Below are positions 1-64,000 of a DNA stretch of 64,000 nt, piece after piece (position 1 is the stretch's first letter; the number at the start of each line of letters is the position of its first letter). The stretch is taken from the NCBI GenBank assembly GCA_963575745.1, contig CAUYUJ010000132.1:1-64000 (forward strand), read 5' to 3'. The notes beneath the pieces are model-generated. The model did no database searches. It worked only from the letters and a program-made list of their open reading frames with translations, and had not been told where the DNA came from. A program made the translations under genes and the position numbers. The stretch comes from Prorocentrum cordatum (lineage: Eukaryota).

Positions 1-15
1 GATGATGATGATGAA

Positions 16-174
<159 letters not shown>

Positions 175-496
175 CACTTAGGGAATATTGATTGAAACAC
201 GGGAGAGCGCCGCAACTTTTGCCCTTCGTATTTCTTCGGCTCAGCACTTCTTTTGAGCGCCCATCCTCGGCCGGCAGCGCATGGACTATGTGCTGCAGCC
301 CAGGTATTCCGCGCGCGGCTCGCTGGTGTCAGCTCGCCGTCCTGTTGTGACCCACCGAGGGCATTCCACTACTCGTAAAATGCCTGTTCGCAGACTTCCG
401 AAAAACACACGTTCGCCTCGTTGTCATGGATCGTAAATCCCCCGTGGTGGATCCAGGCCGTTTGCGAGTAGTTACTCTGCGAGCAGTGGAGCGCGC

Positions 497-3400
497 TTGT
501 CGAGTGGCTGCACGCCCGCACACTCCGACGACGGGGTCCTCGAGCTGCTCCGCGAGCAGCTCCAGCGGTGCGGCCCGGAGAGGCTGCCTGCTTGCCCGCT
601 GGCGCCGCCGTCACCGCCAGAGGCGGCTTACCTGGGGGCTCGTGTGGCCCCTCGCCGCCGCCGTCGCGGCCGGCGGCCTCGCGGGGGGAAAGGCTTGTCG
701 CCCTGCGGCTCGCCAGCTGCGCTCGGCGGCTGCGCGGCTCGCAGCCGCTGGTGTCGCGGGTGGTGGCCGAGGGGGCGTGGGCCCCCCCAGCCAGCAGGGC
801 CGCGGGCGCGGAACCAGGCGCTGGCGCTCGAGGGGCGCCCAGGGCTTGACGTGGCCTCCGACGACCTCGCAGGCGAGGCTCGCGCGGCGCTGACTGCTGT
901 GCGGGCGCGCGCGGCTGCGCGTTGATGGCGCTCGCTCCTGGGGTATGGCTGTTCGTGGCTTGCGACAACCCAGGGGTGCAGGACCCGCTCTACCACGAAA
1001 AACTTATCACCGCCGTGGGAGTCAATGCGCAGTACTGCGTCTTCACTACTGACGGCGACCACTACCTCGAGTAGGTTTCCTCAGCTAATGCCGATTCTCT
1101 CGATATCCGATCGTTGGCTGGACCTGGAGCCGGGCCCGTCGGGATCAACGCCAATCGGATCTACAGATTCCGCCGCGTGCCCACGCTCGCGGAGCGTGCC
1201 CAGTACTTCAGGGACGGTACCCTCATCGCAGTGGTGGCCGTGCCGCCCGCCGCCGCAGCCGCTGCGCCCGCCGACGCGCCGCGGCCTGGCGCTGCGGCCC
1301 TGGCAGCTCTCGAGCGTGTGTGGGTGGTCGCCGAAGATGCAGCAGGGCGGGTGCGAGGTAATATCATCGCGGACATGGGGGGCGCTCCTACCATCTTCGG
1401 GGACATGGCACTTGTCGAGTTGGCCCAGGGTACATCGCGGACGAGGTCGCGAGATATACCAACGACGACCTTCGCATCTTTCCGGTCGCCTTCAACATTC
1501 GAGGCAACCGTCGCCGCCCCCTTGCCGATGCCGATGGCTTCGGGCCGGAGGGTCTGCGGCGTTGGCGCGGCGGCAGCATCGAACCTCAGCCATCGCGACG
1601 CGTGGTTTCGCACTTGCCGTCCGGCGACAGGTCGGTGCCCGCGCATCGCGTTCTGTGTGTCCTGCTGCACGTGATGCTGGTCGTCGACCAGCTCAACGCG
1701 AGCTGCTTGCAATCGGGCGAGCTTATCGCCAGGAGGCCCCAGCTGATTGAGGGCGCTCGCCGAGCCAGCCCGTTTTCATCAGACTACGGATCGCCGGACC
1801 ACTACGTGGGGCGTGCTTATCGGGCAGGAGGTGTCACTGACGCGCCTGGCCTCAGGCGCTACGTCGCGGACAGGCCAAGGGCGAGGTCGAGGTGGCCAAG
1901 GGGCAGCGGAAGGCTCGCGAGGGGCCCCGCCTGCTCCGAGGCAGCTCCAGCCCCGCGGGCCGAGGAGAGGGGGGGCGGGCGCCGAGGGCGCCGCCCGGGG
2001 CTGGGCGACTTCGATTCCGCGGGGGGGGGGGCTGGCCGACCCCTCACGCGTGTCCCAGGCCCTGCTCACGGTGTGGTTGTGCGCCTGGGCGCCAGTGTTT
2101 GACGGGCGCCAGCGAGAATTGCCCCCCTGGCCGCTGGTCGAGGGGCGCCTTGCCGTTGCCGCGAGTCCCCTGGGCCGGGGGCGCGCGCTGGCCAGCGTCC
2201 GATGGGGGGGGCTGCGCCGTCGATCAGGCAGTCAGCGCCTTGGGGGAGCTCTACCGTGCACCTGAGGGCTCAGCGAGCACTGCGCTTGGTGGCCACCACG
2301 AAGCGCATCGCCCGCTTCGCCTCGCCGCTCGACTGAGCCCCCGTGTAGCGATGTATACTTTTCCCAAGCAGCCGCGGGGGGGCTGCTGAGGTTCCGCTCC
2401 TCCTGCGATGAGAGTGCCGCGTGCCGGGTGCGGGCCTGCGACCGGTCGCTCGTCGATTTCCCGAGGCCAAGCTGGGCGCCGCCAGCCCTCGCTGACGTGG
2501 CTGGCCATGTCGGGCGCGAGACGTTGAAGGATTGGATGAATCCTGCGATGCCGGGCCGGGGCGAGTGGGGCCAGGTGGTCGAGAGTTCGCCTCCAGTGAC
2601 GCGCGTGGAGCCGCGCGAAGGGCCCCTCGCTCTACCGGGCCTTCGTCGGGGGCGCGCGCGCCGCGGGGGCCGTCGGCTTCGCCGCGGGGCCCGCGGACTG
2701 AGCGCCCCCCTTCGCTGGCAAGAAATCAGGTCAGCTGCGGGTTTGGCTCTCGACGGGAGAGCCCCGAATCGGCGGTTCCTAAAGCGCCCCCCCTCCTGGC
2801 CGCGGGGGCGGGGGCGTCGTTGGGCAGGCCGGGGCTTGAGGGGCCAGGCGTGCGCGCCCTCCAGGAGACGCCTGGCGCTCGCGAGGAGCTCTTCGTCAGT
2901 GGCCTCAGCGCGAGGAACTGCATCTATGCGCTGGGGAATTATCTCCAGCTGATGCCCTTCTACAGCTTGCCCGACGTCCTGGCCGAGTTCACCGAGGGCT
3001 TCGGGGGGCCGCTGGTCGGGGCGCTCCAGCGCTCGACTGGGTCTGGTCGACGCTGAGAGTGGCCTCCATTGGCTGGGGCTGGGCCTTCTGCCTGGCCGAA
3101 CGTGTTGCCTCGCGGCGAGTCCAGGTCGCCTTCGGCGTCGGGCCGTCCGTGCTGCTCCGCGACCGCGGCCTGGCCCCCGACATCTGACGGGGGGCTCGCC
3201 GTTCTTGGCTACTGCCATTGCGTCGGCGCGGCTTCGACCTCCGGGAGTGACTGGCCAGCTGCGTCGCAAGATCGAGGTGCAGCTCGTCGAGGACGGCGTC
3301 GAGGTCCACGGGGCCACTGTCGCGTCCACTTCCGCCGTCATGTTCGGCAGGGAGATCGATGGCAGTCCTGAGACGGCGCAGCTACCTCCCCAAAGGCCTG

Positions 3401-4010
3401 CCCGACTGGGGGCAGCTAGCTGACGGGTGGTGCGAGGGGCGTCCGAGAGCGTCGGCCCATCGGATCGAGATCGTCGTCGGGCACTGCGTCGACGCCGCCG
3501 TGCTGAACCCTTGCCTCGTGTCCGTGTGCTGCAGGTGCTGCGTCTTCGCCGCCGCCGCCGTCTGCAGCCCTGCCGAGCACTGGGCTGCTGTGGCGTGGGT
3601 GCTCTCGATCGGTCTTTTGCAGGTTGCTCTTCGCGTCCGCCTGGGACGTGCGGGGGCCGCCCTGCAGCGCCGCTGGCGCGTGCGACTCGGGCCCGACTGG
3701 AGCGGCGGTGGTCGCTGCAGAGATGTCCTGCGAGGTCGCGTGGAAGAGATGGTGCAGGTCGGGGGGCGCTCGCGCTCCCGGGGTCGTGGCGGCGTCCTGG
3801 CTCCCCGCCTCTCCGCCGTCGGCCCTCCCGGTGTTTTTTCTCGGGCCCGAGGGCCGCCCCCCCTTCGAAAGTTCAGATGGGGGGGGCGAGGGCGCCTTGG
3901 TCCCCAATCCTTCTTTCGAGGAAGTGCCCGAGGAGCGGGCGGCGTGGGCCTCGTGGCAGACGTGCGTGGCCCTGCCGTTGGCGGGGGTTGAGCGGATCGC
4001 CGCCCGCTCT
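497..4010 (+). mobile_element. Degenerate retrotransposon, probably DIRS/tyrosine-recombinase class: ORF1-like region, RT and RNase H remnants, 3' truncated; copy A
   Basis: Frameshifted motifs occur in RT/RNase H order: FAGKKSGQLR (2711) then LDGRAPNRRF; LFVSGLSARNCIY (motif A remnant); LRVASIGWGWAFCLAE (3053, LPMGxxW-like); GYCHCVG (3207, decayed YxD[DN]); IEIVVGH; ACDSGPTG (3678, RNase H DAS-like). The upstream ORF from ATG 925 has an in-frame TAG at 1072 and later reads DQLNASCLQSGELIARR. No recombinase is visible. Confidence 0.68.
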
Positions 4011-5204
4011 GCGTGGATCTTTCGAGAAAGGGTCCTCGGCGTCTGATTTTTTCCGATGTGTATCATCGTTCGCCGCAGGCAGGGGTGCGAGTTTCGTTGT
4101 GTTCACCTCCTGCGGGAGGGTGGCGTTCCTGTCCGCCTCCTCGGGCTCAGCTTTTCTGCGCCGCTGGGCGCGTTCTGAGAGGGGTCGTGCCGGGGCGGGG
4201 TCGCGCCTCTGGTGAGCTGCTGCCGGCGAGGAGCCCAGCCGTCCGACCGGGCTCGGCCGCGGCCCCGCCGAGGCGTGGCCGCCGGGCCACGGCGCCGCCG
4301 AGGCCCTGGGGGCGGCGTTCGGGCGGGGCGCAGGGCCGAGGTCGGGGGCCGCCGCTGTCGCGGCCTTCTGGAGGCCAGCCGGCTCGATCAGCAAGGCCAT
4401 CAGGGGCGACTGCGACAGGGGGCTGAGCGAGTTCCAGACATGTGCGTCGAAGGGGTCGCTTGAGTTGTCCAGGTTGGCCCGTGCCGACGCGGCGTTGGCC
4501 GCGTGCGCCGACGAGCTCAGTGCGGCACCGCTTTCAGAAGAATGGCGGGGGCCCTGGCCGTCGACGTGGGTGTCCTCAGAACTCGTCACGTGCGAGCCAT
4601 GCTCGAGGAATGCCTGCGGATCCGCCTCGTGCACGCTCGCTGACCGTCCTCGCGAAGAGGTCCGGGTCGAGGTGCCTCGGGTATGGTTTTGGCCGGATCC
4701 TCCCAGATGTATTGATTCAGCGTCTGTCGTTCAGAGTGCTACCAGGTCGCCCAGTGACACAGTCCATTCCTTCTTCAGAAGTGGGATAGGATGCCCGTCT
4801 ACGAGCCCGAGGCATTAATCTGTCAGATTCCTGCCCGAGGGTGCCCAGGAGTTCTGGCCTCCCATGGGCGGGCCCCCGCGTCGACGCTCTGGCGCGCCAT
4901 GCATGGCGCGTGCGGCCCGTCGCGTAAAGGGGTTCTCATATCATGATGCAGCTTTATCGGATATTCGTCGAATCGCGGGGGAGTGCCGCAACCCTTGCTC
5001 TTGACAGTTCTCGAGTTCCTTCCTTCCCCCCCCCCGCCTTCCCCGGTGGAGCTGTCTGCGGGCGCGGGCCTCTGATCTTTCGGCCCCTTGCCCGAGGTCG
5101 CCCAATAATTCTGGCCTCTCAGCAAGGCCCCCCCCGCTCGACGCTCTGGCGCTGCATGCGTGACTGTGCAGCCTGGCGCGGAAAGAATGCTTTCTATTCT
5201 GTTG

Positions 5205-6463
<1,259 letters not shown>

Positions 6464-6584
6464 GCGCATCTGATTTGCAAAATGACGAGGACGATTCCGA
6501 GTACGACTGCAACCGTCGCATGCTAGATCTGCCGCTACCCCCGAAATGCCACGAGGAGAGAATACGGGGAACCACAGGCGGACG

Positions 6585-7570
6585 AGGAAGATGAGGAAGA
6601 GGAGAAGGAGGAGGAGGAGGAGGAGGAGGAGAGGAGAAGGAGGAGGAGGAGGAGGAGGAGGAGGGAGGGAGGAGGAGGAGGAGGAGGAGGAGGAGGAGGA
6701 GGAGGAGGAGGAGGAGGAGGAGGAGGAGGAGGAGGAGGAGGAGGAGGAGGAGGAGGGGAGAGGAGGAGGAGGAGGGAGGAGGAGGAGGAGGAGGAGGAGG
6801 AGGAGGAGGGAGGAGGAGGAGGAGGGGAGGAGGAGGAAGAGGAGGAGGAGGAGGAGGAGGAGGAGGAGGAGGAGGAGGAGGAGGAGGAGAGGAGGAGGAG
6901 GAGGAGGAGGAGGAGGAGGAGGTGAGGAGGAGGAGGAGGAGGAGGAGGAGGAGGAGGAGGAGGAGGAGGATGGAGGAGGAGGAGGAGGAGGCGGAGGAGG
7001 AGGCGGAGGAGGAGGAGGAGGAGGAGGAGGAGGGCGGGGGAGGGGGAGGAGGGGGGGAGGAGGAGGAGGAGGAGGAGGAGGAGGAGGAGGAGGAGGAGGA
7101 GGAGGAGGAGGAGGAGGGGAGGAGGAGGAGGGAGGAGGAGGAGGAGGAGGAGGAGGAGGAGGAGGGAGGAGGAGGAGGAGGAGGAGGAGGAGGAGGAGGA
7201 GGAGGAAGGAGGAGGAGGGGAGGAGGAGGAGGAGGAGGAGGAGGAGGAGGAGGAGGGAGGAGGAGGAGGAGGAGGAGGAGGGTAGGAGGAGGAGGAGGAG
7301 GAGGAGGAGGAGGAGGAGGAGGAGGAGGAGGAGGAGGAGGAGGAGGAGGAGGAGGAGCAGGGGAGGAGGAGGCGGAGGAGGAGGAGGAGGAGGAGGAGTA
7401 GGAGGAGGAGGACGAGGGAGATGATGAGGAGGAGGAGGAGGAGGAAGAGAAACAAGAGGAGGAGGATGAGGAGGAAGAACAAGAAGAGGAGGAGGAGGAG
7501 GGAAAGGAGGAGGAGGACAAGGAGGAGGAGGAGGAGGACGAGGAGGAGGAGGAGGAGGAGGAGGAGGAAT
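6585..7570. repeat. (GAG)n purine tract; also ~24962-25708, ~42957-43631, 59580-59725, 61722-62040, and (CCT)n at 57437-57690
   Basis: Directly visible. Confidence 0.95.
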
Positions 7571-7914
7571 AGGACCAGTGTACAGCCAAGAGGCATCAAC
7601 GATGGTGGAATCGACCCTTCCTCTCAATTCCCTCTTCATAAGCCCCTTACAGCGTTTCATTTCCATTGAAGGAACTGCCTCGTTGGAAGGCAACCGTTTG
7701 AAGATCTTGATACATGTCAAAACATTGTTCTTGGGGCTTCCACGCCACGGATCAACTTGACTGCTGCGTCGTGACGATCTGGAATCGTGCCAGAAGGCCA
7801 TTTTTGGAAGTTCGACACCGCGAGCCAACATTACTGTTGCACCCGCATAGTCCTGAATCCTTTTGAAACACCATGTCTGGTACGTTGATCTCGGGAACCC
7901 GTGACACTCTTGCA

Positions 7915-8425
7915 AATTAAAAAACGAATATGCGCGGCGCTGAGGCGAGAACCACATTTTGAAAAGGCACCGGCCTCAATCCGTGCAGCTCGTGAGACAT
8001 TTATCAAACGAATTTGCGCGGCGATAAGGCGAGAAATATTTGTTGAAAACGACTCGCCCCCAATCCGTGAATTTGTTATTGCAATGTTTAAAACGAATGT
8101 GCGCGGCGCCAAGACTAGAGCCACGTTTTGAAAACGCGGCGCTAAGGCGAGAGCCACATTTTGAAAACCACCCGCCCTCAATCCGTGAAGCTCTTGCAAT
8201 TTTTCAAACGAATGTTCGCGGCGCTAAGGCGAGAGCCGCATTTTGAAAACGAGCCGCCCTCATCCGTGAATCTCTAGTAAATGTTTAAAACGAATGTGGC
8301 GCTAAGGCGAGAGCCACATAAAAAACCACCCGCCTTCATTCCGTGGATCTCTTGTGCGAAGTTTTGCAACGAATGTGCGCGGCGCTAAAGGGAGAGCCAC
8401 ATGTTGAAAGCGACCCGCCCTCATC
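7915..8425. repeat. Degenerate ~82-bp minisatellite, about 6 units, upstream of the gene; also ~26045-26555 and ~43970-44480
   Basis: AAACGAATGTGCGCGGCGCTAAGGCGAGAGCCACATTTTGAAAA..CCGCCCTCAATCCGTGAA recurs at about 7922, 8006, 8091, 8206, 8288 and 8368. A related fragment lies at ~54510-54610. Confidence 0.85.
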
Positions 8426-8707
8426 AGCGAAACAGTTGCCATGTTTTAATCTTCAGAGTGATACATGTAATAAATGGTAAGTCTCAGGCGAATCGCCGCC
8501 TGGCCCGCCCTAAAAACGGCGCCAGGAGAGGGGGGGCTCCTCCTCCTCCTCCTCGTTCTCTTCTTGCGCCTCCTCCTCCTCCTCCTTCTCCTCCTTTGGG
8601 TCCTTAGAAGTCTGGCAGAAGCCCTGTTAGACAGCACTTGGCATTCTACCACGCCTCCAAGGTGCCACTGGGCTCGGAGGCGGATTCCCACAATCAGTGT
8701 CAGCTCA

Positions 8708-10285
8708 ATGGGACCGTCCCTCCAGATCTTCGTCGTTCTTGTTCTGGGTGTGCGATCAGAGGTGCTGAATTTTGCCCCAGAGATGGACGGATCGTTCGAA
8801 TTCAACGATGCTGTAACGTCTGACATCGGTACTGCCATGATGACCACAAACGACGGTATCGTGTGCTATTCCGACTGGGCAAATCCCCCTGGAGAGAGAG
8901 CAGTGTGCAACGCTTTCGACGCCTCCACTGGTGACGTTGGCCCAGACTGCAACTTGACCGCTTATCTCGTGAAGGGCCAGAGGTTCACGGTCACCCGCTT
9001 CTCCGACGAGCTGGCCATAGTATGCTTCACGGCCTTCGGAGAGTACGAGATCGGGGGGCCGTCGTATTGCCACAAGCTGACCCTGAACACGGCCGACATG
9101 ACTCTGACCGCCGGACCAGGCCTGGTAGTCAAGCCGGAGGCGACATTCATGTATTATCTGACCATCGCCAGCTTCACTGAGACCTTCGGGGTGGTGTGCT
9201 ACCAGGACACCTCGGACGTGTTCGAACCGAAGGAGAGGAAAGCCAGGTGCAACGTCCTTGGCTTCGAATCTGGAAGTGACAGTCTCACTAAGAGCGAGGC
9301 TTTCGAGGCGGACTCAGTGGCGGTTGACGTTGTCGGTGTGTCGCTCACTAAGTTCTCAAGCTCGACGGGCGTTTTGTGTTTCACCGAGAAGACAGATGAA
9401 AGGGCATACTGCACGCTTTTGACTGTCAGTGACACGGACATCAGTGTGCCTGGCCCAAATGACGTTGCCATCTTCGAAGGTGTCCCTAGCATACTGGACA
9501 GGGCGCAGGTGTCCGTAGTCAGCTTGGACGAGACCACAGGACTGGTGTGCTACGTCGTCGGAGATGCATCTGCTGGCAACAGTGCCTCATACGAGATCAC
9601 GTGCACCCCCGTTGGCTTGGTCAATGGGACTGTGGTCACGGTTGGCGACGACATCGTGGTAGACAGCGACGCCACTTTCGACATGTCGGTCACCGCCATG
9701 TCCGAGACTGCCGCCATCGTGTGTTACCTGAAGGGTGACGAGAGGATCGGCACCTGCAAGGGGCTGGTCCTCAGCCACGGCAGGGAACTGAGCATGGGCG
9801 ACGCGAGGGACATCGCCGGCACCAGCGGGTTCAAAGCCTACAGTGACGAGAACATCCGGGTCTGCGACGACAACCCCTGCGTCGAGTTCGTCTCGCTCAC
9901 GCGCAGGAACGACGTCGACGCCATCGTGTGCTACGCGGGCATCGACGACAACCCCAACGGGCGATGCACGAAGCTCTTCGTGCCGGCGCCCACCACCACC
10001 GCCACCGCGACCACGACGAGCGCGACGAGCAGCACGACCCCGCACACCACTACGGAGTCCAGTACCACGACCGCCACGCAGACGAGCACGCTCAGCACCA
10101 CCACCACCGCCACCGAGACCACGTCCACGGGGACCAAGACTACAGTGACCACCACCCCGCACACCACCACGGAGACGACACCGACGTCGACGACCGCCAC
10201 CGAAGCGGAGGATTCCGCCGGGCGCGGCTCTTCCCTTGCCCCCCTGACGCTGCTTGCGGCCCTCGCGGCAGCAGCTGCACGGTGA
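8708..10285 (+). CDS. Predicted secreted, GPI-anchored surface protein (525 aa): signal peptide, 7 Cys-paired repeats (putative beta-propeller), Thr-rich stalk; copy A
   Basis: Uninterrupted 1578-bp ORF with normal amino-acid composition. N-terminus MGPSLQIFVVLVLGVRS. Seven repeats of [AG]-[IVL]-[VL]-C-[YF]-x(10-17)-C. About 70 aa of Thr-rich sequence, then a small-residue site and hydrophobic tail (EDSAGRGSSLAPLTLLAALAAAAAR). The ATG at 8708 is the start shared by all three copies. Confidence 0.9.
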   Translation: MGPSLQIFVVLVLGVRSEVLNFAPEMDGSFEFNDAVTSDIGTAMMTTNDGIVCYSDWANPPGERAVCNAFDASTGDVGPDCNLTAYLVKGQRFTVTRFSDELAIVCFTAFGEYEIGGPSYCHKLTLNTADMTLTAGPGLVVKPEATFMYYLTIASFTETFGVVCYQDTSDVFEPKERKARCNVLGFESGSDSLTKSEAFEADSVAVDVVGVSLTKFSSSTGVLCFTEKTDERAYCTLLTVSDTDISVPGPNDVAIFEGVPSILDRAQVSVVSLDETTGLVCYVVGDASAGNSASYEITCTPVGLVNGTVVTVGDDIVVDSDATFDMSVTAMSETAAIVCYLKGDERIGTCKGLVLSHGRELSMGDARDIAGTSGFKAYSDENIRVCDDNPCVEFVSLTRRNDVDAIVCYAGIDDNPNGRCTKLFVPAPTTTATATTTSATSSTTPHTTTESSTTTATQTSTLSTTTTATETTSTGTKTTVTTTPHTTTETTPTSTTATEAEDSAGRGSSLAPLTLLAALAAAAAR

Positions 10286-10917
10286 TCCCTCCGAGGGTAC
10301 CTGACGCGACAGCAGTGCTGCACATCTTCCTCCCTGTCGTGACGGCAGTGCAGTCCATCTTCTTAGCTCTGGCGGAGCGGGCGCAGGCAGCAAAAGACCC
10401 TGCGATCTCAAATGGTAATCATTTGCCTGCTCACCCAGAGACCGCGCAGAAGTTGCGGGCGAACCACAACCATCATGATCGCCATCACCACCATCATCGT
10501 CTCGAGCAAGAAGCAACGGCATACAGTAGTTAACCTTCGGAGGTCCACGCAGATTTCTTCGATCGGCGCTGGACACCCTTTCTGGCGCGATGAGCGCCAG
10601 GGGCGGCGCCAGAGGCGCCCCCACTGGTCCAGTGTCGACCTAAGAGATCCGCGAAGCCCTCCGACACGTCATGTTTTCAGACTTTGTTGTCCTTCTTCTA
10701 CTTCAGGCAAGACGCTCACATAAGGACCACTTTTGGGCTTCCCAAAGCCATAGGATTCCCGAGGGAATCCTAAAGAATTCCTGGAGTTGGGGAAATCCTG
10801 CGGACCAGGTTGGTGCTTCGCCGACCAGCACCCAGGCCAGAGCCTCTGCGCTCAGGAATTCCTTCGCAAATCCAGAGGACTTTTTCGGACGGTTGGCTCA
10901 CAATCATTGAATTTCAA

Positions 10918-11086
10918 TACAGTGGAGACCCATGCCAAGAAACACCCTCCTTGCCTCCACAGAGCCGGGTTTCGGTGGTTTGGCCATGGAAGGCGTGGCG
11001 TTCCCACACCAAACATCGATGGACGCCCTGGGGTCTCAGGGTTGGGTTTCTTGTAGAAGGTTTATTGTGGTCGGGCCCCCACTATA
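10918..11086. mobile_element. Tc1/mariner-type MITE (TA-CAGT ends); also 29064-29232 and 46988-47156
   Basis: Begins TACAGTGGAGACCCATGCCAAGAAAC and ends GGGCCCCCACTATA. Homologous to 11917-12094. Confidence 0.6.
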
Positions 11087-11308
11087 TGCTCTTGGCGGCT
11101 TCATGTCAAAACTGCTGTTAGAAAGATCTTTTTTAACCCTGACGTCGAGATCCGCGTGAGGGTTTTTGGTCTTCGGGCTGTTCCTCAGCTCTAGGCCGGC
11201 ACCTCTTCGGGGCAGACGGTCAGCCGTTGGCCAGAAACGGCCCCTCGTGCTCATCATAGCGCGCTGACTGTATCATCGCCACCACCATCAGAGTGCTCCT
11301 CTCGTCGC

Positions 11309-11505
11309 AGGCCTAGAGGTTGACACCAACACCAACATCGGCGGTGTGCCTCCACCGAGGGAAGAAGATCCCGATCTCGGTGATGGTGGTAATATTCTGG
11401 CTTCCAAGGTGGCCGAAATATTACCACCAACACCGAAATTTAGGATCATCTTCCCCCTGTGGAGGCAACCCCCTGTGTTGGTGTTGGTGCCCATTTCCAG
11501 GCCTC
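11309..11505. mobile_element. ~200-bp imperfect palindrome (MITE-like); also 29455-29651 and 47379-47575
   Basis: Arms of ~90 bp: AGGCCT..CACCAACACCAACA..GCCTCCAC..TGGTGGTAATATT versus AATATTACCACCA..GTGGAGGC..TGTTGGTGTTGGTG..AGGCCT. Confidence 0.75.
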
Positions 11506-11916
11506 GAATCTCGATACGATCGAACCGATTCGATATCGATTCCGGCCCGCCCGATCCGACTCGATTCCACACTCAGACGGTCCGATGTGGCCCGATGCTC
11601 GCATTGGAATCGTTGTGCATCCTGGCGCGGCCGACCCGATTCGATTCTGGCTCTCCTCCTCATCCTCCTCCTCCTCCTCCTCCGCCTCCTCCTCCTCCTC
11701 CGCCACCTCCTCTTTCCCGAGGCGGCCCGATTCGGTGAGCATTCCGATCCGATCTTGTTGACCGATTCGATGCCAACTGATCCTGCCATCGCCATCGTCA
11801 GCATCTCGGCTCGCGGATCTTCAAACCCCGGCCGCCTTCGCTCTTTCTTCACCGAGCGCGTTCCGCTATCCGCAAAGTGCCTGCTCGCAAACGCCAGACA
11901 AAGATACGTCTTCCTC

Positions 11917-12094
11917 TACAGTGGAGGCCCATGCCAAGAAACACCCTGCCTGCCTCCAGGGTGCCCTAGGTTTCTTTGGTTTCATTTGCTTTGCTATGGA
12001 AAGCGCGACGTGCCCACACCAGAAATCAAAAACGCCCTGGGGTCTCAGGGTTGGGTTTCTTGTGGAGGTTTCTTGTGGTTGGGCCCCTACTGTA
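11917..12094. mobile_element. Tc1/mariner-type MITE of the same family; also 30063-30240 and 47984-48161
   Basis: Imperfect TIRs of ~27 bp: TACAGTGGAGGCCCATGCCAAGAAAC ... GTTTCTTGTGGTTGGGCCCCTACTGTA, with TA at both ends. Confidence 0.68.
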
Positions 12095-12232
12095 TGTAAT
12101 GGATCGTAATGGATCGTAGATCCCACGCGGCGGATCCAGCCCCTTGACCAGTAGTGGCTTCGCGAGTACTGCTGGAAAGAGCTTGTCTACTGGAGCGGCC
12201 TTACGGTCGGTGCCGCCGGCCCCCCTGAACGA

Positions 12233-12312
<80 letters not shown>

Positions 12313-12974
12313 GCGACGGCGACGACGACGACGCGTCCCCCACACGCCGACAGGGTCGGCTGATTTCTGGCGCCCTCCAAGGGAGGAACAACCACCCGGA
12401 CCGGACAGTTGGCGTTTACGAAACGTCCCTGGGCGTTTACCAAACAGCCCTGCCTTGTTTGATTCCTTCTTTGGGCGTGTTTACTAAACGACTTCGCGTG
12501 TCGGGGTGGTTATTTTCAGGAGGGGGAAAACCACACAGACACAATTAATCGTCGATTCCCAAGAAAATATGGAAAAATATGGGAAGAGGGGGGGAAGACA
12601 AAAACCCTGAAATTATATGAAAATATGGGGAATCCTGTTATTTGTGTGGATTTGTTTTCCGACGGACCGTGCGGTGAGGTCTTGGGGGGGATTTCGAGGC
12701 CACCGCACGGTCTGTCGCCGCACCGCGTCGGGACTCCAGACAGGCAGGAAGCTGCTGATGCCCCCCCCCAGGGCGTGACGGGGACGTCGGCGGCGGGCGA
12801 GGGGTCTCAGGGGCATTTTGGGAGGCAGTTTTGAGGCCTCTTGGGGGCTAGGCTCTGCCTAGAAGGGTTCTTACTCTCTTAGCTTAAAGGGGCCGGGCAG
12901 TGTAATGCGCCCCAGGCGGTTCCCCCAGGATCCGCCCCGCGGTTCCCCCAGTTGCGTCCCATTAGTATAGCGTT

Positions 12975-13058
12975 GCTTATCTCATCTTAGCTTAGCTTAA
13001 TTCATCTTAGCTTAGCCTAGCTTCATCTTAGCTCAGGTTTATCTTAGCTTAGCTTACC
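12975..13058. repeat. (CTTAG)n degenerate pentamer tract; also 31121-31204
   Basis: CTTAGCTTAGCTTAATTCATCTTAGCTTAGCCTAG... Confidence 0.85.
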
Positions 13059-13062
13059 TTCA

Positions 13063-14260
13063 GTGCAAGCTCGTCAGTGCAAGCTCGTCAACGACTTCGT
13101 GCCGAACCATCCAGACCGGTGCTTCCAGCACCTCCGTGTTCGCGTTGACGACCACAACGAGCCCGTGTCCATCGTCAATTGCCATGCGCCCGCCTCGAAA
13201 AAACGAGGGTTGACAATGGAAGGGCGCAAGCACACCTTCCTTGCTTGCCACAATGCGTGTGCGGGGGATCGCTTCATCTGGGGCGGCGACTTCAGCACGG
13301 GGATCATTCAGCTCATCGCCCTGGTGCAGAGTATCGATGAAGGCTACACAGCCTGCCAAGTATCGATTGACTCCGGTGCTGCACAGCCTGGATCACTGCA
13401 GCTGGTCTTCTCTCACCCGTTGAGTTTCAAACACGGCGACCTCGCGATGACCCACGGCCTGCGCAGCGTTCAAACGAGCTCCGAAAATGGTGCGTTCTTC
13501 GACGGAGTGAGTGATGCTCATGACCTCGTTGTGGCCAGGGTGTTCCTGCCTCGAGACCTCGAGAGTGCGGCTGAGCCTTCGCCGGTTCTGCGAATCACCG
13601 ATGCGCGCCCTCCGCTGACGTGGGAAGCGACACGCCGCCCGCCGAGCAGCGCTGCGCAGCCTGCCACCTCCTCCAACGTGGTACGCAGGCCCGCCACGCC
13701 CCGTGTCAACGCCATCTTCGGCAGCGATGCCTCCGCCGACGCAGGAGGTGCTCGAGGAGATCGGCAGAGACTTCCTGTTCGTAGCCTCGTCCGACGGCCG
13801 CTTCGAGGCGGCAGCTGCTCCGCGCATCGCCGAGAAACTGGAGGAGTTCTTGCGGGTCGTCGAGGAGCAGCGTGCGAATCGCATGCGCCGCGCGCCTGGC
13901 CAGGACTCCGACCCCATCTTCACGCCTCGCCACATGAAAGAGATCCACAAGAAGTGGCTCAGCGACTATAAGTCGTGGATGAACACGGAAACGGTCCAGG
14001 AGTACGAGCGGTTGCGCAACGGGAGGTGCGGGCAGAAAGCGCACCAGCTCCGACGAAGCGCTTTCTCCGCGTAATTGTTCCAGATCATCGGCGACAAACA
14101 TATGTTGCTTTCCGCCATCTAACATCCAATCTGCAATGCTGCGCAGCCTGCAGACGCAATGTGGCGGTTCATGGGCGCGTGGGCGGAGGAGAAGTCGTCG
14201 ACTGACCACGACGAGAGGAACGCGACGGAGAGGGAGGACATCGGCGACGACGAGAACGAG
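13063..14260 (+). pseudogene. 5'-truncated endonuclease/exonuclease/phosphatase (EEP, APE-like) domain followed by an unknown domain; disrupted
   Basis: Motifs IVNCHAP, FIWGGDFST (GDFN-like), GDLA and SDAHDLVV (SDH-like). Frameshift near 13740 into QEVLEEIGRDFLF. In-frame TAA at 14072 and 14120 with protein-like sequence continuing beyond. No ATG start. Confidence 0.7.
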
Positions 14261-14844
14261 GGGCCGCACAAGCGCCGGCGCCGTGAGTGGGCGAGCGGCT
14301 AGCGCTTCGCAGCTCGCGGGTCGCGCCTCGCAGCCCGCAGCTCGCAGCCTCCAAAACCGCTCCAGGACGAACCGAAAAATTTAGCTTTTCGCCCCGAGAC
14401 GCCCCTGGGGGGCCCAGAGAGCCCCCCCCAAAGCCCCAAGAGGCACCCAAGAGGCGTCCCAAGAGACCACCAGGAAACATACATTTTCGCCATGCACGGT
14501 TGTTCGGTTTTCACAGCGTTGACGACGATCCAAGACGCCCCGGAGACCGCCTCAAGGCGGCCCAAGAGGCCCCCGAGGGTCCCCAACAAATATTCCAAAA
14601 ACGTCCCAAGACGGCCCAAGAGGCGCCCGAGATGGCCAAGTCGTGCGGTATTAGACCGGATACGGAGCATTTTCAAACGCGCCCGGTGAGCGAATGAAAC
14701 ACATGCGTGTGTGTGTGTGCGTGCTTGTGCGCAGGCGAAGCAAACAAAACGTTAAGCAATAGCAAAAACAGAACTAAAGCAACGACAACAGCAAACGCAA
14801 TAGCAAAAGCAAAGGCAAGGCAATGCAAATCAGAAGCGAAACCT

Positions 14845-15008
14845 ATGCGAAAGTGTAAGTGTAGATGTAAATGTAGGTGTAGGTGTAGATGTAGATGTAT
14901 ATGTAGGTGTAGATGTAGGTGTAGATGTGGGTCTCGCTGTTGATCTTGGTGTAGATGTATATGCAGGTGTAGATGTTGGTGTAGCTGCCGGTGTAGATGT
15001 AGATGTTG
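14845..15008. repeat. (GTAGAT/GTAGGT)n hexamer tract; also ~32991-33154
   Basis: Directly visible. Confidence 0.85.
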
Positions 15009-15992
15009 CTTTCCTAGATGCTCCAAATCCTAGGTAGGGTCGCACTGGGATAATTTATGAGAGAGATGGTGTGGGTTGGGGGGGGAGCATGGTTCCTGGT
15101 TGGCTGCCAGTCGCCTGGGGGAGGGGGTGTATATCAATAGGGAGCAGTGATGAACCCCTCCCCGAACACGGGCAAAATGGGGATTTGAAGAGGAGTTTCC
15201 TTAGACCACCTACGCCCAGAGGGCTGGTGGAATTCGCAGACATGCCTTGTTACTTCTACGCAGATCAGGGTCGTCTTCGATTGTGAGCTGATTCGGTGTT
15301 GCTCGCATGACTGCGAGCGATCTATAGAGTAGGCGCGGATTGAATCGAGTTGATCCTCCTATTCCTCCTCGTCCGCCTACTTGGATTCTTGGATCGAAGC
15401 TGTGTAAGACAGTCCGCTGGCTTTTGGATGCGGCGCGCTTGCCAGTCAGACAGTCAGTCAGCCAGCCAGCCAGCCAGTCAGTCAGCCGACGTCGCCACAG
15501 GTGGCCAAAGAGCGGGCGACGGGCGGGGCGGCACGCTTGTGGGACGCACGCATGTGGGACAGCTTTCGACCCTCGTCTCCCCGTGCCATGCGGGGCGATT
15601 CCCTCCTCCTGCGTCGCTGAGCCAGCGAGGCCGCCCCAGAAGAGGAGGTCAGACGGGGTCACCCCGCCCAGGCCCCGACAGTCGAAGAAGACACAACTGC
15701 ACAAGCAGAGACTTCTGGAGGTCGGTGCGGACTTATTGGATCTGCGCTGGCCCTCATCGGTGGCGCCACTGTCGCCACTCTGAGCGCGCTCGGCGCGCCA
15801 AAGAGGGGGGCCCAGCTCCGATCCAAGAAAACCGCGCTGACCCCCGACAGTTTATCTTTACGCTGTTTTTACCTAACAGCGAAGACTGATAGGTTTCTAG
15901 TGGGGTCAAAAGAGAGCATCTTGACGCCCCAGAGGGGGTCCGGGCAGGATCCGGGGAGAAGCCGCGGAAGTCGATTTAGGCAGACAGATACA

Positions 15993-16335
15993 CACTTCGT
16001 GGGCTTCGAGGTCCCAGAACTCCATTCCTGGGCATGATTTTGAATGCCCGGAGCCACCTGTAGGCCACTTCGTGTTCTTCGAATTCCCAGAACTCCATTA
16101 CCGGGCCACATTTTGAATGACCGGGGCCAACTGTAGGCCACTTCGTGGTCTTCGAGTTCCCAGAACTCCACTCCTGGGCATGATTTTGAATGCCCAGAGC
16201 CAACTGTAAGCCACCTTGTGGTTTTCGAGTTCCCAGAACTCCATTCTTGGGCATGATTTTGTGCCCGGAGCCACCTGTAGGTCACTTCGTGTTCTTCGAG
16301 TTCCCAGAATTCCATTCCCGGGCCACATTTTGAAT
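15993..16335. repeat. 73-bp minisatellite, about 4.7 units; also 34139-34481
   Basis: Units start CACTTCGTG at 15993, 16066, 16139, 16212 (variant) and 16283. Confidence 0.92.
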
Positions 16336-17160
16336 GCTGAAGCAGGCTGATGCTGAGGCTGAGGCAGGCTGAGGCTGAGGCCGAGGCTGAAGGCAGACTG
16401 AGGCTGAGGCTGGTGCAGGCTGAGGCTGAGGCTGAGGCAGGCTGAGGCTGAGGCTGAGGCAGGCTGATGCTGAGGCAGGCTGAGGCTGAGGCTGAGGCTG
16501 ATGCAGGCTGAGGCTGAGGCAGGCTGAGGCTGAGGCCGAGGCTGAAGGCAGACTGAGGCTGAGGCTGAAGCAGGCTGAGGCTGAGGCTGAGGCAGGCTGA
16601 GGCTGAGGCTGAGGCAGGCTGATGCTGAGGCAGGCTGAGGCTGAGGCTGAGGCTGAGGCAGGCAGGCTGAGGCTGAGGCAGGCTGAGGCTGAGGCCTGAG
16701 GCTGAAGGCTGAGGCTGAGGCTGAGGCAGGCTGAGGCTGAGGCTGAGGCAGGCTGATGCTGAGGCAGGCTGAGGCTGAGGCTGAGGCTGATGCAGGCTGA
16801 GGCTGAGGCAGGCTGAGGCTGAGGCTGAGGCTGAGGCTGAAGGCAGGCTGAGGCTGAGGCTGAGGCTGAGCATGCTGGCTGACTGAGGCTGAGGCAGGCT
16901 GGCTGAGGCTGAGGCAGGCTGATGCTGAGGCAGGCTGAGGCTGAGGCTGAGGCTGCAGGCTGAGGCTGAGGCAGGCTGAGGCTGAGGCTGAGGCTGAGGC
17001 TGAGGCTGAGGCTGATGCAGGCTTGGCTGAGGCAGGCTGAGGCTGAGGCCGAGGCTGAAGGCAGACTGAGGCTGAGGCTGAAGCAGGCTGAGGCTGAGGC
17101 TGAGGCAGGCTGAGGCTGAGGCAGGCTGAGGCTGAGGCTGAGGCAGGCTGAGGCTGAGGC
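16335..17160. repeat. (GCTGAG)n hexamer tract with GCAG interruptions; also ~34482-35220
   Basis: Directly visible. Length and arrangement differ between units B and C. Confidence 0.95.
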
Positions 17161-17230
17161 TGTGACTGCGACTGCCGGCCACTGCGACTGTCATCGCGAA
17201 TGCGACTACGACTGCGAGAACAGCAGAATT

Positions 17231-17940
17231 CTACAACTGGATTCTCATCTGAATCTTAAGGGGAATGCTTCCAGATATGCTCCTACACATCGCTGTTAGG
17301 TTGCTTTGCCGGGATAATTCTTCGTCTGCGCAACGTCCAACTGGGGACACTCTTGTGCGGCAGGTTCGCGTCGTATCGATGTGGTGGCGGCTTTGCCGCA
17401 GGCGTTCAAGGTTGAACGCCGCTAGTGGCCCAGAATCGGCCGATACTGAACGATCTGCCGGGTACCCTCTTGGGGTCGTCTCTGGCCGTTTTGGGTTCAC
17501 TGGCCGAGGGACAAGTTAGACGTTTATCCCCTGGATCGGCCAACATAAGCATTCCCCGAGTTAATGTTCTCCAGATTTTCGAAAGGGTTAAAAGGCTTGG
17601 GAACAAACCGCCGCGTGCTGATGATTCTGGGACTGGAGTATAATCCACCCAGTGCCTGCGACGCGGTGATTTATCTCATTGACCATGTCTGTGCAGGCTG
17701 AGCATTATTCATTGTTTGTCACGTACTGTATCTGTGTTTGCTCAAGTATTTTTGCATCGTGGTAGTTATCTTCGCCAGGAATATTTGGGATAGCCTCTAT
17801 CCAGGCGCCTGTGGCGAGTCCCGCCGCTGTGCCAGCGGAAAGCTTTGCACGGCGACTTTTCGGGCCCCGCCGAACAATTTCCTTACATGTGGCACTTGTC
17901 GCCCTTGTGAAAAAAGAGGCTGAGGAAAATGAGAACAAGG
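17231..17940 (-). mobile_element. Possible heavily decayed non-LTR (LINE) reverse transcriptase fragment; second copy at 35274-35983
   Basis: Minus-strand peptides in the expected order weakly recall the N-terminal part of LINE RTs: AKLSAGTAAGL (KAPGxDG region), PESSARGGLFPSLLTLSKIW (PK..RPIxLL..K.W region) and AAFNLE. No YxDD seen. Confidence 0.3.
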
Positions 17941-17944
17941 ACTG

Positions 17945-18742
<798 letters not shown>

Positions 18743-19064
18743 CACTTAGGGAATATTGATTGAAACACGGGAGAGCGCCGCAACTTTTGCCCTCCGTATT
18801 TCTTCGGCTCAGCACTTCTTTTGAGCGCCCATCCTCGGCCGGCAGCGCATGGACTATGTGCTGCAGCCCAGGTATTCCGCGCGCGGCTCGCTGGTGTCAG
18901 CTCGCCGTCCTGTTGTGACCCACCGAGGGCGTTCCACTACTCGTAAAATGCCTGTTCGCAGACTTCCGAAAAACACACGTTCGCCTCGTTGTCATGGATC
19001 GTAAATCCCCCGTGGTGGATCCAGGCCGTTTGCGAGTAGTTACTCTGCGAGCAGTGGAGCGCGC

Positions 19065-22000
19065 TTGTCGAGTGGCTGCACGCCCGCACACTCCGACGAC
19101 GGGGTCCTCGAGCTGCTCCGCGAGCAGCTCCAGCGGTGCGGCCCGGAGAGGCTGCCTGCTTGCCCGCTGGCGCCGCCGTCACCGCCAGAGGCGGCTTACC
19201 TGGGGGCTCGTGTGGCCCCTCGCTGCCGCCGTCGCGGCCGGCGGCCTCGCGGGGGGAAAGGCTTGTCGCCCTGCAGCTCGCCAGCTGCGCTCGGCGGCTG
19301 CGTGGCTCGCAGCCGCTGGTGTCGCGGGTGGTGGCCGAGGGGGCGTGGGCCCCCCCAGCCAGCAGGGCCGCGGGCGCGGAACCAGGCGCTGGCGCTCGAG
19401 GGGCGCCCAGGGCTTGACGTGGCCTCCGACGACCTCGCAGGCGAGGCTCGCGCGGCGCTGACTGCTGTGCGGGCGCGCGCGGCTGCGCGTTGATGGCGCT
19501 CGCTCCTGGGGTATGGCTGTTCGTGGCTTGCGACAACCCAGGGGTGAAGGACCCGCTCTACCACGAAAAACTTATCACCGCCGTGGGAGTCAATGCGCAG
19601 TACTGCGTCTTCACTACTGACGGCGACCACTACCTCGAGTAGGTTTCCTCAGCTAATGCCGATTCTCTCGATATCCGATCGTTGGCTGGACCTGGAGCCG
19701 GGCCCGTCGGGATCAACGCCAATCGGATCTACAGATTCCGCCGCGTGCCCACGCTCGCGGAGCGTGCCCAGTACTTCAGGGACGGTGCCCTCATCGCAGT
19801 GGTGGCCGTGCCGCCCGCCGCCGCAGCCGCTGCGCCCGCCGACGCGCCGCGGCCTGGCGCTGCGGCCCTGGCAGCTCTCGAGCGTGTGTGGGTGGTCGCC
19901 GAAGATGCAGCAGGGCGGGTGCGAGGTAATATCATCGCGGACATGGGGGGCGCTCCCACCATCTTCGGGGACATGGCACTTGTCGAGTTGGCCCAGGGTA
20001 CATCGCGGACGAGGTCGCGAGATATGCCAACGACGACCTTCGCATCTTCCCGGTCGCCTTCAACATTCGAGGCAACCGTCGCCGCCCCCTTGCCGATGCC
20101 GATGGCTTCGGGCCGGAGGGTCTGCGGCGTTGGCGCGGCGGCAGCATCGAACCTCAACCATCGCGACGCGTGGTTTCGCACTTGCCGTCCGGCGACAGGT
20201 CGGTGCCCGCGCATCGCGTTCTGTGTGTCCTGCTGCACGTGATGCTGGTCGTCGACCAGCTCAACGCGAGCTGCTTGCAATCGGGCGAGCTTATCGCCAG
20301 GAGGCCCCAGCTGATTGAGGGCGCTCGCCGAGCCAGCCCGTTTTCATCAGACTACGGATCGCCGGACCACTACGTGGGGCGTGCTTATCGGGCAGGAGGT
20401 GTCACTGACGCGCCTGGCCTCAGGCGCTACGTCGCGGACAGGCCAAGGGCGAGGTCGGGGTGGCCAAGGGGCAGCGGAAGGCTCGCGAGGGGCCCCGCCT
20501 GCTCCGAGGCAGCTCCAGCCCCGCGGGCCGAGGAGAGGGGGGGCGGGCGCCGAGGGCGCCGCCCGGGGCTGGGCGACTTCGATTCCGCGGAGGGGGGGCC
20601 TGGCCGACCCCTCGCGCGTGTCCCAGGCCCTGCTCACGGTGTGGTTGTGCGCCTGGGCGCCAGTGTTTGACGGGCGCCAGCGAGAATTGCCCCCCTGGCC
20701 GCTAGTCGAGGGGCGCCTCGCCGTTGCCGCGAGTCCCCTGGGCCGGGGGCGCGCGCTGGCCAGCGTCCGATGGGGGGGGCTGCGCCGTCGATCAGGCAGT
20801 CAGCGCCTTGGGGGAGCTCTACTGTGCACCTGAGGGCTCAGCGAGCACTGCGCTTGGTGGCCACCGCGAAGCGCATCGCCAGCTTCGCCTCGCCGCCCGA
20901 CTGAGCCCCCGTGCAGCGATGTATATTTTTTCCCAAGCAGCCGCGGGGGGCTGCTGAGGTTCCGCTCCTCCTGCGATGAGAGTGCCGCGTGCCGGGTGCG
21001 GGCCTGCGACCGGTCGCTCGTCGATTTCCCGAGGCCAAGCTGGGCGCCGCCAGCCCTCGCTGACGTGGCTGGCCATGTCGGGCGCGAGACGTTGAAGGAT
21101 TGGATGAATCTTGCGATGCCGGGCCAGGGCGAGTAGGGCCAGGTGGTCGAGAGTTCGCCTCCAGTGACGCGCATGGAGCCGCGCGAAGGGCTCCTCGCTC
21201 TACCGGGCCTTCGTCGGGGACGCGCGCGCCGCGGGGGCCATCGGCTCCGCCGCGGAGCCCGCGGACTGAGCGCCCCCCTTCGCCGGCAAGAAATCAGGTC
21301 AGCTGCGGGTTTGGCTCTCGACGGGAGAGCCCCGAATCGGCGGTTCCTAAAGCGCCCCCCCTCCTGGCCGCGGGGGCGGGGGCGTCGTTGGGCAGGCCGG
21401 GGCTTGAGGGGCCAGGCGTGCGCGCCTTCCAGGAGACGCCTGGCGCTCGCGAGGAGCTCTTCGTCAGTGGCCTCAGCGCGAGGAACTGCATCTATGCGCT
21501 GGGGAATTATCTCCAGCTGATGCCCTTCTACAGCTTGCCCGACGCCCTGGCCGAGTTCACCGAGGGCTTCGGGGGGCCGCTGGTCGGGGCGCTCCAGCCC
21601 TCGACTGGGTCTGGTCGACGCTGAGAGTGGCCTCCATTGGCTGGGGCTGGGCCTTCTGCCTGGCCGAACGTGTTGCCTCGCGGCGAGTCCAAGTCGCCTT
21701 CGGCGTCGGGCCGTCCGTGCTGCTCCGCGACCGCGGCCTGGCCCCCGACATCTGACGGGGGGCCCGCCGTTCTTGGCTATTGCCATTGCGTCGGCGCGGC
21801 TTCGACCTCTGGGAGTGACTGGCCAGCTGCGTCGCAAGATCGAGGTGCAGCTCGTCGAGGACGGCGTCGAGGTCCACGGGGCCACTGTCGCGTCCACTTC
21901 CGCCGTCATGTTCGGCAGGGAGATCGATGGCAGTCCTGAGACGGCGCAGCTACCTCCCCAAAAGCCTGCCCGACTGGGAGCAGCTAGCTGACGGTTGGTG

Positions 22001-22578
22001 CGAGGGGCGTCCGAGAGCGTCGGCCCATCGGATCGAGATCGTCGCCGGGCACTGCGTCGACGCCGCCGTGCTGAACCCTTGCCTCGTGTCCGTGTGCTGC
22101 GGGTGCTGCGTCTTCGCCGCCGCCGCCGTCTGCAGCCCTGCCGAGCACTGGGCTGCTGTGGCGTGGGTGCTCTCGATCGGTCTTTTGCAGGTTGCTCTTC
22201 GCGTCCGCCTGGGACGCGCGGGGGCCGCCCTGCAGCGCCGCTGGCGCGTGCGACTCGGGCCCGACTGGAGCGGCGGTGGTCGCTGCAGAGATGTCCTGCG
22301 AGGTCGCGTGGAAGAGATGGTGCAGGTCGGGGGGCGCTCGCGCTCCCGGGGTCGTGGCGGCGTCCTGGCTCCCCGCCTCTCCGCCGTCGGCCCTCCTGGT
22401 GTTTTTTCTCGGGCCCGAGGGCCGCCCCCCCTTCGAAAGTTCAGATGGGGGGGGCGAGGGCGCCTTGGTCCCCAAGCCTTCTTTCGAGGAAGTGCCCGAG
22501 GGGCGGGTGGCGTGGGCCTCGTGGCAGACGTGCGTGGCCCTGCCGTTGGCGGGGGCTGAGCGGATCGCCGCCCGCTCT
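19065..22578 (+). mobile_element. Degenerate DIRS-like retrotransposon; copy B
   Basis: Co-linear with 497-4010 (+18568), with the same stop codon and frameshifts plus scattered SNPs. Confidence 0.68.
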
Positions 22579-24498
22579 GCGTGGATCTTTCGAGAAAGGG
22601 TCCTCGGCGTCTGATTTTTTCCGATGTGTATCATCGTTCGCCGCAGGCAGGGGTGCGAGTTTCGTTGTGTTCACCTCCTGCGGGAGGGTGGCGTTCCTGT
22701 CCGCCGCCTCGGGCTCAGCTTTTCTGCGCCGCTGGGCGCGTTCTGAGAGGGGTCGGGCCGGGGCGGGGTCGCGCCTCTGGTGAGCTGCTGCCGGCAAAGA
22801 GCCCGGCCGTCCGACCGGGCTCGGCCGCGGCCCCGCCGAGGCGTGGCCGCCGGGCCACGGCGCCGCCGAGGCCCTGGAGGCGGCGTTCGGGCGGGGCGCA
22901 GGGCCGAGGTCGGGGGCCGCCGCTGTCGCGGCCTTCTGGAGGCCAGCCGGCTCGATCAGCAAGGCCATCAGGGGCGACTTCGACAGGGGGCTGAGCGAGT
23001 TCCAGACATGTGCGTCGAAGGGGTCGCTTGAGTTGTCCAGGTTGGCCCCTGCCGACGCGGCGTTGGCCGCGTGCGCCGACGAGCTCAGTGCGGCGCCGCT
23101 TTCAGAAGAATGGCGGGGGCCCTGGCCGTCGACGTTGGTGTCCTCAGAACTCGTCACGTGCGAGCCATGCTCGAGGAATGCCTGCGGATCCGCCTCGTGC
23201 ACGCTCGCTGACCGTCCTCGCGAAGAGGTCCGGGTCGAGGTGCCTCGTGTATGGTTTTGGCCGGATCCTCCCAGATGTATTGATTCAGCGTCTGTCGTTC
23301 AGAGTGCTACCAGGTCGCCCAGTGACACAGTCCATTCCTTCTTCAGAAGTGGGATAGGACGCCCGTCTACGAGCCCGAGGCATTAATCTGTCAGATTCCT
23401 GCCCGAGGGTGCCCAGGAGTTCTGGCCTCCCGTGGGCGGGCCCCCGCGTCGACGCCCTGGCGCGCCATGCATGGCGCGTGCGGCCCGTCGCGTAAAGGGG
23501 TTCTCATATCATGATGCAGCTTTATCGGATATTCGTCGAATCGCGGGGGAGTGCCGCAACCCTTGCTCTTGACAGTTCTCGAGTTCCTTCCGTTCCCCCC
23601 CCCCGCCTTCCCCGGTGGAGCTGTCTGCGGGCGCGGGCCTCTGATCTTTCGGCCCCTTGCCCAAGGTCGCCCAATAATTCTGGCCTCTCAGCAAGGCCCC
23701 CCCCGCTCGACGCTCTGGCGCTGCATGCGTGACTGTGCAGCCTGGCGCGGAAATAGTGCTTTCTATTATGTTGCTGCTGCTGCTGCTCATGGCGATGCTG
23801 GTGCTGATGGTGATTATAATACTTATGGTGGTTCTGGTGGTGATGGTGATGATGATGATTGTGATGCTGATGGTGATGATGATGGTGGTGGAGTTCGCTG
23901 TGGTGACGATAAGTATGACGATTATCATGATGATGCTGATGATGATGGTGATAACGGTACTGCTGATGACAACGATTTTGGATGTACCAATGATGATGTT
24001 GATGCTGATGCCAGTGCTGATGGTAATGATGTTGCATCTGATGATGGTGACAATGATGCTGATGACGATGATTATGATGATGATGATGAGTTTGGTGATG
24101 CTGGTGCTGATGATGATGCTGTTGTTGATGATGCTGATGATGACGATGTTGGTGATGATGTTAATGGTGAGTATGCTGTTCTTGATAATGCTGACGACGA
24201 CGCTGATCATGGCGATGCTGCTGATGCTGATGATCATGCTGGTGACGATTGTGCAAATGATGACGAACATGATGATGCTGATGGTGATGGTGCTGCTGAT
24301 GGCGACGATGATGGCCATGATGGCGATGCTGATGATGCTGCAGATGGTCATGATGGTGATGGTGATGATGATGCGACGTATGATGATGATGATGATGGTG
24401 ATGATGATGGTGATACGGTTGCGAATGTTGCGGGTGATGGTGATGATGACGATGACGATGCTCATGGTGATGAAAATGCGGATGTTAATAATGATGCT

Positions 24499-24529
<31 letters not shown>

Positions 24530-24752
24530 CTGATGCTGATGATGATGGTGATGCTGATGATGCTGATGATGCGACTGTTGCGGAACATGGTGATGGTGAT
24601 GGTGATGATAATGATGACGATGGTGATGATGATGCTGCTGCTGAGGATGATGCTGATGCTGATGCTGATGCTGATGATGATGATGATGATGGTGATGATG
24701 GTGATGATGATGGTGATGATGCTGCTGCTGCTGCTACTGCTGATGATGATGC

Positions 24753-24784
<32 letters not shown>

Positions 24785-24786
24785 CT

Positions 24787-24841
<55 letters not shown>

Positions 24842-26853
24842 GCGCATCTGATTTGCAAAATGACGAGGACGATTCCGAGTACGACTGCAACCGTCGCATG
24901 CTAGATCTGCCGCTACCCCCGAAATGCCACGAGAAGAGAATACGGGGAACCACAGGCGGACGAGGAAGATGAGGAAGAGGAGAAGGAGGAGGAGGAGGAG
25001 GATGAGGAGGAGGAGGAGGAGGAGGAGGAGGGCGGAGGAGGAGGAGGAGGATGAGAGGAGGAGGAAAAGGAGGAGGAGGGGAAGAGGAAGGAGGAGGTGA
25101 CGAGGAGAGGAGGAGGAGGAGGAGGAGTAAGGGGAGGAGGAGGAGGAGGAGGGCGGAGGAGGGGGAGGGGGGAGGAGGAGGAGGGGAGAGGAGGAGGAGG
25201 AGGAGGAGGAGGAGGAGAGGAGGAGGAGGAGGAGGAGGAGAGAGGAGGAGGAGTAGGAGGAGGAGGAGGGGGAGGAGGAGGAGGAGGAGGAGGAGGAGGA
25301 GGAGGAGGAGGAGGAGGAGGAGGAGGAGCAGGAGGAGGAGGGGGAGGAGGAGGAAGGAGGAGGAGGAGGAGGAGGAGGAGGAGGAGGAGGAGGAAGGAGA
25401 GGAGGAGGAGGTAGGAGGAGGAGGAGGAGGAGGAGTAGGAGGAGGAGGAGGAGGAGGCAGGAGGGGCGTAGGAGGAGGACGGAGGGAGGGCGGAGGAGGG
25501 AGGAGGAGGAGGAGGAGGAGGAGGAGCGGAGGGGAGGGTAGGAGAGGAGGAGGAGGAGGAGGAGTAGGAGGAGGAGGACGAGGGAGAAGAGGAGGAGGAT
25601 GAGGAGGAAGAAGAGAAACAAGAGGAGGAGGATGAGGAGGAAGAACAAGAAGAGGAGGAGGAGGAGGGAAAGGATGAGGAGGAGGACAAGGAGGAGGACG
25701 AGGAGGAGTGTACAGCCAAGAGGCATCAACGATGGTGGAATCGACCCTTCCTCTCAATTCCCTCTTCATAAGCCCCTTACAGCGTTTCATTTCCATTGAA
25801 GGAACTGCCTCGTTGGAAGGCAACCGTTTGAAGATCTTGATACATGTCAAAACATTGTTCTTGGGGCTTCCACGCCACGGATCAACTTGACTGCTGCGTC
25901 GTGACGATCTGGAATCGTGCCAGAAGGCCATTTTTGGAAGTTCGACACCGCGAGCCAACATTACTGTTGCACCCGCATAGTCCTGAATCCTTTTGAAACA
26001 CCATGTCTGGTACGTTGATCTCGGGAACCCGTGACACTCTTGCAAATTAAAAAACGAATATGCGCGGCGCTGAGGCGAGAACCACATTTTGAAAAGGCAC
26101 CGGCCTCAATCCGTGCAGCTCGTGAGACATTTATCAAACGAATTTGCGCGGCGATAAGGCGAGAAATATTTGTTGAAAACGACTCGCCCCCAATCCGTGA
26201 ATTTGTTATTGCAATGTTTAAAACGAATGTGCGCGGCGCCAAGACTAGAGCCACGTTTTGAAAACGCGGCGCTAAGGCGAGAGCCACATTTTGAAAACCA
26301 CCCGCCCTCAATCCGTGAAGCTCTTGCAATTTTTCAAACGAATGTTCGCGGCGCTAAGGCGAGAGCCGCATTTTGAAAACGAGCCGCCCTCATCCGTGAA
26401 TCTCTAGTAAATGTTTAAAACGAATGTGGCGCTAAGGCGAGAGCCACATAAAAAACCACCCGCCTTCATTCCGTGGATCTCTTGTGCGAAGTTTTGCAAC
26501 GAATGTGCGCGGCGCTAAAGGGAGAGCCACATGTTGAAAGCGACCCGCCCTCATCAGCGAAACAGTTGCCATGTTTTAATCTTCAGAGTGATACATGTAA
26601 TAAATGGTAAGTCTCAGGCGAATCGCCGCCTGGCCCGCCCTAAAAACGGCGCCAGGAGAGGGGGGGCTCCTCCTCCTCCTCCTCCTCCTCCTCCTCCTCG
26701 TTCTCTTCTTGCGCCTCCTCCTCCTCCTCCTTCTCCTCCTTTGGGTCCTTTAGAAGTCTGGCAGAAGCCCTGTTAGACAGCACTTGGCATTCTACCACGC
26801 CTCCAAGGTGCCACTGGGCTCGGAGGCGGATTCCCACAATCAGTGTCAGCTCA

Positions 26854-28431
26854 ATGGGACCGTCCCTCCAGATCTTCGTCGTTCTTGTTCTGGGTGTGCG
26901 ATCAGAGGTGCTGAATTTTGCCCCAGAGATGGACGGATCGTTCGAATTCAACGATGCTGTAACGTCTGACATCGGTACTGCCATGATGACCACAAACGAC
27001 GGTATCGTGTGCTATTCCGACTGGGCAAATCCCCCTGGAGAGAGAGCAGTGTGCAACGCTTTCGACGCCTCCACTGGTGACGTTGGCCCAGACTGCAACT
27101 TGACCGCTTATCTCGTGAAGGGCCAGAGGTTCACGGTCACCCGCTTCTCCGACGAGCTGGCCATAGTATGCTTCACGGCCTTCGGAGAGTACGAGATCGG
27201 GGGGCCGTCGTATTGCCACAAGCTGACCCTGAACACGGCCGACATGACTCTGACCGCCGGACCAGGCCTGGTAGTCAAGCCGGAGGCGACATTCATGTAT
27301 TATCTGACCATCGCCAGCTTCACTGAGACCTTCGGGGTGGTGTGCTACCAGGACACCTCGGACGTGTTCGAACCGAAGGAGAGGAAAGCCAGGTGCAACG
27401 TCCTTGGCTTCGAATCTGGAAGTGACAGTCTCACTAAGAGCGAGGCTTTCGAGGCGGACTCAGTGGCGGTTGACGTTGTCGGTGTGTCGCTCACTAAGTT
27501 CTCAAGCTCGACGGGCGTTTTGTGTTTCACCGAGAAGACAGATGAAAGGGCATACTGCACGCTTTTGACTGTCAGTGACACGGACATCAGTGTGCCTGGC
27601 CCAAATGACGTTGCCATCTTCGAAGGTGTCCCTAGCATACTGGACAGGGCGCAGGTGTCCGTAGTCAGCTTGGACGAGACCACAGGACTGGTGTGCTACG
27701 TCGTCGGAGATGCATCTGCTGGCAACAGTGCCTCATACGAGATCACGTGCACCCCCGTTGGCTTGGTCAATGGGACTGTGGTCACGGTTGGCGACGACAT
27801 CGTGGTAGACAGCGACGCCACTTTCGACATGTCGGTCACCGCCATGTCCGAGACTGCCGCCATCGTGTGTTACCTGAAGGGTGACGAGAGGATCGGCACC
27901 TGCAAGGGGCTGGTCCTCAGCCACGGCAGGGAACTGAGCATGGGCGACGCGAGGGACATCGCCGGCACCAGCGGGTTCAAAGCCTACAGTGACGAGAACA
28001 TCCGGGTCTGCGACGACAACCCCTGCGTCGAGTTCGTCTCGCTCACGCGCAGGAACGACGTCGACGCCATCGTGTGCTACGCGGGCATCGACGACAACCC
28101 CAACGGGCGATGCACGAAGCTCTTCGTGCCGGCGCCCACCACCACCGCCACCGCGACCACGACGAGCGCGACGAGCAGCACGACCCCGCACACCACTACG
28201 GAGTCCAGTACCACGACCGCCACGCAGACGAGCACGCTCAGCACCACCACCACCGCCACCGAGACCACGTCCACGGGGACCAAGACTACAGTGACCACCA
28301 CCCCGCACACCACCACGGAGACGACACCGACGTCGACGACCGCCACCGAAGCGGAGGATTCCGCCGGGCGCGGCTCTTCCCTTGCCCCCCTGACGCTGCT
28401 TGCGGCCCTCGCGGCAGCAGCTGCACGGTGA
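26854..28431 (+). CDS. Same predicted GPI-anchored beta-propeller surface protein; copy B
   Basis: Protein identical to copy A from the shared ATG. Confidence 0.9.
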   Translation: MGPSLQIFVVLVLGVRSEVLNFAPEMDGSFEFNDAVTSDIGTAMMTTNDGIVCYSDWANPPGERAVCNAFDASTGDVGPDCNLTAYLVKGQRFTVTRFSDELAIVCFTAFGEYEIGGPSYCHKLTLNTADMTLTAGPGLVVKPEATFMYYLTIASFTETFGVVCYQDTSDVFEPKERKARCNVLGFESGSDSLTKSEAFEADSVAVDVVGVSLTKFSSSTGVLCFTEKTDERAYCTLLTVSDTDISVPGPNDVAIFEGVPSILDRAQVSVVSLDETTGLVCYVVGDASAGNSASYEITCTPVGLVNGTVVTVGDDIVVDSDATFDMSVTAMSETAAIVCYLKGDERIGTCKGLVLSHGRELSMGDARDIAGTSGFKAYSDENIRVCDDNPCVEFVSLTRRNDVDAIVCYAGIDDNPNGRCTKLFVPAPTTTATATTTSATSSTTPHTTTESSTTTATQTSTLSTTTTATETTSTGTKTTVTTTPHTTTETTPTSTTATEAEDSAGRGSSLAPLTLLAALAAAAAR

Positions 28432-30378
28432 TCCCTCCGAGGGTACCTGACGCGACAGCAGTGCTGCACATCTTCCTCCCTGTCGTGACGGCAGTGCAGT
28501 CCATCTTCTTAGCTCTGGCGGAGCGGGCGCAGGCAGCAAAAGACCCTGCGATCTCAAATGGTAATCATTTGCCTGCTCACCCAGAGACCGCGCAGAAGTT
28601 GCGGGCGAACCACAACCATCATGATCGCCATCACCACCATCATCGTCTCGAGCAAGAAGCAACGGCATACAGTAGTTAACCTTCGGAGGTCCACGCAGAT
28701 TTCTTCGATCGGCGCTGGACACCCTTTCTGGCGCGATGAGCGCCAGGGGCGGCGCCAGAGGCGCCCCCACTGGTCCAGTGTCGACCTAAGAGATCCGCGA
28801 AGCCCTCCGACACGTCATGTTTTCAGACTTTGTTGTCCTTCTTCTACTTCAGGCAAGACGCTCACATAAGGACCACTTTTGGGCTTCCCAAAGCCATAGG
28901 ATTCCCGAGGGAATCCTAAAGAATTCCTGGAGTTGGGGAAATCCTGCGGACCAGGTTGGTGCTTCGCCGACCAGCACCCAGGCCAGAGCCTCTGCGCTCA
29001 GGAATTCCTTCGCAAATCCAGAGGACTTTTTCGGACGGTTGGCTCACAATCATTGAATTTCAATACAGTGGAGACCCATGCCAAGAAACACCCTCCTTGC
29101 CTCCACAGAGCCGGGTTTCGGTGGTTTGGCCATGGAAGGCGTGGCGTTCCCACACCAAACATCGATGGACGCCCTGGGGTCTCAGGGTTGGGTTTCTTGT
29201 AGAAGGTTTATTGTGGTCGGGCCCCCACTATATGCTCTTGGCGGCTTCATGTCAAAACTGCTGTTAGAAAGATCTTTTTTAACCCTGACGTCGAGATCCG
29301 CGTGAGGGTTTTTGGTCTTCGGGCTGTTCCTCAGCTCTAGGCCGGCACCTCTTCGGGGCAGACGGTCAGCCGTTGGCCAGAAACGGCCCCTCGTGCTCAT
29401 CATAGCGCGCTGACTGTATCATCGCCACCACCATCAGAGTGCTCCTCTCGTCGCAGGCCTAGAGGTTGACACCAACACCAACATCGGCGGTGTGCCTCCA
29501 CCGAGGGAAGAAGATCCCGATCTCGGTGATGGTGGTAATATTCTGGCTTCCAAGGTGGCCGAAATATTACCACCAACACCGAAATTTAGGATCATCTTCC
29601 CCCTGTGGAGGCAACCCCCTGTGTTGGTGTTGGTGCCCATTTCCAGGCCTCGAATCTCGATACGATCGAACCGATTCGATATCGATTCCGGCCCGCCCGA
29701 TCCGACTCGATTCCACACTCAGACGGTCCGATGTGGCCCGATGCTCGCATTGGAATCGTTGTGCATCCTGGCGCGGCCGACCCGATTCGATTCTGGCTCT
29801 CCTCCTCATCCTCCTCCTCCTCCTCCTCCGCCTCCTCCTCCTCCTCCGCCACCTCCTCTTTCCCGAGGCGGCCCGATTCGGTGAGCATTCCGATCCGATC
29901 TTGTTGACCGATTCGATGCCAACTGATCCTGCCATCGCCATCGTCAGCATCTCGGCTCGCGGATCTTCAAACCCCGGCCGCCTTCGCTCTTTCTTCACCG
30001 AGCGCGTTCCGCTATCCGCAAAGTGCCTGCTCGCAAACGCCAGACAAAGATACGTCTTCCTCTACAGTGGAGGCCCATGCCAAGAAACACCCTGCCTGCC
30101 TCCAGGGTGCCCTAGGTTTCTTTGGTTTCATTTGCTTTGCTATGGAAAGCGCGACGTGCCCACACCAGAAATCAAAAACGCCCTGGGGTCTCAGGGTTGG
30201 GTTTCTTGTGGAGGTTTCTTGTGGTTGGGCCCCTACTGTATGTAATGGATCGTAATGGATCGTAGATCCCACGCGGCGGATCCAGCCCCTTGACCAGTAG
30301 TGGCTTCGCGAGTACTGCTGGAAAGAGCTTGTCTACTGGAGCGGCCTTACGGTCGGTGCCGCCGGCCCCCCTGAACGA

Positions 30379-30458
<80 letters not shown>

Positions 30459-31208
30459 GCGACGGCGACGACGACGACGCGTCCCCCACACGCCGACAGG
30501 GTCGGCTGATTTCTGGCGCCCTCCAAGGGAGGAACAACCACCCGGACCGGACAGTTGGCGTTTACGAAACGTCCCTGGGCGTTTACCAAACAGCCCTGCC
30601 TTGTTTGATTCCTTCTTTGGGCGTGTTTACTAAACGACTTCGCGTGTCGGGGTGGTTATTTTCAGGAGGGGGAAAACCACACAGACACAATTAATCGTCG
30701 ATTCCCAAGAAAATATGGAAAAATATGGGAAGAGGGGGGGAAGACAAAAACCCTGAAATTATATGAAAATATGGGGAATCCTGTTATTTGTGTGGATTTG
30801 TTTTCCGACGGACCGTGCGGTGAGGTCTTGGGGGGGATTTCGAGGCCACCGCACGGTCTGTCGCCGCACCGCGTCGGGACTCCAGACAGGCAGGAAGCTG
30901 CTGATGCCCCCCCCCAGGGCGTGACGGGGACGTCGGCGGCGGGCGAGGGGTCTCAGGGGCATTTTGGGAGGCAGTTTTGAGGCCTCTTGGGGGCTAGGCT
31001 CTGCCTAGAAGGGTTCTTACTCTCTTAGCTTAAAGGGGCCGGGCAGTGTAATGCGCCCCAGGCGGTTCCCCCAGGATCCGCCCCGCGGTTCCCCCAGTTG
31101 CGTCCCATTAGTATAGCGTTGCTTATCTCATCTTAGCTTAGCTTAATTCATCTTAGCTTAGCCTAGCTTCATCTTAGCTCAGGTTTATCTTAGCTTAGCT
31201 TACCTTCA

Positions 31209-32406
31209 GTGCAAGCTCGTCAGTGCAAGCTCGTCAACGACTTCGTGCCGAACCATCCAGACCGGTGCTTCCAGCACCTCCGTGTTCGCGTTGACGACCA
31301 CAACGAGCCCGTGTCCATCGTCAATTGCCATGCGCCCGCCTCGAAAAAACGAGGGTTGACAATGGAAGGGCGCAAGCACACCTTCCTTGCTTGCCACAAT
31401 GCGTGTGCGGGGGATCGCTTCATCTGGGGCGGCGACTTCAGCACGGGGATCATTCAGCTCATCGCCCTGGTGCAGAGTATCGATGAAGGCTACACAGCCT
31501 GCCAAGTATCGATTGACTCCGGTGCTGCACAGCCTGGATCACTGCAGCTGGTCTTCTCTCACCCGTTGAGTTTCAAACACGGCGACCTCGCGATGACCCA
31601 CGGCCTGCGCAGCGTTCAAACGAGCTCCGAAAATGGTGCGTTCTTCGACGGAGTGAGTGATGCTCATGACCTCGTTGTGGCCAGGGTGTTCCTGCCTCGA
31701 GACCTCGAGAGTGCGGCTGAGCCTTCGCCGGTTCTGCGAATCACCGATGCGCGCCCTCCGCTGACGTGGGAAGCGACACGCCGCCCGCCGAGCAGCGCTG
31801 CGCAGCCTGCCACCTCCTCCAACGTGGTACGCAGGCCCGCCACGCCCCGTGTCAACGCCATCTTCGGCAGCGATGCCTCCGCCGACGCAGGAGGTGCTCG
31901 AGGAGATCGGCAGAGACTTCCTGTTCGTAGCCTCGTCCGACGGCCGCTTCGAGGCGGCAGCTGCTCCGCGCATCGCCGAGAAACTGGAGGAGTTCTTGCG
32001 GGTCGTCGAGGAGCAGCGTGCGAATCGCATGCGCCGCGCGCCTGGCCAGGACTCCGACCCCATCTTCACGCCTCGCCACATGAAAGAGATCCACAAGAAG
32101 TGGCTCAGCGACTATAAGTCGTGGATGAACACGGAAACGGTCCAGGAGTACGAGCGGTTGCGCAACGGGAGGTGCGGGCAGAAAGCGCACCAGCTCCGAC
32201 GAAGCGCTTTCTCCGCGTAATTGTTCCAGATCATCGGCGACAAACATATGTTGCTTTCCGCCATCTAACATCCAATCTGCAATGCTGCGCAGCCTGCAGA
32301 CGCAATGTGGCGGTTCATGGGCGCGTGGGCGGAGGAGAAGTCGTCGACTGACCACGACGAGAGGAACGCGACGGAGAGGGAGGACATCGGCGACGACGAG
32401 AACGAG
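31209..32406 (+). pseudogene. Disrupted EEP-domain ORF; copy in unit C
   Basis: Translation identical to 13063-14260 (+18146). Confidence 0.7.
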
Positions 32407-35400
32407 GGGCCGCACAAGCGCCGGCGCCGTGAGTGGGCGAGCGGCTAGCGCTTCGCAGCTCGCGGGTCGCGCCTCGCAGCCCGCAGCTCGCAGCCTCCAA
32501 AACCGCTCCAGGACGAACCGAAAAATTTAGCTTTTCGCCCCGAGACGCCCCTGGGGGGCCCAGAGAGCCCCCCCCAAAGCCCCAAGAGGCACCCAAGAGG
32601 CGTCCCAAGAGACCACCAGGAAACATACATTTTCGCCATGCACGGTTGTTCGGTTTTCACAGCGTTGACGACGATCCAAGACGCCCCGGAGACCGCCTCA
32701 AGGCGGCCCAAGAGGCCCCCGAGGGTCCCCAACAAATATTCCAAAAACGTCCCAAGACGGCCCAAGAGGCGCCCGAGATGGCCAAGTCGTGCGGTATTAG
32801 ACCGGATACGGAGCATTTTCAAACGCGCCCGGTGAGCGAATGAAACACATGCGTGTGTGTGTGTGCGTGCTTGTGCGCAGGCGAAGCAAACAAAACGTTA
32901 AGCAATAGCAAAAACAGAACTAAAGCAACGACAACAGCAAACGCAATAGCAAAAGCAAAGGCAAGGCAATGCAAATCAGAAGCGAAACCTATGCGAAAGT
33001 GTAAGTGTAGATGTAAATGTAGGTGTAGGTGTAGATGTAGATGTATATGTAGGTGTAGATGTAGGTGTAGATGTGGGTCTCGCTGTTGATCTTGGTGTAG
33101 ATGTATATGCAGGTGTAGATGTTGGTGTAGCTGCCGGTGTAGATGTAGATGTTGCTTTCCTAGATGCTCCAAATCCTAGGTAGGGTCGCACTGGGATAAT
33201 TTATGAGAGAGATGGTGTGGGTTGGGGGGGGAGCATGGTTCCTGGTTGGCTGCCAGTCGCCTGGGGGAGGGGGTGTATATCAATAGGGAGCAGTGATGAA
33301 CCCCTCCCCGAACACGGGCAAAATGGGGATTTGAAGAGGAGTTTCCTTAGACCACCTACGCCCAGAGGGCTGGTGGAATTCGCAGACATGCCTTGTTACT
33401 TCTACGCAGATCAGGGTCGTCTTCGATTGTGAGCTGATTCGGTGTTGCTCGCATGACTGCGAGCGATCTATAGAGTAGGCGCGGATTGAATCGAGTTGAT
33501 CCTCCTATTCCTCCTCGTCCGCCTACTTGGATTCTTGGATCGAAGCTGTGTAAGACAGTCCGCTGGCTTTTGGATGCGGCGCGCTTGCCAGTCAGACAGT
33601 CAGTCAGCCAGCCAGCCAGCCAGTCAGTCAGCCGACGTCGCCACAGGTGGCCAAAGAGCGGGCGACGGGCGGGGCGGCACGCTTGTGGGACGCACGCATG
33701 TGGGACAGCTTTCGACCCTCGTCTCCCCGTGCCATGCGGGGCGATTCCCTCCTCCTGCGTCGCTGAGCCAGCGAGGCCGCCCCAGAAGAGGAGGTCAGAC
33801 GGGGTCACCCCGCCCAGGCCCCGACAGTCGAAGAAGACACAACTGCACAAGCAGAGACTTCTGGAGGTCGGTGCGGACTTATTGGATCTGCGCTGGCCCT
33901 CATCGGTGGCGCCACTGTCGCCACTCTGAGCGCGCTCGGCGCGCCAAAGAGGGGGGCCCAGCTCCGATCCAAGAAAACCGCGCTGACCCCCGACAGTTTA
34001 TCTTTACGCTGTTTTTACCTAACAGCGAAGACTGATAGGTTTCTAGTGGGGTCAAAAGAGAGCATCTTGACGCCCCAGAGGGGGTCCGGGCAGGATCCGG
34101 GGAGAAGCCGCGGAAGTCGATTTAGGCAGACAGATACACACTTCGTGGGCTTCGAGGTCCCAGAACTCCATTCCTGGGCATGATTTTGAATGCCCGGAGC
34201 CACCTGTAGGCCACTTCGTGTTCTTCGAATTCCCAGAACTCCATTACCGGGCCACATTTTGAATGACCGGGGCCAACTGTAGGCCACTTCGTGGTCTTCG
34301 AGTTCCCAGAACTCCACTCCTGGGCATGATTTTGAATGCCCAGAGCCAACTGTAAGCCACCTTGTGGTTTTCGAGTTCCCAGAACTCCATTCTTGGGCAT
34401 GATTTTGTGCCCGGAGCCACCTGTAGGTCACTTCGTGTTCTTCGAGTTCCCAGAATTCCATTCCCGGGCCACATTTTGAATGCTGAAGCAGGCTGATGCT
34501 GAGGCTGAGGCAGGCTGAGGCTGAGGCCGAGGCTGAAGGCAGACTGAGGCTGAGGCTGAAGCAGGCTGAGGCTGAGGCTGAGGCAGGCTGAGGCTGAGGC
34601 TGAGGCAGGCTGATGCTGAGGCAGGCTGAGGCTGAGGCTGATGCAGGCTGAGGCTGAGGCAGGCTGAGGCTGAGGCCGAGGCTGAAGGCAGACTGAGGCT
34701 GAGGCTGAAGCAGGCTGAGGCTGAGGCTGAGGCTGAGGCTGAGGCAGGCTGATGCTGAGGCAGGCTGAGGCTGAGGCTGAGGCTGATGCAGGCTGAGGCT
34801 GAGGCAGGCTGAGGCTGAGGCTGAGGGACTGAGGCTGAGGCTGAGGCTGAGGCTGAGGCTGCAGGCTGAGGCTGCAGGCTGAGGCTGAGGCAGGCTGAGG
34901 CTGAGGCAGGCTGAGGCTGAGGCCTGAGGCTGAAGGCTGAGGCTGAGGCTGAGGCTGAAGCAGCTGCTGAGGCTGAGGCAGGCTGCTGAGGCTGCAGGCT
35001 GAGGCTGAGGCTGGCAGGCTGCAGGCTGAGAGCTGAGGCGAGACTGAGGCTGAGCTGAGGCTGAGGCTGAGGCAGGCTGAGGCAGGCTGAGGCCGAGGCT
35101 GAAGGCAGACTGAGGCTGAGGCTGAAGCAGGCTGAGGCTGAGGCTGAGGCAGGCTGAGGCTGAGGCTGAGGCTGAGGCTGAGGCTGAGGCAGGCTGAGGC
35201 TGAGGCTGAGGCTGATGCAGGCCACTGCGACTGTCATCGCGAATGCGACTACGACTGCGAGAACAGCAGAATTCTACAACTGGATTCTCATCTGAATCTT
35301 AAGGGGAATGCTTCCAGATATGCTCCTACACATCGCTGTTAGGTTGCTTTGCCGGGATAATTCTTCGTCTGCGCAACGTCCAACTGGGGACACTCTTGTG

Positions 35401-36308
35401 CGGCAGGTTCGCGTCGTATCGATGTGGTGGCGGCTTTGCCGCAGGCGTTCAAGGTTGAACGCCGCTAGTGGCCCAGAATCGGCCGATACTGAACGATCTG
35501 CCGGGTACCCTCTTGGGGTCGTCTCTGGCCGTTTTGGGTTCACTGGCCGAGGGACAAGTTAGACGTTTATCCCCTGGATCGGCCAACATAAGCATTCCCC
35601 GAGTTAATGTTCTCCAGATTTTCGAAAGGGTTAAAAGGCTTGGGAACAAACCGCCGCGTGCTGATGATTCTGGGACTGGAGTATAATCCACCCAGTGCCT
35701 GCGACGCGGTGATTTATCTCATTGACCATGTCTGTGCAGGCTGAGCATTATTCATTGTTTGTCACGTACTGTATCTGTGTTTGCTCAAGTATTTTTGCAT
35801 CGTGGTAGTTATCTTCGCCAGGAATATTTGGGATAGCCTCTATCCAGGCGCCTGTGGCGAGTCCCGCCGCTGTGCCAGCGGAAAGCTTTGCACGGCGACT
35901 TTTCGGGCCCCGCCGAACAATTTCCTTACATGTGGCACTTGTCGCCCTTGTGAAAAAAGAGGCTGAGGAAAATGAGAACAAGGACTGCTGACGATGATGA
36001 TTATGATGATGATGTTGTTGTTGATGATGATGATGGTGATACTGATGCTGATCGTGATGATGATGATGATGATGATGATGATGACGATGATGATGATGAT
36101 GATGATGCTGTCGCTGCTGATGATGATTATGATATTTGATGATGATGATTCTGATAACGATGATCATGCTGCTGATGATGCTGATGATGATGCTGCTGAT
36201 GATGATGATGCTGATTCTGATGCTGCTGCTGATGAGGATGATGATGATGATGCTGAGGCTGATTATGATTATGAGGATGTATTGTGATGGTGATGGTGAT
36301 GGTGATGG

Positions 36309-36339
<31 letters not shown>

Positions 36340-36393
36340 GATGATGGTGGTGATGCTGCTGCTGATGATGATGATTGATGATGATGATGATGC

Positions 36394-36458
<65 letters not shown>

Positions 36459-36465
36459 CTGCTGA

Positions 36466-36600
<135 letters not shown>

Positions 36601-36615
36601 GATGATGATGATGAA

Positions 36616-36738
<123 letters not shown>

Positions 36739-37060
36739 CACTTAGGGAATATTGATTGAAACACGGGAGAGCGCCGCAACTTTTGCCCTCCGTATTTCTT
36801 CGGCTCAGCACTTCTTTTGAGCGCCCATCCTCGGCCGGCAGCGCATGGACTATGTGCTGCAGCCCAGGTATTCCGCGCGCGGCTCGCTGGTGTCAGCTCG
36901 CCGTCCTGTTGTGACCCACCGAGGGCGTTCCACTACTCGTAAAATGCCTGTTCGCAGACTTCCGAAAAACACACGTTCGCCTCGTTGTCATGGATCGTAA
37001 ATCCCCCGTGGTGGATCCAGGCCGTTTGCGAGTAGTTACTCTGCGAGCAGTGGAGCGCGC

Positions 37061-40000
37061 TTGTCGAGTGGCTGCACGCCCGCACACTCCGACGACGGGG
37101 TCCTCGAGCTGCTCCGCGAGCAGCTCCAGCGGTGCGGCCCGGAGAGGCTGCCTGCTTGCCCGCTGGCGCCGCCGTCACCGCCAGAGGCGGCTTACCTGGG
37201 GGCTCGTGTGGCCCCTCGCTGCCGCCGTCGCGGCCGGCGGCCTCGCGGGGGGAAAGGCTTGTCGCCCTGCAGCTCGCCAGCTGCGCTCGGCGGCTGCGTG
37301 GCTCGCAGCCGCTGGTGTCGCGGGTGGTGGCCGAGGGGGCGTGGGCCCCCCCAGCCAGCAGGGCCGCGGGCGCGGAACCAGGCGCTGGCGCTCGAGGGGC
37401 GCCCAGGGCTTGACGTGGCCTCCGACGACCTCGCAGGCGAGGCTCGCGCGGCGCTGACTGCTGTGCGGGCGCGCGCGGCTGCGCGTTGATGGCGCTCGCT
37501 CCTGGGGTATGGCTGTTCGTGGCTTGCGACAACCCAGGGGTGAAGGACCCGCTCTACCACGAAAAACTTATCACCGCCGTGGGAGTCAATGCGCAGTACT
37601 GCGTCTTCACTACTGACGGCGACCACTACCTCGAGTAGGTTTCCTCAGCTAATGCCGATTCTCTCGATATCCGATCGTTGGCTGGACCTGGAGCCGGGCC
37701 CGTCGGGATCAACGCCAATCGGATCTACAGATTCCGCCGCGTGCCCACGCTCGCGGAGCGTGCCCAGTACTTCAGGGACGGTGCCCTCATCGCAGTGGTG
37801 GCCGTGCCGCCCGCCGCCGCAGCCGCTGCGCCCGCCGACGCGCCGCGGCCTGGCGCTGCGGCCCTGGCAGCTCTCGAGCGTGTGTGGGTGGTCGCCGAAG
37901 ATGCAGCAGGGCGGGTGCGAGGTAATATCATCGCGGACATGGGGGGCGCTCCCACCATCTTCGGGGACATGGCACTTGTCGAGTTGGCCCAGGGTACATC
38001 GCGGACGAGGTCGCGAGATATGCCAACGACGACCTTCGCATCTTCCCGGTCGCCTTCAACATTCGAGGCAACCGTCGCCGCCCCCTTGCCGATGCCGATG
38101 GCTTCGGGCCGGAGGGTCTGCGGCGTTGGCGCGGCGGCAGCATCGAACCTCAACCATCGCGACGCGTGGTTTCGCACTTGCCGTCCGGCGACAGGTCGGT
38201 GCCCGCGCATCGCGTTCTGTGTGTCCTGCTGCACGTGATGCTGGTCGTCGACCAGCTCAACGCGAGCTGCTTGCAATCGGGCGAGCTTATCGCCAGGAGG
38301 CCCCAGCTGATTGAGGGCGCTCGCCGAGCCAGCCCGTTTTCATCAGACTACGGATCGCCGGACCACTACGTGGGGCGTGCTTATCGGGCAGGAGGTGTCA
38401 CTGACGCGCCTGGCCTCAGGCGCTACGTCGCGGACAGGCCAAGGGCGAGGTCGGGGTGGCCAAGGGGCAGCGGAAGGCTCGCGAGGGGCCCCGCCTGCTC
38501 CGAGGCAGCTCCAGCCCCGCGGGCCGAGGAGAGGGGGGGCGGGCGCCGAGGGCGCCGCCCGGGGCTGGGCGACTTCGATTCCGCGGAGGGGGGGCCTGGC
38601 CGACCCCTCGCGCGTGTCCCAGGCCCTGCTCACGGTGTGGTTGTGCGCCTGGGCGCCAGTGTTTGACGGGCGCCAGCGAGAATTGCCCCCCTGGCCGCTA
38701 GTCGAGGGGCGCCTCGCCGTTGCCGCGAGTCCCCTGGGCCGGGGGCGCGCGCTGGCCAGCGTCCGATGGGGGGGGCTGCGCCGTCGATCAGGCAGTCAGC
38801 GCCTTGGGGGAGCTCTACTGTGCACCTGAGGGCTCAGCGAGCACTGCGCTTGGTGGCCACCGCGAAGCGCATCGCCAGCTTCGCCTCGCCGCCCGACTGA
38901 GCCCCCGTGCAGCGATGTATATTTTTTCCCAAGCAGCCGCGGGGGGCTGCTGAGGTTCCGCTCCTCCTGCGATGAGAGTGCCGCGTGCCGGGTGCGGGCC
39001 TGCGACCGGTCGCTCGTCGATTTCCCGAGGCCAAGCTGGGCGCCGCCAGCCCTCGCTGACGTGGCTGGCCATGTCGGGCGCGAGACGTTGAAGGATTGGA
39101 TGAATCTTGCGATGCCGGGCCAGGGCGAGTAGGGCCAGGTGGTCGAGAGTTCGCCTCCAGTGACGCGCATGGAGCCGCGCGAAGGGCTCCTCGCTCTACC
39201 GGGCCTTCGTCGGGGACGCGCGCGCCGCGGGGGCCATCGGCTCCGCCGCGGAGCCCGCGGACTGAGCGCCCCCCTTCGCCGGCAAGAAATCAGGTCAGCT
39301 GCGGGTTTGGCTCTCGACGGGAGAGCCCCGAATCGGCGGTTCCTAAAGCGCCCCCCCTCCTGGCCGCGGGGGCGGGGGCGTCGTTGGGCAGGCCGGGGCT
39401 TGAGGGGCCAGGCGTGCGCGCCTTCCAGGAGACGCCTGGCGCTCGCGAGGAGCTCTTCGTCAGTGGCCTCAGCGCGAGGAACTGCATCTATGCGCTGGGG
39501 AATTATCTCCAGCTGATGCCCTTCTACAGCTTGCCCGACGCCCTGGCCGAGTTCACCGAGGGCTTCGGGGGGCCGCTGGTCGGGGCGCTCCAGCCCTCGA
39601 CTGGGTCTGGTCGACGCTGAGAGTGGCCTCCATTGGCTGGGGCTGGGCCTTCTGCCTGGCCGAACGTGTTGCCTCGCGGCGAGTCCAAGTCGCCTTCGGC
39701 GTCGGGCCGTCCGTGCTGCTCCGCGACCGCGGCCTGGCCCCCGACATCTGACGGGGGGCCCGCCGTTCTTGGCTATTGCCATTGCGTCGGCGCGGCTTCG
39801 ACCTCTGGGAGTGACTGGCCAGCTGCGTCGCAAGATCGAGGTGCAGCTCGTCGAGGACGGCGTCGAGGTCCACGGGGCCACTGTCGCGTCCACTTCCGCC
39901 GTCATGTTCGGCAGGGAGATCGATGGCAGTCCTGAGACGGCGCAGCTACCTCCCCAAAAGCCTGCCCGACTGGGAGCAGCTAGCTGACGGTTGGTGCGAG

Positions 40001-40574
40001 GGGCGTCCGAGAGCGTCGGCCCATCGGATCGAGATCGTCGCCGGGCACTGCGTCGACGCCGCCGTGCTGAACCCTTGCCTCGTGTCCGTGTGCTGCGGGT
40101 GCTGCGTCTTCGCCGCCGCCGCCGTCTGCAGCCCTGCCGAGCACTGGGCTGCTGTGGCGTGGGTGCTCTCGATCGGTCTTTTGCAGGTTGCTCTTCGCGT
40201 CCGCCTGGGACGCGCGGGGGCCGCCCTGCAGCGCCGCTGGCGCGTGCGACTCGGGCCCGACTGGAGCGGCGGTGGTCGCTGCAGAGATGTCCTGCGAGGT
40301 CGCGTGGAAGAGATGGTGCAGGTCGGGGGGCGCTCGCGCTCCCGGGGTCGTGGCGGCGTCCTGGCTCCCCGCCTCTCCGCCGTCGGCCCTCCTGGTGTTT
40401 TTTCTCGGGCCCGAGGGCCGCCCCCCCTTCGAAAGTTCAGATGGGGGGGGCGAGGGCGCCTTGGTCCCCAAGCCTTCTTTCGAGGAAGTGCCCGAGGGGC
40501 GGGTGGCGTGGGCCTCGTGGCAGACGTGCGTGGCCCTGCCGTTGGCGGGGGCTGAGCGGATCGCCGCCCGCTCT
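37061..40574 (+). mobile_element. Degenerate DIRS-like retrotransposon; copy C
   Basis: Co-linear (+36564). Translations are identical to copy B throughout the ORF track. Confidence 0.68.
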
Positions 40575-42494
40575 GCGTGGATCTTTCGAGAAAGGGTCCT
40601 CGGCGTCTGATTTTTTCCGATGTGTATCATCGTTCGCCGCAGGCAGGGGTGCGAGTTTCGTTGTGTTCACCTCCTGCGGGAGGGTGGCGTTCCTGTCCGC
40701 CGCCTCGGGCTCAGCTTTTCTGCGCCGCTGGGCGCGTTCTGAGAGGGGTCGGGCCGGGGCGGGGTCGCGCCTCTGGTGAGCTGCTGCCGGCAAAGAGCCC
40801 GGCCGTCCGACCGGGCTCGGCCGCGGCCCCGCCGAGGCGTGGCCGCCGGGCCACGGCGCCGCCGAGGCCCTGGAGGCGGCGTTCGGGCGGGGCGCAGGGC
40901 CGAGGTCGGGGGCCGCCGCTGTCGCGGCCTTCTGGAGGCCAGCCGGCTCGATCAGCAAGGCCATCAGGGGCGACTTCGACAGGGGGCTGAGCGAGTTCCA
41001 GACATGTGCGTCGAAGGGGTCGCTTGAGTTGTCCAGGTTGGCCCCTGCCGACGCGGCGTTGGCCGCGTGCGCCGACGAGCTCAGTGCGGCGCCGCTTTCA
41101 GAAGAATGGCGGGGGCCCTGGCCGTCGACGTTGGTGTCCTCAGAACTCGTCACGTGCGAGCCATGCTCGAGGAATGCCTGCGGATCCGCCTCGTGCACGC
41201 TCGCTGACCGTCCTCGCGAAGAGGTCCGGGTCGAGGTGCCTCGTGTATGGTTTTGGCCGGATCCTCCCAGATGTATTGATTCAGCGTCTGTCGTTCAGAG
41301 TGCTACCAGGTCGCCCAGTGACACAGTCCATTCCTTCTTCAGAAGTGGGATAGGACGCCCGTCTACGAGCCCGAGGCATTAATCTGTCAGATTCCTGCCC
41401 GAGGGTGCCCAGGAGTTCTGGCCTCCCGTGGGCGGGCCCCCGCGTCGACGCCCTGGCGCGCCATGCATGGCGCGTGCGGCCCGTCGCGTAAAGGGGTTCT
41501 CATATCATGATGCAGCTTTATCGGATATTCGTCGAATCGCGGGGGAGTGCCGCAACCCTTGCTCTTGACAGTTCTCGAGTTCCTTCCGTTCCCCCCCCCC
41601 GCCTTCCCCGGTGGAGCTGTCTGCGGGCGCGGGCCTCTGATCTTTCGGCCCCTTGCCCAAGGTCGCCCAATAATTCTGGCCTCTCAGCAAGGCCCCCCCC
41701 GCTCGACGCTCTGGCGCTGCATGCGTGACTGTGCAGCCTGGCGCGGAAATAGTGCTTTCTATTATGTTGCTGCTGCTGCTGCTCATGGCGATGCTGGTGC
41801 TGATGGTGATTATAATACTTATGGTGGTTCTGGTGGTGATGGTGATGATGATGATTGTGATGCTGATGGTGATGATGATGGTGGTGGAGTTCGCTGTGGT
41901 GACGATAAGTATGACGATTATCATGATGATGCTGATGATGATGGTGATAACGGTACTGCTGATGACAACGATTTTGGATGTACCAATGATGATGTTGATG
42001 CTGATGCCAGTGCTGATGGTAATGATGTTGCATCTGATGATGGTGACAATGATGCTGATGACGATGATTATGATGATGATGATGAGTTTGGTGATGCTGG
42101 TGCTGATGATGATGCTGTTGTTGATGATGCTGATGATGACGATGTTGGTGATGATGTTAATGGTGAGTATGCTGTTCTTGATAATGCTGACGACGACGCT
42201 GATCATGGCGATGCTGCTGATGCTGATGATCATGCTGGTGACGATTGTGCAAATGATGACGAACATGATGATGCTGATGGTGATGGTGCTGCTGATGGCG
42301 ACGATGATGGCCATGATGGCGATGCTGATGATGCTGCAGATGGTCATGATGGTGATGGTGATGATGATGCGACGTATGATGATGATGATGATGGTGATGA
42401 TGATGGTGATACGGTTGCGAATGTTGCGGGTGATGGTGATGATGACGATGACGATGCTCATGGTGATGAAAATGCGGATGTTAATAATGATGCT

Positions 42495-42525
<31 letters not shown>

Positions 42526-42748
42526 CTGATGCTGATGATGATGGTGATGCTGATGATGCTGATGATGCGACTGTTGCGGAACATGGTGATGGTGATGGTG
42601 ATGATAATGATGACGATGGTGATGATGATGCTGCTGCTGAGGATGATGCTGATGCTGATGCTGATGCTGATGATGATGATGATGATGGTGATGATGGTGA
42701 TGATGATGGTGATGATGCTGCTGCTGCTGCTACTGCTGATGATGATGC

Positions 42749-42780
<32 letters not shown>

Positions 42781-42782
42781 CT

Positions 42783-42837
<55 letters not shown>

Positions 42838-44777
42838 GCGCATCTGATTTGCAAAATGACGAGGACGATTCCGAGTACGACTGCAACCGTCGCATGCTAG
42901 ATCTGCCGCTACCCCCGAAATGCCACGAGAAGAGAATACGGGGAACCACAGGCGGACGAGGAAGATGAGGAAGAGGAGAAGGAGGAGGAGGAGGAGGATG
43001 AGGAGGAGGAGGAGGAGGAGGAGGAGGGCGGAGGAGGAGGGGAGGAGGAGGAGGAGGAAAAGGAGGAGGAGGAGAGGAGGAGGAGGACGAGGAGGAGGAG
43101 GAGGAGGAGGAGGAGGGGAGGAGGAGGAGGAGGAGGAGGAGGAGGGCGGAGGAGGGGGAGGGGGGTGGAGGAGGAGGAGGAGGAGGAGGAGGAGGAGGAG
43201 GAGGAAGGAGAGGAGGAGGAGGGAGGAGGAGGAGGAGGAGGAGGAGGAGGAGGAGGGGAGGAGGAGGAGGAGGAGGAGGAGGGAGGAGGAGGAGAGGAGG
43301 AGGAGGAGAGAGGAGGAGAGGAGAGAGGAGGAGGAGGAGGAGGAGGAGGAGGAGGAGGGAGGAGGAGGAGGAGGAGGAGGAGAGGAGGAGGAGGAGGAGA
43401 GGAGGAAGAGGAGGAGAGGAGGAAGGAGGAGGAGAGGAGGAGGCGAGGAGGAGGAGGAGGAGGAGGAGGGAGGAGGAGGAGGAGGAGTAGGAGGAGGAGG
43501 ACGAGGGAGAAGAGGAGGAGGATGAGGAGGAAGAAGAGAAACAAGAGGAGGAGGATGAGGAGGAAGAACAAGAAGAGGAGGAGGAGGAGGGAAAGGATGA
43601 GGAGGAGGACAAGGAGGAGGACGAGGAGGAGTGTACAGCCAAGAGGCATCAACGATGGTGGAATCGACCCTTCCTCTCAATTCACTCTTCATAAGCCCCT
43701 TACAGCGTTTCATTTCCATTGAAGGAACTGCCTCGTTGGAAGGCAACCGTTTGAAGATCTTGATACATGTCAAAACATTGTTCTTGGGGCTTCCACGCCA
43801 CGGATCAACTTGACTGCTGCGTCGTGACGATCTGGAATCGTGCCAGAAGGCCATTTTTGGAAGTTCGACACCGCGAGCCAACATAACTGTTGCACCCGCA
43901 TAGTCCTGAATCCTTTTGAAACACCATGTCTGGTACGTTGATCTCGGGAACCCGTGACACTCTTGCAAATTAAAAAAACGAATATGCGCGGCGCTGAGGC
44001 GAGAACCACATTTTGAAAAGGCACCGGCCTCAATCCGTGAAGCTCTTGAGACATTTATCAAACGAATTTGCGCGGCGATAAGGCGAGAAATATTTGTTGA
44101 AAACGACTCGCCCTCAATCCGTGAATTTGTTGTTGCAATGTTTAAACGAATGTGCGCGGCGCCAAGACTAGAGCCACATTTTGAAAACGCGGCGCTAAGG
44201 CGAGAGCCACATTTTGAAAACCACCCGCCCTCAATCCGTGAAGCTCTTGCAATTTTTCAAACGAATGTTCGCGGCGCTAAGGCGAGAGCCACATATTGAA
44301 AACGAGCCGCCCTCAATCCGTGAATCTCTAGTAAATGTTTAAAACGAGTGTGGCGCTAAGGCGAGAGCCACATAAAAAACCACCCGCCTTCATTCCGTGG
44401 ATCTCTTGTGCGAAGTTTTGCAACGAATGTGCGCGGCGCTAAGGGGAGAGCCACATGTTGAAAGCGACCCGCCCTCATCAGCGAAACAGTTGCCATGTTT
44501 TAATCTTCAGAGTGATACATGTAATAAATGGTAAGTCTCAGGCGAATCGCCGCCTGGCCCGCCCTAAAAACGGCGCCAGGAGAGGGGGGGCTCCTCCTCC
44601 TCCTCCTCCTCCTCCTCCTCCTCGTTCTCTTCTTGCGCCTCCTCCTCCTCCTCCTTCTCCTCCTTTGGGTCCTTTAGAAGTCTGGCAGAAGCCCTGTTAG
44701 ACAGCACTTGGCATTCTACCACGCCTCCAAGGTGCCACTGGGCTCGGAGGCGGATTCCCACAATCAGTGTCAGCTCA

Positions 44778-46355
44778 ATGGGACCGTCCCTCCAGATCTT
44801 CGTCGTTCTTGTTCTGGGTGTGCGATCAGAGGTGCTGAATTTTGCCCCAGAGATGGACGGATCGTTCGAATTCAACGATGCTGTAACGTCTGACATCGGT
44901 ACTGCCATGATGACCACAAACGACGGTATCGTGTGCTATTCCGACTGGGCAAATCCCCCTGGAGAGAGAGCAGTGTGCAACGCTTTCGACGCCTCCACTG
45001 GTGACGTTGGCCCAGACTGCAACTTGACCGCTTATCTCGTGAAGGGCCAGAGGTTCACGGTCACCCGCTTCTCCGACGAGCTGGCCATAGTATGCTTCAC
45101 GGCCTTCGGAGAGTACGAGATCGGGGGGCCGTCGTATTGCCACAAGCTGACCCTGAACACGGCCGACATGACTCTGACCGCCGGACCAGGCCTGGTAGTC
45201 AAGCCGGAGGCGACATTCATGTATTATCTGACCATCGCCAGCTTCACTGAGACCTTCGGGGTGGTGTGCTACCAGGACACCTCGGACGTGTTCGAACCGA
45301 AGGAGAGGAAAGCCAGGTGCAACGTCCTTGGCTTCGAATCTGGAAGTGACAGTCTCACTAAGAGCGAGGCTTTCGAGGCGGACTCAGTGGCGGTTGACGT
45401 TGTCGGTGTGTCGCTCACTAAGTTCTCAAGCTCGACGGGCGTTTTGTGTTTCACCGAGAAGACAGATGAAAGGGCATACTGCACGCTTTTGACTGTCAGT
45501 GACACGGACATCAGTGTGCCTGGCCCAAATGACGTTGCCATCTTCGAAGGTGTCCCTAGCATACTGGACAGGGCGCAGGTGTCCGTAGTCAGCTTGGACG
45601 AGACCACAGGACTGGTGTGCTACGTCGTCGGAGATGCATCTGCTGGCAACAGTGCCTCATACGAGATCACGTGCACCCCCGTTGGCTTGGTCAATGGGAC
45701 TGTGGTCACGGTTGGCGACGACATCGTGGTAGACAGCGACGCCACTTTCGACATGTCGGTCACCGCCATGTCCGAGACTGCCGCCATCGTGTGTTACCTG
45801 AAGGGTGATGAGAGGATCGGCACCTGCAAGGGGCTGGTCCTCAGCCACGGCAGGGAACTGAGCATGGGCGACGCGAGGGACATCGCCGGCACCAGCGGGT
45901 TCAAAGCCTACAGTGACGAGAACATCCGGGTCTGCGACGACAACCCCTGCGTCGAGTTCGTCTCGCTCACGCGCAGGAACGACGTCGACGCCATCGTGTG
46001 CTACGCGGGCATCGACGACAACCCCAACGGGCGATGCACGAAGCTCTTCGTGCCGGCGCCCACCACCACCGCCACCGCGACCACGACGAGCGCGACGAGC
46101 AGCACGACCCCGCACACCACTACGGAGTCCAGTACCACGACCGCCACGCAGACGAGCACGCTCAGCACCACCACCACCGCCACCGAGACCACGTCCACGG
46201 GGACCAAGACTACAGTGACCACCACCCCGCACACCACCACGGAGACGACACCGACGTCGACGACCGCCACCGAAGCGGAGGATTCCGCCGGGCGCGGCTC
46301 TTCCCTTGCCCCCCTGACGCTGCTTGCGGCCCTCGCGGCAGCAGCTGCACGGTGA
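44778..46355 (+). CDS. Same predicted GPI-anchored beta-propeller surface protein; copy C
   Basis: Protein identical. One synonymous change was noticed (GAC>GAT at 45809). Confidence 0.9.
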   Translation: MGPSLQIFVVLVLGVRSEVLNFAPEMDGSFEFNDAVTSDIGTAMMTTNDGIVCYSDWANPPGERAVCNAFDASTGDVGPDCNLTAYLVKGQRFTVTRFSDELAIVCFTAFGEYEIGGPSYCHKLTLNTADMTLTAGPGLVVKPEATFMYYLTIASFTETFGVVCYQDTSDVFEPKERKARCNVLGFESGSDSLTKSEAFEADSVAVDVVGVSLTKFSSSTGVLCFTEKTDERAYCTLLTVSDTDISVPGPNDVAIFEGVPSILDRAQVSVVSLDETTGLVCYVVGDASAGNSASYEITCTPVGLVNGTVVTVGDDIVVDSDATFDMSVTAMSETAAIVCYLKGDERIGTCKGLVLSHGRELSMGDARDIAGTSGFKAYSDENIRVCDDNPCVEFVSLTRRNDVDAIVCYAGIDDNPNGRCTKLFVPAPTTTATATTTSATSSTTPHTTTESSTTTATQTSTLSTTTTATETTSTGTKTTVTTTPHTTTETTPTSTTATEAEDSAGRGSSLAPLTLLAALAAAAAR

Positions 46356-48299
46356 TCCCTCCGAGGGTACCTGACGCGACAGCAGTGCTGCACATCTTCC
46401 TCCCTGTCGTGACGGCAGTGCAGTCCATCTTCTTAGCTCTGGCGGAGCGGGCGCAGGCAGCAAAAGACCCTGCGATCTCAAATGGTAATCATTTGCCTGC
46501 TCACCCAGAGACCGCGCAGAAGTTGCGGGCGAACCACAACCATCATGATCGCCATCACCACCATCATCGTCTCGAGCAAGAAGCAACGGCATACAGTAGT
46601 TAACCTTCGGAGGTCCACGCAGATTTCTTCGATCGGCGCTGGACACCCTTTCTGGCGCGATGAGCGCCAGGGGCGGCGCCAGGGGCGCCCCCACTGGTCC
46701 AGTGTCGACCTAAGAGATCCGCGAAGCCCTCCGACACGTCATGTTTTCAGACTTTGTTGTCCTTCTTCTACTTCAGGCAAGACGCTCACATAAGGACCAC
46801 TTTTGGGCTTCCCAAAGCCATAGGATTCCCGAGGGAATCCTAAAGAATTCCTGGAGTTGGGGAAATCCTGCGGACCAGGTTGGTGCTTCGCCGACCAGCA
46901 CCCAGGCCAGAGCCTCTGCGCTCAGGAATTCCTTCGCAAATCCAGAGGACTTTTTCGGACGGTTGGCTCACAATCATTGAATTTCAATACAGTGGAGACC
47001 CATGCCAAGAAACACCCTCCTTGCCTCCACAGAGCCGGGTTTCGGTGGTTTGGCCATGGAAGGCGTGGCGTTCCCACACCAAACATCGATGGACGCCCTG
47101 GGGTCTCAGGGTTGGGTTTCTTGTAGAAGGTTTATTGTGGTCGGGCCCCCACTATATGCTCTTGGCGGCTTCATGTCAAAACTGCTGTTAGAAAGATCTT
47201 TTTTAACCCTGACGTCGAGATCCGCGTGAGGGTTTTTGGTCTTCGGGCTGTTCCTCAGCTCTAGGCCGGCACCTCTTCGGGGCAGACGGTCAGCCGTTGG
47301 CCAGAAACGGCCCCTCGTGCTCATCATAGCGCGCTGACTGTATCATCGCCACCACCATCAGAGTGCTCCTCTCGTCGCAGGCCTAGAGGTTGACACCAAC
47401 ACCAACATCGGCGGTGTGCCTCCACCGAGGGAAGAAGATCCCGATCTCGGTGATGGTGGTAATATTCTGGCTTCCAAGGTGGCCGAAATATTACCACCAA
47501 CACCGAAATTTAGGATCATCTTCCCCCTGTGGAGGCAACCCCCTGTGTTGGTGTTGGTGCCCATTTCCAGGCCTCGAATCTCGATACGATCGAACCGATT
47601 CGATATCGATTCCGGCCCGCCCGATCCGACTCGATTCCACACTCAGACGGTCCGATGTGGCCCGATGCTCGCATTGGAATCGTTGTGCATCCTGGCGCGG
47701 CCGACCCGATTCGATTCTGGCTCTCCTCCTCCTCATCCTCCTCCTCCTCCGCCTCCTCCTCCTCCTCCGCCACCTCCTCTTTCCCGAGGCGGCCCGATTC
47801 GGTGAGCATTCCGATCCGATCTTGTTGACCGATTCGATGCCAACTGATCCTGCCATCGCCATCGTCAGCATCTCGGCTCGCGGATCTTCAAACCCGGGCC
47901 GCCTTCGCTCTTTCTTCACCGAGCGCGTTCCGCTATCCGCAAAGTGCCTGCTCGCAAACGCCAGACAAAGATACGTCTTCCTCTACAGTGGAGGCCCATG
48001 CCAAGAAACACCCTGCCTGCCTCCAGGGTGCCCTAGGTTTCTTTGGTTTCGTTTGCTTTGCTATGGAAAGCGCGACGTGCCCACACCAGAAATCAAAAAC
48101 GCCCTGGGGTCTCAGGGTTGGGTTTCTTGTGGAGGTTTCTTGTGGTTGGGCCCCTACTGTATGTAATGGATCGTAATGGATCGTAGATCCCACGCGGCGG
48201 ATCCAGCCCCTTGACCAGTAGTGGCTTCGCGAGTACTGCTGGAAAGAGCTTGTCTACTGGAGCGGCCTTACGGTCGGTGCCGCTGGCCCCCCTGAACGA

Positions 48300-48346
<47 letters not shown>

Positions 48347-48894
48347 GCGACGACGACGACGACGGCGACGACGGCGGCGACGGCGACGACGACGACGCGT
48401 CCCCCACACGCCGACAGGGTCGGCAGATTTCTGGCGCCCTCCAAGGGAGGAACAACCACCCGGACCGGACAGTTGGCGTTTACGAAACGTCCCTGGGCGT
48501 TTACCAAACAGCCCTGCCTTGTTTGATTCCTTCTTTGGGCGCGTTTACTAAACGACTTCGCGTGTCGGGGTGGTTATTTTCAGGAGGGGGAAAACCACAC
48601 AGACACAATTAATCGTCGATTCCCAAGAAAATATGGAAAAATATGGGAAGAGGGGGGGAAGACAAAAACCCTGAAATTATATGAAAATATGGGGAATCCT
48701 GTTATTTGTGTGGATTTGTTTTCCGACGGACCGTGCGGTGAGGTCTTGGGGGGGATTTCGAGGCCACCGCACGGTCTGTCGCCGCACCGCGTCGGGACTC
48801 CAGACAGGCAGGAAGCTGCTGATGCCCCCCCCCAGGGCGTGACGGGGACGTCGGCGGCGGGCGAGGGGTCTCAGGGGCATTTTGGGAGGCAGTT

Positions 48895-51860
<2,966 letters not shown>

Positions 51861-51892
51861 CCATACTTGAACCCCAGGAGCTCGGGTCTAAG

Positions 51893-51977
<85 letters not shown>

Positions 51978-52768
51978 TGTTGTTGTTGTTGTTGTTGCTG
52001 TTGTTGAACATTATTACTTCTAAAGAATAATTATTGTTGGGACCCCTGGTGCACGACCCCCCCGCCGCGCCTAGGCCGCAGCCTCATTTTCATCATTTTC
52101 GTGAGGAAGTCTCAGGCAAAACGGGGGAGTCCGGATCCGGTTGTGTTGTTACGATCGGTTTTCCCTTGCAAAAAATAAGCTAAAGTGGACATTTCTTGTT
52201 CTAACATAACCAAACTTCAAGAATCCCTTGCAAAAAATAAGGTAAAGTGGACATTCGCGCGCGCAAGACGAAATCCTTCCAAAACCTTAGTTTTCGTAGC
52301 GATTTTAACATAAAAACATAAAAAAAAACCAATGGTTTTTCAAAAAAAAATGTCAAAATTTCATCCCGCGCGCTCTTGCGGATTCGTAGGAAACCCAACA
52401 CTTTTTAATCATTTCTGTCAAACGGGCTTTTGCGAGCAACTTTTTCGAACTTCTGCAACAACGGTTGCGCACCTGCCAGGGCCATCATCCCTGTCAAATA
52501 ATACCATGCGGGACACATTCGTTTTTTCTTCGCGCGCGCACGCCGTCGTCGTCGGCCGCGGGGCCCTGAATAGTAGCCACGGTCGTCCGCATGCCACGAA
52601 GTGAAGTGTCCGAACGTCATAGGGCGGGAAGCTGGGTGTGGGTGGTGGCGAAGAGTCGTTTGGAAATTTGGTAGAGCTTGAACCGGCCCCCCCACAAAGT
52701 GGGGGTATTGCCCGCCTCCTATGAAAACCCTGGCACTGGTGAGAACGGAGTGTCCCCACGTGCTAGTA

Positions 52769-52833
<65 letters not shown>

Positions 52834-52935
52834 GGTTGTTGTTGCTGTTGCTGTTGTTGTTGTTGATGTTGATGTTGTTGTTGTTGATGCTGTTGTCGTT
52901 GTCGTTGTCGTTGTGGTTGTGGTTGTGGTTGTAGT

Positions 52936-52969
<34 letters not shown>

Positions 52970-53089
52970 ATTGTTGTTGTTGTTGTTGTTGTTGGTTGTT
53001 GTTGTTCTTCTTCTTTTTCTTGTTGTTGTTGTTGCTGCTATTGTTGTTGTTGTTGCTGTTGTTGTCGTTGTTGTTATTGGTGTTGGTGT

Positions 53090-53126
<37 letters not shown>

Positions 53127-53167
53127 GTTGCTGTTGCTGTTGCTGTTGTTGTTATTGCTGTTGTTGT

Positions 53168-53199
<32 letters not shown>

Positions 53200-53298
53200 T
53201 TGTTGTTTGTTGAGAATAATTCTTGTTGATCTCCGGAAACTGTTCCGCGCGCTCTCGCCTAGACGCCGTCTACGTAGTCTCTGAAAACGAGGCTCCCG

Positions 53299-53324
53299 CT
53301 TGAGCGTTGGCTTGAGCCTAAATG
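53299..53324 (-). other. Degenerate dinoflagellate spliced-leader (DinoSL) relic, possibly tandem
   Basis: The minus strand reads CATTTAGGCTCAAG-CCAACGCTCAAG. The first 14-mer matches the 3' end of DinoSL (CATTTTGGCTCAAG) at 13 of 14 positions. Confidence 0.55.
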
Positions 53325-53333
53325 TGCACCCTT

Positions 53334-53722
53334 GGAGGCCCAGCTACGACAACAACGGCTCCCGCTCGATACTTCCTCACAGTTTACCCCGAGACACCCT
53401 GGCCAGAGAGGCTCCCGAACTCAGGAACGGCGCTCTCGCTCGAGACTTCCTCGCAATGCAGCTAAGTTGGCGGAGGCCCAGCCACGACGACAAGGGCTCC
53501 TGCTCGATACTTCCTCACGGTTTACTCCGAGAGCTCCTGGCCAAGAAGGCCCCCGAACTCAGGAACGGCGCTCTCGCTCGAGACTTTCCCGTGATTCGGG
53601 CAAGTTGGTGGAGGCCCAGACACGGCAACAAGGGCTCCCATTCGATATTTCTCCATAGGTATTCCGAGAGCCCCTTGCCAGAGAGGCCCCAGAATTCAGG
53701 AACGGCGCTCTCGCTCGAGACA
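53334..53722. repeat. 138-bp tandem repeat, about 2.8 units
   Basis: GGAGGCCCAG starts at 53334, 53472 and 53610. Each unit contains CAGGAACGGCGCTCTCGCTCGAGAC. Confidence 0.92.
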
Positions 53723-54756
53723 TTTTCGCGCTTCAGTCAGTGGCCGGCAAGGAAGAAATTCCCCCCGAAAGGGGGTGCAATCGAAGACGAAGTGGGCGGG
53801 TATCGAGGTATGGGGTATACGGCATGCAAGACACGCGTGCCAGTAAAAGCGAACAGTCTTACAATGATTGTTGCTGTTGTTATTGTTGTTGTCGTTGTCG
53901 TTGTTGTTGTTGCTGCTGCTGTTGTTGTGGTTGTTGTTGTGGTTGTTGTTGCTGTTGCTGTTGCTGCTGTCGTTTCGTTTCTTTCTCTGAGGATGGGGGT
54001 CTCGGGAGCGCGGACTGAATTTTCCTCATAGGGCGAATCACGTGGTGGTGTTGGTGGTGCATGCAGAGGGACGTGACGAGAGGGGGAGACCCTCAGAAGA
54101 CTACAGAAGCCCTACCAGACAGTCCATGGCATTTTACCACGCCTCAACGTGCCAGGGGGCACGTTGGCGGATCTGTTTGCCAAGTGCCTTCGTTTGAAGT
54201 ACCTGGGACCCCCTTCCCTTGCAACGCCTGGGGAGCTCTGGGTTCCCATGCGGGCTCGTGACTTCTATAACACCGACGGTTCTTTGTGTTCCCGTGAGGA
54301 CCCTTGGAGTTTCCATTCCCCCCTTGCAGCTGTGCCAGATGTTCAAGTTTTAGTAGAACTAAGAAGCCTCACGCGAGCGCCAAAGTTTGAAAAGTAACTA
54401 CCTTCATCCTTGCAGCTATTGCATGTGTTCGAGCTTTTAAGAAGTCTCAAGCGAAACCCCAGTCTGAAAAATGGTCGCCCGCCGTCTCTGTAACAGTTTC
54501 AAACTTTTGAGACGAAAGTGCGCGACGCGAAAACGATTCGTCGTCCATCCTTGAAGGTGTTGTGCAAATTTTAGACGAATGTGCGCGTTTCTAAGGCGAA
54601 AGCTCCATGTTCGGTTGCACAGTGCCGGCCGTGACAGCCGAGGCTGATCAGGAGGGGGACCCTGCCAGATCGAGGGTGCCTTGGTGTCCCGTGCTTCGCG
54701 ACCCATGCCTTCTACATTCCCGTGGCAATGTTCTAGGCCTCTTAGGTCGGGTCGGC

Positions 54757-54951
54757 GTAGGTGGGGTCGGAGGATCGCGCCGCATCGCCGATGCATCGTC
54801 GATGCATCGGCGATGCGGTTTGATGCGGGACCCAATTTTCTCCACGCCGACGTCGCGGATGTATCGGTGACGTTGCCAGTGCATGGCCGATGCATCGCCG
54901 ATGCATCGCCGATGTGTCGGCGATGCGGCGAGATCCTCCGACCCCACCTAC
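54757..54951. mobile_element. MITE-like element with 35-bp TIRs
   Basis: GTAGGTGGGGTCGGAGGATCGCGCCGCATCGCCGA matches its reverse complement at the right end with one mismatch. The interior is built of CGATGCATCG units. Confidence 0.8.
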
Positions 54952-55775
54952 AGTCAACCCGCATAGTAAGGATGGGCAACCTTTCCAAGGGTACCCTTGC
55001 ATCCTTGCCTCCTCGGTCCATCCTTGGCCAGTTTCGTTGGCCGCGTTGTGCCCGACAAGCTTCGAGATGGCCCTCCAAGGCCCTTGCATCCTTATCGCGC
55101 ATCCTTACTATACCGGTTGATGGTACTCGGACCCCATCTACAGTCGGCCCAGATTAGTAGGTCGACCCTGCCAAATCAAGGGTACCTTTGTGTCCTGTGT
55201 CTCGCGACCCCTGCCTCTCCCATTCCTGTGGCAACGTGGCCCTCGGAAGGGTCTTGTGTCCTCTCGCGTGTCCTGCCCAATCAAGTCCGACTGTAGGAGG
55301 CCTCCAAATCTGGCCCTCGGGAGGGGTCTTGTGCCCTCTCGCGTGCCCTCTCCAGTCCGCCCCGACGGCCCTTTCTCTGCGCCGCGCTCCCCGGCACGCG
55401 GGCCGCCCGCTGGCTCCGTGCGCTCGCCCAGGGCCCCCTGGAGGGCGGGAGCTCCTCCTCCTCCTCCTCCTCCGCCTCCTCCTCCTCCTCCTCTAGCCCG
55501 TCGCTCGAGCACGTGCTGGGCATAGGGCCGCTGGGACGCCCGTGCGCCCCCGCTCCCCCCTCCCCCCTCGCCTTCCCGCGGCCCGTTCCCCCCTCAGGTG
55601 CTGATGGTGTGCGCTGCTCGGCTGCGATGGCTCTCGGACCAGCTGGCCCTTGGGAGGCAGTGCCGGCTGCGGGTGAACTCACACTGCGACAAGGTGATCG
55701 TCAAAGTGGTGTTGTTGCCAGTGTTCGACACGCTCATGCTCAACTCCTTCGCCCTCCAACTGGTGACTTCACTAT

Positions 55776-56990
55776 TTGATTCTCTTCCGCATGCAGTGGT
55801 TGTTGATCATGGCCATTGTACCTCGGCTGGCGAATCGCACATCTCGATATCTTTTTCGGCGGGTTCCTCCTAAAGCTGGAGGTAGTCCTCCTGGCCCACC
55901 TGCTGGTGGGGGCTCTCCTGGCGGTTGTGATGACGAGGAGGGGGATGACGATGGAGGTCCTGGCGATGTGGATGTCCGAGGTCAAGATCCGTGGTTTGCT
56001 GGTGGCGACCCCTGGCTCTGTGGCGGGACGGTGCGCCCCGGTGGCAGCGGAGCCAGTGGCAGGCCCCCGAAGATGCCTCGCAAGCAGCGTGCTGACAGAC
56101 CTGTGGATGATGTTGACGGTGGCATGGGTGCTCAGGCGGATGCACTTCCACTGGTACATGCTTTCCCTGCGCTTTCAGTGCCTTGCCAGATGGCCGAGGC
56201 CAAGCTCTTCGAGAGCCTTCGGATGATGATGCACATTGTGATCACGGCATGGGCTATTGCATCTCAGACGATGGCGGCGTCGTGTGTGCCTCCTAGTGGC
56301 TGTGCTGCTCTTCCTGCCCTTCCTGCTCCTTGCGATTACCAGGCCGACAGCGACATAGTGGACTCCATGATGTACGAGATGGACGTCGACGGGTACCCTG
56401 AGGACGACGCCTTGCGCGTTGCCTTCAATATTCCTCATCGTGGGGCTCCTGTGGTTGCTGCTAATGAGGGTACTGGCAGTCATGGCTGGGATGGGCGTGC
56501 TCTCCTTCGTGATGGAGCTGGCGGTGGAGACGTCGAGGCTTTACTTGCGGAGCTTCTCAAGCCCTTGGCGGACGCGCAAAAGAACTTCCAGAATACGCTC
56601 GAGCGGAGTTTCGGTTCGCAGGTGCTGTCCTCTGGTGCTGGCGCAGCCCCCGCGCGGATTTTACGTGAGATTGTATGGCATGAGGAGGAGTTCGTGAGCT
56701 GGCGCCGGCGGTTGCCGCTCGCGGAGCTCTGCCAGCACCACGCTTGGCCCTTGGAATTGTTCGTGGGTCGGTTCGTCACTCTCCTTGGCGGCCCCTGGAT
56801 TGGGCGTGTCGCGAAGATATCTGGCATTCGCGAGGGCGCTGTCTGCTTGGAGGTGTACCCCGACGATGAGCGTACAGAGGCGGACCCGATGATCGTCTAC
56901 GAGTGTGGCAACCCCGCTAGTACTCCGCAGTGGGACGGCATGATGGCGGAGAAGATGATTCTGGATGCGGATCTGGCTGCTGATCTCTGA
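55776..56990 (+). CDS. Orphan 404-codon ORF, possibly a transposon ORF1-like or decayed gene
   Basis: Long ORF with protein-like composition, unlike the Arg/Pro/Gly-rich spurious ORFs. Contains an acidic Gly/Asp patch, DPWFAGGDPW and a globular-looking C-terminus. It starts at a non-ATG codon, and a possible upstream part (MALGPAGPW..., ~55627-55779) lies in another frame. Confidence 0.45.
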   Translation: MILFRMQWLLIMAIVPRLANRTSRYLFRRVPPKAGGSPPGPPAGGGSPGGCDDEEGDDDGGPGDVDVRGQDPWFAGGDPWLCGGTVRPGGSGASGRPPKMPRKQRADRPVDDVDGGMGAQADALPLVHAFPALSVPCQMAEAKLFESLRMMMHIVITAWAIASQTMAASCVPPSGCAALPALPAPCDYQADSDIVDSMMYEMDVDGYPEDDALRVAFNIPHRGAPVVAANEGTGSHGWDGRALLRDGAGGGDVEALLAELLKPLADAQKNFQNTLERSFGSQVLSSGAGAAPARILREIVWHEEEFVSWRRRLPLAELCQHHAWPLELFVGRFVTLLGGPWIGRVAKISGIREGAVCLEVYPDDERTEADPMIVYECGNPASTPQWDGMMAEKMILDADLAADL

Positions 56991-57241
56991 GGTTGAGTGT
57001 GCGCTAGGGAGGGAGTGGCTTCGGTGGTCTGGCCCTTTTACGGGTCGGCACGGCCAGGTGGGTGCCTCGTGGGGGCGCCCCTGGTGATGCTGCGCACCTC
57101 CGCGAACGGGGCTCAGGGGAGGGCGCTTCGGTGGTCTGGCCCTTTTGGGGGTCGGCACGGCCAGGTGGGTGCTCCGTGCGGGTGCCCCTGGTGACGCCCC
57201 AAACCCTGCGCGCGGACGGACGGGGCTCGCTACGGGCCCTG

Positions 57242-57312
<71 letters not shown>

Positions 57313-58840
57313 TTTATTTTTTTTTGGTTGTTATATATATAGTGTTTATATATACATATATATTACTATATAATTATATATATACATTGTTTATATATAT
57401 ATATCAAAATTATATATAATTATAAAGAATAACCCGCCTCTTCCTCCTCCTCCTCCTCCTCCTCCTCCTCCCTCCTCCCCCTCCCTCCTCCCTCCTCCTC
57501 CTCCTCCTCCTCCTCTCCTCCTCCTCCTCCTCCTCCTCCTCCTCCTCCCTCCTCCTCTCCTCCCTCTCTCCTGCTCCTCCTCCTCCGCCTCCCCCTCCTC
57601 CTCCTGCTCCTCCCCCTCCGCCTCCCCCTCCGCTTCCCCCTCCGTCCTCCTCCTCTTGCCCCCCCCCTCCTCTCTCTTCCCCTCCCGCTCTCTCCCGGCT
57701 CCGCAGTGGCCTCTGCTGCGCGGCGGTCGGGAGGGGGCCACGCCCCGGGCGCTGCGGAAGGTGCTTGGGGTCCAAGGTGCCCCCTGCTTTTCGCTCCACT
57801 GGGGCCCTTCGGGGCCCGCGAGGGGCTGCGCTGGAGGCCGTGGGGGCCTCCTCGGCACTCCTGGGGGCACCTCGGGCCAAGGGCGCGCCCAGGAGCCCGA
57901 GCGCGCGCGGGGGCCGCCACGCCAGAACTCGGGTTGGCCAGCGCTCTTTGACGAGCGCGTCTCGAACTTCGACGGTCCAGTTTTTGTGGGATGTCTGCAG
58001 CGGAAGCTCGCGTCAAATTTCGGGCGGGGTCTCGTCATTTTCATGGTGGCCCCGTCAAGCCAACCCGAGTTCCCCGAGCCCGAATCTTACGTCTCCCCGA
58101 CACCCGACGTCGTGATGCGGTTCCATCCTCCGACCCCATCTACTCGGACCCCATCTAGGGGGCCTCTAGGTGTGCGGCTGTTGGGAGGGGGCCAAATCCA
58201 AGCGCGCGCGTGGGCTGCCACAGTTGTTTGTGCAGCCAGTCGGAGATCACCAGGTGCAGCGGCAGGGCTTCCTGTGGAAGCTCTCGCCGGCCTACGGGTG
58301 GCTCCAGAGGGGCCTCAAGGGAGCCTTGGGGGGCCTGCAGCGGGGAAGGGTTAGGCGAGACAGCGGCAGCTCGCCATGCTTGGTTTTTTTGGGGGCAGGC
58401 CGTGTGGAAGCTTCCCAGAGATCCGACGCTCAGACAAACATTGGAACAGCCGGCTTTTGTACGTTTTCGGCCCCCGAGGGCCCTCGCCAGGCCTCGGGAC
58501 CGTCAAAACACAACTCAGGACGAACAGCCAGCCCCATGCAAGTGGTCCAGACCTGCGGGGCACACGCATCGGTCCAGTTGAAGTGGCCGGATGTCTGGGC
58601 TTTCGTCGCCGCTGCTGGATCCGCCTCGGAGAAGTTGGTCAGGACGGGACCCGGGGGGGGCCCGGGGGCAGGCTCGAACCCGTTTCTGTATTGTTTGGGG
58701 CATGAGGGGCGTCATGGCCCCCGCCCCCCCCCCTATGACGTAACGCTCCCCCCCCCCAGTGCGCTCCGGGTTCTGCCGCCGTGCGCATTGGGATCCGCGT
58801 AGGTGTCCGCGCATGAATCCGCATAGTGGTCTGGTCCGCA

Positions 58841-58889
<49 letters not shown>

Positions 58890-59018
58890 GACGCGGCTGG
58901 AGCCTGTTTATTATTCCGTGCCGATGACGGCAATCATGTGGGGGGGGTGGAGGGGGTCGATGACGTCACGCTTTCTGCTGGCGGCGTCTGGGAATGCCTA
59001 GGAATGACGGAGGACGGG

Positions 59019-60128
59019 TAGCACCAGCATGTAGGTGGCGATTTGCACCACAACGCCTGTGTTCACCACAACGCCTGTGTACACCACACCGCTTGTGTAC
59101 ACCACAGCAGCCGCGTACAACGCAGCGTGAGTTTGTGCCACCGTGCCGGCGGGCACAGCAGTTCTTGTGTACACCATAGCGTTTGCGTGCACCACATCAG
59201 CCGTGTGCAACACAACACCAGTGTACACCACAATGCATGCGTGCATTGCAGTGCGTGTGTACACCACGGCGCTTGTGTGTACCACAGCAACCGTGTGCAA
59301 CACAGCACTACTGTTGTATATAGAATGTTTCAAGGAATCCTTATGACAAAATGGAGCGCTTGTGGATTCCACAGAAAACAATGAAAAAGGAATCCTTATG
59401 GACAAAGGAATGCCACTGGAATCTATGAGTCCTCCCGAGTGTGCCCGCATCACCGTAACTCCTCCCATCTGCGTCCAATTGGCCGTCCGAGAAGCAAGAG
59501 GACCGATTCAACAGACCATTCTGTGGTGCACGCTGACATTTGCACGTGCGCTGCAACGCCAAACCGCACGACAGAGGGTAAGGAGGAGGAGCAGGAGGAG
59601 GAGGAGGAGGAGGAGGAGGAGGAGGAGGAGGAGGAGGAGGAGGAAGAGGAGGAGGAGGAGGAGGAGGAGGAGGAGGAGGAGGAAAAGGAGGAGGAGGTGG
59701 AGGTGGAGGTGGAGGAGGAGGGAGGAAAAAATAACGTCGCATTCGATTATCAGCAGTTTCCCGGCGTGGCGTTTAGTTGGCCGCAGCAGGTTCTCACGCA
59801 CTTACTCCTTCTACCTGTCCTCTGCACGCAGGCACTGTGGTGTACACTAGCGCTGCGTTGCACGCGGATGCTGTGGTGTAGACAGGCGCTGTGGCGTGCG
59901 CTGGCGATGCACTGTGGTGTACACGGGCGCTGTGTTGCACATGTTGCTGCGGTGTACACACGTACATCGGCGCTGTAGTGTACGCAAGCATTGCGGTGCA
60001 GGCGCTGCGTTGCACACGGTTGTTGCGGTGTACGCAGGCGCTGTGGTGTACACGCGCGCTGTGGTGCACGCGAGCGTTGTGGTGTACACAGGCGCAGTGG
60101 GGCAGATCGCCACCTACATGTTGCTCGT
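59019..60128. mobile_element. Foldback-like element: ~290-bp inverted arms made of 18-bp subrepeats
   Basis: The left arm is CATGTAGGTGGCGATTTGCACCAC followed by (TGTGTACACCACAxCGCx)n. It mirrors the right arm, (xGCGxTGTGGTGTACACx)n followed by GGCAGATCGCCACCTACATG. The spacer holds AAGGAATCCTTATG repeats and (GAG)n. Confidence 0.78.
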
Positions 60129-62076
60129 GTCGTCGTCCTCTTCGTCGTCGTCGTCGTCGTCGTCGGCGTCGCCGCTTGTCGCTCGTCGCGTCGTGCGCGC
60201 GGGCGCGGCTGTGGTGCTGGAGCCACACGGCCAGGGGGGGGGGGCGTTATGTCATACCCCCCCCGCCCCCCCTCCCCCCCATGACTCCTGTCTGTCATCG
60301 CCGAACATAAAAAAACGCGTCTTTTTGAGCGGAGCCGGGCCGTGCGGGGGGGAGCCGCCGTTGTCTCGGCGGGGCCGCCTCCGATGCGGGCCTCGTCCGC
60401 GGGAAAGGGCCCGCTTCAGCAGCGGAAGTCAAGGGAGGGAAAACCACCCGGATCCGACAATGGACGTTTATTCGACGGCCTTACCAGCGTTGACTAAACA
60501 GCCCTGCCCTGTTCGGTTCCTTCTTTGGATGCGTTGACTACATGGCTTCGCTCGTGGGGGTGATTCTCGTGGGGGCGGACTCTCTGCCCTCTAGGAAAAG
60601 CGATGGGGTCGACTGCGCCGACATCTGCGTGCAAGCTGCCCGGGGAAGCTCGCGCGTGAGCGCCCTCGTTGCCCAGGCAGCGTGTCGCGCCGGCGGCCCG
60701 CGTGAGCCACCGCCCTCGCCCGCGGGGGCCCCCGAGGCTCGAGGGCCGCCGCGGCGTGGCTCCGACCCTGCGTCGGCTGCCCTCGACGCCTCCGCCCCCC
60801 TCCCCCCAGACCCCCTCCGGTCATAAAAGATCAGGGCGGCAGGTTTTTCGCTGTCTTCGGCCTCGGGAGGCCCTCGCTGGGCCCCAGGACCGTCAAAGCA
60901 CGAGCCAGGGCGAATGGCCGGCCCCAGGGAAGTGGTCCAGACCTCCGGGGCCCACGCATCGAAAGCATCGGAGCAACGGGATGCTTGTGACGTCCTCTCC
61001 TCTTCTCCTCCGTGCTTCCTCCTACCCCTCCCGCCTCCCCCCTCCCTCGCCGCTGCCATGATATCCCTCCCTCCTCCCTCCCTTCTCTCCCTTCTCTCCT
61101 CCTCCTCTTCCTCCTCCTCCTTCCCTCCTCCCGCCTCCTGCCTCCGCCTCCCTCCCCCCCTCCCTCGCCGTTCCCGAAGCTCGAGCATCCATCCTCGAAC
61201 CTCCAAGGCGAAGAGGGCAACGACGAGGACGACGACGAGGAGGATGGGGACGACGGCCAGGACGACTGCGAGGACGACCAGGACGAGGATGACGGAGAGT
61301 ACACCGCCAGAGTGTATCCATGTCTACCGCCTCGGAGTCGCGCCATTGGGACCTCGTGGACCTCTCAGGGAGTCTCGAGTACGGATACCTGCCCGCCTTA
61401 GAGAGTGGACTATCCACCCTCCCCCAGAGATCCAGGGCATGTCCCCAGTGGCCGTGGATGTGGACGCTCCCCGGCGTTTCGAGGAGGACGGCGAGGACGA
61501 CGGCGAGAACGACGTCGAGGACGGCGAGGACGGCGAGGACGACGGCGACGCCGGCGAGGACGGCGAGGACGGCGAGGACGGCGAGGACGACGGCGACGAG
61601 GCCAGGCCTCTCCAGGCTGAGTTGGGGGCGGAGAGGGCCAGGCCCTGGCCGCTGGCATGACCCCCATCGTGAGCTACTGGAGCGCCGACGACATGACGTG
61701 GATGGACGGGAAGGCCAGCGCGAGGAGGGGGAGGAGGAGGAGGAGGAGGAGGAGGAGGAGGAGGAGGAGGAGGAGGAGGAGGAGGAGGAGGAGGAGGAGG
61801 AGGAGGAGGGAGGAGGAGGAAGGAGGAGGAGGAGGAGGAGAGGAGGAGGAGGAGGAGGAGGAGAGGAGGAGGAGGAGGAGGAGGAGGAGGAGGAGGAGGA
61901 GGAGGAGGAGGAGGAGGAGGAGGAGGAGGAGGAGGAGGAGGAGGAGGAGGAGGAGGAGGAGGAGGAGGGGGAGGAGGAGGAGGAGGAGGGGAGGGAGGAG
62001 GAGGAGGAGGGAGGAGGAGGAGGGGGAGGGGGAGGGAGGAGGGGGCTTGTTATCGAAGAAGAGAAAAACGCCACAG

Positions 62077-62211
62077 ACATAAACTTTCGGCGGCGCTCCG
62101 CGCGGAGTTCTTGGATCTGCGCTGGGACCCCCCGGCGGCGCCTCGGCGCCGCCCCCGGCGGGGGTCTGGCACAGATCCAAAAAGTCCACGCGGAGCGCCA
62201 AAAGTTTATGT
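62077..62211. repeat. 135-bp imperfect palindrome (MITE-like); relatives near 15710-15860, 33856-34006 and 62945-63110
   Basis: ACATAAACTTT..GGCGCTCCGCG..TTGGATCTG versus CAGATCCAA..CGCGGAGCGCC..AAAGTTTATGT. Core GGCGGCGCC-TC-GGCGCCGCC. Confidence 0.78.
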
Positions 62212-62342
62212 TCATGGCGCTTGTCCTTCTCCTGGGCCTGGAGGGCCCTTGGACCAGGGCTGGCGCCACACGGAGCTTTGGCGATGTCGTGGGCCGTTTC
62301 GGTTTTCCGCAGCAACAAGGCAGAAGGACGAACGCACAACCA

Positions 62343-62493
62343 GGGGGCCACGTGCGAACCCTACCCCTACCCACCGCGACTTCTGAGTGGGGCGGGTGGG
62401 GTTCACTTCGTTCGGGAGCTCCCGAGCGAAGGGAACCCCACCCTCCCCCTCAGAGATCGCGGTGGGTAGGGGTAGGGCTCGCACGTGGCCCCC
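62343..62493. repeat. 151-bp near-perfect palindrome (MITE-like)
   Basis: The outer 45-bp arms (GGGGGCCACGTGCGAACCCTACCCCTACCCACCGCGA...) have 3 mismatches. Pairing continues to the centre TCGGGAGCTCCCGA. Confidence 0.85.
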
Positions 62494-62654
62494 CAATAAC
62501 GGAGACAGAGCGAGGGAGAAAGAAAACAAAGCGAAAGCGAACAGCAGTGTTTGGCTCGAGCCCTGTCCTGGACCTCCTCGCGCCGTGGCAGAGACCACGA
62601 CGGCAGGCTTCTGGCCGATCCCGGCGGGGAGCACGGCGCGAGGAGGAGGTTTGT

Positions 62655-62785
62655 CAGGAGGGGAAAAAACACAGGCACAATGAATCGTCGATTCCCCAGA
62701 AAATATGGGAAAATATGGGCAGTGGGGGGGAAGACAGAAACCCCGAAAAAAAGGGGGAAATATGGGGAATCCTGTTATTTGTGTA
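62655..62785 (+). repeat. Dispersed repeat also found at ~12517-12650 (and unit copies) and ~63888-64000
   Basis: Shared CAGGAGGGG..AAA.CACA..CACAA..AATCGTCGATTCCC.AGAAAATATGG.AAAATATGGG..ATATGGGGAATCCTGTTATTTGTG. The adjacent module at 12376-12486 recurs at ~60430-60540. Confidence 0.8.
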
Positions 62786-64000
62786 TTTTTGTTGTGTGTC
62801 CCAGGGCCTTCAGTTTGGAGGAGTCCCGGACCCTCTCGCGTCGTGGCAGAACTCGCGGCGGAAGGCTTCTGGCCGATCTCGGCGAGGAGGACGGGGCGAG
62901 GAGGGGGTCGACGAGGAAGCGCGGCGTGAGCAGAACCTCTCCGGGGTCGCGCGGATCTCTTGGACCTGCGCGGGAGCCCCCTCCTCGGCGCGCGGAGCGC
63001 GCCAGGGGCGGCGCCCCTGGCGCCGCCCAGGGGTGGGCCGATCTGAGAAATCCTCGCGGATCTTCGCGCGGTGCCCGAGGAATCCGCGCGGACCTCCGAG
63101 TTTTTATGTCTACGTTCAAGTCGGGCCCGTCCCTCTGCGGGGAGGAGTGTGCCAACATGGTGCAGAAAAAATATGGCCCGGGGGCGGTTCTGCGGAGCGC
63201 TTCTTGGACCGTCTTGGGGGGGGTATGCTTGGACCGTGCTGACGCTCCTCGCCCAGGCTCCCCCTGTCGGAGGACAGGCCCGACTTCAGTCTGCGCCCCT
63301 CCTCCTCCTCCTCCTCCTCCTCCTCCTCTTCCTCCTCCTCCTCCTCCTCCTCCTCCGTTCCCCTGGACGTGGCCCCGCCCCCCGTGGATGGCACGGGGGG
63401 CGGCGCCGGAGGCGCCGGCGCCGCCCGGGGGCGGGGGGCCCGTCGCCGACCACCTGGGGCGCGGGCTGTCCGGCGGTGCGCGCTCGTGCCGCCATCGTGC
63501 TCGGGTGTTGCCAGAGAGGTGCCCCAGATTTCGTAAGAAAGGGAGGGGGGGTCTCGTTTCGGGGGGGGGGGTCTCTTCCAGGCCATCTTGGAGGGCCTGG
63601 GGGGTCTGGGGGCGATGTTTTGGAGGGTTCTCCCACGGGGGGGGGGTCTGAAATGGCTTGTCTTGGAGGGTCCAGACCCCCTCCCTTTTCCTACGAACTC
63701 TGGAGTACCCCTGGCCCTGGGTCCCCCCCAGGACTCTCGGGGTGGCCCAGGGGCGGCCTCCGGGGCCCCCCTCGCGAGGCCCAGGGGGGGCCCCCTAGGG
63801 GCTCCAGAGTGGAGCGAGAAGCTGCGGGCGCCTGGTGCCAGGAGCACTTCTGGCAGCACCCGATCGTGGAGGGCCGTTCCCGTGCAGCAGGAGGGGGGGG
63901 CAAAAGCACACAGACACAACGCGTCGTCGGCTCCCAGGGAGATGTGGGAAGATATGGGGAATGGGGGGGAGGACGAAGACCCAGAACAGATGGGACAGCT

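What the first reader, a model, noticed from the sequence alone, without database searches (positions are those of the whole stretch)
8708..10285. Tandemly amplified, intronless gene for an unrecognised GPI-anchored 7-bladed, disulfide-stapled beta-propeller on a mucin stalk
Seen in sequence: seven repeats, each with two spaced Cys: GIVCY..AVC, AIVCF..SYC, GVVCY..ARC, GVLCF..AYC, GLVCY..ITC, AIVCY..GTC and AIVCY..GRC. An extra C-x4-C insert precedes repeat 7. There is also an N-terminal hydrophobic leader, a ~70-aa Thr-rich tract and a DSA site followed by a hydrophobic tail. Established: signal peptide, globular head, Thr stalk and GPI signal is the layout of eukaryotic surface adhesins and receptors. 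Inference: a 7-blade propeller with one disulfide per blade displayed on the cell surface, with dosage raised by at least three identical copies. Possible roles are prey, host or virus recognition. I do not recognise the family, and this is the best candidate for an undescribed system in the window.
Basis: partly seen in the sequence, partly recalled or inferred. Interest (0 to 1): 0.8.

Follow-up and report, generated by a model that had tools for sequence, protein, structure and literature searches.

The report
Dinoflagellate surface propeller gene, tandem copies
Three near-identical tandem copies of a dinoflagellate gene encode what is most likely a cell-surface protein, a seven-bladed propeller held on a threonine-rich stalk, whose blades are related to those at the tips of phage tail proteins; the family has no name yet, but it is a family and not a one-off.

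Summary
Window 8708-10285 (+) is a 525-aa ORF. It occurs three times (also at 26854 and 44778) in an ~18-kb tandem unit, and the copies differ by one synonymous base.

The protein has:
- a hydrophobic N-terminal leader;
- seven repeats, each with a conserved Cys pair;
- a 75-aa stalk containing 42 Thr;
- a DSA/SAG small-residue site followed by a 12-residue hydrophobic end.

No Pfam, NCBIfam or PDB sequence match was found, but the protein is not an orphan:
- There are 64 relatives. The only named one is a Prorocentrum cordatum 'secreted protein', so the window is probably dinoflagellate.
- The blade is homologous to blades at the C-ends of phage baseplate and tail-fibre proteins (hhalign 98.7%).

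Poly(A) RNA contigs from three studies tile 8684-10466 without gaps, so the coding region is uninterrupted and transcribed. Their 5' end continues into a leader that lies ~9 kb upstream (17769-17798, 35812-35841). The gene is therefore not strictly intronless.

Best reading: a GPI-anchored, mucin-stalked surface binding module of an unnamed dinoflagellate family, with ligand unknown.

The parts
1..18568 (.). Tandem unit 1 of the ~18-kb array (left end cut by the window edge)
   Evidence: Self-BLAST: 1-6292 matches 18569-24841 (97.6%) and 6826-18694 matches 24955-36738 (97.6%); repeat spacings 18146-18568.
18569..36560 (.). Tandem unit 2
   Evidence: In the three-unit alignment, u1 and u2 have 0 substitutions across u1 coordinates 8001-16000 but 14-23 per kb at 2001-5000.
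36561..48912 (.). Tandem unit 3, truncated; the array ends at about 48912
   Evidence: Longest self-matches stop at 48912, which corresponds to 12848 in unit 1.
8684..10466 (+). Body of the mRNA, copy 1 (24 nt of 5' UTR, the CDS, and ~181 nt of 3' UTR)
   Evidence: Overlapping poly(A)-RNA contigs of X1, X13, X14 and X2 tile 8684/8704/8730 to 10444/10466. No joints and no indels were found (tables 4, 5, 8).
8708..10285 (+). Coding sequence, copy 1 (525 aa plus stop)
   Evidence: It is the first ATG of leader plus body, with an in-frame TAG upstream. It aligns full-length with its relatives.
8708..8758 (+). Predicted signal peptide (aa 1-17; likely cleavage after the V-R-S at 15-17)
   Evidence: The best 9-aa window within the first 40 residues has hydropathy 3.48. 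pLDDT is <50 for residues 1-19. All 39 relatives that start with M have a hydrophobic N-terminal window of >=1.47. This is rule-based; no predictor was run.
8765..9991 (+). Seven-bladed beta-propeller head (aa 20-428), with seven Cys pairs
9983..10207 (+). Thr-rich stalk (aa 426-500) with two copies of a conserved T-P-H-T-T-T-E motif
   Evidence: 42 Thr in 75 residues. pLDDT is <50. H485 and the neighbouring Thr are at least 90% conserved in 44 sequences.
10214..10282 (+). Candidate GPI-attachment signal (aa 503-525): small residues S-A-G, a 7-residue spacer, a 12-residue hydrophobic run, and a final R
   Evidence: Sequence. 43 of 44 family members end in a hydrophobic tail preceded by small residues. 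Rule-based only.
26854..28431 (+). Coding sequence, copy 2 (DNA identical to copy 1)
44778..46355 (+). Coding sequence, copy 3 (one synonymous C>T at CDS base 1032)
   Evidence: The same T is read at window 9739 in run X2 (table 3).
17740..17798 (+). 5' leader of the mRNA as it lies upstream of copy 2. Only the last 30 nt, 17769-17798, are verified; the start at 17740 assumes the 59-nt loose end is collinear with the genome.
   Evidence: Loose 5' ends at 8684 in X1 (9 nt) and X2 (59 nt) (table 7). The 30-nt consensus matches 17769-17798 and 35812-35841 exactly, with 0 matches expected by chance.
35783..35841 (+). The same leader upstream of copy 3 (verified for 35812-35841)
17799..26829 (+). 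9031 nt between the leader and the mRNA body of copy 2, either an intron or an insertion. 'AT' is repeated at both borders, and no GT/GC/GA..AG reading is possible.
   Evidence: The segment holds two triplet-repeat arrays and an 82/115-nt satellite (seen in copy 1 at 5272-6463, 6576-7568 and 8017-8425).
35842..44753 (+). The equivalent 8912 nt between the leader and the mRNA body of copy 3

Best explanation
Each 18-kb unit of a dinoflagellate tandem array carries one gene for a secreted surface glycoprotein.

**Proposed maturation and display**
- The precursor enters the ER through a cleaved N-terminal signal peptide (inferred).
- It folds into a seven-bladed beta-propeller (predicted with good confidence).
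- In each blade the hairpin between strands B and C is closed at its base by a disulfide (inferred from invariant Cys pairs on adjacent strands).
- The 75-residue Thr-rich segment is O-glycosylated into a stiff stalk (inferred from composition).
- The C-terminal ~23 residues are exchanged for a GPI anchor at the S-A-G site (inferred from sequence rules).
- The propeller is thus held out from the plasma membrane.

**Proposed function**
- The propeller works as a binding module, not as an enzyme. The family conserves only scaffold residues: the Cys pairs, the B strand and the A-B turn.
- The Cys-bounded B-C loops and the segments leading into the next blade vary in sequence and length. By the usual propeller convention these form one face.
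- Homologous blades sit at the distal C-ends of phage baseplate and tail-fibre proteins, which is where receptor binding takes place.
- The ligand is unknown. It is most likely a glycan or another surface structure of bacteria, prey, mates or hosts.

**mRNA**
- The mRNA is about 1.85 kb: a short leader encoded ~9 kb upstream, 24 nt of UTR, an uninterrupted CDS and a ~181-nt 3' UTR.
- Tandem copies are the usual dinoflagellate way of carrying highly expressed genes.
For: **Fold**
- AlphaFold2 on 44 sequences: mean pLDDT 75.5, pTM 0.74. Head blocks are mostly 80-96. There are 28 strands in a 7 x (A, B, C + short D) pattern, and the N-terminal strand 25-33 is left over to complete blade 7.
- Foldseek top hits are all propellers.
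- The ESM Atlas's own model has pTM 0.71, and its neighbours score TM 0.71-0.83.

**Cys pairs**
- 12 are invariant and 2 are at least 90% conserved in 44 sequences.
- Both Cys of each pair fall in consecutive strands. By DSSP register they are exact cross-strand partners in 4 of 7 blades and within 1-2 residues in the other 3.

**Binding module, not enzyme**
- The only invariant or near-invariant head residues are Cys, Y107, S217, G278, G364 and Y409.
- Mean column entropy is 1.55 for B strands and 1.82 for A-B turns. It is 2.37 for B-C loops (gap fraction 0.25) and 2.32 for C-to-next-A segments, which hold 100 of the 175 insert columns.

**Link to phage receptor-binding proteins**
- phmmer over 1.84 billion representatives gives 93 hits.
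- Among 28 of them scanned with Pfam, P0072 has BppU_N and P0080 has Phage_fiber_2 ahead of the blades. Others carry PAN, cadherin-like, CBM_5_12, Laminin_G_3 or TSP1.
- P0072 is named 'BppU family phage baseplate upper protein' of Vallitalea longa.
- Blade profile against blade profile: hhalign probability 98.7%, E 1.6e-16 over 48 columns.
- BFVD best hits are phage and giant-virus proteins (E 4e-13; rmsd 3.3 over 415 columns).

**Surface display**
- 43 of 44 relatives end in a hydrophobic tail with nothing behind it.
- A more distant relative, P0084, has a true transmembrane segment and a basic tail in its place.
- The GPI rule (a small residue at the site plus a C-terminal hydrophobic domain) is as stated in the abstract of PMC2289147 (listing).

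**Expression**
- 20 runs from 10 studies hold at least half of the sampled words of the stretch (shares 0.69-0.74); 5 of them are on record as poly(A) RNA.
- Contigs of four runs from three studies tile 8684-10466 with no joints or indels.
- Both array variants at base 9739 (C and T) occur in RNA-type contigs.
- Relatives in the protein database come from 1.6-2.1-kb contigs, which is transcript size.
Against: - No signal-peptide or GPI predictor could be run, so both calls rest on simple rules.
The A/B/C naming of strands, and hence 'one face', is read from strand order only.
- The receptor-binding role of the phage relatives is inferred from domain context, not from experiment.
- Contigs cannot show strand or expression level. 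They also cannot prove that the copies in this window, and not other copies elsewhere in the genome, are the transcribed ones.
- The leader-body junction has no canonical splice sites.
- The taxon rests on one named relative at 32% identity plus the style of the genome.
- One of the 44 relatives (P0020) lacks the hydrophobic end.
Confidence: 0.6

Rival explanations
1. The propeller is an extracellular enzyme (lactonase, lyase or alkylating-enzyme-like) tethered to the surface, with catalysis in the central funnel.
For: - One ESM Atlas neighbour cluster is labelled lactonase-like, with PF10282 in 15% of members.
Against: - No His, Asp, Glu, Arg or Lys is invariant or near-invariant in the head across 44 sequences. 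Only Cys, Tyr, Ser and Gly are.
- No Pfam enzyme family hits at E<=10.
- There is no Asp-box or FRIP motif.
- Non-enzymatic propellers score within a few Z units.
Confidence: 0.08
2. It is a bulk coat or wall protein. On this reading it is a protective, highly glycosylated surface layer (comparable in role to ciliate GPI surface antigens or trypanosomatid mucins) with no specific ligand, and the variable loops reflect drift or antigenic variation.
For: - The gene is tandemly repeated, the family has many paralogues (64 hits), and word depth in poly(A) libraries is high (depth cannot rank genes).
- The stalk and anchor are the best-conserved non-scaffold features, including a T-P-H-T-T-T-E motif.
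Against: - A rigid, disulfide-stapled seven-bladed head kept over 25-93% identity is costly for a mere spacer.
- The same blade is used at the business end of phage tail proteins and next to PAN, CBM and cadherin-like modules.
- Nothing here separates this rival sharply from the main reading.
Confidence: 0.2
3. The three copies in this window are not the expressed ones. On this reading a ~9-kb insertion split their 5' UTR, and the RNA comes from other copies in the genome in which the leader and CDS are contiguous.
For: - The junction is exact to a 2-nt 'AT' that is present at both borders. None of the three possible readings gives GT/GC/GA..AG; they give AT..GG, TC..GA or CC..AT.
- The intervening DNA is mostly satellites and triplet repeats.
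- A homologous leader precedes the CDS in the transcript behind P0003 (86% identical protein), seen as its translated N-terminal extension.
Against: - Dinoflagellate introns often lack GT-AG and carry 2-9-bp identical repeats at their borders, and a 26-kb intron occurs in one member of a tandem array (PMC5032977, passages read).
- Non-canonical introns with short direct repeats are abundant in Amoebophrya (PMC7789003, passages read).
- The leader sits at the same place and in the same orientation in both complete units.
- Both nucleotide variants of the array are seen in RNA-type contigs.
Confidence: 0.3
4. The C-terminal hydrophobic stretch is a membrane-spanning anchor, or is simply cleaved or left in place on a secreted protein. 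No GPI is attached.
For: - No GPI predictor was run.
- The relative P0084 uses a true transmembrane helix.
- The P. cordatum relative is labelled only 'Secreted protein' by its source.
Against: - The hydrophobic run is only ~12-15 residues and ends the protein with a single residue behind it.
- It is preceded at 7-10 residues by a cluster of small residues in most members. That is the GPI pattern, not a stop-transfer pattern.
Confidence: 0.15

Closest known systems
Unnamed dinoflagellate family, represented by the Prorocentrum cordatum 'Secreted protein' (P0017)
   Same: - Full-length collinear alignment (32% identity, E 8.7e-61, 79% of the query covered).
- Same leader, seven Cys-pair blades, Thr stalk with the T-P-H-T-T-T-E motif, and hydrophobic end.
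   Different: - It is a different paralogue or species.
- The subfamily of the window protein has an extra two-Cys insert before blade 7 and a lone Cys81.
- No function is recorded for any member.
Phage baseplate and tail-fibre proteins with C-terminal Cys-pair blades, e.g. the BppU-family baseplate upper protein of Vallitalea longa (P0072) and the Phage_fiber_2-containing P0080; phrog_8802 (unknown function)
   Same: - The same ~55-60-aa blade with the hydrophobic-V-C-aromatic strand and the G-T-x-C strand.
- Seven blades in P0072 and P0080, by my reading of the sequences.
- phmmer E 1.1e-19 for P0072.
   Different: - In phages the propeller follows a virion-attachment domain (BppU_N, fibre repeats), with no signal peptide, stalk or anchor.
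- Blades within one phage protein are much more alike.
- By a rough regex count, the second Cys is missing in 5 of 24 blades and both are missing in 1.
- P0001 itself does not hit phrog_8802.
Solved seven-bladed propellers: CylK C-terminal domain (7ron), YncE (3vgz), Sec12 (4h5i)
   Different: - Sequence identity is 8-10%. No sequence-level relation was found.
- These proteins are not on record here as having a per-blade disulfide, a stalk or a GPI signal.
- Their roles differ: enzyme, periplasmic protein and cytosolic GEF.
Seven-bladed bacterial lectins PLL (5c9o) and BP39L (6gxr)
   Different: They score no better than WD40 proteins. There is no sequence similarity, and their binding-site motifs were not tested.
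Eukaryotic GPI-anchored adhesins and surface glycoproteins on Ser/Thr-rich stalks (fungal Flo/Epa/Als adhesins; Trypanosoma cruzi trans-sialidases, with a six-bladed propeller, repeats and GPI). These are recalled from general knowledge, not from a call.
   Same: The architecture is the same: signal peptide, N-terminal globular binding head, O-glycosylated stalk and GPI signal. They are also multigene families.
   Different: - The head domain is unrelated. There is no PA14, Ig-like, sialidase or BNR hit, and no Asp-box or FRIP motif.
- The lineage is different.

Membership tests
Seven-bladed beta-propeller (fold level) | Seven four-stranded antiparallel sheets around an axis, with the ring closed by a strand from the other end of the chain | tested here: met
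Named propeller repeat families of Pfam (WD40, Kelch, FG-GAP, YVTN/lactonase, NHL, BNR and others) | A hit to the family's HMM | tested here: not met
   hmmscan at E<=10 gives only PF21631 (A9CJY8-like_N), at 20.2 bits against a cut-off of 27. Blade-only relatives P0075, P0076 and P0084 give 0 families at E<=0.01.
Sialidase / trans-sialidase superfamily | Asp-box (S-x-D-x-G-x-T-W) and FRIP motifs | tested here: not met
   Neither motif is present. The motif patterns were recalled.
GPI-anchored proteins | N-terminal signal peptide | tested here: inconclusive
   A hydrophobic core at residues 4-15 (2.57) with small or neutral residues at -3/-1 of S17 fits the rule. No predictor was available.
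GPI-anchored proteins | C-terminal signal: small residues at the attachment site, a short polar spacer, and a hydrophobic run that ends the protein | tested here: met
   S503-A504-G505, a 7-residue spacer, a 12-residue hydrophobic run, then a final R. 43 of 44 relatives have the hydrophobic end. This is a rule-based reading.
GPI-anchored proteins | Anchor chemically attached and protein at the outer leaflet | not testable with these tools
   Needs PI-PLC release or mass spectrometry.
Mucin-like stalk | Long Ser/Thr/Pro-rich disordered segment; O-glycosylation | tested here: met
   Composition is met: 56 of 75 residues are T, S or P, and pLDDT is <50. Glycosylation itself is not testable here.
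Unnamed dinoflagellate surface-propeller family | Collinear leader, seven Cys-pair blades, Thr stalk and hydrophobic end | tested here: met
   44-sequence alignment with 12 invariant Cys; 64 hits at E<=0.001.
Phage/bacterial Cys-pair blade repeat (uncurated; phrog_8802) | Blade-level profile homology | tested here: met
   hhalign 98.7%, E 1.6e-16. The phage-blade HMM finds 7 domains, 71.8 bits. However, P0001 gives no direct PHROG hit.
Seven-bladed lectins (PLL/BP39L type) | Specific structural or sequence likeness beyond the common fold | tested here: inconclusive
Fungal GPI adhesins (Flo/Epa/Als) | PA14 or Ig-like N-terminal ligand-binding domain | tested here: not met
   No such Pfam hit. 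Only the overall architecture is shared.
Dinoflagellate nuclear gene | Spliced-leader trans-splicing of the mRNA | tested here: inconclusive
   - There is no match to the recalled 21-nt leader motif at <=3 mismatches.
- A 6-mismatch look-alike ends at 17746, just ahead of the leader, but 1.4 such sites per window are expected by chance.
- RNA contigs do not reach far enough to decide.
Dinoflagellate nuclear gene | Tandem array; non-GT-AG intron with an identical short repeat at both borders | tested here: met
   - Array.
- A 2-nt 'AT' is repeated at both borders. This is the lower end of the 2-9 bp reported in PMC5032977, but without the GG/AGG that paper found in every case.

The most novel reading that the evidence does not exclude
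The Cys-stapled blade may define an undescribed, cross-domain receptor-binding propeller superfamily that has no solved structure and no curated model.
- Dinoflagellates (and some other protists) would have taken it from bacteria or phages, or share it with them from far back.
- They would then have expanded it into a repertoire of GPI-anchored or membrane-anchored surface receptors. The disulfide-bounded variable loops would read out bacterial, prey, mate or host surfaces. Such a repertoire would be a candidate for the long-sought recognition molecules of dinoflagellate feeding and symbiosis.
- In addition, its mRNA would be made by removing a 9-kb 5'-UTR intron whose borders have no GY..AG, only a 2-nt repeat.
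Probability: 0.25. Interest if true: 0.7.

Novelty: new variant of a known kind. Interest (0 to 1): 0.5.

Why it matters
- **Few candidates exist.** Almost nothing is known about the proteins that dinoflagellates display on their plasma membrane. Yet surface recognition underlies prey capture, bloom-associated bacterial partnerships, parasitism and coral symbiosis.
- **What this family offers.** It is a concrete, expressed, multi-copy candidate with a clear anatomy: a rigid propeller head on a stalk with an anchor. That makes it directly testable by expressing the head, probing glycan arrays and cells, and releasing it with PI-PLC.
- **Annotation gap.** The blade link to phage baseplate and tail-fibre proteins gives a functional lead. 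It also flags a widespread repeat that Pfam, NCBIfam and the PDB do not yet cover, so a family model and one structure would annotate many proteins at once.
- **mRNA processing.** The leader lying 9 kb upstream is a further documented case for the unsettled question of how dinoflagellates define intron borders.

Tried and rejected
**Searches that found nothing or could not be run**
- Whole genome of the window: not held.
- Earlier findings of this scan: nothing by place, sequence or words.
- Two scans of metagenome contigs found no relative or match. One used protein P0001 and one a 24-nt stretch around the start codon. No transcript DNA of relatives could therefore be read, and the junction could not be seen in a second data type.
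The taxonomic breadth of the family therefore rests on one named eukaryote and one named bacterium.

**Spliced leader**
- The recalled spliced-leader motif has no site at <=3 mismatches.
- At 6 mismatches there are three sites, two of them the same array position just upstream of the leader. About 1.4 are expected by chance. I do not count this as evidence.

**Surroundings of the gene**
- Pfam on 15 other long ORFs of the window: 0 families. I take most of them for chance ORFs in GC-rich or triplet-repeat DNA. This includes the antisense ORF 9587-10624, which is Gly/Arg-rich because it is read opposite the Thr codons.
- No RNA contig covers 8200-8683 or 10467-10916 in the four runs. Absence in contigs proves nothing.
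- The 10917-10959 piece matched by other contigs with unlike flanks on both sides looks like a short dispersed element, not an exon of this gene.

**Ideas dropped**
- Helitron-like insertion for the 9-kb segment (starts TC, inserted at A|T): rejected as unsupported. The 3' end does not fit the recalled CTRR, and only a 7-bp stem with a 17-nt loop is present (my reading).
- Plastid targeting through the F-A-P after the leader: rejected, because the motif is not conserved in the family.

**Literature**
- Searches found no description of this family.
- SU10 and phi11 phage papers (PMC9509320, PMC4901313; listing and abstract starts only) show that propellers occur in phage host-recognition devices. 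No sequence link to them was found.
Full report
**What is there.**
- The window is GC-rich (mostly 55-70% in 2-kb bins).
- Its first 48.9 kb is a tandem array of an ~18-kb unit: unit 1 at 1-18568 (cut by the window edge), unit 2 at 18569-36560, and a truncated unit 3 at 36561-48912.
- Each unit holds one copy of a 1578-nt ORF on the + strand, at 8708, 26854 and 44778. tblastn finds no further copy in the window.
- The three proteins are identical. The DNA differs at a single synonymous position, CDS base 1032, C>T in copy 3.
- The identity is not special to the gene. Units 1 and 2 have no substitution at all across 8 kb (unit-1 coordinates 8001-16000) but 14-23 per kb at 2001-5000, while units 2 and 3 show the reverse pattern. 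This mosaic is what unequal exchange or conversion within an array produces.

**The observation.**
- It also has the C-x4-C insert (386/391), a lone Cys81, two N-x-S/T sequons, a 75-residue stalk with 42 Thr, a hydrophobic N-terminus and a hydrophobic C-terminus.
- The periodicity is far beyond chance. In 44 aligned relatives, 12 of the 14 paired Cys are invariant and the other two at least 90% conserved.
- An HMM made solely from 18 blades of four phage/bacterial proteins finds exactly seven domains in P0001, at the seven blade positions (71.8 bits). The best of 200 shuffles scored 10.2 bits.

**Fold.**
- AlphaFold2 with the 44-sequence alignment gives mean pLDDT 75.5 and pTM 0.74. The head (about 20-428) is mostly at 80-96, and only the leader (1-19) and the stalk and tail (436-525) are below 50.
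- DSSP shows seven groups of strands. The N-terminal strand 25-33 is left over to complete blade 7, the usual way a propeller ring is closed.
- Foldseek agrees. The fold is therefore a generic seven-bladed propeller, and no solved family stands out.
- The two Cys of each pair lie in consecutive strands, which I call B and C from strand order. By DSSP register they are exact cross-strand partners in 4 of 7 blades and within 1-2 residues in the rest. This fits one disulfide stapling each B-C hairpin.

**Family.**
- Pfam gives nothing above threshold, and NCBIfam and PHROGs give nothing for P0001. The PDB has no sequence relative, either with the single protein (best E 0.33) or with the family profile (0 hits at E<=1).
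- The protein is nonetheless not alone. The word-indexed search finds 64 proteins at E<=0.001, from 93% down to ~23% identity. Most come from contigs of 1.6-2.1 kb, which is transcript size. One is named, a Prorocentrum cordatum 'Secreted protein' (32% identity, E 8.7e-61).
- These relatives share the whole layout, including a conserved T-P-H-T-T-T-E motif in the stalk. On this basis, and from the style of the genome, I take the window to be dinoflagellate.
- The exhaustive phmmer search adds more distant proteins (93 at E<=0.001) in which the same blades follow other modules:
  - BppU_N in P0072, which its sources call a BppU-family phage baseplate upper protein of Vallitalea longa;
  - Phage_fiber_2 in P0080;
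  - PAN, cadherin-like, CBM_5_12, Laminin_G_3, TSP1, or papain plus lectin-like domains in others.
- Their sequences show the same two-strand motif with the two Cys. A profile of 84 dinoflagellate-type blades aligns to a profile of 18 phage-type blades over 48 columns with probability 98.7%.
- Predicted-structure libraries agree. The best BFVD hits are phage and giant-virus proteins (E 4e-13; rmsd 3.3 over 415 columns). ESM Atlas neighbours at TM 0.71-0.83 are mostly phage clusters plus a Planctomycetota cluster.

**Topology.**
- 43 of the 44 aligned relatives end in a hydrophobic run with nothing behind it, preceded by a cluster of small residues. All 39 that start with Met have a hydrophobic N-terminal window.
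- In P0001 the best reading of the C-terminus is S503-A504-G505, a 7-residue spacer and a 12-residue hydrophobic run.
- This is the classical GPI pattern: a small residue at the site plus a C-terminal hydrophobic domain (abstract of PMC2289147, seen in the listing).
- A distant relative (P0084) has a real transmembrane helix and a basic tail at that place, which also argues for surface display.
- No SignalP or NetGPI was available, so these remain rule-based calls.

**Expression and gene structure.**
- Twenty runs from ten studies hold at least half of the sampled words of 8400-10800 (shares 0.69-0.74); five are on record as poly(A) RNA.
- Contigs of four runs from three studies were laid on 8200-11000. 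They tile 8684-10466 (10444 in one run) with no joints and no indels. The coding region is therefore uninterrupted in RNA, with a ~181-nt 3' UTR.
- Run X2 reads T at 9739, the copy-3 variant, while the others read C.
- At 8684 the contigs of two runs from two studies leave the genome. The 30-nt consensus of the loose end matches 17769-17798 and 35812-35841 exactly, with none expected by chance. That lies 9031 and 8912 nt upstream of copies 2 and 3. The leader of copy 1 would lie off the left edge of the window.
- Leader plus body contains no ATG before 8708 and has an in-frame TAG upstream, so 8708 is the start codon.
- The transcript behind the 86%-identical relative P0003 shows a similar leader as a translated N-terminal extension, so the leader-CDS arrangement is shared.

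**The junction.**
- 'AT' occurs at both borders. The three possible cuts give AT..GG, TC..GA or CC..AT. None is GT/GC/GA..AG.
- Dinoflagellate introns are known to depart from GT-AG and to carry 2-9-bp identical repeats at their borders, and a 26-kb intron has been found in one member of a tandem array (PMC5032977, passages). Non-canonical introns with short direct repeats are abundant in Amoebophrya (PMC7789003, passages).
- The present case fits the border-repeat idea at its minimum length but lacks the GG/AGG reported there.
- I rate a real 9-kb 5'-UTR intron at a little over one half. The alternative, that the RNA comes from other copies without a 9-kb insertion, I rate at about 0.3. This remains unexplained.
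- Whether the mRNA carries the spliced leader could not be settled.

**How it most likely works.**
- Across 44 sequences only scaffold positions are fixed: the Cys, Y107, S217, G278, G364 and Y409.
- B strands and A-B turns are the most conserved (entropy 1.55 and 1.82). The Cys-bounded B-C loops (2.37, a quarter gaps) and the segments leading to the next blade (2.32, with 100 of 175 insert columns) are the most variable.
- With no conserved polar residue to make an active site, and with homologous blades placed at the distal ends of phage host-recognition proteins and next to PAN, CBM and cadherin-like modules, the best reading is a rigid binding head. Its variable, disulfide-anchored loops would form the ligand face, and the head would be held off the membrane by an O-glycosylated stalk on a GPI anchor.
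- What is shown: the sequence features, family conservation, transcription and blade homology.
- What is predicted: the fold.
- What is inferred: disulfides, glycosylation, anchor, surface location and binding.
- The ligand is unknown.

**Comparison and novelty.**
- The architecture is that of fungal GPI adhesins and of T. cruzi trans-sialidases (recalled), but the head is unrelated to theirs.
- The fold is common, while the blade family is not in Pfam, NCBIfam or the PDB.
- My literature searches found no description of it.
- I file it as a new variant of a known kind: an unnamed but sizeable family of surface propeller proteins, with an unexpected relationship to phage tail proteins.

**Limits.**
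- The genome of the window is not held.
- Two metagenome scans found nothing.
- No supplements were consulted.

Noticed in passing
window 17726-17746 and 35769-35789 (+): A 21-nt stretch ending in ...GCTCAAG lies directly ahead of the mRNA leader. It matches the recalled dinoflagellate spliced-leader motif at 15 of 21 positions, so it might be a relict leader or the trans-splice acceptor. About 1.4 such sites per window are expected by chance, so on its own it is not evidence.
   Followed up: partly
window 5272-6463 and 6576-7568 (and the equivalent places in units 2 and 3): Two very long triplet-repeat arrays, (TGA)n with ~396 copies and (AGG)n with ~331 copies. They give GC skew up to 0.68 and spurious ORFs of hundreds of homopolymeric codons on both strands. 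They lie inside the 9-kb segment between the leader and the CDS, and they are the most length-variable part of the unit.
   Followed up: partly
window 8017-8425: An 82/115-nt satellite of 2-3.6 copies lies just upstream of the gene.
   Followed up: no
window 10917-10959: A ~42-nt piece is matched by several unrelated RNA contigs whose flanks differ on both sides (tables 7 and 8). A similar peptide (Y-S-G-x-P-C-Q-E-T-P) recurs in ORFs at 10810-11121 and 11317-12099. It is probably a short dispersed element that is transcribed within other RNAs.
   Followed up: no
window 13048-13971 (+) and 31362-32117 (+): A stop-to-stop ORF contains stretches (…N-C-H-A-P-A…, …W-G-G-D-F-S…) that remind me of the endonuclease domain of non-LTR retrotransposons. 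That is a recalled resemblance. Pfam found nothing for the ATG-started part 13216-13971.
   Followed up: partly
units 1-3, whole array: Identity between units is a mosaic. Units 1 and 2 have 0 substitutions over 8 kb but 1.4-2.3% elsewhere, and units 2 and 3 show the reverse. This points to recent exchange between array members, or to assembly smoothing.
   Followed up: partly
window 10040-10060 and 10157-10177 (aa 445-451 and 484-490); stalks of the relatives in alignment A1: A T-P-H-T-T-T-E motif is kept inside the otherwise low-complexity Thr stalk, even in paralogues of 25-30% identity. H485 and the neighbouring Thr are at least 90% conserved. It may be a recognition site for a modifying enzyme such as a glycosyl- or prolyl-modifying activity.
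   Followed up: no
window 8474-8707: In copy 1 only, the reading frame is open 234 nt upstream of the start codon, giving a 603-aa ORF. The cause is a (CTC)n length difference and a 1-nt indel relative to copies 2 and 3. RNA contigs do not cover this part.
   Followed up: yes
window 48913-64000: The DNA right of the array has no long match to the array units. Its long ORFs gave no Pfam hit, and nothing there could be identified.
   Followed up: partly
window 9010-9022: A 101-nt RNA contig in runs X13 and X14 differs from the window at four places within 13 nt (table 3). This is a second expressed allele or paralogue of the gene in those samples. X14 also shows a diverged 5' UTR at 8704.
   Followed up: no
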